Source: Candidatus Poribacteria bacterium
GTDB lineage: Bacteria > Poribacteria > WGA-4E > WGA-3G
NCBI GenBank assembly: GCA_965205015.1
Contig: OZ242029.1
Location: forward strand, 160,001-224,000
Reading direction: 5' to 3'
Length of the DNA: 64,000 nucleotides
This document shows, piece by piece, positions 1-64,000 of this stretch (positions within the stretch are counted from its first letter, which is position 1; each line of letters starts with the position of its first letter). Under the pieces are notes generated by a model. The model searched no databases. It was not told the origin of the DNA and saw only the letters and a program-made list of their open reading frames with translations. Both the position numbers and the translations under genes were made by a program.

Positions 1-8
1 TGGGATTG

Positions 9-1253
9 TTAAGAAAGTCCCTTTAAATTCCCCAACAGATTCGTTATCTCCTCATGAATCTGTTCTTCGACTGACGGCACCAACGCTAACCGATACGGAC
101 CACTGAGCGCATGGTTCCGCGGTCCCGCTTCATAACCCGCCTTCAACCCCAACTCGTAAGCCGCTCTGGTCGCAATATAGACCTCACTCCCATTCGTATA
201 GCCAAAAACGAAGGTGTGCGAGAACGGTGAGGTTTCGTCAGCAAAAAGTTGATATTCCGAAAAGAGTTCATGCGACACAGACAGGAAACAGAGCGCATCG
301 CCGACCGCAAACGCGCTTATTGGGAAAGGCAAGGTCCGCTTCTCACCGCTCTTAGCGACCGCTAACAGGGCAACATAACGCTCATCGTCAGGGAATTCCT
401 CAATCAACTGCTCACATTCCACAACCGATGGTGGATCCCGGAACGGCAAATTGACGAGTTTAGAACACGCTTTAAGGGGTGCCGCGGGAACCTCTTTCGC
501 AGTCTTCAACGCTTGGTGCGTCGCAAACGCCAGCATGAATCCAGCGACATCGCACGCCTCAAAACCGCCTCGCAACGGATACCCATTGATGTCTGCCGCA
601 CAACCTTGCGCGAAGAGTAAGACGCTTTTCGGCTTCAACGCCAAGAAATTGCGCAGATGTTCAACCGCATAGCCCGGGAAATCCGCACCCATCTCCTCGC
701 TCGACCAGTGGACAATCACCGGATGCGCCGCATGAGAGAACAGCACAGCGATGATGTCTCCATTCGCGTCGTAAGCCCCTAACACGTCAACCCACGGCAC
801 AACGGAACCCTCTGGGTTGGGTGCCATGGTAATATAACCCTCATCATTCATGATGCGCCGGTTATACCCGACTTGGACAGGCGCACGTCCGACGCGTAAG
901 GTTGCTGGCTCAAGCGTGTCCACTGCATCCTTCACCAATTCAGCAAGACAGGTCGCCAACCATGCTTCAGATGCCTCACTCATTTCCCGTCCATCAACAC
1001 CCGGGGCGTTATGCGTATGGCTACAGTTAATGACGACATGCTCCGGCGGTATGCCCGTGGCATCCTGAATTGCTTTAAGCAGCACTTTGTTGTACTGAAG
1101 TGAAAACTGTCCATAATCCGCTGTCACAATAGCGAGTTGTTTCTCACCATCGGCAAGTACCAAGACGCGCGCATACAATTCAGCATAAACATCGGGTCTG
1201 TCTTTAATGGAGGTAATGACAGTTTCTGCGGCACCTGCCATAAGGATAGTCAT
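9..1253 (-). CDS. Neutral/alkaline ceramidase N-terminal domain family protein
   Basis: LYARVLVL, SHTHNAP, HAAHPV, ADFPG and QGCAADING motifs typical of the family; AGGAG SD upstream. Confidence 0.75.
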   Translation of the reverse strand: MTILMAGAAETVITSIKDRPDVYAELYARVLVLADGEKQLAIVTADYGQFSLQYNKVLLKAIQDATGIPPEHVVINCSHTHNAPGVDGREMSEASEAWLATCLAELVKDAVDTLEPATLRVGRAPVQVGYNRRIMNDEGYITMAPNPEGSVVPWVDVLGAYDANGDIIAVLFSHAAHPVIVHWSSEEMGADFPGYAVEHLRNFLALKPKSVLLFAQGCAADINGYPLRGGFEACDVAGFMLAFATHQALKTAKEVPAAPLKACSKLVNLPFRDPPSVVECEQLIEEFPDDERYVALLAVAKSGEKRTLPFPISAFAVGDALCFLSVSHELFSEYQLFADETSPFSHTFVFGYTNGSEVYIATRAAYELGLKAGYEAGPRNHALSGPYRLALVPSVEEQIHEEITNLLGNLKGLS

Positions 1254-1319
1254 AAGAAGTCTCCTGGTTTCGTCCGCTACAAGCGGTAAAGGACAAGGGT
1301 ACGGGGCGCGTGCCTACCA

Positions 1320-2378
1320 CTATGTCAAATCCGCCAATTGTGGCATTACCTCATTCTTGAGGAGCGTCATCGAGTTCAACCACTGTTCCCTCGGTTCCCA
1401 CTCATGTCCCATGGCGAGCAAGACCCCAAAACCGCCGACCTCCTCATAGAGTTCACGTAAACGGTTCGCAACGTGATCCGGACTCCCAACAATCCACAAG
1501 GTATCTAACAAATGTTCAAGGGTCATGTCGGCATCGTCCATATCTGGATCGGGCTTGAAGTTCCCAGGGCTAAATAGGTTGAACCAATAGTCCCTAAAAT
1601 CGCGTCCAAGTGTACCTTCAAGTGCCTCTTTTCTCGCCTGTTCGGTGGTATCCGCAACGTAGACCTCACGGGCGATACGCCATGTCGAACGAGACGGCGA
1701 CAACCCAGCCTTTTCTGCCCCCTCTTCGACCGCGTCCCAGTGGGTTTTAATCACAGGAACATGCGCCAGATTAATACTCATCGGGATCCAACCGCGCTCA
1801 CCCGCAAGAACGAGCGTGTCGGATTTAGGGGACGATCCCGCCATTGCGATCGGGGGATGCGGTTTCTGGTAAGGCTTCATGTGGACACTGACGATATTCG
1901 GACGATCTTGGGGAATTTTAAATTCCCAGAAATCGCTTTTGTAATGTCCAGGCTCTGGATCTGTCCAAATCTTGAGTACGGCTTCAATCCCTTCCCGGGT
2001 CGACTGCCGTCTGTCCCCGTCCGCCAAGAACATCTCCGCATCGCTCGGCGTGGAACTCGACCCAACGCCCCAATGAAAGCGTCCGTGCGTTTGATGATCC
2101 AACTGTGCTATCCGATGCGCGACAACGGCGGGATTGTGTATCGGCATACAGGTAATCCCAGTGCCGAAGACGATGTTCTCCGTCATCGCAGCCGCTTTCG
2201 CAATAAAAAGGTCTGGAGACGGAATATTCTCCCACGTAAACGTAAAATGCTCACCAACATAAGCTTCTTTATAGCCCAACTCGTCCAGAACCACCATTTG
2301 CTCAATATCATGATCGAGCGTCTGGGTGGTGTCACTGCCGGGTGGATGCAAAGGCATTGTGAAAAAACCGAGTTCCAT
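1320..2378 (-). CDS. LLM-class (luciferase-like) flavin-dependent monooxygenase
   Basis: MELGFFTMPLH, GEH, HNPAVVAHRIAQLDH, KPYQKPHPPIA, IVGSPDHV. Confidence 0.9.
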   Translation of the reverse strand: MELGFFTMPLHPPGSDTTQTLDHDIEQMVVLDELGYKEAYVGEHFTFTWENIPSPDLFIAKAAAMTENIVFGTGITCMPIHNPAVVAHRIAQLDHQTHGRFHWGVGSSSTPSDAEMFLADGDRRQSTREGIEAVLKIWTDPEPGHYKSDFWEFKIPQDRPNIVSVHMKPYQKPHPPIAMAGSSPKSDTLVLAGERGWIPMSINLAHVPVIKTHWDAVEEGAEKAGLSPSRSTWRIAREVYVADTTEQARKEALEGTLGRDFRDYWFNLFSPGNFKPDPDMDDADMTLEHLLDTLWIVGSPDHVANRLRELYEEVGGFGVLLAMGHEWEPREQWLNSMTLLKNEVMPQLADLT

Positions 2379-2599
2379 ATTTTTTATTTTCCTTGCGGAG
2401 CAGTAACGGCAATTTGAACTTTGACGGTTTTCGCGTTAGAATCGCCTGCGCCGTTGTTGCAGGCTGCGCGCTTTGGATTACTTTTTCTATCGTAAAGGCG
2501 CGGTCCCATCGCTTACGACGATAATTCCAATGTTAGCCACCGCCACAAACGCCCGACCACCCCTTAACCTTAATAGATATGTTTCCGTATGTTTCAAAA

Positions 2600-2628
2600 C
2601 TTGACAAAATCCGTAGTGTCTGTTATTG
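2600..2628 (+). promoter_or_regulatory. Sigma70-like promoter
   Basis: TTGACA-N17-TATTGT upstream of the 2712 gene. Confidence 0.5.
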
Positions 2629-2711
2629 TTTTTGTTGGGTAAGAGATTACCATAAACCCAAATATTTTTCAAACATTTTCTATTTTTCGTCAAAAGGAGA
2701 AATACCGCATT

Positions 2712-3905
2712 ATGCGTGTGAGAATTTTCGTTTTAACCTCGGTTCTTCTATCCGCGCTTCTAAGCATTTATCTATTCGGGTGCGACCGTGTCAGCCAGAT
2801 CGTTCAGCCCGACGCGACTCCCACTTCGACCGAAACAACATTAAAAATTGGCGTAATTCAGCCATCAAACACCTTTACCACCTTTAGTCAAGGTGCTGAA
2901 ACCGCCCGTGTTCAGATGAATGAAATGGGTGGCGTGCTCGGTATGCAAGTAGAATTTATCAGTCGAAATAACCAACCCGTAGCAACTGAATCCCCAACAC
3001 CCGAGGCCAGTGTTAAGGCAGCGCAGGAACTGATTGAGATGGAAGATGTTTTCGCACTCTTGGGTCCCGTTTACTCCAGTAATTCCGTCAAGGTCGGTCC
3101 GATCGCGCAACACGCACAGCGGCTCATGCTTCCCGGTTCCAGTGGTGCGAATGTACCAGCAGCAGGAGATCACGTCTTTTTAATCACCGTTCCTAACCCA
3201 TTCCAAGGAAAAGTGATGGCGAGTTTCGCGATGAACCCTGATGAACTCGGTGCCAAAACAGCAGCGACAATTATTGAGGAAGGCGATGTCTACACCACCG
3301 ATCTCGTCAAGGCGTTTGAGGCAGCTTTTCAGGAAATCGGGGGGGAAATTGTCTATAGCGGTGCCTATACCGTAGGTGACACCACCTTTACTGCACTGCT
3401 CACAGAGATCCACACCGTTCAACCCGATGTCATCTTCTGTCCCGGCTTTCAGCCAGAAGTACCCTCGTTAATAAGCGAAGCACGCGAAATCGGTATCACA
3501 GGCACCTTTCTCGGTGGTAGCGCGTGGGATGACCGCGAACGATTCCTCAGTATCTTAGCGGATAACACCGTGTTAGATGGCAGTTATTATCCGACGAATT
3601 TCTCCGTAGCGACACAGGACGCAGATGTTCAAGAATTTGTAGGGAGTTACACGGCACTGTTTGAGAGTCCACCCGATGGCATTGCCGCGTCCGGTTACGA
3701 TGCGATGCGACTCCTGGCACGCGCAATAGAAACAGCCGGTTCACTGGATCGAGTTGCGGTTCGCGACGCCTTCGCGGCAGTCAGCGATTACAAAGGGGCC
3801 ACAACCATTTCGCATTACGACGAAAACCGTCATCCCGTCAAAAGCCTCACGCTCCAAACAATCCGCGGCGGACAGGTAGAACACTACAAGGTTATAGAAC
3901 CGTAA
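2712..3905 (+). CDS. ABC transporter substrate-binding lipoprotein, LivJ/Peripla_BP_6 type
   Basis: Lipobox LFGC; LGPVYSS, DVIFCPG and GYDAMRLLA motifs; AAGGAG SD. Confidence 0.85.
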   Translation: MRVRIFVLTSVLLSALLSIYLFGCDRVSQIVQPDATPTSTETTLKIGVIQPSNTFTTFSQGAETARVQMNEMGGVLGMQVEFISRNNQPVATESPTPEASVKAAQELIEMEDVFALLGPVYSSNSVKVGPIAQHAQRLMLPGSSGANVPAAGDHVFLITVPNPFQGKVMASFAMNPDELGAKTAATIIEEGDVYTTDLVKAFEAAFQEIGGEIVYSGAYTVGDTTFTALLTEIHTVQPDVIFCPGFQPEVPSLISEAREIGITGTFLGGSAWDDRERFLSILADNTVLDGSYYPTNFSVATQDADVQEFVGSYTALFESPPDGIAASGYDAMRLLARAIETAGSLDRVAVRDAFAAVSDYKGATTISHYDENRHPVKSLTLQTIRGGQVEHYKVIEP

Positions 3906-3920
3906 CATATAACAAATACA

Positions 3921-4700
3921 ATGCGACAGATGAATCCTACGCGTCCCAAGGCTTTCCTGATTGACATGGACGGAACGCTCTATTTTAAGGGCAAACCGTG
4001 TCCCGGCGCAATTGAAGCCGTTAATGACCTACGTCAGGAGAAATATCAACTCCGATTTCTGACGAACACGACTGCAAAAACCCCAAAGATGCTACACGCG
4101 CAGCTGCGAGATTTGGGGTTTGACATCTATGAAGATGAGATTTTTAATGCGACTTACGCGTGTCTCCTCTACTTACGCACCCAGTCTGAGGCACGTTGCC
4201 ACTTTATGGTGGATGATGCCGTCAAAGCATATTTCAAGGAGATACCTGTAGACGATCATGCCCCCGATTTCGTGGTTGTTGGGGATTACGGTGAAGGGTT
4301 TGATTTTCACACTTTAAATCACGCTTTTCGTCTATTGATAGACGGCGCGGAACTTATCGCGTTACAGAAAGGACTCTACTGGTTCTCTCCCGAAGGGATA
4401 CGCTTGGACTGTGGTGCGTTCGTGACGCTTCTGGAGGCTGCAGCGGGCAAAACCGCGACAATCATGGGCAAGCCGAGCGAGACGTTCTTCAAAACCGTGC
4501 TGGGGAATCTTCGACTCGCGCCAAAGGATGTAGTCGTGGTAGGCGATGATATTACCACCGACATCGTCGGGGCGGAAAGAATGGAGATGCGGAGCGTCCT
4601 CGTGAAGACTGGGAAGTTTAAACCCGAGCAATTGGAAAATCCTGTCGCGAAACCAACATGGGTGCTTGAGAGTGTTTCGGCGTTAGCACAACTTTTTTAA
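3921..4700 (+). CDS. HAD-IIA family hydrolase (LHPP/HDHD2-like)
   Basis: DMDGTL, LTNTT, MGKPS, VGDDITTDIVG, VKTGK. Confidence 0.9.
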   Translation: MRQMNPTRPKAFLIDMDGTLYFKGKPCPGAIEAVNDLRQEKYQLRFLTNTTAKTPKMLHAQLRDLGFDIYEDEIFNATYACLLYLRTQSEARCHFMVDDAVKAYFKEIPVDDHAPDFVVVGDYGEGFDFHTLNHAFRLLIDGAELIALQKGLYWFSPEGIRLDCGAFVTLLEAAAGKTATIMGKPSETFFKTVLGNLRLAPKDVVVVGDDITTDIVGAERMEMRSVLVKTGKFKPEQLENPVAKPTWVLESVSALAQLF

Positions 4701-4726
4701 CCAAAGTGTTTGGAACTACAAGATAG

Positions 4727-4987
4727 ATGAGTAACCACCAAAGTAGAATTAAAATCTTCTACGACCGAGAGGTTGATGTCCTCTATGTAACACGGGGCAA
4801 CCCTGAATACACAGACTACATTGAATACGCGGAGGATATTATACTACGTTTCCATCCAGAAACAAAGGAGTTAGTGGGATTCACGCTCATTGATTTTTCA
4901 CGGCATTTTGCTAACAAAGAATCGGACATCTCACTTCCCTTTAATATTGATTTTCACATGTCTGATACAGTAGATATATCCTATTAA
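4727..4987 (+). CDS. DUF2283-like small protein
   Basis: IFYDREVDVLYV...IILRFHPETKELVGFTLIDF pattern; 86 aa. Confidence 0.7.
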   Translation: MSNHQSRIKIFYDREVDVLYVTRGNPEYTDYIEYAEDIILRFHPETKELVGFTLIDFSRHFANKESDISLPFNIDFHMSDTVDISY

Positions 4988-5023
4988 AAATCGCTTCCAC
5001 AGAAGAAGTAGAGGTGCTTTTTT

Positions 5024-6067
5024 ATGGCAAACCAACTTATTCAACTCGGCGTCGTTGGATGTGGATGGGCAGGCTGTCGAGCGATCGAAGCCGCCAATGC
5101 CACCTCTCGACTGAACGTTATTGCAATCGCGGAACGCGATCCGACCCGTCGTGAACAAGCAGGTGATGACAACGCCGTACCTCACCGCTATGCCAACTAT
5201 CGCGAACTCCTTGACAACCCCGATGTCGAAGCCGTCTATCTCGCCACGTCCCCAGATGGCAGGCTGCAGCAGGTGCTGGATACGCTCAATGCAGGGAAGC
5301 ACGTCTTAGTCCAAAAACCGCACGCAATCCGCGCCCCTGAAATCTTAGAGATGGAAACAGCTGCACAACACGCAGGGAAAACGCTCCAATTCTGCTACTT
5401 TATGCGTCACTTCCCGAACAACCGTAAGATTCGGCGCGCTGTGCTGAACGGTGCGATTGGGGACCTGTATCACGCCCGCATCTTCGGGAAATACAACTTT
5501 ATCCCAGACCTTGATGCCAACAGTCGATGGCTACACGTCTACGGACAGAAAGGCGGTTCGTTAGGGCAACACTATTCGCACGAACTCAACCTCACGTGGT
5601 GGTGGATGGGATGCCCGAAACCCGAGTGGGCGTTTGCTGCGAAGCACGTGCTGTATCCGCAATATGACGGACCAGAGGGAGCGGCAGAGGACTATTTCAC
5701 CGGCATCCTCGGATGCGAAGGCGGAAAAACCATCCAGATCGATTGTTCCCGGATGAGCCACTCCGATTCCGCCAGCGTTGTGGAACTCTACGGCACCACC
5801 GGGGCAATCACGAACGGTGGCATCGCCCGATTTAAAGATGGCGAATTCGCCCGAGAAACCGTTGATGCCCCCCTCGACATCGATCACGGTGAACTCCCCG
5901 AAGAGGTCCATGTTTTCTATTACGAACTCAACCACTTCGCCATGGCAATCGCAGGCGAGGTCGCGCCGGATGTCTCTGCCCCCGATGCGTATACCTTCAT
6001 GCAAATCTTGGACGCGTTTTACGACAGCGCGAAAAGCGGTGAAAAAGTTTACATCGCCTCGGAGTAG
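5024..6067 (+). CDS. Gfo/Idh/MocA family oxidoreductase
   Basis: GVVGCGWAG Rossmann motif; AGKHVLVQKP. Confidence 0.9.
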   Translation: MANQLIQLGVVGCGWAGCRAIEAANATSRLNVIAIAERDPTRREQAGDDNAVPHRYANYRELLDNPDVEAVYLATSPDGRLQQVLDTLNAGKHVLVQKPHAIRAPEILEMETAAQHAGKTLQFCYFMRHFPNNRKIRRAVLNGAIGDLYHARIFGKYNFIPDLDANSRWLHVYGQKGGSLGQHYSHELNLTWWWMGCPKPEWAFAAKHVLYPQYDGPEGAAEDYFTGILGCEGGKTIQIDCSRMSHSDSASVVELYGTTGAITNGGIARFKDGEFARETVDAPLDIDHGELPEEVHVFYYELNHFAMAIAGEVAPDVSAPDAYTFMQILDAFYDSAKSGEKVYIASE

Positions 6068-6085
6068 CAATCCCTGAAATAACGT

Positions 6086-6114
6086 TTGACAAAAACCGCC
6101 TCTATTGTTAATCT
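6086..6114 (+). promoter_or_regulatory. Sigma70-like promoter for the oxidoreductase array
   Basis: TTGACA-N17-TAATCT; the ORF-track TTG start at 6086 is this -35 box. Confidence 0.5.
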
Positions 6115-6184
6115 GATACAATCTATTATTTTCTATAATCTACGGCTTCGATCTTTCCGATCATGGACACCTATGGAGACACCC

Positions 6185-7231
6185 ATGTATAAAACAGCGA
6201 TGTTAGGGTGCGGGGGTCGCGCCCGTGGACACGCAGATGCTTACCGATTCGTCAAACGCGGGAAACTCGCCGCCATTTGCGATATGGACGCAGAACGACT
6301 CAACAGTTTTGGAGACGACTTCGACATCCCTTCGCGATACACCGATTTGGACGAGATGCTCCAAAAAGAGAAACCCGATGTCCTGCACATCGTCACAAGT
6401 CCCGTGGTTCCGAATAGCAACGAACGGATCCGCTACCCGTTGATGAAACAGGCATCCGACCACGGCGTCCCTGCGGCGATTGTTGAGAAACCCGTTGCTG
6501 TTGAAGGCGAGGACTGGAATCAGATTGCGGGGTTAGCAGAAGAGACGAAAACGAAATTTGTCGTCAATACACAACTCGACTTCCACCCGAAAAATCTGGA
6601 ACTCAAAAAAGATGTCGCGGAAGGACGTATCGGCGAAATTAGGTTTATGGATGCGAGTGCACGCAGTAGAGCCTCCGAGCAGGGAGGACACGTGCTGCAG
6701 TTGGTGTCCTCTTACATCGACAACGCGCGTCCCGTGCGGATTCTTGGACAAATTTCTGGAAGCGAGAATTTAAATTTCGCGCCTGGAGGGCATCCATCGC
6801 CAACACATACCGTCGGGCACGTTCTGTATGAAAACGGTGTCCACGTCTCGCTCGCATTTGGAACAGCGTTCGGACAAATGGTATCTGATGACTCCGGTAT
6901 CTACGGTCACAAACGCGTTTTTGTCGCTGGAACGAAGGGCTTCGTGCATTGGCGGTTCAGCAGTTGGGAACGTTCAACAGTGGACGGCGGCTATGAGGGC
7001 GGTCCCCTTAACTATGGAGAACAAGATGTCGTCGCGCAGGGCAACTTCACCGAAGCCGTGTTTGATTGGTTAGACGACGAGAACAACGTGCATCCGACGC
7101 ATCTCAAGCAATCCCTCGTTGAGAATAACCTCATCTTAGGGATGTACTACAGTGGGATAACAAATAAAATTATCGAACTCCCGTTTGAACCGCCGGATGG
7201 TCTCATGGACATGCTCCGCGAGAAGTTGTAA
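6185..7231 (+). CDS. Gfo/Idh/MocA oxidoreductase, tandem copy 1
   Basis: Start moved to MYKTAMLGCGGRA to match paralogs; GGAG SD; IVEKP. Confidence 0.9.
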   Translation: MYKTAMLGCGGRARGHADAYRFVKRGKLAAICDMDAERLNSFGDDFDIPSRYTDLDEMLQKEKPDVLHIVTSPVVPNSNERIRYPLMKQASDHGVPAAIVEKPVAVEGEDWNQIAGLAEETKTKFVVNTQLDFHPKNLELKKDVAEGRIGEIRFMDASARSRASEQGGHVLQLVSSYIDNARPVRILGQISGSENLNFAPGGHPSPTHTVGHVLYENGVHVSLAFGTAFGQMVSDDSGIYGHKRVFVAGTKGFVHWRFSSWERSTVDGGYEGGPLNYGEQDVVAQGNFTEAVFDWLDDENNVHPTHLKQSLVENNLILGMYYSGITNKIIELPFEPPDGLMDMLREKL

Positions 7232-7339
7232 TTTAAAACAAATTTATATTGGACGGGTCGAAGTCTCCATGCCTTCGTCCTGTTCTGCGTTCTGGTACGC
7301 TGCTGGCGTGCTATTGTTAGTATTACAGGAGACAACCTC

Positions 7340-8377
7340 ATGTATAAAACTGCGTTCTTAGGGTGCGGGGGTCGTGCCCGCGCGCACGCGAGTGCTTACC
7401 GCTTCGTCAAACGCGGCAAAATCGCCGCAATCTGTGATATGAACACAGAGTTACTCAACAGTTTTGGAGACGACTTCGGCATCTCTTCACGCTACACCGA
7501 TCTCAATGAAATGCTGGAAAAGGAAAAACCCGATGTCCTCCACATCGTCACAGCACCCGTATTACGCGGCACCAACGAACGGATCCGATATCCATTGATG
7601 AAACAAGCCTCAGATGCTGGGGTGCCAGCCGCCATCGTCGAAAAACCGATTGCCGTTGAAAGTGAAGATTGGAAACAGATCGCGGGTTTGGCGGAAGAGA
7701 CACAAACCAAGTTCGTTGTTAACACACAGCTCAACTTCCACCCACAAAACCTCGAATTAAAAGCGGATGTCGCCGCAGGCCGTATCGGCGAAATTAAGTT
7801 CATTGATGCGAGCGCACGGAGCACACCCGTCGACCAAGCACCCCACGTGCTGCAGTTGGTGTCCTCCTACATCGATAACTCACGTCCAGTACGGGTCCTC
7901 GGGCAGATCGCAGGGAAAGAACAGTTAGATTCGGCACAACCTTCTCCCATGCACGCCGCTGGGCACGTCTTGTATGAAAACGGTCTACATGTCTCTGTCG
8001 CCTTTGGCACAGGCATGGGGACGTTGGCATCGGACAGTGAGAGTACCGTTGCCCATAAGCGGGTCTTTGTCGTGGGGACGAAAGGTTTTGTGCATTGGCG
8101 GTTCAGCAGTTGGGAACGCGCAACACCGGAAAGCGGCTACGAAGGCGGTCCGCTCAGCTACGGAGAGCAAGATATCGCCGCACAAGGCAACCTCACCGAG
8201 GCTGTTTTTGACTGGCTGGATGATGAAAACAACGTGCATCCGACACATCTCAAACAATCCCTGGCAGAATTCAATCTGCTTTTGGGAATTTACTATAGTG
8301 GTATCACGAACGAAATCATAGATTTACCTTTTGAACCCCCCGACGGATTAATGGACACCCTCCGGGAAAAATTGTAA
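7340..8377 (+). CDS. Gfo/Idh/MocA oxidoreductase, tandem copy 2
   Basis: MYKTAFLGCGGRA, IVEKP; AGGAG SD. Confidence 0.9.
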   Translation: MYKTAFLGCGGRARAHASAYRFVKRGKIAAICDMNTELLNSFGDDFGISSRYTDLNEMLEKEKPDVLHIVTAPVLRGTNERIRYPLMKQASDAGVPAAIVEKPIAVESEDWKQIAGLAEETQTKFVVNTQLNFHPQNLELKADVAAGRIGEIKFIDASARSTPVDQAPHVLQLVSSYIDNSRPVRVLGQIAGKEQLDSAQPSPMHAAGHVLYENGLHVSVAFGTGMGTLASDSESTVAHKRVFVVGTKGFVHWRFSSWERATPESGYEGGPLSYGEQDIAAQGNLTEAVFDWLDDENNVHPTHLKQSLAEFNLLLGIYYSGITNEIIDLPFEPPDGLMDTLREKL

Positions 8378-8420
8378 ACGCAATCCGAATTCAGAGGGAA
8401 CCTTTAGAGGAGACCTTTCC

Positions 8421-9464
8421 ATGTATAAAACAGCAATGTTAGGATGTGGTGGACGTGCGCGTGCGCATGCAGACGCCTATCGCTTCGTCAAAAACGGTAA
8501 ACTCGCCGCAATTTGCGATATGAACGAAGAACTCCTCACGAGTTTCGGTGAGGATTTCGGTATCTCTTCACGCTACACCGACCTCGATGAGATGCTTGAA
8601 AAAGAGAAACCCGATGTCCTCCACATCGTCACAGCACCCGTGTTACGCGGCACCAATCAACGGATTCGGTACCCATTGATGAAGCAAGCCTCGGATGCGG
8701 GTGTCCCAGCTGCGATTGTGGAGAAACCGATCGCCGTTGAAAGTGAGGATTGGAAGCAGCTCGCAGGATTAGCAGAAGAGACGCAAACGAAATTTGTCGT
8801 CAATACACAGCTCAACTTCCACCCGCAAAACTTGGAATTGAAACGAGATGTCGCAGAAGGTCATATCGGCGACATCAAATTCATTGATGCCAGTGCCCGG
8901 AGCACCCCCGTTGACCAAGCACCTCACGTGTTGCAACTCGTCTCTTCCTATATTGATAACTCGCGTCCCATGCGGGTACTCGGACAGGTTTCCGGGGCTC
9001 AGGATTTGGACTCCACGCAGCCCTCCCCCATGCATGCCGCCGCTCAGGCACTCTATGAAAACGGACTTCACGTCTCCCTCGCCTTCGGGACGGGTGTAGG
9101 ACAGCGAGTGCCTAAAGAGCCAGATGCGGGGAATCACACCCATAAACGCGTCTTTGTCGTCGGCACGAAAGGCTTCGTACATTGGCGGTTCAGCAGTTGG
9201 GAACGCGCAACACCAGAGGGTGGTTACGAGAGCGGTCCCCTCGACTACGGGGAACAGGATGTCGTCGCGCAGGGCAACCTTACCGAGGCTGTTTTTGATT
9301 GGCTTGATGATGAGAACAAACAACATCCGACGCATCTCAAGCAATCTCTTGCAGAGTTCAATCTCCTCCTCGGTATCTACTACAGCGGCGTAACGAACCA
9401 GATTATCGATCTCCCATTTGAACCACCAGATGGGTTGATTGACATCCTCCGGGAGAAGTTGTAA
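8421..9464 (+). CDS. Gfo/Idh/MocA oxidoreductase, tandem copy 3
   Basis: MYKTAMLGCGGRA, IVEKP; GAGGAG SD. Confidence 0.9.
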   Translation: MYKTAMLGCGGRARAHADAYRFVKNGKLAAICDMNEELLTSFGEDFGISSRYTDLDEMLEKEKPDVLHIVTAPVLRGTNQRIRYPLMKQASDAGVPAAIVEKPIAVESEDWKQLAGLAEETQTKFVVNTQLNFHPQNLELKRDVAEGHIGDIKFIDASARSTPVDQAPHVLQLVSSYIDNSRPMRVLGQVSGAQDLDSTQPSPMHAAAQALYENGLHVSLAFGTGVGQRVPKEPDAGNHTHKRVFVVGTKGFVHWRFSSWERATPEGGYESGPLDYGEQDVVAQGNLTEAVFDWLDDENKQHPTHLKQSLAEFNLLLGIYYSGVTNQIIDLPFEPPDGLIDILREKL

Positions 9465-9470
9465 TCCTCA

Positions 9471-9635
9471 CTTGAGACCCTTACCTTTCGATCAGAGCCT
9501 GAAGTAGCACAAGCCTTTAAACCTGCTTTGGAATCGATGGATGATCTGCAACGTCTCAAGCAGTTGTTTCGCGCCGCAATGCGGGTGGAAAGTCCAGAAG
9601 ATTTCACGCAAGCGTTGAACGCAAACGGCGAATGA
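9471..9635 (+). pseudogene. Orphan 3' fragment resembling the C-terminal domain of Rpn/DUF4351-type proteins
   Basis: Hand translation LETLTFRSEPEVAQAFKPALESMDDLQRLKQLFRAAMRVESPEDFTQALNANGE*; no clear start or RBS. Confidence 0.55.
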
Positions 9636-9728
9636 AACGCGCTGTAATTTTCCACAAGTTCCCTTACACTTTAGTTACGAACATTCATTCATTCTGCTTG
9701 ACATTAGAATATTAAAGGAGACCTCTCC

Positions 9729-10766
9729 ATGTATAAAACAGCGATGTTAGGGTGCGGTGGACGCGCCCGGGCGCACGCAGATGCCTATCGCTTCATCAAA
9801 AACGGTAAACTCGCCGCAATCTGTGATATGAACACAGAGTTACTCAACAGTTTCGGAGACGACTTCGGCATCTCTTCCCGATACACCGACCTCGACGAGA
9901 TGCTGGAAAAAGAGAAACCCGATGTCCTCCATATCGTCACAGCACCCGTGCTACGGGGTAGCAATGAGCGTATCCGCTATCCGCTGATGAAACAAGCCTC
10001 GGATGCCGGTGTGCCAGCCGCTATCGTCGAAAAACCGATTGCCGTTGAAAGCGAGGATTGGAAGCAAATTTCAGGACTTTCTAAGGAAACGAAAACGAAG
10101 TTTGTCGTCAATACGCAACTTAACTTCCATCCACAAAATCTGGAATTGAAGCGGGATGTCGCAGAAGGTCGCATCGGCGACATCAAATTTATTGATGCCA
10201 GCGCACGCAGTACCCCCGTCGATCAGGGACCCCATGTGCTGCAGCTTGTGTCCTCCTACATTGATAACTCGCGTCCCGTGCGAGTCCTCGGGCAAATCTC
10301 GGGTGCCGAACACTTGGACTCCGCTCAACCCTCTCCACAATATGCAAGTGCGCGCGTCCAGTACGAGAACGGACTTCACGTCTCTGTCGCATTCGGCACA
10401 GCCATCGCACCGACTGCCTCCGACGATCCGGTCGTCTTTTTCCACAAACGCGTTTTTGTCATCGGCGTGAAAGGGTTCGTGCATTGGCGATTCAGTAGCT
10501 GGGAACGCTCAACCCCGGAAAACGGCTATGAGGGCGGTCCGCTTAACTATGGAGAACAGGATGTCGCCGCACAAGGCAATCTCACCGAAGCCGTCTTTGA
10601 CTGGCTGGACGACGAGAGCAAAGTACATCCGACCCATCTTGAGCAATCGCTCGCCGAGTTCAATCTGCTTTTGGGAATTTACTATAGCGGTATCACAAAC
10701 GAGGTGATCGATCTCCCCTTTGATCCACCAGATGGGTTAATGGATAAACTGAGAGCCAAACTATAG
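9729..10766 (+). CDS. Gfo/Idh/MocA oxidoreductase, tandem copy 4
   Basis: MYKTAMLGCGGRA, IVEKP; AAGGAG SD. Confidence 0.9.
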   Translation: MYKTAMLGCGGRARAHADAYRFIKNGKLAAICDMNTELLNSFGDDFGISSRYTDLDEMLEKEKPDVLHIVTAPVLRGSNERIRYPLMKQASDAGVPAAIVEKPIAVESEDWKQISGLSKETKTKFVVNTQLNFHPQNLELKRDVAEGRIGDIKFIDASARSTPVDQGPHVLQLVSSYIDNSRPVRVLGQISGAEHLDSAQPSPQYASARVQYENGLHVSVAFGTAIAPTASDDPVVFFHKRVFVIGVKGFVHWRFSSWERSTPENGYEGGPLNYGEQDVAAQGNLTEAVFDWLDDESKVHPTHLEQSLAEFNLLLGIYYSGITNEVIDLPFDPPDGLMDKLRAKL

Positions 10767-10860
10767 GATACTTTGTGCCGCTTGGCACCGCATGCTCGTT
10801 TTCACCCGAAGGCGAGGTCCTCGCACCTCGCCACACGCTCGTTTAAACGGAGGCGTCACC

Positions 10861-11589
10861 ATGTCCCTTCCCAAAATTGTGTGTCTCACTTTTCTTCTCT
10901 TCGGCAGCGTCACGCTCGCAACAGATGCTGAATTGGTAGCCTACTGGTCATTTGACAAAGCAGACGGCGTAGATGACCTCACCGGCAACGGCCACGATGG
11001 GAACATCCACGGGAATCCGAAGGTCGTCGCCGGGAAGTTCGGTGAGGCATTAGAATTCAACGGTAGTACCGACTATGTAGAAATCCCTGACGCGCCGGCA
11101 ATCTCTGAACTCGAAGCGTTGTCTATGGCTGCGTGGATTCAGCCGCAAAAACTCGGTTCATGGGTTGCGGTTGCTGAGAAGGGGATTCACCTCAACTGGA
11201 GTTACGGTTTCTTCATTGAACCCGATGGGACACTCTCCTTTGAAGTTTCTACCGGTCCTGGCAACAATCTCGTCTGTTGTGTCGGTAATGTTAAAATGGA
11301 AATTGGAAAATGGTACCATATCTTCGGTTCATACGACGGTAAGTCCGTGAAGGCTTACGTTGACGGAAAACTCGAGGGTGAGATGCCGGGGGCTGATGCC
11401 GTCCATATTACCGAAGGGCTGCCCTTTACAATCGGCAGTCGCAACGGTCAGAACCATTTTGGGGGTGCCGTTGACGACGTGGCATTCTGGAACGAGGCGA
11501 TTTCCGTTGAGGACTCTATGGACCCACTTCCTGTGAAACCGGGCCGAAAACTCACAACGGCCTGGGGAGCAATAAAAACACGACACTAA
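10861..11589 (+). CDS. Secreted LamG-like jellyroll protein with C-terminal TWGxLK-type tag
   Basis: GGAGG SD before ATG 10861; signal peptide; LVAYWSFD, GKFGEALEFNG, WYHI; ends KLTTAWGAIK. Confidence 0.85.
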   Translation: MSLPKIVCLTFLLFGSVTLATDAELVAYWSFDKADGVDDLTGNGHDGNIHGNPKVVAGKFGEALEFNGSTDYVEIPDAPAISELEALSMAAWIQPQKLGSWVAVAEKGIHLNWSYGFFIEPDGTLSFEVSTGPGNNLVCCVGNVKMEIGKWYHIFGSYDGKSVKAYVDGKLEGEMPGADAVHITEGLPFTIGSRNGQNHFGGAVDDVAFWNEAISVEDSMDPLPVKPGRKLTTAWGAIKTRH

Positions 11590-11594
11590 AAAAA

Positions 11595-12446
11595 ATGGAA
11601 ACGAATCCTGAAAAATTTGCGAAACACGGTTACTTAGTTGTCCAATCGGCATTATCTGACTCAGATCTTGCCCCGTTAATCGCTGTTATCTCTGAAGCCG
11701 TCGATGCACGTGCCACCGAACTCTATAAAGAAGGGGTCATCTCGGATACCTACGAAGAAATGCCCTTTGAACGCCGTTGGCACGCTGTTTTAAAGGCGTG
11801 CGGCAGAGAAAACGAGGTCTTTGGCTGGCATACGCTTGTCTTCAGCGAGGCACTCTTTCATCTGATAACCCATCCGAAGGTGTTAGACATCTTGGAATCG
11901 CTCATCGGCGGTGATATCCAATTCAATGGCGATTTTTGGGTGCGTCCGAAACTCCCCAACGAAAAACTCACGACCCTCCCTTGGCATCAAGACAGTGCGT
12001 ATATGCCGGACACCGAAAACGATACGCATCTGACCGTTTGGCTCCCGCTCGTCGACGTTAAATTGGAGCATGGTCCCCTACAATTCCTACCGGGAAGCCA
12101 CAAATCAGGCTTACAAACCTATCACCGCGTGTCGGGTGAAGCGTTCGCCGTCCCGGTCCTCCCTCCCACCTCATCTGATACCGACATCGATACCTTAGAG
12201 ATGAAGAAAGGTGACCTACTCGTCTTTAACAATCTGGTATTCCATCGATCATTAGTGAATCACAGCGACAGCATCCGTTGGTCGACAGATTTTCGGTTCA
12301 GTCGCGCCGGTACCTCGCTAAACGGACTCTGGCACGAAGCGATCGCCTGTCCAGCTCGCGAGCGTGAAAGCAGGCAGTGCCCCACGTCATGGCAGACGTG
12401 GCGCGCCCAATGGGAAGTCAGTCCACACAAAGACAGATTTGTTTAA
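11595..12446 (+). CDS. Phytanoyl-CoA dioxygenase (PhyH) family 2OG-Fe(II) oxygenase
   Basis: PWHQD, LPGSHK, GDLLVF...HRS. Confidence 0.9.
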   Translation: METNPEKFAKHGYLVVQSALSDSDLAPLIAVISEAVDARATELYKEGVISDTYEEMPFERRWHAVLKACGRENEVFGWHTLVFSEALFHLITHPKVLDILESLIGGDIQFNGDFWVRPKLPNEKLTTLPWHQDSAYMPDTENDTHLTVWLPLVDVKLEHGPLQFLPGSHKSGLQTYHRVSGEAFAVPVLPPTSSDTDIDTLEMKKGDLLVFNNLVFHRSLVNHSDSIRWSTDFRFSRAGTSLNGLWHEAIACPARERESRQCPTSWQTWRAQWEVSPHKDRFV

Positions 12447-12480
12447 TCCTTCCGCTAAGATTGCCAATCTTAAAAATAGG

Positions 12481-12509
12481 TTGTATCTCCAGATTTTTTA
12501 TGCTATAAT
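12481..12509 (+). promoter_or_regulatory. Sigma70-like promoter
   Basis: TTGTAT-N17-TATAAT with extended TG. Confidence 0.55.
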
Positions 12510-12598
12510 TTAAAGTATACACAGCGTAAGAAATGTCTCAGGAGAATCGGGAACGCCTAAGTTTTATCGGTTCTTCTATCAACACATAGGAGGTTGTT

Positions 12599-13357
12599 TT
12601 GTTAAATCTAAGAATTATTACAGTTACCCTCAGTGTGCTACTCATACTGGGTAGCAGCATGCTCAGCTCCGCAGAAATCACTGAAGATATGATCGCGGCA
12701 GCATGGCTGTTTGAGGGCGATGCCGAAGATATGTCCGGAAACGGGTTTGATGGTGAGGTGAAAGGTGGAAACTTTGTCGCTGGGAAATTCGGTGATGCCA
12801 TCGAACTCGACGGCGCAGGCGATTGGGTCGAAATATCTGAACGGATCGGCTCATTTGAAGAAATTACCTTCACACATTGGGTTAAATCCACCGGACGGGA
12901 GGGCGCATGGCGTGTTTTCTTCAATGTCAACGGTTGGAAAGCCGGGGACATCCACTACCAGATGCACCCAAATAATAAAGTCGAGTTTTCCATTCACAGT
13001 AACCCAGGTGGGAACGACACTTTTGCGAACTATATGTTGGCAGGCGATCAGATGGATAAATGGGTCCATATCGCAACCGCCTATAGTGCCAAGGAAAAGA
13101 AAATCCGTTTTTACGTTAATGGCAAACTCAATGCTGAAAACGATTGGGGTGGAAACCCCGGTGTCCTCGATCCTGCCCGAATTGGTGACTGGAACCAAAG
13201 TCGACAATGGGAAGGGCTGTTAGATGAGTTCATCATCTTCAATACTGTCCTCGATAAAGATGACATAGAAGCGGTTATGAATGACGGTTTCGAGACGACC
13301 CTCGCTGTGGACGCGAAAGAAAAGTTGGCCGTCACATGGGGCAGTCTAAAAAAGTAA
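12599..13357 (+). CDS. Secreted LamG-like protein with TWGxLK tag
   Basis: TTG start with GGAGG SD; signal peptide; WLFEG, GKFGDAIELDG, WVHIA, GLLDE; ends LAVDAKEKLAVTWGSLKK. Confidence 0.85.
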   Translation: MLNLRIITVTLSVLLILGSSMLSSAEITEDMIAAAWLFEGDAEDMSGNGFDGEVKGGNFVAGKFGDAIELDGAGDWVEISERIGSFEEITFTHWVKSTGREGAWRVFFNVNGWKAGDIHYQMHPNNKVEFSIHSNPGGNDTFANYMLAGDQMDKWVHIATAYSAKEKKIRFYVNGKLNAENDWGGNPGVLDPARIGDWNQSRQWEGLLDEFIIFNTVLDKDDIEAVMNDGFETTLAVDAKEKLAVTWGSLKK

Positions 13358-13403
13358 GACGGAGAAGCGATCACCGAGTCGCATTTTCAAAAGGAAAATA
13401 AAT

Positions 13404-14243
13404 ATGCTTTTGGCAAAACGCTATCTGAATTATACGTTCATTGCAATTGTTGTTATTGCGCTCAGCTTCGTGGTGATGGCTACAAGCCACGCGGCGGATG
13501 AAGGCGATATTGCAGGGATGTGGACCTTTGAAGAAGGTAAAGGTAAAGAAGTAAAAGATCTTTCCGGTAACGGAACCGACGGTGAATTTGTCGGCGACCT
13601 GAAATGGGCGAAAGGCAAATTTGGTGGCGGATTAGAATTTAACGGGGCAGACACGTGGGTCAAACTCGGCACGAAGGGTGAAGATAAAACGTTAGCCGCT
13701 TTGGACTTCAAGGATTCTAAAGGGTTCTCAATCCATTCTTGGGTCTACGCTGCAGAGGATCCCACCGGGAAATGTGTCATATGGAAAGGGCTTGGATGTT
13801 CAACCTGGTCGCAGTTTTTACTCGGAACGGGCGCACACGAAAACGGGCAAAATAGCACACAGGCAGCATTCCATATCCGCGCCGCCAACGGTGGCGGGAA
13901 ACTTGAAGTCCTCGGTGATGAACTCCCGTCTAAAGAGTGGGTACATCTCGTCGGCACATGGGATGGCGCCCAACTCCATGTCTACGTCAACGGCAAACTA
14001 CAGAACTCCGAAGATGCAAAGGGACCGCCGTGGGCATCTCCCGAAGAGGTCTACATCGGTGCCGATCCGGGCTGTGGCAAACGCTGCCAGTGGAACGGTA
14101 TCATCGACGAAGTTGTTGTCTTCAACACGGTGCTCACGGATGATGAGGTCGTCAAACTCGGTGAGGGTATTGAAGGCTATTTAGCTGTTGAGGCAGCAGG
14201 AAAAATAGCGACAACTTGGGGTTCACTCAAATCTTCCCAATAG
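13404..14243 (+). CDS. Secreted LamG-like protein with TWGxLK tag
   Basis: Signal peptide; WTFEEG, GKFGGGLEFNG, WVHLVGTWDG, GIIDE; ends LAVEAAGKIATTWGSLK. Confidence 0.85.
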   Translation: MLLAKRYLNYTFIAIVVIALSFVVMATSHAADEGDIAGMWTFEEGKGKEVKDLSGNGTDGEFVGDLKWAKGKFGGGLEFNGADTWVKLGTKGEDKTLAALDFKDSKGFSIHSWVYAAEDPTGKCVIWKGLGCSTWSQFLLGTGAHENGQNSTQAAFHIRAANGGGKLEVLGDELPSKEWVHLVGTWDGAQLHVYVNGKLQNSEDAKGPPWASPEEVYIGADPGCGKRCQWNGIIDEVVVFNTVLTDDEVVKLGEGIEGYLAVEAAGKIATTWGSLKSSQ

Positions 14244-14346
14244 ATACGCACCGAAACGTCACTATACAGAGTGTTTGAAAATGAGATGTCTACCAAACTG
14301 AGGTGGGCATCTCCTCGTGAGTTGTATCCCGAAGGAGAACCTCAAA

Positions 14347-15054
14347 ATGAGAATCCAAAGACTGTGTGTTGTTAGTTTTTGGGTGGCTCTTCTGTTGTTT
14401 GGAAACGTAATGGCAGAGACACTCTTCTTTGATGATTTTGAGGGAAACGCTGAGATCGAATGGCCCGATGTGCCAGCGATAAAAATTGAAAAAGAGCCGG
14501 GCAATCCAGACAACACCGTCCTCGTTTTTGACACAAGAAACGATCAAACCCACGCCGATGCCCTCTTCCTTGAAGGGTTCGAGGATCTGACGGACTACAC
14601 AGTGCGAGCAAAATTCAATATCGTTGGTGAAACAGCGGATTTTGCCGCAATCGGTTTGATTGTACGGGCGCAGTTGGCAACCGAATATATGCTCGTCGAA
14701 CCGGCGAGAAAACGACTGTGTTGCGGAGATCCACGAGAAAACATCCTCAATGTCTTTGAACGCGGTGCGGGTTGGCCGATCGTCGCCAAAACGGACATCG
14801 ATATTGAACTCGACGAATGGCATGAACTGTCGGTCACTGTAGAAAACAAAAAACTAACTGTCTTCCTCGATGGCAAACAGATTGTTGAATACGGTAAAGT
14901 CCCTTATCCGAAAGGGGGTTTCGGCATCCGTGAGTGGAAATCTGAAACCCTCATCGATGATGTGGAGGTCTTTGATAAAGGCGGTTCAAGCCTTGCCGTC
15001 GAATCACGTGACAAACTTACCCTCACATGGGGAAAGTTGAAAGCTACACAGTAG
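14347..15054 (+). CDS. Secreted concanavalin-like beta-sandwich protein (DUF1080-like) with TWGxLK tag
   Basis: AAGGAG SD before ATG 14347; LFFDDFE, WHELSV, GGFGI, IDDVEV; ends LAVESRDKLTLTWGKLK. Confidence 0.7.
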   Translation: MRIQRLCVVSFWVALLLFGNVMAETLFFDDFEGNAEIEWPDVPAIKIEKEPGNPDNTVLVFDTRNDQTHADALFLEGFEDLTDYTVRAKFNIVGETADFAAIGLIVRAQLATEYMLVEPARKRLCCGDPRENILNVFERGAGWPIVAKTDIDIELDEWHELSVTVENKKLTVFLDGKQIVEYGKVPYPKGGFGIREWKSETLIDDVEVFDKGGSSLAVESRDKLTLTWGKLKATQ

Positions 15055-15105
15055 ATTCCCAGACCCGATTAAGAAACCAGAAACAGCCTAAAGGACACAC
15101 AATAC

Positions 15106-15894
15106 ATGGACTTAGGATTGAGTGGAAAACGCGCAATCGTTACCGGCGGTAGTCGAGGCATTGGTAGGCAGTGCGCGCTTGCCCTCGCACAAGAGGGTGT
15201 TCATGTCTGTATTGCCGCCCGAACACAAGACGCACTCCATCAAGTCCTCTCGGAACTTGAACAGACTGGATCCAAAGGACATACTGTCGCAGGCGATCTA
15301 AATATACCGGCGAATTGTGAGAAGGTGGTGCAGGAGACAATTGATCGCTTCGGTGGTGTCGATATCCTCGTCAACAATGTCGGTGCCGCTCGGAATGCCG
15401 ATATTTTGGCACTCTCACCAAACCTAATTGATGAAGCACTTTCCTTGAAAACTTATAGTTACCTTCGGATGGCACAACTGGTTATCCCCTACATGAAGGA
15501 AAGTCAGTGGGGACGCATCATCAACATCGCAGGTTCAGCCGGTACAAGCCCCACGCGTAGCAACATACCAACAGGGGCAGCCAACATCACGATTCTGAAC
15601 ATCACACGCGCACTCTCCGATGCTGTCGCCGGCGACGGCATCTTGGTAAATACCGTTTGCCCGGGATTGACGAACACCGGTCGAGCACGCACGCAGCAAG
15701 GTGCAAGAGCTGCACGTGAAGAACGTGATGTCGAGGCACTGTTACAGGAACTCGGGCAAGAACTTCCTGCGGGACGTATCGCGGAACCGGAAGAGATCGC
15801 GAACGTCGTAACATTTTTAGCCTCCGAAGCCTGCTCCTACATGTTTGGGAGCGCGCTTTATATGGATGGCGGCAAACGTCGTTCAACCCCATAA
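15106..15894 (+). CDS. SDR family oxidoreductase
   Basis: TGGSRGIG, DILVNNVG, NTVCPG; canonical YxxxK not evident. Confidence 0.85.
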   Translation: MDLGLSGKRAIVTGGSRGIGRQCALALAQEGVHVCIAARTQDALHQVLSELEQTGSKGHTVAGDLNIPANCEKVVQETIDRFGGVDILVNNVGAARNADILALSPNLIDEALSLKTYSYLRMAQLVIPYMKESQWGRIINIAGSAGTSPTRSNIPTGAANITILNITRALSDAVAGDGILVNTVCPGLTNTGRARTQQGARAAREERDVEALLQELGQELPAGRIAEPEEIANVVTFLASEACSYMFGSALYMDGGKRRSTP

Positions 15895-15933
15895 GGGTAT
15901 CAAAAAAGAATTACTTTGAAGGAGATTGTTCAA

Positions 15934-16707
15934 ATGAATATTGTTAAGCGTTTATCAACCCACAAATTTCTCCTCTTCACGCTGGTATATGCCGCTATTT
16001 TTGCCTGGACTTCCAGCAGCTTCGGCGAAGTTTTATACCTCGACGATTTCGAAGATGGAAAAATTGATGGCGACTATGAATTCAAGAACCATGACGGCGA
16101 TTGGGTAGAAAAGGGCGGCGTTATCAGTCAAACGCATGAAGCCCCCGGCGACCATACCTACCTCGTCTTAGACGGCGGTTTTCCAGAACCCCATACCGGC
16201 TTAGTCATGATTCGCGTCGATGATTGGGGAGACGGTGACCTTGCACGGTGTGGACTCGGATTTCGGCTTGATCCGGGGGATGCCTCCGGTTACGCCTTCC
16301 TGATTCACCATTTCCTCAACAACATGGAGTTCCTCAACGACCATCGCGCGTGGAAACAGAACGATACCGAACCGCCCTTCGGAGAGGTAGCACTCGGTAC
16401 ATGGTACTGGATGAAAGCCGAAATATCTGACAAGGGGTTTACTGGCAAAATCTGGGAAGATGGCGAAAATGAACCCAAAGACTGGCTTCTTGAAAGTAAA
16501 CTCGACTTCGGGGGTCCCAGACCTGAAAGCGGACAAGTCGGACTCAACGGGGGTTCAAGCAGAGGCGCACCCGCGTTGACCATTGTCTCATTTGACAACT
16601 GGGCTATTTGCGAGACAGCCGACGAGTGCACACCCGATGAGATCCTCGCTGTTCAGGCAACTGGCAAACTGCCAACCCTTTGGGGCGAGATCAAAGCACG
16701 CTACTAA
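15934..16707 (+). CDS. Secreted beta-sandwich protein with TWGxLK-type tag
   Basis: AAGGAG SD; signal peptide; LYLDDFEDG, WYWMKAE, GKIW; ends LAVQATGKLPTLWGEIK. Confidence 0.75.
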   Translation: MNIVKRLSTHKFLLFTLVYAAIFAWTSSSFGEVLYLDDFEDGKIDGDYEFKNHDGDWVEKGGVISQTHEAPGDHTYLVLDGGFPEPHTGLVMIRVDDWGDGDLARCGLGFRLDPGDASGYAFLIHHFLNNMEFLNDHRAWKQNDTEPPFGEVALGTWYWMKAEISDKGFTGKIWEDGENEPKDWLLESKLDFGGPRPESGQVGLNGGSSRGAPALTIVSFDNWAICETADECTPDEILAVQATGKLPTLWGEIKARY

Positions 16708-16709
16708 TA

Positions 16710-16813
16710 TAGTTATCAGTTCGCCTGCTCCGCAGGAAACCTTCAGTCTTCAGTTATCAGTAACAAGAAGGTTCTGTTCAACCAGAATCCTCTTTAACTG
16801 ATAACTGATAACC
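16710..16813. repeat. Heptamer-armed inverted repeat element (family B)
   Basis: AGTTATCAGT units on the left, AACTGAT units on the right, GGTTCTG/CAGAATC inner stem. Confidence 0.65.
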
Positions 16814-16873
16814 AAAGATCATTAATTCTGCCAACGACTCAGGACGTGGAGTCATATCCACACACATTAACGT

Positions 16874-17041
16874 ATGGGAACAATTTTATTCGTCATTTTC
16901 GGGATCGTCATTCTTGTTGTATGTATCCTGATTCTCTTCCAAATTTTGCAAGCAATTTTCGCCTTCCTATTTTCCGTCGCCCTCTTCATCGTTGTCGTTG
17001 GCGGCGCGTTTCTGATTCTCAGAAAAATTTTTAGAGGATGA
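16874..17041 (+). CDS. Small 55-aa two-helix membrane protein (absent from ORF track)
   Basis: Hand translation MGTILFVIFGIVILVVCILILFQILQAIFAFLFSVALFIVVVGGAFLILRKIFRG*. Confidence 0.65.
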   Translation: MGTILFVIFGIVILVVCILILFQILQAIFAFLFSVALFIVVVGGAFLILRKIFRG

Positions 17042-17108
17042 AAGCCCCTCGGACGTAAGGTTCGCTTGCACGTTCCCCATACATAAAAGAATCAAAGGAG
17101 ATTCACTT

Positions 17109-17903
17109 ATGTTGCAAAAGGCTATTCTTTTCTCACTAATCCTCGCAATTAGTTTTATCGGAACCAACCTCTCCGCGCAAATCGTCGAAGATGGACTGGT
17201 CAGTTATTGGAGTTTCGATGCAAACAACATCGACGGAAAGACCGTTAAGGACGGAACCGGCAATTACAACGGCTCTATCAAGGGGAATCTGAAAAAAGTC
17301 GGCGGTAAAATCGGCGACGCATTGGAGTTCGACGGAGACGAGGGAAATTTTGTCGAAATCGACAGTCCAGAAGAATTTGATTTCAACGCCGATTTCACTT
17401 GGTCGGCATGGATAAAAACCGATAATTCCGGACCCGGCGTCATCTTCGCCAAAACAGGCGGTCCCGGTACCGATGATAAGGGTCCCAAAACCCTATGGGT
17501 TCGTAATAGCGTCCTTAATCTCGACACCGGCTGGGTCGGTAACGTCGAAGATGTAGGAAACAACATCGACGATAATAAGTGGCACCATATCGCCATCGCA
17601 GGTACACCCGAGGATAGTAAGGTCCAATTCTTCGTTGATGGCGAAGCAACCGCCGAGGGTGTGCTGAACCTCGCCCAATTCCCTGAAGATGAATGGGCAA
17701 GTATCCATATGTTTATCGGTTTAGACGGTAGAGCCGACGGTGAATTCGGTGTGTTTACCGGTATCATAGACGAATTCAGCATCTACGATCGAGTCCTTGA
17801 CGAAGGCGAAGTCAATCAGAACTTCAAGTCTGACACAGGACTCGCAGTTGATCCCAACGGCAAACTCGCCGTGACATGGGGAACTCTCAAAGCACACCGA
17901 TAA
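17109..17903 (+). CDS. Secreted LamG-like protein with TWGxLK tag
   Basis: Signal peptide; GLVSYWSFD, GKIGDALEFDG, WHHIA, GIIDE; ends LAVDPNGKLAVTWGTLK. Confidence 0.85.
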   Translation: MLQKAILFSLILAISFIGTNLSAQIVEDGLVSYWSFDANNIDGKTVKDGTGNYNGSIKGNLKKVGGKIGDALEFDGDEGNFVEIDSPEEFDFNADFTWSAWIKTDNSGPGVIFAKTGGPGTDDKGPKTLWVRNSVLNLDTGWVGNVEDVGNNIDDNKWHHIAIAGTPEDSKVQFFVDGEATAEGVLNLAQFPEDEWASIHMFIGLDGRADGEFGVFTGIIDEFSIYDRVLDEGEVNQNFKSDTGLAVDPNGKLAVTWGTLKAHR

Positions 17904-17970
17904 GCGTTCTACCTTCCAGAGGCGCGTTCTGCAAACGCGCCTCTAAACATACCTGCACAATATCGTACAG

Positions 17971-18077
17971 GTTTGCGGTTAAGCCGTGGCAGGAGCCCGC
18001 AACAACGGCACGGATATACGCAGAGGCACGTGAATGCACAAATCTACTTTACCCAACCGCAAGGTAAAATTAAAAAA
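17971..18077 (+). repeat. About 105-bp dispersed MITE-like element (family A)
   Basis: TTGCGGTT...AACCGCAA inverted ends followed by GGTAAAATTAAAAA; body matches the reverse complement of 37526-37590. Confidence 0.6.
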
Positions 18078-19437
18078 TCGAACCATCTTTGAAGGTGACA
18101 ATTTGTATGTGCTTCGCGGTCTTGACGCCGATACCATCGATCTGATCTATCTCGACCCGCCTTTCAACTCCAACCGAACCTTTGAAGCACCGACAGAGAG
18201 CGAGGCAGCAGGCGCAGCATTCAAAGATTCCTGGACACTCAACGATTTAGACAACGCGTGGCACGGTGAACTCGCAGAGAAAGCACCCGATCTTTATCAC
18301 GCCATCAGTACCGCTGAATTCACGCACGGGAAATCCATGAAAGCCTATCTGATTATGATGGGTATCAGGATGTTGGAGATGTATCGAATCCTGAAACCGA
18401 CAGGAACCCTCTATCTCCATTGCGATGACAACGCGAGTCACTACCTGAAAATGATGATGGACGGCATTTTCGGAAGAGACAATTTTAGGAACGAGATCGT
18501 TTGGCAAAGGGCTGTAACCAGCAAAGGGAATCTCAAAAAGGGCCTGGCGCGAGACGCTGATCTCATCCTCCGGTATTCAAAAAGCAACGATTTCGTCTGG
18601 AATCCTGACGCCGTCACAATCCCTTACGATATGGAGGATCTCGACGAAAAAACCAAACGTCAATATTATTACGTTGAACCCGGCACCGGACGATTCGTAG
18701 CGCATACCTCTATCACCGCTCAGACGCAGGACCCCGATTCTCACCTCACATACGAAGTCATGGGCGTTACCAGAACATGGCGGTGGGCGGAATCGCGGAT
18801 GCTCAAGGAAATCGAAGCCGGACGTGTTGTGCAGACACGTCCCGGAAATGTCCCCCGATACAAACGCTACCTTGATGAACAGAAAGGTAAAACGCTGAAC
18901 AACATCTGGGTAGATATCCCCAACCTAACAGCACGAAATAAAGAGCGGATTGGGTACCCCACACAGAAACCTATCGCCTTGTTAGAGCGAATTATCCGTG
19001 CGAGCAGCAATCCGGGAGACCTGGTACTCGATCCTTTCTGCGGGTGTGCTACCACATGTATTGCCGCAGAACGTCTACAACGGCATTGGATCGGTATCGA
19101 TTTAAGTTCCAAATCTTTCGAACTTGCCAAACTGCGGCTTGAACAGCACGGGATTATCAAGAAGGTTATCCACCGAAAGGGCACTCCTAAACTTGACCAG
19201 CAAGATCGAACCTGTAAACATACGCTATTTGGACTTCAGGAGGGTAGATGCAATGCCTGCCAAACGGTATCCCCATTTCGTGATATGAGAGTTGACCACA
19301 TTGTAGCCCTATCCAAAGGAGATGCCGATACGCTCGACAATCTTCAGTTGTTGTGTAGAGCGTGTAAATCGATGAAGCAGAATAGCACACAAGATCAACT
19401 GATTCAGACGTTGAAAACCGAAGGAATTTTGCTATGA
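18034..19437 (+). CDS. Beta-class amino-DNA methyltransferase fused to a C-terminal HNH domain
   Basis: IYLDPPFN (motif IV) precedes LDPFCGCATT (motif I); YPTQKP; CNAC...VDHIV...NLQLLCRAC. Confidence 0.85.
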   Translation: MHKSTLPNRKVKLKNRTIFEGDNLYVLRGLDADTIDLIYLDPPFNSNRTFEAPTESEAAGAAFKDSWTLNDLDNAWHGELAEKAPDLYHAISTAEFTHGKSMKAYLIMMGIRMLEMYRILKPTGTLYLHCDDNASHYLKMMMDGIFGRDNFRNEIVWQRAVTSKGNLKKGLARDADLILRYSKSNDFVWNPDAVTIPYDMEDLDEKTKRQYYYVEPGTGRFVAHTSITAQTQDPDSHLTYEVMGVTRTWRWAESRMLKEIEAGRVVQTRPGNVPRYKRYLDEQKGKTLNNIWVDIPNLTARNKERIGYPTQKPIALLERIIRASSNPGDLVLDPFCGCATTCIAAERLQRHWIGIDLSSKSFELAKLRLEQHGIIKKVIHRKGTPKLDQQDRTCKHTLFGLQEGRCNACQTVSPFRDMRVDHIVALSKGDADTLDNLQLLCRACKSMKQNSTQDQLIQTLKTEGILL

Positions 19438-20216
19438 AAAAATTTATGAAGTTTGATAAGACCGCGGCCAGGATGATAGCAGCCGTCGCGCTGATATTCT
19501 TCGCAACACATCTCACAGCAGTTGCAAAGCGCGATAAACAGTACGTCGCCAAACAAATCACGAACCTCAAAGTGGATGGCGATCTCAGCGAATGGAAACG
19601 CGCCGAAATCGTTGCTTTTGATGAATTGAAGGATGTCGGGGACGGTGCCCCCAAAGCCAGTGATTTTACGGGGCAGGATAGGGTCGCGTGGAGCGCACAA
19701 GACCCAACCCGCATCTATTTCGCTGTTGAAATTACCGACGATAAACTCCAAGATATTCATCCAGACAATACGAAGTGGTGGGAAGACGATAGCGTCGAAT
19801 TCATGTTTGATTTCGACAATGGAATGGTCCGAGAGAGCCTCGTGCAGTGGACACTCGGCGCAAATGGCAAGGATTTATCCGCTGCTGCATCTAAAGAAAA
19901 CACCGAATGGGTGCTCGTCAACAATGGAAATGATTACATCTATGAAGTCGCCATTGATCCAACAAAGCCGCGTGGTAACCCACAGTTTGCGAATCCCGCG
20001 AAAGGGAAAAATTTCAAAGCGAAAGATGGCTTACTTATCGGGCTTAGCTTCCACGCGAACGATTGTGAGGGTGGAGGACGCCAACATCAGATTGGATGGA
20101 CACCCGGCGGAGCATGGGATGGCCTCGCCTACGGCGACCTCATTTTCGACGATGAAGTATTAGCCGTCGCGCCCGCTGGTAAACTTGCTTTGACGTGGGG
20201 TGCGCTTAAACAGTAA
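19434..20216 (+). CDS. Secreted CBM9/DOMON-like sugar-binding protein with TWGxLK tag
   Basis: VDGDLSEW, IYFAVEITDD, WEDDSVE, YEVAI; ends LAVAPAGKLALTWGALK; ATGA overlap with the methyltransferase. Confidence 0.75.
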   Translation: MKKFMKFDKTAARMIAAVALIFFATHLTAVAKRDKQYVAKQITNLKVDGDLSEWKRAEIVAFDELKDVGDGAPKASDFTGQDRVAWSAQDPTRIYFAVEITDDKLQDIHPDNTKWWEDDSVEFMFDFDNGMVRESLVQWTLGANGKDLSAAASKENTEWVLVNNGNDYIYEVAIDPTKPRGNPQFANPAKGKNFKAKDGLLIGLSFHANDCEGGGRQHQIGWTPGGAWDGLAYGDLIFDDEVLAVAPAGKLALTWGALKQ

Positions 20217-20287
20217 ACCTGACGGCTCGACGCTGACAGCTGGGGAAATTCGCAGAAACACCCAAGCAAAAACACTGTCATTTAAAA

Positions 20288-22216
20288 ATGCCAAAATCTC
20301 ATGCGTCAGTTACATCTGGAATTACGCTTCGATCGCTCTTCATTGGCACACTCCTCGTTATCGGGAATGCCTACTGGCTTGCCTATGCGGCTGAGATGAT
20401 TCAGCCGCAATTCCTTCTTAATTTCGTCTCACTCTTCTTCAACGCCCTTTTCACACTTTTCGCCGTTATCGCTTTCAACCTCGTTTGGAAAAAACTTGCG
20501 CCGCGCAGCGCACTGACCCCACAGGAACTCCTCGTTATCTATATCATGGTCGTCATGGTATCCACCATCGGCGGTCATTCCATGATGACGTTCCTGATCG
20601 GGACACTCGCCCATCCGTTCCGGTTTGCTACCATTGAAAACGAATGGGCATCTCTCTTTTGGCGTTACATCCCGACATGGTTTGTGCCTGAGGACTACGC
20701 ACTCGATGCCTACTTTAAGGGTGGCTTGAGTTTTTACCTCCCGAAGCATCTACGCGGCTGGATGGTACCGATTCTTGTCTGGACAGGATTTGTCGCACTC
20801 CTCTGGTTTACACTGATATGCCTCAATAGCATCATCCGCGTTCAATGGACGGAGCGTGAAAAGTTGGCATATCCGATTATCCAATTACCGCTCCAGATGG
20901 CGCAAGGACGGAAAAGTTTTTACAGAAACACCACGATGTGGGTCGGTTTTTCGGTCGCCGCGTTTATTGAACTCCTCGCGGGATTAAGCCATCTATTCCC
21001 TCAAATCCCCGCTATTCAACTGAGTTCCTATTCTATCACGCATCTGTTCACGGACAAACCGTGGAACGCTGTCGGGTGGGTCCCTCTATCTATCTACCCG
21101 TTTATCATAGGACTCACATTTTTTGTCCCGTTGGACATCTCGATGTCGGCGTGGTTTTTCTACCTGTTTGGTAAAGCGGAACGGGTGATTCGCACGGGGA
21201 TGTTAGGTGAAGGTGAACTCTATTTCGCAGAGCGAGCAGGTGGGGCATGGCTCGCCGTCGGAATCTTGGCACTGTGGGGAACCCGGCGACATCTCCGTGA
21301 TGTCATCCTGAATTGCTTGACGACCAAAAAAGCGTATGATGATTCAAATGAACCGATGCCCTACCGTGTCGCTGTCCTCGGATTAATCTTCGGAGGTATC
21401 GGACTCACGCTATTTTCGGTAAAAGCGGGTATGTCCTTAGGCGGTGTCCTTGGCTTTATCGTCATTTTCATCCTGATGGCACTCGGCGTTACACGCGTGC
21501 GTGCCGAATTTGGACCCCCCTCCCACGAGATTCTCGCCCTCGATCCCGCACGATTGATGGTCGTCACCTTTGGCGCACGCTTCGTCGGGACTGGTAATCT
21601 CACAATCATATCCTTCTACTACTGGCTCAACCGACTTAATGTTTCGCATCCGATGCCAAACCAATTAGAAGGCTTCAAACTCGCAGAACGAGCAGGCATA
21701 AACAGTCGAAGACTGGTCTGGGTGATGATGTTCGCGATTGTTGTCGGGACACTCGCATCGTTTTGGGCGTTCCTCTATCTCCTTTATGAGACCGGAGCAT
21801 TCGCTGTACACGGCTACATCCTGGGTATTGGGGAGGAGGTCTTCGGGAGACGTTTAGAACGGTGGCTCAACAATCCTACCGGTCCGAATTGGGATGGCAC
21901 ACAATCCATGGGCATCGGCGCAGGGATGACATGGATCCTCTATTTCCTGCGGCATAAATTTATCTGGTGGCCCTTCCATCCGATCGGATACGTGATGACG
22001 GCTGCCACCTGGGGCGGTCTCGCCGATTTCTGGTTCTCCGTCTATATCGGCTGGATGATAAAGGTTATCATTGTCTCAATCTTCGGTCTACGCGCACATC
22101 AACGCGCAATCCCATTCTTTCTGGGATTGGTCATGGGCGATTATGTATTCGTAGGGGGCTGGGCACTCATCGGCACACTGTTCGATATGCCGACATACGT
22201 CCTCTGGTCACCTTAG
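20288..22216 (+). CDS. Multi-pass membrane protein, DUF6785/DUF6784 (OPT-like putative transporter)
   Basis: Many TM segments; QWTEREKLAYPI, RVRAEFG, WWPFHPIGY, PFFLGLVMG. Confidence 0.7.
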   Translation: MPKSHASVTSGITLRSLFIGTLLVIGNAYWLAYAAEMIQPQFLLNFVSLFFNALFTLFAVIAFNLVWKKLAPRSALTPQELLVIYIMVVMVSTIGGHSMMTFLIGTLAHPFRFATIENEWASLFWRYIPTWFVPEDYALDAYFKGGLSFYLPKHLRGWMVPILVWTGFVALLWFTLICLNSIIRVQWTEREKLAYPIIQLPLQMAQGRKSFYRNTTMWVGFSVAAFIELLAGLSHLFPQIPAIQLSSYSITHLFTDKPWNAVGWVPLSIYPFIIGLTFFVPLDISMSAWFFYLFGKAERVIRTGMLGEGELYFAERAGGAWLAVGILALWGTRRHLRDVILNCLTTKKAYDDSNEPMPYRVAVLGLIFGGIGLTLFSVKAGMSLGGVLGFIVIFILMALGVTRVRAEFGPPSHEILALDPARLMVVTFGARFVGTGNLTIISFYYWLNRLNVSHPMPNQLEGFKLAERAGINSRRLVWVMMFAIVVGTLASFWAFLYLLYETGAFAVHGYILGIGEEVFGRRLERWLNNPTGPNWDGTQSMGIGAGMTWILYFLRHKFIWWPFHPIGYVMTAATWGGLADFWFSVYIGWMIKVIIVSIFGLRAHQRAIPFFLGLVMGDYVFVGGWALIGTLFDMPTYVLWSP

Positions 22217-22313
22217 CAATTGGCATATCAGGATAGAAGGGATATAGGTTCTTGAAAAAAGAAAGGAAAACAGGTAGGGATTGCGGAGTACCTTCTTCGG
22301 ATAGGATTCATAG

Positions 22314-22739
22314 TTAGTGAAGTGGAATATAACTGCTTAGAAACTCTACCGCTTTGACAATAGGAATCCCTTGATATGAACCAAGTGAAAGCAGATGTTG
22401 ATCACCGCTGATAATCATATCAGCTGCCGCCTCTATGGCACAGGCAATAATAATGTTATCATCGGGATCATCAAGGACGGCATTAACAGTAATTGTTCCC
22501 GGAACTAAAACTGCAAAGGTCTTGAGGACCTCAAGATACTCAGCAATATCGGCATCTGATAGGTTGTATTTTTGTTGAATACGTGGACGATGTACAACTG
22601 TCTCAAACTCTTCTAATATGACAGGAGATATTGCGAGTTCAATCAGACCGACACGCCAGAGTTTCATGATTTGAGCTGGATGCCCATTAGGTCGGATAAT
22701 TGCACTAATATGCTGGTTTGTATCCAGTACAACACGCAT
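22314..22739 (-). CDS. PIN-domain toxin (PIN_3 type)
   Basis: MRVVLDTN, DPDDN, ISGDQHLL. Confidence 0.9.
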   Translation of the reverse strand: MRVVLDTNQHISAIIRPNGHPAQIMKLWRVGLIELAISPVILEEFETVVHRPRIQQKYNLSDADIAEYLEVLKTFAVLVPGTITVNAVLDDPDDNIIIACAIEAAADMIISGDQHLLSLGSYQGIPIVKAVEFLSSYIPLH

Positions 22740-23038
22740 TAAGAAGACAACTTATTCCTTTTTGATGTTTTCTCGGCGCGTGCCTCAATAATTGCCTGTT
22801 CAATATCGTCCTGTGCTTCTTCTTCACTCACGCCTGGCACTTTTTCCCATATTCTGTCCAATACCGAAAAGGCTTGTTCTCGCTGTTGAAGCATTTTTTC
22901 ATAAGCCTCAATTGGAACAATCGCGGCAAGCGGTGTGTTGGCGCGTTTGACTATCAGCCGATCCCCGTTTCGGTAGACTCCATCGAGCAATTCACCAAGC
23001 TTCTGATGTAACTCCGTTGTTGAAATTTCTTTCCTCAT
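22739..23038 (-). CDS. Phd/YefM-family antitoxin
   Basis: ISTTELHQKLGELLD...IVKR...AAIVP; TAATG coupling to the PIN gene. Confidence 0.85.
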   Translation of the reverse strand: MRKEISTTELHQKLGELLDGVYRNGDRLIVKRANTPLAAIVPIEAYEKMLQQREQAFSVLDRIWEKVPGVSEEEAQDDIEQAIIEARAEKTSKRNKLSS

Positions 23039-23138
23039 TGTTTTCTCCGATTCGTGTTTTTAGTGTACAAGATGTGAAGCATGATACCAAAGGATACCAT
23101 AAATCCTGCGAAAAATCAAAGATTCCTGACTCGCCAAT

Positions 23139-23167
23139 TTGACATCTGACTGAGAATCTGATATACT
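23139..23167 (+). promoter_or_regulatory. Sigma70-like promoter
   Basis: TTGACA-N17-TATACT. Confidence 0.65.
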
Positions 23168-23200
23168 CTGCACCATTCAATTCACAGGAGCTATATCTGA

Positions 23201-24037
23201 ATGTACAACTTAACTGGAAAAGTCGCCTTAGTGACAGGTGCAGGCGGCAAAAACGGTATCGGACGCGCCATTGCGACCCGTTTAGCAAAAGAGGGTGCCG
23301 ATGTCGCTGTTAACGACATGACCGAACATCCCTACGCCGCAGATCAACCGGATTGGCAGGGTCTACCCGCTGTTGTTCGTGAAATTGAAGCGATGGGACA
23401 ACGTGCTATCAGCGTCGTCGCGGACGTTACGGACGCAGAACAGGTGAAAGGGATGGTGGACCAGACCGTCGCACACTTCGGCAAAATCGACATTCTCGTC
23501 AACAATGCCGGGACGATCGCTGGCAAGGATCGTGTGCCTGTCGTTGATCTCGCCGAAGAGGATTGGGACAGAGTACAACGTGTCAATGTGAAAGGCGTAT
23601 TCCTCTGTTCACAAGCGGTAGCACGTCATCTCATCGCACAGGGAACCGGAGGCAAAATTATCAATATGTCTTCTGTCACCGGGAAACGGGGGTCGGCACG
23701 CTTCGCCGCGTATAGTGCCTCGAAATTCGCTGTGATCGGTTTCACACAATCCCTCGCGTGTGAACTCGCACCCTATCAGGTCAACGTCAATGCTATTTGC
23801 CCTGGGCTTGTGGACACAGAACGATTTGGGCATCTCGCCTCTGTGCTAATGCCCGAGAATCTTTCTCCTGATGAACAACTCTCGGAATACACACGCCGCT
23901 CTAAGGCAGCCGTACCCATCGGGCGACTCGCCGAGGGAGCAGATGTTGCCAAGATGGCAGCATTTCTCGCCTCAGACGAAGCCGCCTACCTATCAGGGGT
24001 TTCCATCACCGTCTCAGGCGGTACAGTAATGGACTAA
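23201..24037 (+). CDS. SDR family oxidoreductase
   Basis: TGAGGKNGIG, NNAG, YSASK. Confidence 0.9.
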   Translation: MYNLTGKVALVTGAGGKNGIGRAIATRLAKEGADVAVNDMTEHPYAADQPDWQGLPAVVREIEAMGQRAISVVADVTDAEQVKGMVDQTVAHFGKIDILVNNAGTIAGKDRVPVVDLAEEDWDRVQRVNVKGVFLCSQAVARHLIAQGTGGKIINMSSVTGKRGSARFAAYSASKFAVIGFTQSLACELAPYQVNVNAICPGLVDTERFGHLASVLMPENLSPDEQLSEYTRRSKAAVPIGRLAEGADVAKMAAFLASDEAAYLSGVSITVSGGTVMD

Positions 24038-24040
24038 GCA

Positions 24041-24886
24041 CTAACGCAAGATGCGTTGATCGCTCAGGTCCTTTCCGCCAACGGTTTTGACGATAGAAGC
24101 GCCACGCCACTCCTTGACCTCCAATTCGTGGAAGGCGTTGACAATGTTGTACTGCGTCGGGAGGTCTTCCCAGCGCGCTTTGTGGAATTCGACGGTCCCT
24201 TCACCGCGCCACTGCTCCTGCACGACTCGGTTCGGCGTCCGTGATGGCGTTAGAACGGCATACGCAATATCAGCAGTGCCCCATACCCCCGTCCTCGGCA
24301 TGTATTTGTAATGCAGTGTGCCCGTGAGCGGTTGGTCATCACTCGCCGGGGGCGGAGGGGACGCTGGTGGTATCGGGACCTGTTCTGTCGCTTGCACACG
24401 CATGTCCATGAACTTAAAACCGAGCCAACTGGCGGTGCAGTGCGTCTCACCGTTAAAAGTTATCGGATCTGGAAGCGCGCAATAGATTTTAGAGAAACCC
24501 AATTCCTCACGTCCTGTCAAAATCGGATCCGTCAGGTTTTCCCAGAGCACCGTCAACAGAGAACCCGTCGCCCTGTCCACTTCGCCTTCGTAAACCACTG
24601 GAAAACTAACGCCGAGCGTATTGTAACCCCGTCCTGCGAGCCATTCAATTTCCTTCATATAGCCCCCAGACACAGACACAACGGGGTCGCCGTTGAGTGA
24701 GAAGCCCGGTGGTAGAAAAGCCTCAAGTTGCTCGCTATTTGTCAGGAAACTCACCGAAACTGACGTTGATTTTGGGTTATCTTTACACTCGAATTTTCTC
24801 CCATCGGGTCCGTACCTCGGGCCCGTCCTCGGTCCAAAATGTGTCGGCATCCGATACATTGCGTTCGGATCTAATTTATATCCCAT
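24041..24886 (-). CDS. Acetoacetate decarboxylase-like family protein
   Basis: YRMPTHFGP, WLAGRGYN, GREELGFSK; GGAGG SD before ATG 24886. Confidence 0.8.
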   Translation of the reverse strand: MGYKLDPNAMYRMPTHFGPRTGPRYGPDGRKFECKDNPKSTSVSVSFLTNSEQLEAFLPPGFSLNGDPVVSVSGGYMKEIEWLAGRGYNTLGVSFPVVYEGEVDRATGSLLTVLWENLTDPILTGREELGFSKIYCALPDPITFNGETHCTASWLGFKFMDMRVQATEQVPIPPASPPPPASDDQPLTGTLHYKYMPRTGVWGTADIAYAVLTPSRTPNRVVQEQWRGEGTVEFHKARWEDLPTQYNIVNAFHELEVKEWRGASIVKTVGGKDLSDQRILR

Positions 24887-24920
24887 CTCATTCCCTCCGT
24901 GTTTTGGGTAGTATCTTTCT

Positions 24921-24948
24921 ATTATATCAATATGGAGCGGAATGTCAA
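24921..24948 (-). promoter_or_regulatory. Sigma70-like promoter
   Basis: Minus strand TTGACA-N16-TATAAT. Confidence 0.6.
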
Positions 24949-24982
24949 GCACGAATCACAGTTTTTGAAGCGTAAGGCTTGA

Positions 24983-25011
24983 TTGACTTCAGCACAAAAA
25001 TGTAATATAAT
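24983..25011 (+). promoter_or_regulatory. Orphan sigma70-like promoter
   Basis: TTGACT-N17-TATAAT with no credible plus-strand gene for about 2 kb. Confidence 0.55.
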
Positions 25012-25113
25012 ACTTCCAGTACCCTACTGAAAGAATAATCTCATTCTGTAAGAGCAACCTCCTGGTTGCGATTCCACCAAATAGTAGATGCTGTTTCCAA
25101 CCGCATCCATCTA

Positions 25114-25602
25114 CTATATCTCGTCTGCTTCTCCTAATGCATAAACAATAAGCGATTCATCCAGATACATTCCTTTTCCTTGCAAGGTAATTAAAAGAGG
25201 CTTGATTTCGCCAATCAAGCCTTCTTTTTTTGCCTTCAGCAAAATGCCTACTGTGCCTATGAATGGTAATCCGATTTTTAAAACTTCCTGTCGAGCCTTC
25301 TTCTCATCAATAATAATGAGACGTGTCTCGTGTTCATTTGCGAGTGCTAATACAGCGGCTTCGCCAGAATCAAGTCTGTCGTAAACCGATGCTTTTTCGG
25401 AATCTGCCAAATCGACGGTTTTGATCCACGGTGCATTGTTGAGTGCCTCTTGACGAGATCTCTTTTCGGTTCCAAGAAACTCCTTTTCAACCTCTTGTGG
25501 AATCCACACTTCTGTATAGAGATCTCGCAATAGGGAAAGGCGATCCAAGTGCCAAAGGGCAACAAGTGGACTGTTATTACTGATGACTGGATTTTCGGGC
25601 AT
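25114..25602 (-). CDS. DUF3368 PIN-like toxin
   Basis: VISNNSPLVAL, IPQEV, LDSGEAAVLAL, IIDEKKAR, GTVGIL. Confidence 0.85.
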   Translation of the reverse strand: MPENPVISNNSPLVALWHLDRLSLLRDLYTEVWIPQEVEKEFLGTEKRSRQEALNNAPWIKTVDLADSEKASVYDRLDSGEAAVLALANEHETRLIIIDEKKARQEVLKIGLPFIGTVGILLKAKKEGLIGEIKPLLITLQGKGMYLDESLIVYALGEADEI

Positions 25603-27025
25603 TCTCAAGCTCCGTTCGAAGATCTTCAGCTGTGCCAAAAGGAGAAAGCCCGTAATCCCCCATCAGATACATAAACTCTTCGCGCGACACGCCCGCGAGA
25701 CGGGCAGCGAGACCACTACTTAACTCTTCGTTTTCGTAATACTTCATCGCTAACGCGATACGCGTTTCTTTATCAATTTCAAGGGACCCTTGCCGTGGAG
25801 TTAACAGTTCTACAATGTCTTCTGGTACCCTGACACCTATTTTCTCTTCAAAAGTAAGTATACTGTCGTATGTATTATGAAACGCGTCGGCGATATCCAT
25901 ACCTTGAAGCATGGCAGCAGTCAAATCCCGTTGTGCTTCCTCCCATTTTCCGATGTGTAACCATGCCTCACCACGTGTATAGTAGGATCCAGCAACCTTT
26001 GGCTTCAGGACTATTGCTTGGCTATAATCAGCAATCGCTTTTTGTATTTCACCTTTGTAGCGATAGGCGTTACCCCGATGACTATACGCCTCTGTATAGT
26101 CCGAGTTCAACTCTATCACCGTAGTAAAATCTTTGATTGCTTGGTTAAAATCGTGTTTTATAAGACAAGCACCGCCGCGATTGTAATAAGCATCAACATG
26201 GTCAGGTTTAAGTTTTATCGATTTGTTAAAGTCTTTAATGGCAAGGTCAGTTTTGCCTTTGATGCCGTAGGCAGCACCGCGATTATAATATGCTTCGGCG
26301 TAACCAGGCTTGTGTTTAATTGCTGTGTTATAGTCTTCAATTGCTCGGTCCAGATCACCCTTTAAGTTGTAAGCAAGCCCACGATTATTGTAAACTACAA
26401 AATAATCTGGATTTAACTCTATCGCCCTGTTATAGTCGTTGATTGCAAAATCATATTTTCCTTTGTTGTGGTACGCTACACCACGATTGACATAGGCACT
26501 GGAATAATTTGGATCCAGTTGTATTGCCGTGCTGTAATCCTCAATTGCTATGTCAATCTCATTTTTGGAGTGAACAAGTCCACGATTGTTATAGGCACTA
26601 GCACTGCGTGGATCCAGGGCAATTGCTTTTGTGAAATCTTCAATTGCCTTATCACATTCATCCTGACTACCGTAAGCAGCACCACGGTTATTATAGATAG
26701 TAGCACAGCGCGAATCATGCGGAGTTTCTGAAACCAGAGTCAGTTTAATCGCTTCGTTATAGTCTTCAATTGCTTTTTCATGTTCACCTTTAAGGTAATA
26801 AGTGATTCCACGATTGCAATAGGAGCCCGCATAGCACGGACCCTTCTCTATCGCTTTGTTGAATTCGTCAATAGCAAGATTGTACTCACCCTTTTGGGCG
26901 TGAGCAATGCCTCTGGTATTGAGGATTTCAACTATGTCCCTTTTGGCGGATAGCGTATTGTCGGCATAAGCAAAACTGGAGTTGTAATATACAAGAGTAG
27001 GTTCTTGACTCAGTTGTTGCACCAC
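25577..27025 (-). CDS. TPR-repeat protein fused to a C-terminal UPF0175 antitoxin-like domain
   Basis: About 10 YxNRG...AIxDY TPRs; C-terminal ALAMKYYENEELSSGLAARLAGVSREEF; GGAGG SD with GTG start. Confidence 0.8.
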   Translation of the reverse strand: MVQQLSQEPTLVYYNSSFAYADNTLSAKRDIVEILNTRGIAHAQKGEYNLAIDEFNKAIEKGPCYAGSYCNRGITYYLKGEHEKAIEDYNEAIKLTLVSETPHDSRCATIYNNRGAAYGSQDECDKAIEDFTKAIALDPRSASAYNNRGLVHSKNEIDIAIEDYSTAIQLDPNYSSAYVNRGVAYHNKGKYDFAINDYNRAIELNPDYFVVYNNRGLAYNLKGDLDRAIEDYNTAIKHKPGYAEAYYNRGAAYGIKGKTDLAIKDFNKSIKLKPDHVDAYYNRGGACLIKHDFNQAIKDFTTVIELNSDYTEAYSHRGNAYRYKGEIQKAIADYSQAIVLKPKVAGSYYTRGEAWLHIGKWEEAQRDLTAAMLQGMDIADAFHNTYDSILTFEEKIGVRVPEDIVELLTPRQGSLEIDKETRIALAMKYYENEELSSGLAARLAGVSREEFMYLMGDYGLSPFGTAEDLRTELENARKSSHQ

Positions 27026-27188
27026 TTTTTACCTCCACAATGCGGGTTACTTGAGGGTAATGATAACATACTCAGAGAGTAGTGTCAAATGAAAAGCCGA
27101 AAATGAGATAATCCGAATGGTTTTCAAACCTCTTGAATTAAACACTCCGTTATGGTATCATGCGACAAATCTTGAACGGAGCCAGACG

Positions 27189-28361
27189 ATGAAAATTAAA
27201 GACATACAGACAGTCCGAATCAACGTGCCACAACGCGACACCAAACGCACAGAACCCCGCCGTGAGGCGTGGAATGTCCACGCTGAAGTCGCCAACCCGA
27301 TGTCGCGCTACCCGCAATACAAACGCCACCGTTCCAGTTGGATGCCGAAGACGTGGGATCAGGTCTACGTCAAAGTCACCGCCGAAGACGGCACTTGGGG
27401 CATAGGAGAAACCTCCTTCGGTACACCCGTCGCCGCAATCATTGATGAGCACTTCGCACCGATGTTGATCGGTGAAAACTGCTTCGCCGTTGAAAAGATT
27501 TGGGATATGATGTTCCGTATGTCCAAACCCTACGGTTCGCAAGGCTTAACCAGTTGTGCGATGAGCGGGGTTGACATCGCCTTGTGGGATCTGAACGGCA
27601 AAATTAAGAACCAACCCGTCTATGAACTGCTCGGTGGACCGCTACGTGAAAAGATGTTCGCTTACGCCACGGGCAACGATACCGATTGGCAGTTGGAACT
27701 CGGATTCAAAGCCGTGAAATTGGCGTGTCCCTACGGACCGGTGGACGGCGAATGGGGCTTGAAAGAGAACGAAAAACTGGTCGCGAAGACCAGAGAAACC
27801 GTCGGGGACGACGTTGAAATTATGCTCGATTGCTACATGGCTTTCGATGTCGATTATACCATCCGCTTAGCACACCGTCTCCGTCCGTATCGTCTCAAGT
27901 GGATTGAGGAGTTTCTCATTCCAGAAGATATTGACGGGTTAGTCAAAGTCAAAGAGGCTGTCGATTGGGTCAGCTTAGCCAGTGGCGAACACCATTACAC
28001 CCGTTTCCCATTTCAGCAGATTATCGAAAAACGGTGCCTGGATATCCTGCAACCCGATACCTTTTGGGTAGGTGGGATAACCGAATGCGTCAAAATCTGC
28101 CATCTCGCAGATGCTGCCGGACTCACTGTAATTTTCCATGGCGGCGGACTCCGGCAATCCGGACTCCATCTTTCCGCCGCTATGCCGAACACGCCTTGGG
28201 TGGAATACTATCTCGGCACCCCACCCGGTGTTCCGTTAGAGGAAACGAAATTGTTTGAAGGTGAGTCGCTCCCAACGGATAGCTACATCTCTCCAAATGA
28301 CGGTCCCGGACTCGGTTTGCACATTGAAGAGGCGTGGCTCACACCGAGGAATCCGCGATAA
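27189..28361 (+). CDS. Enolase-superfamily acid-sugar dehydratase, L-rhamnonate dehydratase-like
   Basis: VANPMSRYP, SGVDIALWD, YATG, MLDCYM, WIEE, SGEHH, LQPD. Confidence 0.8.
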   Translation: MKIKDIQTVRINVPQRDTKRTEPRREAWNVHAEVANPMSRYPQYKRHRSSWMPKTWDQVYVKVTAEDGTWGIGETSFGTPVAAIIDEHFAPMLIGENCFAVEKIWDMMFRMSKPYGSQGLTSCAMSGVDIALWDLNGKIKNQPVYELLGGPLREKMFAYATGNDTDWQLELGFKAVKLACPYGPVDGEWGLKENEKLVAKTRETVGDDVEIMLDCYMAFDVDYTIRLAHRLRPYRLKWIEEFLIPEDIDGLVKVKEAVDWVSLASGEHHYTRFPFQQIIEKRCLDILQPDTFWVGGITECVKICHLADAAGLTVIFHGGGLRQSGLHLSAAMPNTPWVEYYLGTPPGVPLEETKLFEGESLPTDSYISPNDGPGLGLHIEEAWLTPRNPR

Positions 28362-28362
28362 T

Positions 28363-29022
28363 ATGATTCGCTATATCATCTTTCTGATCCTATTCTGTAT
28401 CGGTGGTAACGCGTCCGCCCAAACGCTCATTGATTCAATTATTGCGGTCATCAACGAAGATGCTATTACACGTAGCGAACTCGAAGATGAATTCCGTATC
28501 GCTGTACTTGTGGGCATACGCGCCGACACACCACCGACCGCTGCTGAGAAACGCGCCGTACTCAATACCATTATCAACCGCAAATTCGTCCTACAAGAAG
28601 CTGAACGCCGCGGTATCGTTGTAACCGAGCGTGAGACACAGGTCGCCGCAAAAATAGCAGAAATTTCCGACAAATATGCCTCGGACACAGCGTTCCAAAG
28701 CACTTTGCAGCAGTCCCAATTGGAAAAATCGGCAATAGACGCATGGATCTACGATCAGTTGATTTACCATGAATTCTTTCGCCGTATATTTTTCAATGCC
28801 GTCAACAGCGAAAAGGTCGCGCAATTAGCCAAGGCATATTACAATGCCAATAGCACCCAGTACCAAAAAACGTATGAAGAAGTCAGTGAGGAAATCACAG
28901 AGCGGATTCGGCAGGAACTGGCAAACGAACAGTTTGAAACGTGGTTAACCACACAGAAAGAAGAGGAAACTTGGCATATTTTGGATGATGAACTTGCTCA
29001 AGAGAAAAACGAGGCGAAGTAA
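28363..29022 (+). CDS. SurA N-terminal domain protein (periplasmic chaperone-like)
   Basis: Signal peptide; IDSIIAVINEDAITRSEL, LQEAERRGI; no PPIase domain seen. Confidence 0.7.
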   Translation: MIRYIIFLILFCIGGNASAQTLIDSIIAVINEDAITRSELEDEFRIAVLVGIRADTPPTAAEKRAVLNTIINRKFVLQEAERRGIVVTERETQVAAKIAEISDKYASDTAFQSTLQQSQLEKSAIDAWIYDQLIYHEFFRRIFFNAVNSEKVAQLAKAYYNANSTQYQKTYEEVSEEITERIRQELANEQFETWLTTQKEEETWHILDDELAQEKNEAK

Positions 29023-29074
29023 ACGGATGTGGTATAATTACCCCCGAAAACGTGTTAAAGACAGACAAACTACG

Positions 29075-30670
29075 GTGAGATGTGAACATTTCATCATCGT
29101 TACGCTTCTCCTTCTGTTCGCTGCGTCGGCGGTTGGAAACGATATAGCAGGCGCTCCCAAAGCGTTCCAGAAGCAGTTGCAAGATGCCCAGCATGCGTTT
29201 CAAGCCAAGAAGTGGCACGAGGCACTCCGTTTATACCGAGCCCTCGCTAAAAAGGCACCCGAATCCCCGATTGTTTACATCGGTGAGGGAGATGCCGCCG
29301 CAAAACTGAAGGACTATCCCACCGCTATTACCGCTTTTCAACATGCCTTGCAACACCTCTCAACACACCCTCAAGGCGACATTACAATATCTCGCCTACA
29401 GCTTACGGTGCAAGGTAAACTCGCTGCTGCATATCATCGCAATAAACAACTCGACGAAGCCGATATATGGTTCCAAAAAGCCGTTAAAGGCGCAGGCGAA
29501 GATGCCCCAGTAGCATGGTATCTCGCTTTAGGGCAGATTGAAACTGAGCGTGGTAACTTAGAGCAGGCACGCAGATATTATATCGTTGCCGTGCAGCTAC
29601 ATCCAGAGACAACCGCTGCCTACAATAATCTTGGGCACATCCTTCTCAAACTCAACCGTATCGACGAAGCAGATGCCGTATTTCGGGAAGCACTCACCCA
29701 AGACGGGACCCTTGCGAGTGCTGCCTTCGGGCGCGGTGAAGTCGGCGCAAGACGCGGCCAATTTGCTGTCGCCCAACGCTTCTATGAACGTGCCATCCGA
29801 CATGCCCCAGACGAACCTATCTTTCACAAATCACTCGCAGATGTTCTCCATCATATGGGAAACAACAGAGAAGCCGAAATCGCCGAAGCGCGGCATCGCC
29901 GAACGCTGGCAGAACGCTACCGTCGCCAAGCCCATTGGTTCATTGAGAATAAACAACCACAGCGCGCCTTAATACCTCTCCAAAAAGCCATTGAAGCGGA
30001 TAAAACCTTCATTGCCGCATTGAAAGACTACGCCTACGTTCAGATGCAACTCGGCGAATTCGCAGATGCAAAGCAATCGTATCAGCGTGTACTCACGATA
30101 GAACCCGCTTCACGTCAGGCACTTCTGCACCTCGGCATGATAGATGCCAAACTCGGAAACCAAGCGGCAGCGGTTTCACACTATCTCGCGCTGATCCAAC
30201 ACGAACCGGATTTTATGGACACCTACGTGCAACTCGCAAACTTGCATGAGAAATCCGGGGATTTACCAGCCGCCGCAAACGCGCTCACGATGGGGATACA
30301 CCACGAACCGACATGGGCACCAGGATATTTGTGGCGTGGAAAGATTTACCAAAAGCAGAATGAATCCAGCATGGCAGAAACCGATTTCCGTCGCGCCATT
30401 CACCTCGCCCCGGATGTCCCGTTCCCGAAAGAAGCATTAGCGTCCCTACTTGCAGAAGAAAACAGGCAACTCCCTGAAGCCCTCACTCTCGCCGAGATTG
30501 CCGTTAAAAGCGAAGATCGACCGACACACCGTGCCACGCTTGCCTTCGTCTATTACCGTCTCAACCGCATTCCCGAGGCACGCCGTGAAATTGCAGCTGC
30601 GCTCACTCAAGCGCCTAAACACCCCTATATTCTAAGAATTCGCTCAGAAATTCTAAAAACCGATCCATAG
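29075..30670 (+). CDS. Exported TPR-repeat protein
   Basis: Multiple TPRs (AYNNLG and similar); start uncertain, GTG 29075 precedes a hydrophobic signal and follows TGGTATAAT. Confidence 0.75.
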   Translation: MRCEHFIIVTLLLLFAASAVGNDIAGAPKAFQKQLQDAQHAFQAKKWHEALRLYRALAKKAPESPIVYIGEGDAAAKLKDYPTAITAFQHALQHLSTHPQGDITISRLQLTVQGKLAAAYHRNKQLDEADIWFQKAVKGAGEDAPVAWYLALGQIETERGNLEQARRYYIVAVQLHPETTAAYNNLGHILLKLNRIDEADAVFREALTQDGTLASAAFGRGEVGARRGQFAVAQRFYERAIRHAPDEPIFHKSLADVLHHMGNNREAEIAEARHRRTLAERYRRQAHWFIENKQPQRALIPLQKAIEADKTFIAALKDYAYVQMQLGEFADAKQSYQRVLTIEPASRQALLHLGMIDAKLGNQAAAVSHYLALIQHEPDFMDTYVQLANLHEKSGDLPAAANALTMGIHHEPTWAPGYLWRGKIYQKQNESSMAETDFRRAIHLAPDVPFPKEALASLLAEENRQLPEALTLAEIAVKSEDRPTHRATLAFVYYRLNRIPEARREIAAALTQAPKHPYILRIRSEILKTDP

Positions 30671-30956
30671 GGTCAACTTCCGAATAATGACTTCCACGTT
30701 TTTTGTTGAAAATTAAAGTGGAAAATAGTATAATTTACTCAAATTGTATGGTACATGGATATGGAGAGTCCCGTTTTAACCTGAACAGGCTTTATTAGCC
30801 ACACCATGAGATTCGCGATTCTTCCATAATTGTCTACTTTAGTATATAGAGTGAGTCTATCTATTTTTTATTACATTTGCCAAAGCAGATCTCACATCTC
30901 CGACCCGAAGGTTCGGGGTTTTAAACCTAAAGGAAATTTGATAAGGAGCCCTAACA

Positions 30957-31358
30957 ATGTTAAAATTTCAGATGTTTTTAATTGCAGTTTTGATCGCCTG
31001 TTTCGCCTTTGTATCCTGTGAAAGAGCGCAGCAGGTCTTGACACCGGCTACGGATAGTATGATGTCAGGTAGCGATTCGGAAAAGATGGACACCTCCATG
31101 GGCGAAACCGACATGGATAAAGACATGGACGGCGAAACCGACATGGATAAAGACATGGATGGTGAAACCGACATGGATAAAGACATGGACGACGAAACCG
31201 ACATGGATAAAGACACGGATAAAGACATGGACGGCGAAACCGACATGGATAAAGACACGGACGGCGAAACCGACATGGATAAAGACACGGACGGCGATGC
31301 CACGAAAGGTGATGATGACGCGGGTAGCACAGCTATTGAAAATACTGGTGCCGAATAG
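30957..31358 (+). CDS. Lipoprotein consisting mostly of Asp/Met-rich GETDMDKDMD repeats
   Basis: AAGGAG SD; lipobox FVSC; tandem repeats. Confidence 0.75.
   Translation: MLKFQMFLIAVLIACFAFVSCERAQQVLTPATDSMMSGSDSEKMDTSMGETDMDKDMDGETDMDKDMDGETDMDKDMDDETDMDKDTDKDMDGETDMDKDTDGETDMDKDTDGDATKGDDDAGSTAIENTGAE
31101..31297 (+). repeat. Coding 30-bp tandem repeat, about 6 copies
   Basis: GGCGAAACCGACATGGATAAAGACATGGAC units, one with a 12-nt insertion. Confidence 0.9.
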
Positions 31359-31378
31359 TCCGATATCATAATCCCTAT

Positions 31379-31431
31379 AAAAACGGAATTGATCACTCTA
31401 CTCTATTTTGGAGGGGTCAGTTCCGTTTTTT
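31379..31431 (+). terminator. Intrinsic terminator-like hairpin
   Basis: AAAAACGGAATTGA...TCAGTTCCGTTTTTT. Confidence 0.6.
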
Positions 31432-31673
31432 CTTCGGTGTCGTTCGCACTGACATCTTTCTCCCCTATTCCTCCATCCACTCCAAACTATAGAGAAGAGC
31501 ATCTCCACAGTTTTTTCTTGAAAATTAAGTCGCAATGCTATATCATTTAAAGTGAGGTTGTGTAACATATAAACGCGAAGAGGACCACAATAATGTGGAT
31601 GGGCTTTGTCGCTTAAAGCTTGTAACTCTTTGATGTCTTTTCACTTTCAAATATAAAATAAGGAACATTAACA

Positions 31674-32390
31674 ATGTTAAAACTCCAGGCCGCTTTAATT
31701 GCTGTTTTAATCGCTTCTGTCGCCTTCGTATCCTGCGACAGAGCACAGCAAATGTTGGATCCTGTCGTCGTCGAGGATATGAGGACAGAGATGAAGAAAA
31801 TACTGGACGCAGGAACGTATACGTCGTGGGCGCATGTCGCACTTCCCGCGCCTACTGTCTCCGTCGCTGAGGCTACAACCGCCGCTGAGACTGGGGCGGC
31901 TCACAACCCAGGCAGCGATGTTTTTACCTCACGCACTGTCTACATCAACGAAATGGGTGCCATGGCGAACAAGGCAGGAACAGCATATCCCGCTGGCACC
32001 ATAATTTTCAAGGCAATCATGGATGAGACCGAAACGTTTGTCGATAAAGTCGCCATGATGATGAAAAGTGATGACGAGATGTATACCGGTCACGCGGGTT
32101 GGAGATATGAAAAATATGCTCGGCCCAGTGAAGATGGCGAGTATATGCAGGTCAGAGGGTCCAACCTTGAAGATGCAGGTAACGGCTGTCACGGTTGCCA
32201 CGCAAAAGCCACGAATGACAGTGTCTTCGTTTCACTCCCCATGGATAAAACGCCAGAGACGTCCGACGCTGATGCTGGTGATACCGGCGATGACGATGAC
32301 GCTGATACTGGCGACGATACCGGCGATGACGATGCCGATGATACCGGCGACGATACCGACGCTGATGCTGGTGATAGCGATCCCCAGTAG
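31674..32390 (+). CDS. Cytochrome P460-family monoheme lipoprotein with acidic tail
   Basis: Lipobox FVSC; YPAGTIIFK, MMK, GWRY, C-terminal CHGCH followed by DSVF. Confidence 0.75.
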   Translation: MLKLQAALIAVLIASVAFVSCDRAQQMLDPVVVEDMRTEMKKILDAGTYTSWAHVALPAPTVSVAEATTAAETGAAHNPGSDVFTSRTVYINEMGAMANKAGTAYPAGTIIFKAIMDETETFVDKVAMMMKSDDEMYTGHAGWRYEKYARPSEDGEYMQVRGSNLEDAGNGCHGCHAKATNDSVFVSLPMDKTPETSDADAGDTGDDDDADTGDDTGDDDADDTGDDTDADAGDSDPQ

Positions 32391-32412
32391 TCGGTCTCAC
32401 AACACCTACGAG

Positions 32413-32457
32413 AAGGGGATTGGTAACAACTTTCTATTGTTACCAGTCCCTTTTTTT
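32413..32457 (+). terminator. Intrinsic terminator between convergent genes
   Basis: GGGATTGGTAACAA/TTGTTACCAGTCCC stem followed by T7. Confidence 0.8.
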
Positions 32458-32465
32458 ATTACACC

Positions 32466-34226
32466 TCAACTGATAAATGCTCCGCTTTGCGCTGGCAGTG
32501 AAATGCTTAGGGAATCCTCTGAGACTGTCACTCGATTTCCATTGAGCAGGTCCTTCGCAGAAATTTGAAACGACGAAACCGGAACATCGATTGTCTGAGA
32601 ACGCCGACTCCTATTCAATGCGATGAGGATAGAATTCGCTTTTGAAGTGCGGAGATACGCGTAAGTCCCCTTTTGAACGTTCAAATGAACAACTTGTCGC
32701 GTACCAGAAGTAAGTCCCGAAAACTGATTCCGTAAGGTTCCCAAGCGTCGGAAATAGTCCAACAAGTCTTCGTCCGCTTTATCCCCCCACGGCATCGGTA
32801 ATCGCGCTTCCTCGAAACGCCCAAGCGGATTTCTTTGTGAAACGCCAACCTCAGTTCCATTGTAAATCACAGGCGGCGCGGAGAGTGTGAACAGCACCAA
32901 TGCCGCCAATTTGACTTTCGCCTTATCCGCTTTCGCTAAATAGAGAATGCGCGTCATATCGTGGTTATCCAGAAACGCTGGCAGTGAAAAGTTATCTGGA
33001 AAGTATGTCTCATGCGCTGCCAAAAACGCTTCAAATTCCAAGAGTGTCGAAGTTTCAAGGACAAAGGTTCTCCGGAGTGCATCCGCAAGCAGGAAATCGA
33101 GGCACCCATCAAAATGTGGGATATAGGACGCGATCACTTCCGAATGACTCACGACCTCCCCAAACAGAAAAGCGTCAGGCTTCACGGCTTTGCAGGCTCG
33201 GCGAAAATCTGCCCAGAACGTCCGTGGCGGACCTGGCGCATAGTCGAGCCGATACCCATCAACACCTTTCTGAAGCCAATGCTGTGCACACCGCAATAAA
33301 TAATCGCTCACCGGTGTGTGTTTTAAGTTCAACTGTGGCATTCCCTTCACAGTGAAGAAACTTGCGTATTCGTCGGGCCAGCGCTGCCATGTGTACCACG
33401 CTCGATACTCACTATCCGGGTCCCGCTGCGCTTCTTGAAACGTCGGATGGTGGTTCGACCAGTGGTTGGCAACAAAATCGAGGATAATCCGTATGCCACG
33501 CCGATGCGCTTTTTCGATGAATTCTACCAGTTCCGCATTTGTGCCGAACCGAGGCTCAACGGTGTAATAATCTGTCGCATCGTAGCCGTGGTGAGAGGGG
33601 CTTGCAAAGACGGGGGAAAGCCAGATTGCAGTGCATCCAAGCGATTGAATGTAGTCAAGCTTCTGAATTGCGCCACGGAGCGTTCCACCGAAAAACCCAG
33701 AGAGGTTTGTCGGTTTCTTCCACGGCACACCATCTCCCGGATAGAATCGATCAAGAAAAATGTGATAGATAACCGCATCGCGGACCCATTTCGGCACGTC
33801 GCAATCGTCAACACAAATAGCGAATTCCGTTGCTTCGGATAACACCCGCGCTTGGTTATCCGCAAAGATCCATCCATCTGATCCCACGACGCGTCCACCA
33901 ATCCTATAGCGGACGACTCTCCCATCCGGTTGTGGTGGAATTTGCCCATGCCAGTGGTGTAGATATCGCCACTCAAGTGCGTTCCATACCGACCCACTCG
34001 ACGTGAGTTCAAACGTGGATGCCTCACCATCTACGTCCACCCAACAGCGAACCGAATCGTAGGCGACACCACCAGACGTTGTCACGTAAATGTCAATCGG
34101 TTGATTCGGCTGCGGTCGCCATCGGTTCGTAAGCGGTGGATTTAATCGGTGAAGGTGCTTGATACCCGCTAAATTGCTACGGTATTCGGCAATACGGTTC
34201 TCGGAATCTCTTTGCGGACCAAACAT
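32466..34226 (-). CDS. GH13 alpha-amylase family (neopullulanase/cyclomaltodextrinase-like)
   Basis: YHIFLDRF, HGYDATDY, DFVANH, GYRLD, GEV, FLDNHD. Confidence 0.9.
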   Translation of the reverse strand: MFGPQRDSENRIAEYRSNLAGIKHLHRLNPPLTNRWRPQPNQPIDIYVTTSGGVAYDSVRCWVDVDGEASTFELTSSGSVWNALEWRYLHHWHGQIPPQPDGRVVRYRIGGRVVGSDGWIFADNQARVLSEATEFAICVDDCDVPKWVRDAVIYHIFLDRFYPGDGVPWKKPTNLSGFFGGTLRGAIQKLDYIQSLGCTAIWLSPVFASPSHHGYDATDYYTVEPRFGTNAELVEFIEKAHRRGIRIILDFVANHWSNHHPTFQEAQRDPDSEYRAWYTWQRWPDEYASFFTVKGMPQLNLKHTPVSDYLLRCAQHWLQKGVDGYRLDYAPGPPRTFWADFRRACKAVKPDAFLFGEVVSHSEVIASYIPHFDGCLDFLLADALRRTFVLETSTLLEFEAFLAAHETYFPDNFSLPAFLDNHDMTRILYLAKADKAKVKLAALVLFTLSAPPVIYNGTEVGVSQRNPLGRFEEARLPMPWGDKADEDLLDYFRRLGTLRNQFSGLTSGTRQVVHLNVQKGTYAYLRTSKANSILIALNRSRRSQTIDVPVSSFQISAKDLLNGNRVTVSEDSLSISLPAQSGAFIS

Positions 34227-34246
34227 AATCTCCTCTCCTGAGAAAC

Positions 34247-34277
34247 AAAAAAGCCGTGTAGCAGGTACACGGCTTTT
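34247..34277 (-). terminator. Intrinsic terminator
   Basis: AAAAAAGCCGTGTA-GCAGG-TACACGGCTTTT. Confidence 0.75.
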
Positions 34278-34298
34278 CGATCTTAATTACAAATTTAC

Positions 34299-35225
34299 TT
34301 ACTTATCGCCCCAGGCGCGCCCACGTGGAATCAATAACAGCTGTCCCACACTCAGTTTGCTCCGATCGAAGATGTAATCGTCCTGGTTCGCGGCGACTAA
34401 CCGTTCCCACATCTCCGCATTATCGAAAATCTCAGGACGCGCAGCGATGCGTTTGAGTGCCGCCTCGCCGTTTTCTTCCTGAATATCCCCTTCCTGCACA
34501 TGGTATTTGTAAAGCACTTCAGGACTGGTGATGCTGAAACTGAAACTGTGTGAACTTTCGAGGGCATTGCCTGCCATATCCGTAGCACCGGAGACGGTGA
34601 CAGTATACATACGTCCTGCGCGCATCGGCATATCGGATGTAAACGTCACGGAATCACCACTCCCGCTCACTGTACCCGACAGCATTGCGTTCATCGGTTC
34701 ACTCATTGAATCTTCCGTTTTCGTAACTGCTACATCCACAGAAACACTGTTGCTATCAATCGGTTCGCTGAAGGAAACCGACACGCTATCCATCACATTC
34801 AGCGAATCCTCGTACTCAGAGAAAACCGTGCCATCTGCAGGTTCATTCAGTGTCACTGTCGGCGGAGTCGCGTCAGTGTAGGTAAATTTCTGTGAAAGTG
34901 TGACCGGTACTTCAGGTTTTCCTTTATTCGTAACGACGATGGACACAGATTCTCCTGCCATGCCACCGGGCGTCACTGCCGTGATTTGTGTTTCACTTGG
35001 GACGGTTACACTTTGCGCATTTTTCCCACCGAACGTCACGGTTACACCGTTTTTCATATCAAATTTTTCGCCAGTAATCTGGACAGTCGTCCCGCCGGTT
35101 TCGGGTCCCTGTGTCGGATTCATCCCGCTCGGTATCGGTTCTGGATTACAGCCAGCACATCCTGCCATCCAGGCGCAGACAATCGCCAAGACAGCCAGTA
35201 CGGCTATATGTCTGGGGTTTCTCAT
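34299..35225 (-). CDS. Lipoprotein with IPT/TIG, Ig-like (Big_5) and LysM-like domains
   Basis: MAGC lipobox; PTQGPETGGTTVQITG; DATPPTV...FSEPID...DMAGN; YHVQEGD...LSVGQLLLIP. Confidence 0.75.
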   Translation of the reverse strand: MRNPRHIAVLAVLAIVCAWMAGCAGCNPEPIPSGMNPTQGPETGGTTVQITGEKFDMKNGVTVTFGGKNAQSVTVPSETQITAVTPGGMAGESVSIVVTNKGKPEVPVTLSQKFTYTDATPPTVTLNEPADGTVFSEYEDSLNVMDSVSVSFSEPIDSNSVSVDVAVTKTEDSMSEPMNAMLSGTVSGSGDSVTFTSDMPMRAGRMYTVTVSGATDMAGNALESSHSFSFSITSPEVLYKYHVQEGDIQEENGEAALKRIAARPEIFDNAEMWERLVAANQDDYIFDRSKLSVGQLLLIPRGRAWGDK

Positions 35226-35448
35226 TAATTCGGTCTCCTTGTGGTCAGAAAGGTCTCATTCGGGCTCGCGCCAAATTTTACTATTGAAAGTGGCACATCT
35301 TGCACGCCAAACTTTACTATTAAGAGAAGGATTTCGTGATTAGAGGGACACCTCTAAATTACACCTTAAGCTATTATACACGTAAATCGAAACGGTTGTC
35401 AACACTTTTTTCCGCAAACGACAAGCGAAAACCTGCGCTACCCATATT

Positions 35449-36297
35449 CTAACCGCGCCAAGTCGTCCGCTTGAGTGGATCGCTGACATTAACAGTTAAC
35501 GCTGGACCGAAACCTTCTACGGATAACTTTACTGTGTCTCCGTCTCCAATTGCGGTGAGTGCCTCATGGTGTGTCCCTGTTGACACAACATCTCCCGGTT
35601 CCAACGTTACCACACTGGTCACCTCTGCGAGCAATTCGGGGATAAAGCGTGCCATGGAATTTGTAGAGAAATCGTGCTGGAGACCGTCGTTAATCCAGAG
35701 TTGCACGCCGAGGGCATTCCCATCACCCACTTCGTCAGCCGTAACGATCGCTGGACCCATCGGTGCAAACGTATGCCAACTTTTTCCTAAGAAGAAACCA
35801 CCGGGCAACCCTCGCGCAGAAACATCAATAAATTGCGTGTAACCAAACACACAGTCTAACGCGTTATCTTCCGATAGATGCTTCGCCGTTTTACCGATCA
35901 CAATCGCTAATTCCGGTTCAAAGTGGAACACGGTTACATCAGCTTCTGGAAGTTCCACTGTCCCCTTCGTGGCAATAATGCCGGTCGGCGACTTCAGAAA
36001 GGCATTGAAATCCCCGCGCGACGGACTATCCGGTTCAATGTAATTGCCCGCCAAGCAGACGAGTTGTCCCGGGCGCGGGACGGGTGCTTTAAGGCTGATG
36101 CCGTCCAAAGCAGTGGCAGCACCGTTTTCAACTGCGTCCTCTATGGTCGGACGTAGATTATCAAAATCCTCAATTACCGTTCGTATGAGTTCTTGCGGTG
36201 TATGGTAGGAAACACCGCTGAGTGCCCCGCTGATGTCAACAATCCCGTCTGCTGTTATTACACCGAGCTGGTAATCATTAAAAAAGGCAAGTTTCAT
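35449..36297 (-). CDS. Fumarylacetoacetate hydrolase family protein
   Basis: GNY, FLKSP, HFEPEL, DVSAR, GKSWHTFAPMGP, LEPGDVVSTGT. Confidence 0.9.
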   Translation of the reverse strand: MKLAFFNDYQLGVITADGIVDISGALSGVSYHTPQELIRTVIEDFDNLRPTIEDAVENGAATALDGISLKAPVPRPGQLVCLAGNYIEPDSPSRGDFNAFLKSPTGIIATKGTVELPEADVTVFHFEPELAIVIGKTAKHLSEDNALDCVFGYTQFIDVSARGLPGGFFLGKSWHTFAPMGPAIVTADEVGDGNALGVQLWINDGLQHDFSTNSMARFIPELLAEVTSVVTLEPGDVVSTGTHHEALTAIGDGDTVKLSVEGFGPALTVNVSDPLKRTTWRG

Positions 36298-37412
36298 TTT
36301 TTCTCCTCAAGACATTTCGCAAGCGGATGACTCCGCTCCTCTAACGGCAGTTGCACCTTTGTTCCACTGAAATGGGAGACGTAGGTTGCGCTGACGCATT
36401 CAAGAGATGTAAGCGCGTTGCGTCCACCGAGTTCTGGTTGGTTTTCGTTAAGAATTGCGTCCCGTATATTTTTCGCGCTCCAGATGGTGTGGCGCGACTG
36501 CCACGGTCTTCCAGAGATAAGAAACGCTGATGCGTCAAGCGCTATCTGCTCCCATGCGGGTGTATGCGCTGCAAAAGAGACATCAAAGGGACAGTACCAC
36601 ATTTCATCTATACCGGTGTCTGGGTGCGGTTTTACCATCAATTGCCCCTCTGAACCGAGCAGGTGGGGTCCCATCATCCACCCGTGTCTCGGTTCGCGGC
36701 AATAGAGTTCCATGATGCCGTAGGCACTGTTTCCACCGCCGATATGTACGAGCATCGTGTCTCCCGCGACGATGCCATTGTCGCGGCGGTCGGTTTTGCA
36801 CAACTCACTGCTGTGCATAATGTCCGCTTCCGTCACATCATGTCCCTGATATGTGATATGCGCCTGAATCCAAGAGATGCCATCTAAGAAGAAATCCATC
36901 TCGTCAAAATAGTGCACCCCCATCTCCATCAACTCGAACCCCGCTTCACGTCCTTTGCCGACTTCACGAATCGAACGGAGTTCACCGATTTTTCCGGCAT
37001 CAATTAAGGATTTCGCGTGCCGAAAAAGCGGCGTAAATCGGAATTGGTGGCTGACCGCCAAGTGTACACCCGCCTCACGACATGCTGTAACCATTTGATC
37101 CGCCATTTCTAAATCGACGGACAACGGTTTTTCACATAAAACGTGGATGCCCTCTTTTGCGGCGGCAATCGCAATCGGCGCGTGTAACGGCGCGTGTGTA
37201 CACACACTTACGATATCGAGTCCCTCGCGTGCGAACATCTCTTCGTAATCAGTATATCGATTTGAAACACCGTATTCGTCGGCACGGCTGTTGAGCGCAT
37301 CTCGGTTTATATCACACATCGCGACGAGATCAATGCCTTCCAAGTTGGCGTGCGCGCCCGCGTGACTCCGGCTAATCCCGCCACAACCGACAATCCCTGC
37401 CCGTAATGTCAT
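36294..37412 (-). CDS. Gfo/Idh/MocA family oxidoreductase
   Basis: GIVGCGGIS, HVLCEKP, MGVHYFD. Confidence 0.9.
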   Translation of the reverse strand: MTLRAGIVGCGGISRSHAGAHANLEGIDLVAMCDINRDALNSRADEYGVSNRYTDYEEMFAREGLDIVSVCTHAPLHAPIAIAAAKEGIHVLCEKPLSVDLEMADQMVTACREAGVHLAVSHQFRFTPLFRHAKSLIDAGKIGELRSIREVGKGREAGFELMEMGVHYFDEMDFFLDGISWIQAHITYQGHDVTEADIMHSSELCKTDRRDNGIVAGDTMLVHIGGGNSAYGIMELYCREPRHGWMMGPHLLGSEGQLMVKPHPDTGIDEMWYCPFDVSFAAHTPAWEQIALDASAFLISGRPWQSRHTIWSAKNIRDAILNENQPELGGRNALTSLECVSATYVSHFSGTKVQLPLEERSHPLAKCLEEKK

Positions 37413-37525
37413 GAGCCATCTCCTGAATCCAGTTTAGATTGGTGATTTAGGGTATATATAGTTTTCGGATCTCGCGCTAAGATGTATTATACGCTGATGC
37501 CAAAAGAGTGCAAGTCAAAAATATC

Positions 37526-37590
37526 TTTTTAATTTTTCTTGCGGTTCGGTTAGACAGATCTGTGTCTGAGTGTACCTTTACGTATATCCG
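37526..37590 (-). repeat. Family A dispersed element, partial copy
   Basis: Reverse complement CGGATATACGTAAAGGTAC...CACAGATCT...CCGAACCGCAAGAAAAATTAAAAA aligns with 18011-18077. Confidence 0.6.
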
Positions 37591-37629
37591 CTTTCTATTT
37601 CGTTCCAAGCTACGCGCCTGGGGCTAATT

Positions 37630-38640
37630 TTAAGAACCGCTCATCTCCAGTAACGCTCGCCACTGTGCTTCGTCCACGAGTACCCCCTTTTCAAGGCTCT
37701 CCTGTCGCGTCCGTAACATGCCTTCCCCAGGATACCTCACACGCTCGTTTTTATTTAAGGGTTCCGACGCGCGGAAGTCGTCAATAATCGCTGCGACCGT
37801 TTCATTCAACATCGCCTGTCCCATCATTCCTGTGGCGTTAATAGCGATATACACCTGAGAGACAGCGTATTCCGAACCCTGCTTTCCTATTTCGTGTGTC
37901 GCTTGACCACCCGAAATAACGGATGCCATTGTGTCAAGCACCAGTGCCAAGCCTGACCCTTTCCAGTAACCGATGGGAAGTGCTCTCGCGGAATCAAGAA
38001 TCTCTCCCGGTTCGATCGTCAACGCTCCTTTAGTGTCGTATCCACCCGGTAACGGTAATTGTTTCCCTTGTAGTTGCAGCACCTCCAATTTCCCGTTTGA
38101 ATACTGACTCATCGCCATATCCAGCAGAATGTGTCCGCCTGCCCTCGGAATGCCAATCGCCATCGGATTGTTCCCTATCTTTTTTTCCGCTGAACCCCAC
38201 GGCGGCATGAGTCGGGTTGTATTCGTCCAACATATCCCGATATATCCAGCTTCCGCGGCTTGGAGGGCATAGGCACCGCCACGCATCCAGTGATTGGTAT
38301 TTGAAAGTCCAACACACCCTATGCCATGGGTATCGGCGAGTTCTGTTGCCCGTTGCATACAGAAGTGAGCGTTGACGAGTCCCACCCCCATCTTGCCATC
38401 CCATCGTTCTAAGGCACCGAAACCTTCAACTTTTTCTGGCTGTGCACGGAAATTGATCTGTTTGTTCTCCAGCCCAGCCACGAATCCGGGGAAGCGATTG
38501 AGTCCGTGTGAGTACACGCCATCACGCTGATTCTCCGCGAACAATCTCGCACACAGCATCCCTCGCTCGCCGTCAAACCCAATTGCTGCGAGTACACGAT
38601 AAAATTCATCACATAAAGTTTGGAAAGGTACACGTTCCAT
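37630..38640 (-). CDS. yiaK: 3-dehydro-L-gulonate 2-dehydrogenase (2,3-diketo-L-gulonate reductase)
   Basis: DGVYSHGLNRF, NTNHWMRGG, ICWTN, LDMAMSQ, PIGYWKGSGL. Confidence 0.9.
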   Translation of the reverse strand: MERVPFQTLCDEFYRVLAAIGFDGERGMLCARLFAENQRDGVYSHGLNRFPGFVAGLENKQINFRAQPEKVEGFGALERWDGKMGVGLVNAHFCMQRATELADTHGIGCVGLSNTNHWMRGGAYALQAAEAGYIGICWTNTTRLMPPWGSAEKKIGNNPMAIGIPRAGGHILLDMAMSQYSNGKLEVLQLQGKQLPLPGGYDTKGALTIEPGEILDSARALPIGYWKGSGLALVLDTMASVISGGQATHEIGKQGSEYAVSQVYIAINATGMMGQAMLNETVAAIIDDFRASEPLNKNERVRYPGEGMLRTRQESLEKGVLVDEAQWRALLEMSGS

Positions 38641-38692
38641 ACAATTTCGTCCTCATTGATTTATTGAACACCATTATGCCTGAGGTCTAAGA

Positions 38693-38797
38693 AAAAAGCA
38701 AGTCTGAACTATGATTATTATGATTGAGTGATTGACTATGACTATCGGAGGTTTTATCATCACGATGATCACATAAATCAAAAAAAATCCTGATCAG
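38693..38797. repeat. Family C intergenic repeat
   Basis: AAGTCTGAACTATGAT..TATGAT followed by ATCA units; start shared with 55360. Confidence 0.55.
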
Positions 38798-38904
38798 ATT
38801 TGATCTTGCCTGAAAGCGTTTTACAATGTATCATAGATACCCACAGTCGCGATTTTTAAAGCATCCCATATCTTCTCTCAACGTCCTACAAAAAGGAGAA
38901 AGAA

Positions 38905-41265
38905 GTGGTATCCTCAAATAGTTTGTTCACAGCTTTCAACTGTATACTTACTGGATGGCTTCTACTTGCTTTTGGAAACGCTTTGGCAGATCCCGAGGAA
39001 GAACCGCTGAAGATGAAACCGATCGAGGTGATCGGCGTGACACCGCTCCACGGTGTAGGGCTTCCGAAAAATAAGGTGCCTGCCAATATCCAAACGGCGA
39101 CTCACACCGAAATTGATGCCGCTCAGAGCTTAAACCTCACCGAGTTCATTAACCTTAATCTCGGTAGCGTTCATGTCAACGAGGCGCAAAACAATCCTTT
39201 CCAACCCGATATTCGCTTTCGAGGGTTCACGGCTTCCCCGTTACTCGGACTGCCTCAGGGATTAGCCACCTATCAGGACGGCATCCGTATTAACGAACTG
39301 TTTGGGGACACAGTGAACTGGGATGTCATTCCGCAATCCGCAATTGCCAGCATCAACCTGATGCCCGGCTCGAATCCGCTTTTCGGCTTGAATACGCTCG
39401 GGGGTGCCCTCTCACTGAAGACCAAGACAGGCTTTACACACCCCGGTCACGACCTAAAACTCTACGGTGGTTCCTTCGTCCGCAGAGCGATTGCGTTTTC
39501 CAGCGGAGGGCACAATCAGAGATTGAGTTATTTCCTCAGCGGCACTCTCTTTACGGAAGACGGTTGGCGCGATTTTTCGCCTTCCGATGTCAGGCAGCTG
39601 TTTGGCAACGTCGGTTGGGAACAAGACGCTACCACATTGAACCTAAGCCTGACTTTGGCAGATAATGAACTCTTGGGCAACGGCGCGCTACCGATTCAAC
39701 TCCTTGAGACAGAACGGAGCGCAGTGTTCACACACCCCGACAGGACCGAGAACAACATGCTCCTTGCCAACTTGCGCAGCAGCCATGCTTTATCTGATAA
39801 CGCGATGTTGGCGAGTACAGTCTACTATCGACGCAACAATATTGAAACATTCAATGGAGACGATACCGACTTCGAACCGTGTGAAGATCCTGAAAACGCA
39901 GGTTTCCTCTGCGTTGAGGAAGGCTCAGAAGAGAAACGGGTGAGGGACCAGTTTGGAAATGATGTCCGTCTCACTGAGAATAGTTATGACAACGATGAGG
40001 AAGCGAACGAAACCGATGACGACGATGAAGGAGAATTTAACGCCACAAATAATACGAGCCAAACACGCCAAGGCGGCTACGGGGCAACTCTACAGGCAAC
40101 CTTCACCAATCCCCTCATCAACCGTGAAAATCAGTTGATCGTCGGGGCAAGTTTAGACCGTGGTGGCGCGTTGTTTAACGCTGAGACGGAACTGGCGGGT
40201 CTAACACCCGATCGCGGCACAATCGGCAGCGGCATTTTTGATGGAGAATCCTTCGTGGATGTTGAGGCTGCGGTTCAGAATATAGGCATCTATGCGACAA
40301 ACACCTTTGCCATCACGCCGCAGTTGGGCCTCACGTTGTCAGGACGCTACAACAGAACTGAGATTGCATTACGCGACCAAATTGGTGTAGAACTCAATGG
40401 GGATCATACCTTTAACCGGTTTAACCCGGCAGCAGGCTTGACCTATCAGGTCTACACGGGACTTTCACTCTATGGCAATTATAGTGAGTCTTCACGGGTA
40501 CCAACGCCTGTGGAATTGACGTGCGCCGATCCTGAAGCACCCTGCAAATTACCGAATGCATTCGTCGCCGATCCGCCATTGGATCAAGTCGTAACAAAGA
40601 CCTTCGAGATGGGATTGCGGGGTGAGTTAAGTGACATCAGCTGGAATGCTGACCTCTTTCAAGGAACGAGTTTTGACGACCTCATCTTCGTTAGCAGTGG
40701 TGCACTCACCAATGAAGGCTACTTTCAGAACGTCGCTCAGACGCTCCGCCAAGGCGTTGAACTCAGCATCGGTGGAACGCTCTTTAACCGACTGCACGGG
40801 CTGCTCAATTATACCTTCATTTCAGCGACTTTCGAGACCGATCTAACAGTTAGCAGTCCAAACCATCCAGAAGCGAAGGGGGGAGAGATTGACGTGGAGG
40901 AAGGCGACCGCATTCCCGGTGTCCCACACCATACTCTCAAAGCAGACTTCACGTATGTCGTAACCGACGCCCTGTCCTTGGGAACGAATATCCTCATCAA
41001 TTCCAGCCAAGTCTTCCGAGGAGACGAGGGTAATTTGATTGACCAGATCCCAGGCTACAGTATCGTTAACTTACGCGCCAGATATACAGTATGGACGCAT
41101 TTCTCTATCTTTGCTAAGGTAAACAACCTTTTCAATGAAACGTATGAAACCTTTGGACTGTTTGGGGAAGCGGACGAAGTGTTAGGAGATGATTTCGAGG
41201 ACTCACGTTTCCTTTCTCCGGGCGCCCCCCGTGCCGCATGGATCGGACTCGAAGCAAACTTTTAA
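38905..41265 (+). CDS. TonB-dependent outer-membrane receptor
   Basis: IEVIG TonB-box-like segment; plug IRFRGF...DGIRIN; VNNLFNETY; terminal F. Confidence 0.9.
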   Translation: MVSSNSLFTAFNCILTGWLLLAFGNALADPEEEPLKMKPIEVIGVTPLHGVGLPKNKVPANIQTATHTEIDAAQSLNLTEFINLNLGSVHVNEAQNNPFQPDIRFRGFTASPLLGLPQGLATYQDGIRINELFGDTVNWDVIPQSAIASINLMPGSNPLFGLNTLGGALSLKTKTGFTHPGHDLKLYGGSFVRRAIAFSSGGHNQRLSYFLSGTLFTEDGWRDFSPSDVRQLFGNVGWEQDATTLNLSLTLADNELLGNGALPIQLLETERSAVFTHPDRTENNMLLANLRSSHALSDNAMLASTVYYRRNNIETFNGDDTDFEPCEDPENAGFLCVEEGSEEKRVRDQFGNDVRLTENSYDNDEEANETDDDDEGEFNATNNTSQTRQGGYGATLQATFTNPLINRENQLIVGASLDRGGALFNAETELAGLTPDRGTIGSGIFDGESFVDVEAAVQNIGIYATNTFAITPQLGLTLSGRYNRTEIALRDQIGVELNGDHTFNRFNPAAGLTYQVYTGLSLYGNYSESSRVPTPVELTCADPEAPCKLPNAFVADPPLDQVVTKTFEMGLRGELSDISWNADLFQGTSFDDLIFVSSGALTNEGYFQNVAQTLRQGVELSIGGTLFNRLHGLLNYTFISATFETDLTVSSPNHPEAKGGEIDVEEGDRIPGVPHHTLKADFTYVVTDALSLGTNILINSSQVFRGDEGNLIDQIPGYSIVNLRARYTVWTHFSIFAKVNNLFNETYETFGLFGEADEVLGDDFEDSRFLSPGAPRAAWIGLEANF

Positions 41266-41290
41266 ACTTCGGGCACCTCGCGCCTGATCC

Positions 41291-42148
41291 TTACCACATC
41301 TCAAGCCATTTTGTAACAGGGGTTACAGGTTGCGTCTCGCTACGGATAACCCACTTGAAATCGGGATCCTGCCAATAAATTGTGCCCGGATGATCCCCAT
41401 CACGAAGATAACGGATGTCAATCGCCCAGCGGATGATCTCATTGGTGGTATGCGGTAAGGAGCGGTGGAGCGTCAGATTGTGGAAGACTAAGGCGTCCCC
41501 TAATTCCATCGGACACGTCACGACCCGAGAATCCTCAATAAGTTCGTCTATCACCTCAAGAAACTTCCCCTCCCGTTCCTCCGTGTGATGATTCACCACG
41601 CCCAACCGATGTGAGCCTGCAACCACTTGTAAACAGCCGTTGGTCTCATCTACCGGCACCAGCGGTATCCAGGCAGTCGGGATGAGCGAAGTTTCACTCA
41701 CCGTACCGAAATAACCGCTGTCCTGATGCCACGGGACAACAGTCAATTGCTGACCCGGCAGTTTCGGACGCGCATTGAAAACGGGGTGTCCGATGACATC
41801 TGTGCCCGTGAGTTGACCGATCACATCCACGAGGCGCGGGGCATGGTGCAGCTCGAAGACCTCAGGTGTCGCAACTTGGTTGCGCCAAGAACGACCAAAT
41901 CGGTTGGCATGTTCACCCGCGACTTGTGCGAATCGCGTCTCAAACGGGAGTTCCACCCCTTCATCTTCGATAATCCCATCCACTTTCAACTCGCGAATGA
42001 TGCCGTCTACCACGCGAGCGAAACTCTCACACACGCCATTGATGGCAGACTCCGGGACAACGCCTTTTAAGAGCAAATATCCATCGTTTGCCCACTGATC
42101 CATCTGTTCAGGTGATAACGGAGTCGCTTGTTTCTGATCTGTTTTCAT
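41291..42148 (-). CDS. PhyH family dioxygenase
   Basis: PWHQD, NGCLQVVAGSH, GDALVFH...HRS. Confidence 0.9.
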   Translation of the reverse strand: MKTDQKQATPLSPEQMDQWANDGYLLLKGVVPESAINGVCESFARVVDGIIRELKVDGIIEDEGVELPFETRFAQVAGEHANRFGRSWRNQVATPEVFELHHAPRLVDVIGQLTGTDVIGHPVFNARPKLPGQQLTVVPWHQDSGYFGTVSETSLIPTAWIPLVPVDETNGCLQVVAGSHRLGVVNHHTEEREGKFLEVIDELIEDSRVVTCPMELGDALVFHNLTLHRSLPHTTNEIIRWAIDIRYLRDGDHPGTIYWQDPDFKWVIRSETQPVTPVTKWLEMW

Positions 42149-42334
42149 TTTCTACTCGATTCCAAAGTTTAAACAATTTTGAGAATTAAGATGACATAGA
42201 GAAAAAAAAGATTGTGGGAATCATAACATACCTGACGAAAAAAGTCAAAAAAACGGAACGAGAGTAGGTTGGCTGAACATTTGAAACCCAACAAGTAACT
42301 GACAACTGACAACCGATCGCCGATAACGAAAAAA

Positions 42335-42363
42335 TTGACATTTCGATCCGAAAATGCTATCCT
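42335..42363 (+). promoter_or_regulatory. Sigma70-like promoter
   Basis: TTGACA-N17-TATCCT with extended TG. Confidence 0.55.
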
Positions 42364-42385
42364 ACACATCAAAGGAGGACGCAGA

Positions 42386-43759
42386 ATGGCAACTTTAACA
42401 CAGACCGAGAACCAAATCAGACCGCTGTATATTGACGGATACACACACCAACTCAGTTATGTTCCCGGCGAAGAAATCGCGTTCCACATCTCAACGAGTG
42501 CAGAAAATTATTCGCTTGAGATCGCTCGTATCGGGGCGACGCGCGAGGTCGTCTGGCGTCAAGCAGAACTCCCCGGTGAAGCACAACCCATCCCCGCAGA
42601 TGCGTCATCGCAGGGATGCGGATGGTCTCCCATCTTTACGCTCGAAGTCCCCGAAACGTGGCAGAGCGGCTATTATGAAGGCACACTCCGTGCAACCGAT
42701 GGTGGGGGTGGCCACGTTTATAGGAATCAGCGCACGGCTGAAAGCACGCTCTTCTTTATTGTCCGTCCTGCGAAACCGGGAGCAAATACACCTATCCTGC
42801 TCCAACTCTCTACGAACACCTATAACGCATACAACAACTGGGGAGGCTTCAGCCTCTACGGGTATCACGGAGCAAGCAAGATACAGGGAAACCGCGTCTC
42901 GTTCGATCGACCTACGCGCGGTATCTGCAGTAACTGGGAATTGCCTTTTATCGTCTGGGCAGAGCAGAACGGATATACACTCGACTACGCCGCGAACTCC
43001 GACTTGGAATTCCACCCTGAAATATTAGAACATTACAAACTCGTCTTGAGTGTTGGGCACGATGAATACTGGTCTGCCCCGATGCGCGATAACCTTGAGG
43101 CATTCATCGCCAACGGCGGAAATGCCGCCTTCTTCAGCGGGAATTCCGTCTGCTGGCAGGTCCGCTCCGAAGATGACGGCAGAGCCCTCGTCTGCTGGAA
43201 GCAAACCTATAACCAAGATCCAGTTTTCAAGACTGATGATTACAGTACCCTCAGCACACTCTGGAGCCACTATCTCGTAGATCGTCCTGAGAACCAGTTG
43301 ACCGGCGTAGGCTTCCTTCAAGGCGGTTATCACCTGAGTCACGGTCAATTTATGGACGGTCCAGGGGAATACACCGTCCATCGTCCAGAACACTGGATAT
43401 TTGAAGGCACAAACCTCTCGCGAGATGATACCTTCGGCGGCGAAAACACCATTGTCGGTTACGAATGCGACGGATGCGAGTGGACCCTCGTAGACGGTTT
43501 GCCGGTCCCGACCTATCAAGACGGCACACCTGAGGGCTTCACGATCCTCGCGACGGCTCCCGTCCGCTGGCATCCCGACGACTGCGAATGGTATGAACGC
43601 TGGGAAAGAGGGAGAACCGGTGCCGCAACGATGGGCATCTATACGAAAGACGGGACCGTTTTCACTGCCGCTACAACCGACTGGTCACACGGCTTGGCGG
43701 GTGGCGACGCGGTGGTTGAACGCATTACGCACAACGTCCTGCGGCGGCTCACAGGATAA
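42386..43759 (+). CDS. N,N-dimethylformamidase large-subunit-like protein
   Basis: TYNAYNNWGG, VSFDRP, GHDEYWS, FFSGN, VGYECD; AGGAGG SD. Confidence 0.8.
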   Translation: MATLTQTENQIRPLYIDGYTHQLSYVPGEEIAFHISTSAENYSLEIARIGATREVVWRQAELPGEAQPIPADASSQGCGWSPIFTLEVPETWQSGYYEGTLRATDGGGGHVYRNQRTAESTLFFIVRPAKPGANTPILLQLSTNTYNAYNNWGGFSLYGYHGASKIQGNRVSFDRPTRGICSNWELPFIVWAEQNGYTLDYAANSDLEFHPEILEHYKLVLSVGHDEYWSAPMRDNLEAFIANGGNAAFFSGNSVCWQVRSEDDGRALVCWKQTYNQDPVFKTDDYSTLSTLWSHYLVDRPENQLTGVGFLQGGYHLSHGQFMDGPGEYTVHRPEHWIFEGTNLSRDDTFGGENTIVGYECDGCEWTLVDGLPVPTYQDGTPEGFTILATAPVRWHPDDCEWYERWERGRTGAATMGIYTKDGTVFTAATTDWSHGLAGGDAVVERITHNVLRRLTG

Positions 43760-43770
43760 GTACGCGTTAT

Positions 43771-45290
43771 CAAAACCTCCGAGTCTAAAACCCCCTGCTT
43801 CAGCTGGGGGATACAGACTCGCTTTTGTGGACAGGGCCACGGGGTTATCTGTGAAAATTAATGTGCTTTTGCAGGCAAATCGTGGTATAATGAAAGTATC
43901 GTATGAGGACCGGCATTATCAGCGTTACGGACTTGGGAGCGTGTCGGTTCCACCCACTGAGAAGGGGTAAAAGATGCGATATGCGAGAATCCAGCAATGC
44001 CGAAGTTTCACCGCACCGATATCCTGAAAATAGAACCTCAACCGATATATGCTGAGATCAATGAGGCGTCGGGGTCTGTATGGAACGAGTGTCTCTCTCA
44101 AATGTCAATGTATCAGTGGCACCGTGGGTATCCTCACGCGTGGGACTTTTTCTACTTTGGTCCGGAGTGTGAAGGCTGGATTGATAAAAGGCTTACCAAA
44201 TCCCAACCTTTGCATTCACAAAGTATTCAAGCTGTTCGTGAACGTTACTTTAAATCTTGGGAGTCCTATCGTATTCTGAAAAAGGGTAACCCAACTGCGA
44301 GACCTCCACGGAAGCCGAAACGCTTTTTGACGACCCGTTGGAAAAAATCAGCGATTCGCTTTCAAGACGGCTGCGTCTCTCTGTCAATGGGACTGGGTAG
44401 AGATCGCCTCTGTATCCCTTTGCCTTCCAACTTCAATATGTCCAAAACGGAGCAGATTGCGACGATTGATTTGGTCTACACCTTCGGTCAATGGGAACTC
44501 CATTTCTCCTATAGATACGAGTTGGAAAAGACCGAAACAGGTAAAGGGGTTGTCGGCGTTGATATTGGTGAAATACACCCGATTGTGAGTCATGACGGAA
44601 CAGACACACGGATTTTCAATGGACGGTATATCCGCTCGCTCTATCGCCATAGAAACAAAGTGATTGCCGAGTTCAGTCAAGCCATCAGCCGGTGTAAACG
44701 CCATTCGAAACGCTGGTGGAAACTCACGCGTCGGAAGTGGAAACGTATCAAAAAGATTGACAATCAGCTTAAAGATGCGTTGCATCAACATACCTGTAAG
44801 TTTCTAAAGTATTGCAACCTCAAAGGCATCGGCACGATTGTGCTTGGCGACCTCACCGGTATCCGTCATCGCATTCACTACGGAAAACGTGCCAACCAGA
44901 AACTTCACCAGTGGGCTTTTGGTAAAATCACAGCGTTGCTAACCTACAAAGCGAAGGTGTTTGGTATCAAGGTTGTGCAGATTGACGAGGCCTACACCTC
45001 ACAAACTTGCCCAAGCTGTGGCAATCGGAAGAAACCTACAAATCGGACCTATACCTGCCCCTGCGGGTTCAAATACCATCGCGACGGTGTAGGTGCTATC
45101 AATATCAGAGCAAAGTATCTGGGACACTTTGGTGTCCCCGTAGTGGCGGACATGGACCTGCGAACCATGAAGATGACACCGCCCTTGGGCTTTCGACTGA
45201 AAGTCCCTGTTGCCTCGTCTTAGACGCGAGGAATGTTCCTACAAGGAACAAAAGAACCCCTGGTTTCCTTTAGGCTTGGGAGTATGTCAG
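43771..45290 (+). mobile_element. IS200/IS605-family tnpB-only (IS1341-like) element
   Basis: TTAT|CAAAA left end with hairpin CGAGTCT-AAAA-CCCCC...GGGGG...AGACTCG; right end GAAC-CCC...GGGAGTATGTCAG; no room for tnpA. Confidence 0.8.
43997..45223 (+). CDS. tnpB: RNA-guided endonuclease TnpB with rearranged RuvC-II
   Basis: GVDIG, IVLGDL, DEAYTSQTCPSC...CPC, HRDGVGAINI. Confidence 0.9.
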   Translation: MPKFHRTDILKIEPQPIYAEINEASGSVWNECLSQMSMYQWHRGYPHAWDFFYFGPECEGWIDKRLTKSQPLHSQSIQAVRERYFKSWESYRILKKGNPTARPPRKPKRFLTTRWKKSAIRFQDGCVSLSMGLGRDRLCIPLPSNFNMSKTEQIATIDLVYTFGQWELHFSYRYELEKTETGKGVVGVDIGEIHPIVSHDGTDTRIFNGRYIRSLYRHRNKVIAEFSQAISRCKRHSKRWWKLTRRKWKRIKKIDNQLKDALHQHTCKFLKYCNLKGIGTIVLGDLTGIRHRIHYGKRANQKLHQWAFGKITALLTYKAKVFGIKVVQIDEAYTSQTCPSCGNRKKPTNRTYTCPCGFKYHRDGVGAINIRAKYLGHFGVPVVADMDLRTMKMTPPLGFRLKVPVASS

Positions 45291-45310
45291 ATCTCTTTAC
45301 GCTGAAATGA
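45150..45310 (+). ncRNA. Predicted TnpB omega/reRNA, boundaries approximate
   Basis: Inferred from known TnpB biology: scaffold overlaps the tnpB 3' end and right end, guide is the flanking DNA. Confidence 0.5.
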
Positions 45311-46735
45311 GACGTGTGCTGCTGCAAATAACACCATGAAAAAGAGCAATAGCAGCATCACGTTCAGAATCGCGCCCTTGAAGGCATCCTCTAAACGCAC
45401 CCGGTCCTGAAATTTAGGCATACTTTCAAAGGGAACGGGCTTATCAGACATGCCTTCTCTAACAAAAGGGATGTGTAGACTGTCTGGATCCGCGCGATCG
45501 GCAGAGATGAGGAAATCATTGAATTCATCGGCATAACGCTCGGCGTTCTTCAAGAAATCCAAATGTCTTTGGAATCCTGTTCCAGCAAGGGATTCGATGG
45601 CATGTTGTGTGACCGCAGTGGGTGAGATCCGATTCACTTCCCTGGCAATCCGAATTTGATTGATTTGGGCACGCAAGAACATTTTATTTAAGCGTTTTCC
45701 CTCTTGAAGTTCTTCATTGAGAAATTCCGCCCACAGCAGTGTTGCTGGTGTTGGTGGATGTTGGCGGGTTGGGGCTTCTTCCTCTAATCCGCGTGCCTTG
45801 TAGCGTTCATAGAGTCCACTACGCGTGAAATGTATAGGGCTCGGTCCCTTCCGGATTGATGGCAAGTTCAGCCCGCTCATAATTGTTCCAAGCATTGACG
45901 GTACGAGGATAACCCAAATTACCCATATGAGCAGCAGAATGACGAGGCTTGTTGAAGGGGTGTTAAGAAGTGTTGAGATGAAAAGTCCTAAGGCGATAAA
46001 GACAGAGATATATATCAAACCTACGACGAAAATACCACCGATTCTGTACCATTCTTGGGTGTCTAATTGCAGGTTTCCAGAGAGATAGAGCAGTAGGAGA
46101 TTCATCAATACCCCGCTCATGAAAACAGCACCGAGGCTAAACAGATTGCTTAGGAATTTCCCAGTGAGCAGCGTTTGACGCGCAACGGAATTTGACAAGG
46201 TCAACCGGAGAGTTCCTTGTGCCATTTCACCAGCAACCGCGTCGAAGGTAAAAATTAGTGCAAGGAAGCTGAGAATGTTTGCAATGATAAGCGTCCAGTC
46301 GATCCTTAAGAAGATTGGAAAGATGTCGGCTGCCCGGATTGGCGGAAAACTGGTATACTTCAATCTCCAGATACCCGAAAAAGGATAGTTTTTCCCATCT
46401 ATAACGGGACTCATACCATAGCCCGCACTCCATCCCAATACAGACGCTGGTAGATTATTTTCACTACCGTGTGCACAGAAAGAGAGTGCGGAGGGTGTCT
46501 TGTAAAGCACGCCCGGCCCGCGGATGACGAGGTTGTAGAACTGACGGCTATCGCGTTCCAGTGCTGTCAAAGCCTTTGAGACGTTTCGCCGATATTCTGT
46601 TTGCTGTATTTTAGACGCGCCTATATGCCCCAAGGCGTTGACGATCATCAAAAAAACAGTCAGTAGCATCGCGAGTGCGAAACGGAGACTGCTGATCTGC
46701 TCAAATAATTCGCGTTTGATAATATACCACAGCAT
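45287..46735 (-). CDS. ABC-2-type transporter permease
   Basis: IIKREL, FDAVAGEMAQGTLRLTLSN, GKF; start reset to MLWYII. Confidence 0.8.
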   Translation of the reverse strand: MLWYIIKRELFEQISSLRFALAMLLTVFLMIVNALGHIGASKIQQTEYRRNVSKALTALERDSRQFYNLVIRGPGVLYKTPSALSFCAHGSENNLPASVLGWSAGYGMSPVIDGKNYPFSGIWRLKYTSFPPIRAADIFPIFLRIDWTLIIANILSFLALIFTFDAVAGEMAQGTLRLTLSNSVARQTLLTGKFLSNLFSLGAVFMSGVLMNLLLLYLSGNLQLDTQEWYRIGGIFVVGLIYISVFIALGLFISTLLNTPSTSLVILLLIWVIWVILVPSMLGTIMSGLNLPSIRKGPSPIHFTRSGLYERYKARGLEEEAPTRQHPPTPATLLWAEFLNEELQEGKRLNKMFLRAQINQIRIAREVNRISPTAVTQHAIESLAGTGFQRHLDFLKNAERYADEFNDFLISADRADPDSLHIPFVREGMSDKPVPFESMPKFQDRVRLEDAFKGAILNVMLLLLFFMVLFAAAHVSFQRKEI

Positions 46736-46736
46736 G

Positions 46737-48191
46737 TCATATCTCCTGTCGGCAGAAGACAGCAAAAGCGGTCATAAATAGCACTGGGTTAAGAAGGAAA
46801 AGGAGGAGAAGGTCTGGGAGTGCACGGTTACTGGCATCTCCAGAGACGCTTGGCAGGTGATACGAGAATCGGGGGACATCCGCCCATCGGACACCGCCTT
46901 TATCACTCGCAAACCATTGGCGTGAATTGAACGCCTTTTGGTCGTAAAAATAGCCTAAGAGCGTCTCTCTGTACTGCCGACCTGCGTTGAAGAAGTCTTC
47001 CATTCTGGCGATATCTGTGCCTGCCCATGCCGCGGTTGAGAGTTGATATAAACCTGTAGGTGAAAATCGGAGAACGTTTCGGGCGGTGCGCGATTTAGGG
47101 ATATAGGTTTCAGAAAAGGCTTGCTCTCGGACCCGCCAGACTGCTTTCGCTGTGTTCATCTGCAATGCTGTTATGGTTTCAAAATAGGCTTTCACGGCGG
47201 GGACATCCGGCTCGCTTTCCACCGGAATAGATGTGATCGTCTTACTCCGATGGGTGTAACCGCCATGCCACCCCCGTCCGAGATGCTCAAAGGGGTTCTG
47301 TAACTTTTCTTCCTCGCGATAGAAACGCTCGGCAAGTTGGTCAATGTGTTGATGTGCTTGCGCCATTCTCTCCGACGTATCCATAAAGCGGTTCACAAGA
47401 AATAGGCTCACGTTCGGATAGAGCAACGTCAGTACTACCCAGATGAACATTGAAACAATAAGGGATGTTGCCGTGCGGTGAATTATGCTGGAGATAAGCA
47501 ACCCAATGAGATAGAACGTGGAGGTATAAATAACCGTTGTAAGGAAGATACCTCCGACGCGTAGGAATTCATCAGGGGTGTAATGGATAGCATTGGATTG
47601 AAGTTGCAGCAGGAGTGCCAATAAGAAACTCATTAACAGGGGTAGTGTCAAGCATAACATAGCACCCAAATATTTTGACAATACAATCAAGCCGCGTCCA
47701 ACAGGGTTGACAAGGATTAGGCGTAACGTACCATTCTCGCGGTCGCCAGCGATCGCGTCGTAAGCAAACACCAGGGCAAGGAGGCTTGAAAGAATTTGGA
47801 AGATAGAAACCAGATCTATATCAGCAAGGAGATGTCGGAACGGATTATTGAAGCCGGCACTGCGGTAGACATCCGCCCATAAGAAGGGGACCTCTCCAAG
47901 GCGGATCTGGATAGAATTTCCTGCACGCTTGTCAAGCCCTTGATTGAAGAGACTCAACGGATTCGGGGCTCTGTCAAGAAAGGGCGTAAAATCTGAGTAG
48001 GTTTCCGCACGAGTAGCTCGCTCCTGGTGTTCTTGGACTGCGGCGTTGTAACTCGCAAGCCTTCGTTCATAGTTGTCTGTTAAAACAATGCTGCCCGCGA
48101 GCACAAGGAGGAGATATGAAATCAGGGTTACCAAAAACCGGAACGTCATTAAATTGGTTAAAAGTTCATGTCGAATCAGCGTCCAAATCAC
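46737..48191 (-). CDS. ABC-2-type transporter permease (paralog)
   Basis: LIRHEL, YDAIAGDRENGTLRLIL, SKY; ends CRQEI. Confidence 0.8.
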   Translation of the reverse strand: MIWTLIRHELLTNLMTFRFLVTLISYLLLVLAGSIVLTDNYERRLASYNAAVQEHQERATRAETYSDFTPFLDRAPNPLSLFNQGLDKRAGNSIQIRLGEVPFLWADVYRSAGFNNPFRHLLADIDLVSIFQILSSLLALVFAYDAIAGDRENGTLRLILVNPVGRGLIVLSKYLGAMLCLTLPLLMSFLLALLLQLQSNAIHYTPDEFLRVGGIFLTTVIYTSTFYLIGLLISSIIHRTATSLIVSMFIWVVLTLLYPNVSLFLVNRFMDTSERMAQAHQHIDQLAERFYREEEKLQNPFEHLGRGWHGGYTHRSKTITSIPVESEPDVPAVKAYFETITALQMNTAKAVWRVREQAFSETYIPKSRTARNVLRFSPTGLYQLSTAAWAGTDIARMEDFFNAGRQYRETLLGYFYDQKAFNSRQWFASDKGGVRWADVPRFSYHLPSVSGDASNRALPDLLLLFLLNPVLFMTAFAVFCRQEI

Positions 48192-48355
48192 TTGTTGTTT
48201 CCGTTTTCACATTTTGCTGGGGTGGAACTTGCTTCTTTTCAATCTTCAAATGATCATACAACCTTCATTTATATACCCGCTTGGATGCACTTTTCAAGCG
48301 TTTAGCGGAATTGGAGTCGGAAGGTCGGAATTCGGAGATCCCGCCTATAAATATA

Positions 48356-48384
48356 TTGCCAATTGCGTGATGACGTGCTATTCT
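48356..48384 (+). promoter_or_regulatory. Promoter giving a probably leaderless mRNA
   Basis: TTGCCA-N17-TATTCT with extended TG, 7 nt before ATG 48392; no SD. Confidence 0.5.
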
Positions 48385-48391
48385 ATTTAAT

Positions 48392-49798
48392 ATGAAAACG
48401 GAAACGCGAACCCCCTCAGCGATACACGCCCCCGGCGCAATCCTCTTGATCTCTTGCTACGAACTCGGGCACCGACCCATCGGACTCACCCGTCCACTTC
48501 GCGCCCTTGAAGCCGCAGGATTCGCGCCCGATGCAATTGATATTGCTGTCGAACCGCTGGACGTTGAGAAGGTCGAGCGCGCACACTTCATCGGCATCTC
48601 TGTCCCGATGCATACTGCATTGCGACTGGGGGTTCATCTCCTGGATCGTATCCGTCAACTCAAGCAGGGGACACCCTATACAATATGCATGTACGGGCTT
48701 TACGCGACGCTCAACGCCGATTACCTGCTTTCACACGGTGTCGATTTTTGCATCGCAGGAACAGATTCAACGCAACTCGTCGCGCTGGCGGAATCCCTTG
48801 CGAAAGAAAAACAGTTCGAGACACGGGAATCTGATTTCCTTGCGGAACTACCCCCTCTGGAGACGTATGCTCGATTTGAGGACCAAGATGAGGTGCGAAC
48901 TGTCGGGTATACAGAGACGACACACGGGTGCAAGCACCTCTGCACGCACTGCCCCATTCCGCCTGTCTATAACGGCAAGTTTTTCGCTGTGCAACGCGAC
49001 ACCGTCCTCGCCGAAATAGCGGAACAGGTCGTGGAAGGTGCGACACATATCACCTTTGGGGATCCAGATTTTCTCAACGGTCCGACGCATGGACTCCGTA
49101 TCCTCCGGGCAATGCATGAGACTTTCCCAAGCCTCACTTTCGATTTCACCACCAAGATTGAGCATATCCTGAAAAATAGAGAACACTTCCCAGAATTCGC
49201 GCAACTCGGATGTCGGTTCGTCATCTCTGCCGTCGAAACACTGAACGAACAGGTGTTGACGATTTTGGAGAAGCATCACACGCGCGCCGATGTAGCGGAA
49301 GCGATTGACATCGTTCACGGAGCCGGGATCGCGTTGCGTCCGACATGGGTGCCGTTCACGCCGTGGACAACCTTGGACGACTATCTCGACCTCCTCCAGT
49401 TTATTGATACGCACGGTCTTGTGTATCACGTCGATCCGGTGCAGTACGCCGTTCGGCTGCTAATCCCACCCGGTTCATACTTGCTCAATCGTCCCGAAAC
49501 GAAAGAACTTTCACTGGTCCTTGACGAAGCCGCCTTCAGTTATACGTGGGCACATCCGGATGCCCGGATGGACGAACTTCATAAAACCGTCAATGCCCTC
49601 GTTGAAAACGACGCGCGAGCCGGTGTTGACGCGCTGAAAACCTTCTATCGGATATGGACCCTCGCTGCCGATATGCGAGGGCACTCCCCACCAACACAGA
49701 AAAAAGAAGCGCATCTACCCGCACCACGACTCACCGAAGCGTGGTTCTGCTGAGCGGAACCCACCAAAGGGCAGTTTGCCCCAATTCAATTTTTTTAG
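48392..49798 (+). CDS. CUAEP-tail radical SAM selenoprotein; TGA 49751-49753 read as Sec
   Basis: CKHLCTHC; N-terminal B12-binding-like domain; ...AWFC-TGA-AEPTKGQFAPIQFF-TAG; hairpin after the TGA. Confidence 0.85.
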
Positions 49799-49820
49799 AA
49801 TATTGGGTTAAGGAGAAAAT

Positions 49821-50507
49821 ATGTCAGAACAATTACAAGAATTACTCAATTTAGAGACTGCCCCTGTCGCGGTAACGTTTCACGACACACAACCGGACGG
49901 TGTTTCCCGTGTGGAAAAGGTCGAAGCCTCGGGTTGCACCTACTGGCGACGTGCCGCGGAAGGCAAAACCTTCTATACGGAAGCCCCCGACCATTACAAC
50001 TGTCCGATAGGGTGCTACACACATAACATTGCGTTACCAGACGCACAGATGAAAGAACTCGAAAACACACTCGGATTGATGGGCGAACTCGGCTACATCA
50101 CGATGGAAGAAGTCCCCGGTATCCCGACCCGGGACACCCCGTTCAAAAGCGCGGTCTATGCCCCTCTATCCAATGCAACAGACACGCCGGATGTCGTCAT
50201 CATCTCTGGCACCCCGAAACAGATGATGTTTTTAGCAGAAGCCGCGACGGCTGCTGGCATCGGGGCGGAAGATAGCGTCATGGGACGTCCAACATGTGCA
50301 GCCATCCCTGCCGTTATACAGGGGGGACGGAGCGTAAGTAGCTTGGGATGTATCGGCAACCGCGTCTATACTGCCCTCTCTGACGATGACTTCTACTTCG
50401 CTTTCCCCGGCAAACACATCGACGCGCTCGTTGAAAAGTTGGAAACGATTGTGAATGCGAATCAAGCGTTAGAGGAATACCATCAGCAACGCCAATCGGA
50501 TTTTTAA
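49821..50507 (+). CDS. DUF169 family protein
   Basis: PVAV, GCTYW, HYNCPIG, PDVV, RPTCA, SLGCIGNRVY; AAGGAG SD. Confidence 0.8.
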   Translation: MSEQLQELLNLETAPVAVTFHDTQPDGVSRVEKVEASGCTYWRRAAEGKTFYTEAPDHYNCPIGCYTHNIALPDAQMKELENTLGLMGELGYITMEEVPGIPTRDTPFKSAVYAPLSNATDTPDVVIISGTPKQMMFLAEAATAAGIGAEDSVMGRPTCAAIPAVIQGGRSVSSLGCIGNRVYTALSDDDFYFAFPGKHIDALVEKLETIVNANQALEEYHQQRQSDF

Positions 50508-50651
50508 ACTTACCTTGCGGAGGTGCAACGTGGGTTAAGACTATTGCGCGCGTTTCTCAAATCCGCCCTCCTAGCGCAAGCCGCGTGTGGGCTTGCGGGA
50601 CAATGTTACGGGCTACGATTTCATTGCTAATAATGAGGAGATCCGAAGGTC

Positions 50652-51461
50652 ATGCAAAATGTCGCTGTTATCACTGGCGCAGCGAGCGGTATCGGACGAG
50701 GACTGGCAGAACGGTTCGCCGCGGCGGGTATGAAAGTCGTTCTCGCTGACGTTGAAGCGGCAGCGTTAGCCGAACTTGAGGCAGATTTAAAGGCTAAAGG
50801 TGCGACGGTTCTCACTATCAGAACGGACGTCTCAAACGCTACAGAGGTCGAAAATCTTGCCGCTCGAACACTGGACGTCTTTGGCGCCGTGCATATCCTC
50901 TGCAACAATGCGGGTGTCGTTTGTAGTCGACCTGTCTGGGAGCATACCCTCGCCGACTGGGAATGGGTGTTAGGCGTTAACCTGTGGGGCGTGATCCACG
51001 GCATTCGAGCGTTTGTCCCACACATGCTCGCGCAAGGGGACGAATGTCACATTGTGAACACGGCTTCCATCTTGGGTCTGGTAGGCGGCAGCGGTGAAGG
51101 TATCTATAAGGTAAGCAAACACGGTGTCGTCGCGCTTTCCGAAACCCTCGCCGCTGAATTGGCACAGAAAGGGGCTAACATTCAGGTACATGTGCTGTGT
51201 CCCGGATGGGTTCGCACAGGGATTCTGGATTCCGCCCGCAACCGTCCGGACGCATTGCAAAATCCAGCAGAGAAGAAGCGTCCACAAGACCTCGTTATTG
51301 GCGGTTCACGGAACACTCGCGCCGAGATGGAGGCGGGACTATCACCTACAGAGGTAGCAGAACATGTCTATAACGCCATCCAGGACGGCACCTTCTACAT
51401 TCACACACATCCTGAACACAAAGCATGGATTCGCGAGCGTATGGCGCGTATTCTCGAATAG
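50652..51461 (+). CDS. SDR family oxidoreductase
   Basis: TGAASGIG, NNAG, NTAS, YKVSK. Confidence 0.9.
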   Translation: MQNVAVITGAASGIGRGLAERFAAAGMKVVLADVEAAALAELEADLKAKGATVLTIRTDVSNATEVENLAARTLDVFGAVHILCNNAGVVCSRPVWEHTLADWEWVLGVNLWGVIHGIRAFVPHMLAQGDECHIVNTASILGLVGGSGEGIYKVSKHGVVALSETLAAELAQKGANIQVHVLCPGWVRTGILDSARNRPDALQNPAEKKRPQDLVIGGSRNTRAEMEAGLSPTEVAEHVYNAIQDGTFYIHTHPEHKAWIRERMARILE

Positions 51462-51486
51462 TCTCTGCCATCTTCACCGTATTTCA

Positions 51487-52569
51487 TCAAGTCAAATCCA
51501 GCACACTTCGTGCGACTTCGCCCCTTGCTAAAGCCTCAAACGCATCGTTGATCCCTTCCAACGGATAGGTGCGTGTAACGAGTTCATCCAGTTTAAGTTG
51601 TCCCGCTTTATAGAGCGAAACCAACCGTGGGAAATCCACATGCGGGCGCGCGGTCCCATACATCGAACCGATAACCGTTTTCTCAGCTATCAGCATCCGT
51701 GCGTCAAACTCGACTTGTGTGTTCTCTGGCGCATGCCCGACAAACACCGTCACGCCCCTACTCCGCGTGCAGAGGATCGCCTGTCGGAACGTTTCACCGA
51801 TCAATCCGATCGCCTCAAAAGCATAGTGGACACCGCGTCCATGGGTAATTTCCTTAATCCGCTCCACGGGGTCTACCTCGGAGGCGTTAACCGTGTGTGT
51901 CGCCCCAAACTGCTTGCCGAGTTCGAGCTTGTTGTCGAGGACATCAACGGCAATAATAGGTTCGCCACCAGACATCGCAGCACCCTGTATGCAATTGAGT
52001 CCAACCCCGCCGCATCCAAAAACAGCAACTGAACTGCCGGGTGAAACTTCTGCTGTATTGATAGCCGCACCGACGCCCGTCATCACGCCACACCCGATGA
52101 GGGCGGCTTGTGCAAACGGCATATCCTTATCAATCGGAACAACCGCGTCCTGTGGGACGATCGTTTCAGTACCAAATGTTCCTAATCCCGACATCTGGTC
52201 GATTTCACGCCCACTCGTTTTTATCGCAGGTCTCCCTGAACCATCGGAAGGGAGTGCACATAAATTCGGATACCCCTTCTGACACATTTCGCAGTATCCA
52301 CAGTTCCGTTTCCAAGAAAGGATTACATGGTCCCCCACTTGGACTTGTGTCACGTCGCTTCCGATCTCTTCTACGACACCCGCCCCTTCATGTCCAAGAA
52401 TGACAGGCAACCTAACGAAGGGCCAATCGCCCTTAACGACGTGCCAGTCGGAGTGGCAAACGCCACTGGCGACCAATCGCACCCGGACCTGATTCGCACG
52501 TGGACGCGGTGAGTCGAACTCTTCAATCCTTAAGTGTGTGTCCGTTTCATACAATACTGCGGCTTTCAT
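51487..52569 (-). CDS. Zn-dependent alcohol dehydrogenase
   Basis: GVCHSD, GHEGAG, CGYCEMC...C, GCGGVG. Confidence 0.9.
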   Translation of the reverse strand: MKAAVLYETDTHLRIEEFDSPRPRANQVRVRLVASGVCHSDWHVVKGDWPFVRLPVILGHEGAGVVEEIGSDVTQVQVGDHVILSWKRNCGYCEMCQKGYPNLCALPSDGSGRPAIKTSGREIDQMSGLGTFGTETIVPQDAVVPIDKDMPFAQAALIGCGVMTGVGAAINTAEVSPGSSVAVFGCGGVGLNCIQGAAMSGGEPIIAVDVLDNKLELGKQFGATHTVNASEVDPVERIKEITHGRGVHYAFEAIGLIGETFRQAILCTRSRGVTVFVGHAPENTQVEFDARMLIAEKTVIGSMYGTARPHVDFPRLVSLYKAGQLKLDELVTRTYPLEGINDAFEALARGEVARSVLDLT

Positions 52570-52703
52570 GAGGTCCCTCCGAAATTGGTATGGCGAGATC
52601 CAGCATTCTCTGGACCGATTAAGACTTTGGGTGTTGTCACGGTTATTATTATATCACTTTTGGGAAAAGATACAAGGTAAGATTTTCAGGACCGTTCAGG
52701 GAT

Positions 52704-52780
52704 TGGTTAGCAGTTACATAATGTTCCTGACATCATCAGAGTCCTCTTTAACCGATGACTGATAACCGATAACCGACAAC
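52704..52780. repeat. Family B heptamer repeat element
   Basis: ...GTCCTCTTTAACCGATGACTGATAACCGATAACCGACAAC, similar to 16788-16813. Confidence 0.6.
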
Positions 52781-52788
52781 TTTTAAGA

Positions 52789-52817
52789 TTGACATCTACC
52801 TCTTAAAACGCTATAAT
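52789..52817 (+). promoter_or_regulatory. Consensus sigma70 promoter
   Basis: TTGACA-N17-TATAAT. Confidence 0.75.
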
Positions 52818-52885
52818 AGATTAAAACGGATCTCTATGGGAAGCCCACTCAGCTGCCCTAAAAAACAGAATAGAGGAGGATTGAT

Positions 52886-53404
52886 GTGTTTGGTTTTAAT
52901 GTACCCCGCAAGCTTATATTAAAGAGTCGGAGAGTCCTACTCGTCGGCATCTGTGTCTTCGCCACGCTTTCGTGTGGAAGCGGGGTAATTCAGAACTTTG
53001 AGGGCATCCAGATCCAATCAGATCCACGCGTTAACAGGATCGATCTACGGATTTATCTGGTGGATAGAAACGGTATACCGCTGATATGGAATCAGAGCAT
53101 TCTGAGTCCGAGTGTCGGTGTGAGCACCGTTTCTGAGGCAGATTTCACCACCAATGCCAAAGTCTACTCTATGCGTAACGGAAAGCAACATAAGAAGGTC
53201 TACGATGGACGGCTCCTGGACCTCCGTTGGTCCCAGGAACTCAATAGACTGGATCGACTCATGACCGGAGAAATCCCGCGGGGTTTTATCGAAGAAGACC
53301 CGGAACGCGATACGCCTTTAGGTGTTATCACCGTTGAAATTCAGACTGAGAAACAGGGTCCCTTCTCGGACACCTTAGAGAGAACCGCCATCTATAAGTA
53401 TTAA
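52886..53404 (+). CDS. Hypothetical lipoprotein
   Basis: GAGGAGG SD with GTG start; TLSC lipobox. Confidence 0.65.
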   Translation: MFGFNVPRKLILKSRRVLLVGICVFATLSCGSGVIQNFEGIQIQSDPRVNRIDLRIYLVDRNGIPLIWNQSILSPSVGVSTVSEADFTTNAKVYSMRNGKQHKKVYDGRLLDLRWSQELNRLDRLMTGEIPRGFIEEDPERDTPLGVITVEIQTEKQGPFSDTLERTAIYKY

Positions 53405-53555
53405 GAAGACTGCACGCTACAGACACCGATGGTTCCTGAAAAAAACAAGTCCGAAACGAAGTGGAGGTGTTTTTGCTTGGGAGTTTTTTCAACTCGAACA
53501 CGAAGACTGATCAAGTCCTTAACAGTATTACTTATCCGCAAGGTAAATTAAAAGA

Positions 53556-54422
53556 ATGCCTATTCACACACAGGACTACCGACACTGGGAAGGCACACTG
53601 AACCCGCATCCTTATACACGGTGGTGGATTATCACAAAAGCGGAGTTAAAACTGCTGGCACAACGCAAAATTGTCCGATTAATTGTTGCTATCCCCCCCG
53701 CCATTTACATCTTGGTTCACGCAACCCTTATTTACATCCTTAATCAGGTGCCGGGCGCGGAATTTGGGTTTGACATTGACAATGCGTTTTTTCAGCAATT
53801 CCTATTCCGAAACCCAGGTACAGGTCCCCCTTCCTCATTTCTCATCGCGCTGATCGCTATTTTCGGTGGCTCGGGGTTAATCGCGACAGATCTGAAGAAC
53901 AACGCGCTCGCTCTCTACCTCTCAAAGCCTATCTCATGGATAGATTACCTGATTGGGAAATGTGCTGTTATCGGTATCTTGCTCGGTTGCCTCACATTAG
54001 TTCCCGGATTGTTGCTGTTTCTTGAACACATACTGCTGACCGATACTTCCTTTCTGAAAGAGAGCTATTGGATCCCTCTTTCGATCATTGCCTACTCGGC
54101 GATTATCACACTTTCCTCCAGTCTATTGATGTTATTGTTCTCATCGCTTACCTCAAATCCTCGCTATGCCATCATCGGTTTTTGCGCCGTGTGGTTCGGC
54201 TCGCCTGTTATCTATGAGATCCTCAAAGCGATTACCCGCACCAGCAAAATGGCGTTAGTCTCTATTTGGGCACACTACGATATTCTCGGCACAGTCCTGT
54301 TTGCGGGTTCACAGAACTACGCCGTGCATTGGGTGTGGGCACTTCTCATCCAGATTGCATTGATAGCCCTCTGTCTCTTTGTACTTCATCGTCGGATTCG
54401 CGCAGTCGAAATCATCAAATGA
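53556..54422 (+). CDS. ABC-2-type transporter permease
   Basis: LIATDLKNNALALYLSKPISWIDYLIGK; about 6 TM segments. Confidence 0.8.
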   Translation: MPIHTQDYRHWEGTLNPHPYTRWWIITKAELKLLAQRKIVRLIVAIPPAIYILVHATLIYILNQVPGAEFGFDIDNAFFQQFLFRNPGTGPPSSFLIALIAIFGGSGLIATDLKNNALALYLSKPISWIDYLIGKCAVIGILLGCLTLVPGLLLFLEHILLTDTSFLKESYWIPLSIIAYSAIITLSSSLLMLLFSSLTSNPRYAIIGFCAVWFGSPVIYEILKAITRTSKMALVSIWAHYDILGTVLFAGSQNYAVHWVWALLIQIALIALCLFVLHRRIRAVEIIK

Positions 54423-54456
54423 CCCCTGTATAGCGAACAGGAGCCGCGCCTACTGA

Positions 54457-55317
54457 TCAGCGTAACCTTGCGCCATTCGCATCCCACATCTCAGCCTCAG
54501 AATAGACCTGTGGAGGCGTTATTGAGGTCAACGTCGGTGTCCAATCTGCACGGAATTTTTGAACTAACCGCACCGCGTTCCGGTAGGCAATCCGTTCCTT
54601 TGTTTCATCGTTCAGTTGTGCGGATTCAATTTGCGCCTGCACCAGACGAAAATCATAATACGGCAGGTCGCTCCCAAACATAAGCCTATCGTTACCGAGA
54701 TGATTGACGAGATGGACGAGATCCCAACTTGCGTCTGCCCCCTCCGGTTTCTGTGCGACATCGAACCAGACATTCTCGCATTTCCCACAATGATCAATCG
54801 CCTCGAGATGCCCGGCTTTGTTCATCGAAACATGTCCGATGATGAACGTTATCGCCGGAAACCGCTGCGCGTAAGCAGCAATATTTTGGGTAGAGCCTGC
54901 CTGATGTAATAGACATAACCCGTTGTGCATCGCCACCACCTCAAGGAACGCGTGCAACTCACCCCCGAGCGAGTGCCCAGAGAGCCCAGGGTGACACATA
55001 AATCCGACCAAACCGTCTTCCCGCATGGCTCTGTCCAATTCGTCAGCACCTGCTTGTTCGTGCCGAACTTCCGCGATCCCAAGTCCAATTGGAAAGCGGT
55101 CCGGATAACGCTTGCATGCGTTGGCAATCGTTTCGTGTTGTGCGCGTGTGTCCAATACACCCCGCGCCTGCGGGCTACCCCCCGTTGGACACGGAATCGC
55201 TCCGATAACATCTGCCGAAGCCATTCGGGCAAGACATCGTCCGACGCTCTGTCCTACAGTCGGGGCGCGTGATACCGTCATACCGATGTGACAATGGACA
55301 TCGAAATAGGGACGCAT
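54457..55317 (-). CDS. Amidohydrolase_2 family metallohydrolase
   Basis: DVHCH, CHP, IIGH, MFGSDLP. Confidence 0.85.
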   Translation of the reverse strand: MRPYFDVHCHIGMTVSRAPTVGQSVGRCLARMASADVIGAIPCPTGGSPQARGVLDTRAQHETIANACKRYPDRFPIGLGIAEVRHEQAGADELDRAMREDGLVGFMCHPGLSGHSLGGELHAFLEVVAMHNGLCLLHQAGSTQNIAAYAQRFPAITFIIGHVSMNKAGHLEAIDHCGKCENVWFDVAQKPEGADASWDLVHLVNHLGNDRLMFGSDLPYYDFRLVQAQIESAQLNDETKERIAYRNAVRLVQKFRADWTPTLTSITPPQVYSEAEMWDANGARLR

Positions 55318-55359
55318 AACGCCTCCTTCTTTATAATTTTTGGTTCAGTTATCGGGTCA

Positions 55360-55450
55360 AAAAAGAAGTCTGAACTATGATCTTTATGATGATGGGATTT
55401 CTTGCGATTCACTATTTCTCTAAATCACAGTCAATCACAAGAATCACAGA
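55360..55450. repeat. Family C intergenic repeat
   Basis: AAGTCTGAACTATGATCTTTATGAT followed by three AATCACA units at 9-nt period. Confidence 0.55.
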
Positions 55451-55458
55451 AACCCCGG

Positions 55459-56226
55459 TCAGAATTTCGGCACAGGCGTATAAGCATTAAAGCCATCGGT
55501 TCTATCTTCGCCTTGCAGCAGGTAAATATGGTGCTTGCGCCGCCACTCTGCCCCAGGATAGCGGACACTCGCTGGCATGTAGCGCATTGTATAACCACAT
55601 CGCCGTTTTTGTGAGACGTTCGGACTGGAGTTATGGATTGTCCACGCGTCGTGAAAATGGCACTCGCCGACTTCCAGTTCCAGATTGACCGCTTTCGATG
55701 TGTCTAAGTCCGCCTCCACAACCTCGCTGCCGAAGAGGTTATTCGTCCGATCAACATCCTCATAGCGACGATCCTGCAATTTGTGGCTGCCGGAAATAAC
55801 ACGCATACAGCCGTTTTCAACCTTCGATTCATCTACCGCCAGCCACATTGTGATCACGTCCATTGGATCAAGAGACTTACCCCAGTAGACCCCGTCTTGA
55901 TGCCACGGCACTGCCATCCCATCGTGCTCGCGCTTGCTAATGAAGTGGCTCGACCAGAGCACAATATCCGGTCCAACAAACCGTTCTATAACCTTCAATA
56001 CCCGTGGATGCGTTAGATATTTAAACAAAAACGGGTGCTCAAAATGCGGGACATCCATCTGTTCTGGACGTCTACCTTCCGGCAAATTCTCGATCATCTC
56101 GTCTACATAATCTCGGAGTGTATCCAACTCCGATTTCGTGAAGATCCGTCCAAACGTGAGATATCCGTTTTCTTTGTAAAACTCGACCTGCTCATCAGAG
56201 ACAGTTGTTTCCAGTTGCCAATCCAT
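55459..56226 (-). CDS. PhyH family dioxygenase
   Basis: PWHQD, NGCMRVISGSH, HNSSPN. Confidence 0.9.
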   Translation of the reverse strand: MDWQLETTVSDEQVEFYKENGYLTFGRIFTKSELDTLRDYVDEMIENLPEGRRPEQMDVPHFEHPFLFKYLTHPRVLKVIERFVGPDIVLWSSHFISKREHDGMAVPWHQDGVYWGKSLDPMDVITMWLAVDESKVENGCMRVISGSHKLQDRRYEDVDRTNNLFGSEVVEADLDTSKAVNLELEVGECHFHDAWTIHNSSPNVSQKRRCGYTMRYMPASVRYPGAEWRRKHHIYLLQGEDRTDGFNAYTPVPKF

Positions 56227-56404
56227 ATAGTCCTCCTTTTAGTGATTTATTATAGCCGGGTCTTACAGAAAGATCAAGTTAGAAAAAGTCGAGATTCGGA
56301 GATCTCGCCTACAGGCGCATTGCATCGTTCTGCCATAGTAGGAACGAGGTGACCTTACTTCTACAAACTTGACAATTCGCGGGGTTTATGCTAAATTACC
56401 AACC

Positions 56405-57553
56405 ATGAAAATTGTAATTGCGCCTGATTCATTTAAAGGGAGTGTCAGTGCTCTCGAAGCTGCACGTGCGATTGAGCAGGGACTCCGCCGCGTGTTTCCT
56501 GATGCCGTCATTGAGAAAATACCGATGGCGGACGGCGGTGAAGGAACTGTGCAATCGCTTGTTGATGCCACCGGTGGCCACCTCCACACACGCCGTGTGC
56601 TTGCCCCCCTCGAAAACGAGGTCGATGCGCAATTCGGTATCCTCTCCGACGGAGAGACCGCCGTTATTGAAATGGCATCCGCCTCCGGTCTCACACGCGT
56701 TGAACCGCACGAACGGAACCCACTTCGGACCACCACCTATGGCACTGGACAACTTATTCACACCGCTCTGGAAGTCGGATGTAGACGCTTGATCATCGGT
56801 ATCGGTGGCAGTGCAACAAACGATGGCGGCGCCGGAATGGCAGAAGCACTCGGGGTCCGATTGCTGGATACGAACGGAAAACAGATTCAGCGCGGTGGAG
56901 GAAGCCTTGGGCAATTAGCATCAATAGATGTAACCGGTTTACATCCCGCGATTGCCGAAACTGAAACCGTTGTCGCCTGTGATGTTAACAACCCTTTGAC
57001 TGGACCAGACGGGGCATCACACGTCTATGGACCGCAGAAGGGGGCAACGCCTGAAATGATTGAAACGTTAGATGGGCACCTTGCACATTTTGACGATATC
57101 TTGACCCAGACGTTCGGAAAATCCTTTAATGATATTCCCGGCGCGGGCGCAGCCGGTGGATTAGGCGCAGGATTGATGGCGTTCCTCAATGCCGAATTGC
57201 GACTCGGTATTGATATTATGATTGATGCCGTGAATCTCAAGGAACGGGTAAAAGGTGCCGCCCTCGTTTTCACCGGTGAAGGGCAACTGGACTTTCAGAC
57301 AGTGTTTGGGAAGACACCTGTCGGCGTTGCGAAGGTCGCGAAAGCGCACGACATTCCCGTTATAGCAATTGCGGGTGGCATCGCTGAAGGCGCCGAAGCC
57401 GTTTACGATGCCGGTATTGATGCAATGTTAGGCATTGTCCAAGAACCGATGTCTCTTGAAAATGCCGTTACAGATGCCTCACGACTGATCGCCGACATAG
57501 CAGAACAAGCAGCACGATTAATCGTCATCGGTCACGGTGGATTGAGAGACTAA
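56405..57553 (+). CDS. Glycerate kinase (GarK/GlxK type)
   Basis: MKIVIAPDSFKGS, ADGGEGT, GGSATNDGG, GAAGGLG; TTGACA-N17-TAAATT directly upstream suggests leaderless mRNA. Confidence 0.92.
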   Translation: MKIVIAPDSFKGSVSALEAARAIEQGLRRVFPDAVIEKIPMADGGEGTVQSLVDATGGHLHTRRVLAPLENEVDAQFGILSDGETAVIEMASASGLTRVEPHERNPLRTTTYGTGQLIHTALEVGCRRLIIGIGGSATNDGGAGMAEALGVRLLDTNGKQIQRGGGSLGQLASIDVTGLHPAIAETETVVACDVNNPLTGPDGASHVYGPQKGATPEMIETLDGHLAHFDDILTQTFGKSFNDIPGAGAAGGLGAGLMAFLNAELRLGIDIMIDAVNLKERVKGAALVFTGEGQLDFQTVFGKTPVGVAKVAKAHDIPVIAIAGGIAEGAEAVYDAGIDAMLGIVQEPMSLENAVTDASRLIADIAEQAARLIVIGHGGLRD

Positions 57554-57675
57554 GATCCGAATTCATTTAAAGGGTGAAAGCGGCTGGAATGGAAAGGTGG
57601 AAGACTGGAAGGGTGGGTGCCCAACCTTCCTCCCTTCCATCCTTCCAACCAAGTCCTTTCTATCAACATTCAATT

Positions 57676-59013
57676 TTACACCGGCAATACTGGTATATCT
57701 TTCATGAAATCGTCTGTCTCGATCTGCCACATTTGCATATCCGCAGCGAGTGACCGAATACGATCGGCATGCTCAGGCAAATCGGCAAGGTTTGTCGTCT
57801 CCCAAGGATCCTGCTCTAAATCGAAAAATTGGATGCAATCCGTGCCGGCACCCGTCTCTTCGGAGACATAGTAGCGAATCAATTTCCAACGCCCATCCCT
57901 GATCGTGCGTTGGATGTCTCTATACGCCGCGAAGACGGTGGCGCGTACTCGATCCACACGACCCTTCATCAGTGGCACCAAACTGCGCCCTTCAGTCGTA
58001 TCTGGACAGGCAACATCGGTGAGATCACAGACAGTGGGAAACACATCATACAGATAGGTTAACGCATCAACTGTTTCCCCTTCGGGGATCCCCGGTCCAG
58101 CAAATATGGAAGGCACGTGGATACTATGGTCATAGAGATTCTGTTTCCCCAACAGTCCGTGTTGTCCGACAGCGAGTCCGTGGTCGGCGGTGTAGATGAT
58201 GATCGTGTTGTCCAGGTGTCCGGTCGCTTCCAATGTGCTTAGCACGCGTCCCATTTCGGCATCCATGTGCGTAATCATCCCGTAATAGTCTGCGATGTGC
58301 TGTTGAACGATTTCCGGCGTGCGCGGGAAGGGTGCCAACACTTCATCCCGAATACGCATTTCACCGTTGTCGAACGGATGTTCCGGGTGGAAGTTTTCGG
58401 GGACAGGTATCTCCTCCGGTGAATACATCGTCGCGTATTCTCCCGGTGCTGTTCTCGGATCGTGCGGTGAAGTAAAGGAGAGGTAAAGGAAAAAGGGATC
58501 CGTTTCGCTGTAGTTTTCTATAAATTGCACGGCGGCGTCTGTGAAGAGTTCTGTGGAAAACTTTTCTCCAATGTACCTGGCATCATCCGGGTATTTTCCT
58601 GTTGGATCGAAATCGAAAACTGGCACTTTATATTGATCGCTCATTCCACCAAAGAAAATCTTAGCACCGTCATCGAAACTGTCGGTAAACGTTTGTCGAT
58701 CATTGTGCCATTTGCCACTAAAAAATGTGTGATACCCGGTTTCGCGCATTACCTGTGGCCAAACCGCCAAATCTCGGTTAATTTGGTTTCCACCGCTGCG
58801 GAACAGGTTAGCACTCGTGAGGACAGCAGCGCGGCTTGGTACACAAACGGCTCCAACAAGGGATCCCATAATGTGAGTTTGACGGAAAGTTGTCCCGCGT
58901 GCCATGAGTGAATCCATCGTTGGTGTTTTGACCGTTGGGTCGCCCATGCCACCGATAGCATCCCATCGATGGTCGTCCGCGATCATAAAAAGAACATTGG
59001 GTCGTGAGGACAT
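57676..59013 (-). CDS. Formylglycine-dependent sulfatase
   Basis: RPNVLF, DD, CVPSR, GKWH, SPHDP, DHG; start reset to ATG 59013. Confidence 0.9.
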   Translation of the reverse strand: MSSRPNVLFMIADDHRWDAIGGMGDPTVKTPTMDSLMARGTTFRQTHIMGSLVGAVCVPSRAAVLTSANLFRSGGNQINRDLAVWPQVMRETGYHTFFSGKWHNDRQTFTDSFDDGAKIFFGGMSDQYKVPVFDFDPTGKYPDDARYIGEKFSTELFTDAAVQFIENYSETDPFFLYLSFTSPHDPRTAPGEYATMYSPEEIPVPENFHPEHPFDNGEMRIRDEVLAPFPRTPEIVQQHIADYYGMITHMDAEMGRVLSTLEATGHLDNTIIIYTADHGLAVGQHGLLGKQNLYDHSIHVPSIFAGPGIPEGETVDALTYLYDVFPTVCDLTDVACPDTTEGRSLVPLMKGRVDRVRATVFAAYRDIQRTIRDGRWKLIRYYVSEETGAGTDCIQFFDLEQDPWETTNLADLPEHADRIRSLAADMQMWQIETDDFMKDIPVLPV

Positions 59014-59351
59014 TTTTTTAATTTTCCTTGTGGTTCGATCAGGTGGGTTTCGCTTATGAAGTATCTTTTCGTAGACCCGCCTGCGTGTTTTTGCAAACGC
59101 TGAAATCCAATGCGAAGAAAGTATTTGCTTGGGGGTTTCTGTGTATTTCTGCGTATTGTTGCAGGCTGCACAGCTGACAGACTGCAAGCCTGATAGTGTG
59201 CCGACCTGCACATCTGCACGTGTGATACTCTGCAGTTTCTAATTTTCCTTGCGGTTCAGCTTGACCGCAAACAGTATTAACCCTGTCTGGAATTCACCAG
59301 AAAGCACCGCGTAATGAAATCGAGCGGTGACCAGGAGGACAAAATTAAAAA

Positions 59352-60497
59352 ATGAAAATTGCTACGATTGAACAATTCTACCCACGGCGTCGGATGCGTC
59401 TCGTGAAGATTACAACGGATACCGGTATCGTCGGATGGGGAGAAACCACACTTGAAGGTAAACCCAAGAGTACTTGGGCGGCTGTCGAAGAACTCTCCGA
59501 TTATTTTATCGGCAAAGACCCACTCCGTATTGAACACCATTGGCAACACGTTTACCGTTCTGCCTTCTTCCGAGGCGGAAATATTCTTATGTCCGCCTTG
59601 TCAGGTATTGATCAGGCGTTATGGGATATCGCCGGTAAACATCACGGTCTACCTGCCTATCAACTCTTAGGTGGTGCCGTGCGCGATCGTATCCGCGTTT
59701 ACGCACACTGGGGCATCGGCAGTCTGACAGATGAAGGCAAAGCCTCCGCGAAAGAACGCCTTGAATTCTTACAGCAAAAAGGGGGCTACACAGCGTTTAA
59801 AAGCGGTCCCGGTGGTAAATGGCGTGGGCATGAACCTCCTGCAGTGATTGATGAATTTGTGGAACGTGCCTATCTCATGCGTGAATGGGTAGGACCCGAT
59901 GTCGAACTCGCCTTCGACTTTCACGGTAAAATGACCCCCGCCCTTGCAATCGAGATCTGTCACGAACTTAAAGGGATGCGTCCCATGTTCGTCGAGGAAC
60001 CCATCCCGCAAGAAAACGTTGACGCCCTCAAACAGGTGTCCGACCATGTGCCGTTTCCAATCGCGACTGGGGAACGGCTGCTCACCCGCTGGGGCTTTCG
60101 AGAGGTGTTTGAGAAACAGGCAGTCGCTTATCTACAACCCGATACCTCACATGCTGGCGGCATTACTGAATTGAAAAAGATTGCGAACATGGCGGAGGTC
60201 TACTATATGCATATCGCTCCGCATTGCGCCATTGGACCCGTCGCCTTCTCCGCCTCCCTTCATGTTGATGCCGTTGTCCCGAATTTCCTCATTCAGGAAC
60301 AGATCGATGACGGCCTGGGGGCAGGCTTATTGACTGAGGAGTGGCAGGTCACAGATGGCCATATTGCGTTGCCGACACAGCCGGGACTCGGTTTTGAGAT
60401 CGATGAAAAGGAAGCGGAACGGATACTCGATACCTATCCAGAGGAGCTCGGTGGCGAATTTTATTACGACACCGATGGCAGCGTCGCCGATTGGTAG
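59352..60497 (+). CDS. dgoD: Galactonate dehydratase-like enolase-superfamily enzyme
   Basis: GWGETTLEG, SGIDQALWDI, DFHG, FVEEP, ATGER, LQPD, APH. Confidence 0.75.
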   Translation: MKIATIEQFYPRRRMRLVKITTDTGIVGWGETTLEGKPKSTWAAVEELSDYFIGKDPLRIEHHWQHVYRSAFFRGGNILMSALSGIDQALWDIAGKHHGLPAYQLLGGAVRDRIRVYAHWGIGSLTDEGKASAKERLEFLQQKGGYTAFKSGPGGKWRGHEPPAVIDEFVERAYLMREWVGPDVELAFDFHGKMTPALAIEICHELKGMRPMFVEEPIPQENVDALKQVSDHVPFPIATGERLLTRWGFREVFEKQAVAYLQPDTSHAGGITELKKIANMAEVYYMHIAPHCAIGPVAFSASLHVDAVVPNFLIQEQIDDGLGAGLLTEEWQVTDGHIALPTQPGLGFEIDEKEAERILDTYPEELGGEFYYDTDGSVADW

Positions 60498-60515
60498 TTA
60501 GTTGTCAGTAACATT

Positions 60516-60616
60516 GTAGGTTGGGTTGAACGGATAATCCCAAACCGTAGCAGCTCATAGTAAACTGATACTTCTTCCGTCACCTTTAATTATAGAGATA
60601 CCGAGTGAAACCCAAC
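60516..60616 (+). repeat. GTAG-family REP-like palindrome with long internal spacer
   Basis: GTAGGTTGGGTT...AACCCAAC arms between convergent genes. Confidence 0.5.
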
Positions 60617-60645
60617 GTTTTTCTGCCTTTAACCTGAGTTACGCG

Positions 60646-61392
60646 TTAGACCACGGGTTTCCGGTTGGCAACATAAGGCGGTTCAAGCATCAACTTCTGA
60701 TCCTCATCAGCCATCAAGTTGCGGAGTTCATCGTCGTATCTGCCCTGACCCCACGAGGCATGTCCCGGTGAGTACTTGAACAGAATCGAGCGGCGTTCGT
60801 GCGAGGCAGTCCACGGGAGCGTGCCGTGCGTCATCGCCTCTGTGAAGATAACGACATCCCCCGCTTTTTGATGCACGGGTGCCATACACGTCTTATTGTC
60901 CTCCACCGGTCGGAACTCAGCAGGACACGGATAGTTGCTCTTATGGCTACCCGGTATACAACAGAAACCACCCTGTCCGGGCAGCATATCCGTTAAAGCC
61001 CACGACACGACGGTTAAGCCGTTATACATCCGATCGTTTCGGAAGACGTAATACTGCGCTGGATCATAAGGCGTTCCGCCACCGTGAAGCATCCCGCCCG
61101 GGTTTCCTTCTATCATCAAAATGCCGTAGACATGGTCCAATCGGAATTTTGGACCGACGATCTCCGCTAAGAACGGCATAATACGCGGGTGGTTGAGGAG
61201 TTTACGGAACGCGGCGTTCTCCCAATTCAAGAATCCACCGAATCTCTGCGAATAGACATCCTCATCCACCGGATCTGGGTAATCTTGTGCATCGATAAGA
61301 GCATTGAGTTCCGCGAGTTCGTCTGTTCCTAAGACGTTTTCGATGTTCACATACCCCCAAAGGTCGAACAGGTATTTATCTTCAGCATTCAT
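60646..61392 (-). CDS. PhyH-like dioxygenase
   Basis: LHGG, IPGSHK, GDVVIFTEAMTHG; GGAGG SD. Confidence 0.8.
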   Translation of the reverse strand: MNAEDKYLFDLWGYVNIENVLGTDELAELNALIDAQDYPDPVDEDVYSQRFGGFLNWENAAFRKLLNHPRIMPFLAEIVGPKFRLDHVYGILMIEGNPGGMLHGGGTPYDPAQYYVFRNDRMYNGLTVVSWALTDMLPGQGGFCCIPGSHKSNYPCPAEFRPVEDNKTCMAPVHQKAGDVVIFTEAMTHGTLPWTASHERRSILFKYSPGHASWGQGRYDDELRNLMADEDQKLMLEPPYVANRKPVV

Positions 61393-61436
61393 CCAGACAC
61401 CTCCCTTAAGGATGCACAAACTAACAGTTTATGCTA

Positions 61437-61760
61437 CTATTGGTGTGCCGAGCGTGAAGTGGGTTCAAGCCGCGTAACAAGGATCTGTTCTCTGTCAATC
61501 AACTCGCCGACGCGGGCAGAGATTTCATTTAGCCATCGGTCGTCTTCATAAACCGCCGCATAGAGTTGCTCGCGCTGCGCTTCGCTCTCAAACCGCCGAA
61601 TCCAGACGTAGAGATCGTCCTCTTCTTCACCGATGAAACTGCCAATCACAACCATCCCTTTAGAAATCTGGAACGGGAGGACTGTTTCTTCCATGTATTG
61701 CACCCAATTCTCGCGTTGACCGGGTTTCGTTCTATACTGTCGTAATTCAAAAAAAGCCAT
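61437..61760 (-). CDS. NIPSNAP family protein
   Basis: FFELRQY..KPG, YVWIRRF. Confidence 0.85.
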   Translation of the reverse strand: MAFFELRQYRTKPGQRENWVQYMEETVLPFQISKGMVVIGSFIGEEEDDLYVWIRRFESEAQREQLYAAVYEDDRWLNEISARVGELIDREQILVTRLEPTSRSAHQ

Positions 61761-61777
61761 GAAAATCTCCTTTTTAA

Positions 61778-61866
61778 TAGTTGTCGGTTATCAGTTTTCA
61801 GTTTTCAGTTAAAGAGAGATTTGTTAAACGAAAACCTTTTAACCAACCGCCGATAACCGATAAAAC
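61778..61866. repeat. Family B heptamer repeat element
   Basis: AGTTGTCGGTTATCAGTTTTCAGTTTTCAGTTAAAGAG...CCGATAACCGATAA. Confidence 0.6.
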
Positions 61867-61869
61867 TAT

Positions 61870-64000
61870 TTATAATCTGTTGTAACCGTAGCCGTTACCT
61901 GTAATTTCAAAGAGTGCTGCTGCCGCTTGGAAGTGAATCTCAGCGTCCTGGTCTTGGAGAATCAATTCGAGCAGTGACACTGCCTTCGCATTTTTAGCCT
62001 CTCCAAGTGCCTTGATGGCATCGAGACGGAAACCTCTTGTAATTTGAGCCTCATGCAGTGCCGTTAGTTTTTCCACCAGCGCCGTTACCGCCTTATCCGT
62101 CGCGATTTTACCTAACGCCCGCGAGGCATCGCGTCGAATTTCGACGTGGTTTTCATCGGTGTTCATCACCTCAATAAGCGCGTCGGTCGTTGTGTCATCA
62201 GCCAACTCACCGAGTCCCTGCGTTGCCGCTCGACGGACATCCTTCTCAATTTCGTTTTCACCTTTCATGATCTGAACGAGTTCTGGTATGAGTTCGCTAA
62301 TTCCGGCTTGCCCAACGCTCAGTGCTGTCGCCTTTCGGGTGTCCACATCTGGATCAGCTAACCGCTGTTTAAGTTGTGAAATGTCTAAAGAGACATCAGT
62401 TGCTTTACACCTACCGAGTGCAACCATTGCCGCGTTTCTGACTTGGTGATTTTCCCACTCATCCTCCGCACGGGCTGCCATTTTCGGTGCAACGAACGCC
62501 GGTAAGTCCAATTTTTTAGCGGCGTTGACGAAGACTTCCCAACTCCAGTTCCGTTTCAGATCGTCTGCGCCGATGGCTTTCCTATTTGCCGCATCCTCAA
62601 GTGCAACGATGTATTCGGTATCGTCAACGAGCCGTCTCGCAATCGCTTCAGTGGCACGCGCGCCTCCAATCTCACCGAGTGCTGTTGCGGCTTTTGTTCG
62701 GGAAGAAGCCTTCGCCAACGCATCTGTACTCGCATCCAACGCTATTTGCTTGTCTTCCAAGATAGCAATTAACTCGGGGATCGCTGCCGCACTTTCGAGT
62801 TTGCCCAAAGCGACAATAGCGTTCTTTGAGATATTTCCGACCCGGATATCTAAAGCGCGAATCAACACATCTTCAGCGGATTTACTCCCAATATTGCCGA
62901 GTGCCGCCACGGCAGCATCGCGGACACCATCCAACTCCAGCGGATTTTCAACCATCTCACTGAGTTGTGCAACCGCTTTTGTATCCTTGAGGTTCCCCAA
63001 GGCAGCAGCGGCTCGCAATCGGACTTCGGCATTTTCATCGGAGAGTGCAGTTAGCAGGGGTGCAGAGGCACGTTCATCTTTAAGCGCACCAAGCGAAAGG
63101 GCCGCCGCCGCACGAACCGATTTCATCTCATCCATATTTTCGAGAACAGCAATCAACGGTTCAACAACCCGACGCTCCTTGAACCCACCTAACGATTCCG
63201 CAGCGCGTCTACGGACGATGTAACTTGGGTGTTTCAATTCTTCGAGCATGGCATCAACCGCAACTTTTTTTGCACTCGCTCCGATCACATGAACAAGTGC
63301 CCACCGCGTCCACTCATCATCTGCTGATTTCAGAGCATCGAGTGCAAATTCGGCTGTTGGAATGTTATTATCTTTGATTAATGCCCCAATGACTTCGTCC
63401 TGAACAGATTGCACTTCGTATCCATCATCAAAACTTCCCAAACCCTTCTTGACAATATCAACCAGCCCTTTATCCCCGGCTTGAATCTCTCGGAGTGCCT
63501 TTGCCGATTCAAAGCGCGTCGTTTCATACTTATCGTTTTTCAGAACATCTACCAGCGGATCAACAACCTTCTGCCCTTTTATTTTTCCGAGTGCGATCGC
63601 CGCTTCTTGTCGGACTGCCCCCTGCTTATCCTTTTTCAACGCGGTAACCAATGGAGGGATGGCAGTATCACCCTTGACTTCACCGAGTGCCCACGCTGCG
63701 CTTTGCCGCACGGTCGCGCGCCCATCGTCTCGAAGTGCGTTTGCCAGCGGTTCTACGACGGTATCCCCCTTGATGACCCCGAGTGCTCGAGCCACCTCAC
63801 TCCGAACGAGACTCGGAATCGGTTTGAGTTCACCCCATGTCCGATAATTCGCGCGTGGGTAGTCAGGCGTCCATTGAATCTGGAAGGAGTCAACCTGTGT
63901 TCGAAGGGCATCCAGTGTTTTGTATTCCCGCTTCATGTGCCGTTGAAAATCTGAAATTTCGTCAAATTGTGTTGAAAGCACCCAGAGTAACACAGGAACC
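61870..64000 (-). CDS. HEAT/PBS-lyase repeat protein; 5' end lies outside the window
   Basis: Many VRxxAAxALG repeats; reading frame open to the window edge. Confidence 0.85.
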   Translation of the reverse strand, partial: VPVLLWVLSTQFDEISDFQRHMKREYKTLDALRTQVDSFQIQWTPDYPRANYRTWGELKPIPSLVRSEVARALGVIKGDTVVEPLANALRDDGRATVRQSAAWALGEVKGDTAIPPLVTALKKDKQGAVRQEAAIALGKIKGQKVVDPLVDVLKNDKYETTRFESAKALREIQAGDKGLVDIVKKGLGSFDDGYEVQSVQDEVIGALIKDNNIPTAEFALDALKSADDEWTRWALVHVIGASAKKVAVDAMLEELKHPSYIVRRRAAESLGGFKERRVVEPLIAVLENMDEMKSVRAAAALSLGALKDERASAPLLTALSDENAEVRLRAAAALGNLKDTKAVAQLSEMVENPLELDGVRDAAVAALGNIGSKSAEDVLIRALDIRVGNISKNAIVALGKLESAAAIPELIAILEDKQIALDASTDALAKASSRTKAATALGEIGGARATEAIARRLVDDTEYIVALEDAANRKAIGADDLKRNWSWEVFVNAAKKLDLPAFVAPKMAARAEDEWENHQVRNAAMVALGRCKATDVSLDISQLKQRLADPDVDTRKATALSVGQAGISELIPELVQIMKGENEIEKDVRRAATQGLGELADDTTTDALIEVMNTDENHVEIRRDASRALGKIATDKAVTALVEKLTALHEAQITRGFRLDAIKALGEAKNAKAVSLLELILQDQDAEIHFQAAAALFEITGNGYGYNRL

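Follow-up and report, generated by a model that had tools for sequence, protein, structure and literature searches.

In short C-terminal sorting signals of the LPXTG, PEP-CTERM, GlyGly-CTERM and related types, which sortases, exosortases, archaeosortases and rhombosortases recognise, the motif is followed by a transmembrane helix. Soluble exported proteins can also be held by a C-terminal amphipathic helix, the tether of E. coli PBP5/6. As far as it is described in PMC4804311, the T9SS CTD spans about 70-100 aa and folds into a beta-sandwich. Here, we describe a C-terminal tag of ~20 residues on exported proteins of Poribacteria, a sponge-associated phylum. No model in Pfam or NCBIfam matches the tag, so that a match to a characterised domain, which the first-pass annotation of this DNA had named as refuting its reading, did not turn up, and our literature searches did not find a description of it; the tag appears to be a hitherto undescribed label for addressing or tethering.

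Like the sortase-type tripartite signals, the tag is a short, conserved and modular motif with a basic end that closes the chain of proteins with a signal peptide, and its carriers have many paralogs per genome. However, it is followed by only 1-12 mostly polar residues and matches no NCBIfam sorting signal, and an assignment to the LPXTG/PEP-CTERM/GlyGly-CTERM type was rejected on the lack of a transmembrane helix (1-12 residues after the last K in 125/125 loci listed). With the T9SS CTD it shares the C-terminal position, Sec export, many passengers and dozens of copies per genome, and both occur in poribacterial genomes; like T9SS CTD proteins, most of the tagged set have a predicted Sec signal peptide. 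In contrast to the CTD, the tag is ~20 aa long, sits on small proteins and never adjoins a CTD.

The tagged genes of the window

The window, that is the whole 64 kb stretch of Candidatus Poribacteria DNA that was analysed, contains seven + strand ORFs ending in the tail LAVxxxGKLxxTWGxLK, with the stop 1-3 residues after it. A six-frame scan of the entire window with K[LIVM]xx[TLVSA]WGx[LIVM]K returned exactly 7 sites, all on the + strand and all with the stop 1-3 codons past the last K, and no further site in any frame; from the loose DNA form of the motif (~24 bits), we infer that ~0.01 matches would be expected per window. In a hydrophobic signal-peptide test, which is a hydrophobicity heuristic and not SignalP, 7/7 tagged ORFs passed vs 12/48 other window ORFs, most of those 12 being genuine exported or membrane proteins. 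The layout reported in the first-pass annotation, namely seven genes each with a signal peptide, a domain and a shared tail just before the stop, is thereby confirmed.

Four of the genes encode a signal peptide, a Laminin_G_3 domain and the tag: g1 (10861..11589, +; Pfam 2.8e-27; tag 11527-11577), g2 (12599..13357, +; Pfam 1.4e-19; tag 13301-13351), g3 (13404..14243, +; Pfam 4.9e-25; tag 14181-14231) and g6 (17109..17903, +; Pfam 9.4e-18; tag 17841-17891). The longest ORF of g1 opens at 10792, its likely start being the ATG at 10861, ahead of the hydrophobic segment, and its tag is the variant LPV...TAWG. Between signal peptide and tag, g7 (19434..20216, +; tag 20160-20210) carries CBM9_1 (Pfam 2.1e-15), and g4 (14317..15054, +; tag 14992-15042) a concanavalin-like domain with a weak Pfam match to DUF1080/3keto-disac_hyd (1.5e-5; 25.6 bits, just below the cut-off of 26.8). 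The domain of g5 (15916..16707, +; signal peptide; tag 16645-16695) has no Pfam match, and in the ESM-Atlas it lies closest to clusters of proteins from Poribacteria labelled '3-keto-disaccharide hydrolase domain' (score 0.98, 212/256 features). The passengers had earlier been listed as four LamG domains, a DUF1080-like domain, another beta-sandwich and a CBM9-like domain; Pfam upheld the LamG and CBM9_1 assignments, and left g4 below threshold and g5 without a family. Neighbouring genes on the same strand lack the tag, namely five tandem GFO/IDH/MocA oxidoreductase genes (5024..10766, +; also without a signal peptide), a PhyH dioxygenase gene between g1 and g2 (11595..12446, +) and a short-chain dehydrogenase gene between g4 and g5 (15106..15894, +). 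The earlier statement that interspersed proteins are without the tail thus holds for the PhyH, SDR and methylase genes.

Conservation, passengers and distribution of the tag

The tag has the consensus [L]-A-V-[DE]-[PAS]-x-[GD]-K-L-[ATS]-[TVLI]-T-W-[GAS]-x-[ILV]-K, followed by 1-12 mostly basic/polar residues. In aligned 3' ends, codon positions 1-2 are kept, position 3 varies and nothing is conserved past the stop, indicating that the tag is conserved at the protein level and is not a DNA repeat. K, WG and the last K had been considered invariant; in a 56-sequence alignment gathered via the LamG part, the W and the last K are indeed invariant, as the only such residues of the tag and among only 6 invariant columns, whereas relatives can have A or S in place of the G and can deviate at the first K. 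Homologs of g6 retain the tag in 105/114 cases, down to ~30% identity, and the tag is better conserved than the passenger domains.

In the AF2 model of g6, the one passenger type for which the tail was modelled, the LamG core has a pLDDT of 93-98 and residues 241-264 (71/54/57) lie off the sandwich, so that in the single model made the tail is predicted not to be part of the LamG fold, as the earlier view of a tail not packed into its domain had it. The model draws a helix at 249-263, weakly (pLDDT 54-57, a low pLDDT being no proof of disorder), which may be a likeness to amphipathic-helix tethers; such anchors, however, are not known to show the single-residue conservation seen in the tag. 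An amphipathic beta-hairpin in which D/E and K form a cross-strand pair would be compatible with the P-x-G turn and with the alternation of V/L/L/T/W with E/K/A/A/T, and a hairpin may match the conservation pattern at least as well as an amphipathic helix does.

Among 72 tagged proteins, the passengers were Laminin_G_3 (50), CBM9_1 (7), DUF3108_like (3), 3keto-disac_hyd (1) and F5/8 type C (1), with 10 lacking a family; PD40 propellers are tagged as well. These at least six passenger types support the modularity proposed from the first reading of the DNA, and the description of the set as glycan-binding proteins proved too narrow, since it also includes DUF1080-type proteins, the PD40 propellers, and a protein family and an ankyrin protein of a second phylum. 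The tag genes lie in tandem arrays of paralogs. A suggested check for co-occurrence with signal peptides came out positive: the test was passed by 71/76 complete tagged ORFs and, as background, by 12/48 other window ORFs, the five tagged failures being four fragments of 35-184 aa and one borderline case. In contrast to lipoprotein anchors, a lipobox-like sequence is present in just 2/72 tagged proteins, and judged by sequence the tagged proteins are not lipoproteins. In the account given in bioRxiv 10.1101/2024.03.25.586180, the DUF1080-type family comprises periplasmic 3-keto-glucoside lyase/hydratases, and in Bacteroidota a lipoprotein signal peptide is predicted for the DUF1080 enzyme of the 3-keto-glycoside pathway, which would place it in the periplasm. 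The poribacterial DUF1080-like g4 and g5, by contrast, have a plain signal peptide and the tag.

The loose tag pattern was found in 81/81 genomes drawn across Poribacteria (7-139 matches per genome, median 78, sum 6146), and a reversed-pattern control gave 0-4 matches per 4-7 Mb genome; the loose counts are underestimates, since the pattern overlooked 8 neighbours in fetched regions whose tags read TWS, TWA or the like. A strict back-translated pattern returned at least 125 loci from a species-genome collection and 0 matches from viral contigs. Among the matches listed, 112 titles named Poribacteria, 11 were 'uncultured bacterium' and 2 came from one 'Pseudomonadota' bin, and the motif was in frame with the stop 1-12 codons on in 125/125. 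Across the window and 20 fetched regions, 59/59 loose matches were terminal, and the C-terminal position was found in 184/184 checked tag matches. The tag is phylum-wide, modular and always terminal, and the data support a lineage-restricted occurrence, with other phyla judged by sampling and among the matches listed. This agrees with the lineage specificity first proposed: beyond the 81 Poribacteria genomes, tags were found in 4/131 genomes of one second phylum, which form a small clade, at 3-11 per genome, on a different protein family without known function. In that family 18/19 homologs keep the tag, and its retention in a second lineage speaks for a function tied to the tag itself; the second phylum also has one tag-bearing ankyrin protein.

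Proposed envelope tethering and its alternatives

In our estimate, there is about an even chance that the tag is a signal for sorting to, or tethering at, the envelope and is recognised in trans by a putative reader. The ~20-residue tail would be a self-contained C-terminal tag on small Sec-exported, non-lipidated proteins, most likely recognised in trans by one common cell-envelope component, and would direct these proteins to the envelope or fasten them there, on its periplasmic face or at the cell surface, so that they are not free. By analogy, the tag would stand in for the lipid anchor of the equivalent Bacteroidota proteins, its proposed role, to keep an exported soluble domain attached to the envelope, being that of lipid and amphipathic-helix tethers. 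The tagged set combines binding modules with periplasmic-type enzymes, whose genes lie in substrate-utilisation loci next to those for OPT-like transporters and sugar-modifying enzymes; a tag that tethers them would give the cell a large and diversifying layer for capture. We identified no receptor, protease, scaffold or dedicated enzyme gene for the tag, nor, in the tag-bearing genomes of the second phylum, a conserved neighbour fit to be machinery; a self-reading (oligomerising) tag or direct lipid/cell wall binding would equally explain the conservation with no need of a protein reader.

A gene for a polytopic membrane protein with DUF6785 and DUF6784 (20288..22216, +; Pfam 3.2e-151 and 3.9e-28) lies 72 bases downstream of g7 on the same strand, and its product is a candidate functional partner of the tag locus. 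The AF2 model of this protein (pLDDT 90.3, pTM 0.91) matched barley Yellow Stripe 1 in Foldseek (7wst_A, E 6.4e-9; 7wsr_A, E 1.6e-8; probability 1.00, TM 0.56-0.62, with 0.58/0.62 for 7wst_A; next match at E 0.02), and it is predicted to have an OPT/YSL-like transporter fold across its whole length. Pfam OPT (PF03169) was not matched by the window protein, for which only DUF6785 and DUF6784 were found at E up to 1e-5; among the matches listed, 1/120 DUF6785/DUF6784 homologs had PF03169 as a precomputed label. DUF6785 is hugely expanded in Poribacteria (28-64 matches per genome in 5 genomes; 8-94 first-look candidates per genome in the 81 genomes) and was found in 0/14 control genomes. The clustering of tag genes with this transporter family and with sugar-type enzymes goes beyond the first-pass annotation.

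TRAP and TTT are binding-protein-dependent secondary transporters, and we know of no OPT-family transporter that uses a binding protein. Like TRAP/TTT, the tag loci place exported binding proteins beside a secondary transporter, with both families co-expanded, and the shared tail could plug extracytoplasmic substrate-binding partners onto a conserved site of the DUF6785/DUF6784 transporter; if true, an OPT-type secondary transporter would here depend on a binding protein, a reading that we consider unlikely. In one complete genome, 14/40 full-length DUF6785 copies have a tag within 3 kb vs 4.0 expected (maximum of 13 in 2000 random placements), and 24/40 vs 9.2 expected have one within 10 kb. 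Tag and DUF6785 copy numbers correlate over the 81 genomes (Spearman 0.35, p 0.0014; 0.30 with genome size removed), but these genomes are related and the correlation is not independent evidence, and both families could merely share substrate-utilisation islands. Clusters of tag genes, DUF6785 and enzymes recur in 6/10 fetched regions, 7 of the 10 having been picked for a nearby DUF6785 match. Viewed from the tags, however, the linkage is partial, with a DUF6785 gene within 3 kb of only 21/100 and within 10 kb of 44/100, and 4/10 fetched tag arrays have none nearby. Moreover, the passengers are lectin-like beta-sandwiches and not of the SBP fold, and DUF6785 is absent from all four tag-bearing genomes of the second phylum.

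Alternatively, the amphipathic hairpins (or helices) of several chains may pack together, as in the phage T4 fibritin foldon, which is a hairpin trimer, giving multivalent binding and possibly mixed paralog oligomers. The hydrophobic residues of the free tail (V, L, L, T/V, W) form one face and would need a packing partner, lectin-type domains generally profit from multivalency and the lectin-type passengers would gain from it, the tag genes sit in tandem paralog arrays, and self-association requires no machinery, fitting the second lineage, in which none was found. Yet ~80 paralogs with one identical interface would cross-associate indiscriminately, and a self-interface would be free to drift per family, whereas the motif is constant across the phylum and a second phylum; we regard self-association as improbable.

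The first-pass annotation had also not covered the Por-type CTDs and T9SS-like genes of the tag-bearing genomes. TIGR04183 has 26-121 matches per Poribacteria genome, and long but sub-threshold matches were obtained in 5/5 Poribacteria for PorU (2-3 ORFs per genome, ~2100 aa, 270-318 bits, cut-off 420), SprA (one ORF, ~2200 aa, collinear pieces, best 71 bits, cut-off 200) and PorV (84-100 bits, cut-off 250). A tag-like stretch, AVDP..KL.T.LG..K, stands directly before the CTD in 3/30 CTD proteins examined, so that tag-only proteins end about where a CTD would start. Such co-occurrence and resemblance would suit a tag that is a minimal Por-type CTD substitute, or a junction remnant after CTD loss, handled by a T9SS-like apparatus, but we hold this to be very unlikely. 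Only 1/3 resemblances is significant, mainly over the first half of the tag (tail HMM 12.1, 4.4 and 1.2 bits at the three junctions vs <=1.0 for 150 shuffles), and the canonical TWG tag precedes a CTD in 0/184. TIGR04183 was unmatched in 10 tagged proteins in NCBIfam scans (the seven window proteins at E up to 1; three further proteins plus two of these seven at E up to 10), and in the scan at E up to 10 a poribacterial FG-GAP protein gave a positive match to it (20.5 bits); a T9SS type A CTD was rejected on this result and on the ~20 aa length. The ~24 residues after the LamG domain are too few for a CTD beta-sandwich, and tag proteins measure 226-391 aa vs mostly 443-5532 aa for CTD proteins. 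Finally, the tag persists in second-phylum genomes in which PorU (0/4 genomes) and SprA and PorV (0/2 searched) were not found, which points against T9SS handling of the tag.

That the tail has no separate function, being the inherited last structural element of an ancestral domain family or a stabilising domain cap, would suit the 50/72 Laminin_G_3 passengers, the concanavalin-like superfamily shared by DUF1080-like domains and the domain-tail linker of only about 5-7 residues, but is highly improbable given an identical tail on CBM9, F5/8 type C, DUF3108-like, PD40 propeller, ankyrin and second-phylum proteins, its conservation above that of the domains and its unpacked position in the g6 model. 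Two further assignments were rejected from the chain ends, an outer-membrane-protein beta-signal (last residue F/Y/W in only 16/125 tagged loci listed) and Lpp-type attachment through a lysine at the very C-terminus (K last in only 20/125 listed). The last residue of the 125 listed loci was R in 38, K in 20, Q in 15 and N in 13, and the residues past the last K of the tag included R (18%), A (11%), S (9%) and K (9%).

A C-terminal tag on exported proteins

The seven tagged genes (g1–g7) proposed in the first-pass annotation were all recovered on the + strand within 10861–20216, and in 7/7 ORFs the stop lies 1–3 codons past the last lysine of the motif LAVxxxGKLxxTWGxLK, as claimed. A six-frame scan of the full 64 kb confined the motif to these seven sites. 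Assignment with Pfam reproduced the four LamG passengers (g1, g2, g3, and g6: Laminin_G_3) and the CBM9-like passenger (g7, 19434–20216: CBM9_1). The DUF1080-like assignment held in part, in that g4 matches 3keto-disac_hyd (DUF1080) but falls just below threshold; g5 matched no Pfam family, and its nearest ESM-Atlas clusters are poribacterial '3-keto-disaccharide hydrolase domain' proteins (0.98). The interspersed cytoplasmic proteins (PhyH, short-chain dehydrogenase, and methylase genes) lack the tail, as had been described. An N-terminal hydrophobic-segment test was passed by 7/7 tagged proteins in comparison to 12 of the 48 other ORFs in the window, and those 12 are mostly true exported or membrane proteins. 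When the 3′ ends of g1–g7 were aligned, codon positions 1 and 2 were kept, position 3 was variable, and divergence past the stop was complete, indicating that conservation of the tail is selected at the protein level and ruling out a DNA repeat as its explanation.

Several further features were observed around the array. Five tandem GFO/IDH/MocA oxidoreductase paralogs without a signal peptide lie directly 5′ of the first tag gene (5024–10766, +). A fused N6/N4 DNA methylase and HNH endonuclease gene (18034–19437, +), which looks like an inserted restriction-modification-type element, lies within the array and shares 4 bases with the start of g7. Immediately after the transporter gene discussed below come a PIN-domain toxin and its Phd/YefM antitoxin (22314–23038, −), and a TnpB/Cas12f-like gene (OrfB_IS605 plus a Cas12f1-like TNB domain) is present at 43997–45223 (+). 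One sponge metatranscriptome library contained contigs 85–95% like all parts of 10000–22500, including the tag genes; since these contigs come from relatives and DNA carry-over is possible, they show neither transcription of the locus nor co-transcription with the transporter.

Tag and signal peptide co-occur in the larger set as well: 71 of 76 non-redundant complete tagged ORFs passed the signal-peptide test, and the five failures were four fragments (35–184 aa) and one borderline case. The signal peptides also rule out encapsulin or microcompartment cargo peptides, which the GSLK-like end of the tail resembles. A lipobox-like sequence occurs in 2/72 tagged proteins. Elsewhere in the window, an untagged TIG and Big_5 Ig-like protein (34299–35225, −) has a lipoprotein-like N-terminus, which shows that the genome makes use of lipid anchors as well. 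The claim that the tag is modular was borne out by the passengers, which comprise Laminin_G_3 (50), CBM9_1 (7), DUF3108_like (3), 3keto-disac_hyd (1), F5/8 type C (1), and no family (10; n = 72), with PD40 beta-propellers also among the carriers. Carriers measured 226–299 aa in the scan set, excepting the four fragments and two proteins of 342 and 382 aa from a 'Pseudomonadota' bin, and reached 385 aa in extracted regions.

Among 40 poribacterial tails sampled without bias, conserved positions not fixed by the pattern held A in 30, V in 36, and D/E in 28, with G in 22 before the first K and T in 26 and 33 at two positions ahead of W. The tail would fit an amphipathic beta-hairpin, judged from the alternation of hydrophobic and polar residues flanking a P-x-G stretch and from D/E opposite K; AF2 draws it as a low-confidence helix. 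An AF2 model of g6 (56-row alignment; mean pLDDT 90.6) placed the LamG sandwich at 93–98 and the last three ten-residue blocks at 71, 54, and 57, with the tail off the sandwich; for this one passenger, the tail is predicted not to pack on its domain. Searches of Pfam and NCBIfam, even with E up to 10, returned no match to the tail, and the literature found on Poribacteria, C-terminal sorting, and T9SS described no such motif, the supplementary tables of the 2014 single-cell paper being a place where some of the genes could be listed. The tag is thus absent from the searched domain libraries and literature.

Abundance of the tag in Poribacteria

All named homologs of g6 are from Candidatus Poribacteria. 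The tail is kept in 105 of 114 homologs, down to ~30% identity in the LamG part, and its W and final K are among only six invariant columns in a 56-sequence alignment. A strict back-translated pattern, scanned over one genome per prokaryotic species, matched at least 125 loci. Among the matches listed, the motif was in frame with a stop within 1–12 codons in 125/125, and the record titles were Poribacteria in 112, 'uncultured bacterium' in 11, and one 'Pseudomonadota' bin in 2. Four 'uncultured' bins carry 42–166 loose matches each, and one of the four is a member of the poribacterial phylum. There were no strict matches in 2.9 million viral contigs.

With a looser pattern, we counted 67–124 matches in five complete chromosomes (reversed-pattern control: 0–2) and 7–139 in 81/81 genomes sampled evenly across the phylum (a median of 78 and 6146 in all; control: 0–4). 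These counts, from Poribacteria genomes other than the window's own, are underestimates, because eight neighbouring LamG/PD40 proteins ending in TWS, TWA, or similar were missed. The observation of a shared tag is confirmed, and it is far larger than a first look at the sequence could reveal. Loose matches in the window and 20 extracted regions were C-terminal in 59/59. Four of the 59 end short ORFs of 63–197 aa (L126:10100, L130:4526, L130:16339, and L140:6023) that are probably decayed or frameshifted, suggesting that the tag family turns over quickly.

Candidate functions of the tag

The earlier interpretation as a sorting or export signal stands as far as a modular tag on exported proteins is concerned; that the tag is read in trans, as a signal for sorting or tethering, is what we infer, with our belief evenly divided. 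New envelope machinery (such as sortases, exosortases, and T9SS) has been uncovered repeatedly by way of C-terminal sorting tags, Poribacteria are a dominant, uncultured phylum of sponge symbionts, and lectin-like and 'eukaryote-like' domains are the usual candidates for host and substrate contact. The tag marks a very large share of exported poribacterial proteins, on such domains; its destination would tell whether the carriers are turned towards the host, towards the sponge matrix, or into the periplasm, and once known would allow the surface or envelope proteome of Poribacteria to be predicted from sequence by a simple rule. At its length, the tag could be tested as a portable peptide. A preprint on Bacteroidota describes a periplasmic 3-keto-glycoside cleavage pathway of DUF1080 proteins, Gfo/Idh/MocA oxidoreductases, and sugar-phosphate-isomerase-like lyases, in which the DUF1080 enzyme has a predicted lipoprotein signal peptide (bioRxiv 10.1101/2024.03.25.586180), whereas in Poribacteria the corresponding proteins combine an ordinary signal peptide with the tag, a difference that suggests tethering by analogy. 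The two pathways are not organised alike, since the oxidoreductases of the window lack a signal peptide.

Sorting or tethering has to be weighed against a docking peptide for a transporter. A DUF6785+DUF6784 gene (20288–22216, +) begins 72 bases 3′ of g7 and encodes a polytopic protein of 642 aa; we found neither a publication on it nor, by sequence, a relative of solved structure. Its AF2 model (pLDDT 90.3; pTM 0.91) aligns along its whole length with the barley transporter Yellow Stripe 1 (E 6.4e-9; TM 0.58/0.62; next match E 0.02), and by this predicted fold it is an OPT/YSL-like secondary transporter. Copies of DUF6785 amount to 28–64 matches in five poribacterial genomes and 8–94 first-look candidates in 81, compared with 0/14 control genomes, so that, irrespective of the tag, it constitutes an uncharacterised transporter family that has expanded enormously. 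In one complete genome a tag lies within 3 kb of 14 of the 40 full-length copies (4.0 expected; maximum of 13 in 2000 random placements), and a DUF6785 copy lies within 3 kb of only 21 of the 100 tags. Copy numbers of the two correlate modestly across genomes, which are not independent (Spearman 0.35, p 0.0014; 0.30 after genome size). A set of one to four tag genes, the DUF6785/DUF6784 gene, and several enzyme-type genes (PhyH, GFO/IDH/MocA, short-chain dehydrogenase, xylose-isomerase-like, and BNR) recurs in the extracted regions. The transporter is absent near 4/10 extracted tag arrays, and since 7/10 regions were picked for a DUF6785 match near tags, such shares reflect choice and not the genome. 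Co-folding the transporter with the last 32 residues of g6 gave no verdict, with a score of 0.00 in both runs, and is evidence neither way. We regard docking as unlikely; if the link were true, OPT-type transport would have a form that is assisted by binding proteins.

Equally unlikely, in our estimation, is a hairpin by which tagged proteins self-associate.

A link to type IX secretion appears less probable still. Kamke et al. 2014 reported that Poribacteria have TIGR04183-like domains and that no structural genes of the Por system were found (PMC3909097). Our search of five complete genomes (G001–G005; loci L148–L177) returned 26–121 TIGR04183 matches per genome, two or three PorU-like ORFs per genome of ~2100 aa (270–318 bits; cut-off 420), one SprA-like ORF of ~2200 aa, matched in several collinear segments (at best 71 bits; cut-off 200), and PorV-like genes (84–100 bits; cut-off 250). 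Although the three component matches are all under the curated cut-offs, together with TIGR04183 they make it probable that Poribacteria have a divergent T9SS-like system in addition to the tag. The tag itself is not the T9SS C-terminal domain (CTD): it has no model match, its ~24 residues are too few for the CTD fold, its carriers are small whereas CTD carriers are mostly 443–5532 aa, and the canonical tag precedes a CTD in 0/184. A tag-like stretch stands directly ahead of the CTD in 3/30 CTD proteins, all three with FG-GAP-type ends, at 12.1, 4.4, and 1.2 bits with the tail HMM versus ≤1.0 in 150 shuffled sequences; only the 12.1-bit score is significant, and the likeness is mainly to the first half of the tag. 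The tag as the last strand of the Por CTD was rejected, as the tail HMM matched the C-terminal strand in 0/30 CTD sequences. A tail with no separate function we consider very improbable, and a remainder of our belief goes to none of these readings.

The tag in a second lineage

The bin labelled 'Pseudomonadota' is from another phylum, of which 131 genomes were sampled. Clear tags, often in tandem pairs, were found in four of them (11, 6, 3, and 3 loose matches), and matches in the other 127 were at background level. The carriers are signal-peptide proteins of 305–391 aa without a Pfam family, plus one ankyrin protein, and the tag is kept in 18/19 homologs of one carrier. DUF6785 and PorU are absent from all four tag-bearing genomes, and SprA and PorV from the two searched, so neither the transporter nor T9SS parts are needed for the tag to work, or at any rate to be retained. 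Its narrow distribution suggests that the tag probably reached this lineage by transfer. Returning to sorting or tethering, we tentatively entertain a larger possibility, short of even in our judgement: the tag may be the address label of a so far undescribed envelope sorting or anchoring pathway, with its own putative receptor and independent of T9SS, sortases, and exosortases, which would handle ~2% of the poribacterial proteome (at least about 80 tags among a few thousand genes) and would have reached a small clade of the second phylum by lateral transfer.

Machinery encoded beside the second-lineage tag genes was rejected, their neighbours being unrelated housekeeping genes (for example for NADH dehydrogenase, RND efflux, GTP cyclohydrolase I, and a RimO/MiaB-like radical SAM enzyme). 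A RimO/MiaB-like-tag-tag arrangement is conserved in three genomes. A trypsin-like assignment of the passengers (ESM-Atlas 0.92) was set aside as too weak, with 100/256 shared features. The tagged proteins (L138–L147) have a second hydrophobic stretch ~30–50 residues in, past the signal peptide. In one case, the tagged ankyrin-repeat gene overlaps by 4 bases a prepilin-type gene (N_methyl, ComP_DUS-like) that comes after it, the pair occupying L137:222–710 (−) and L137:707–1882 (−).
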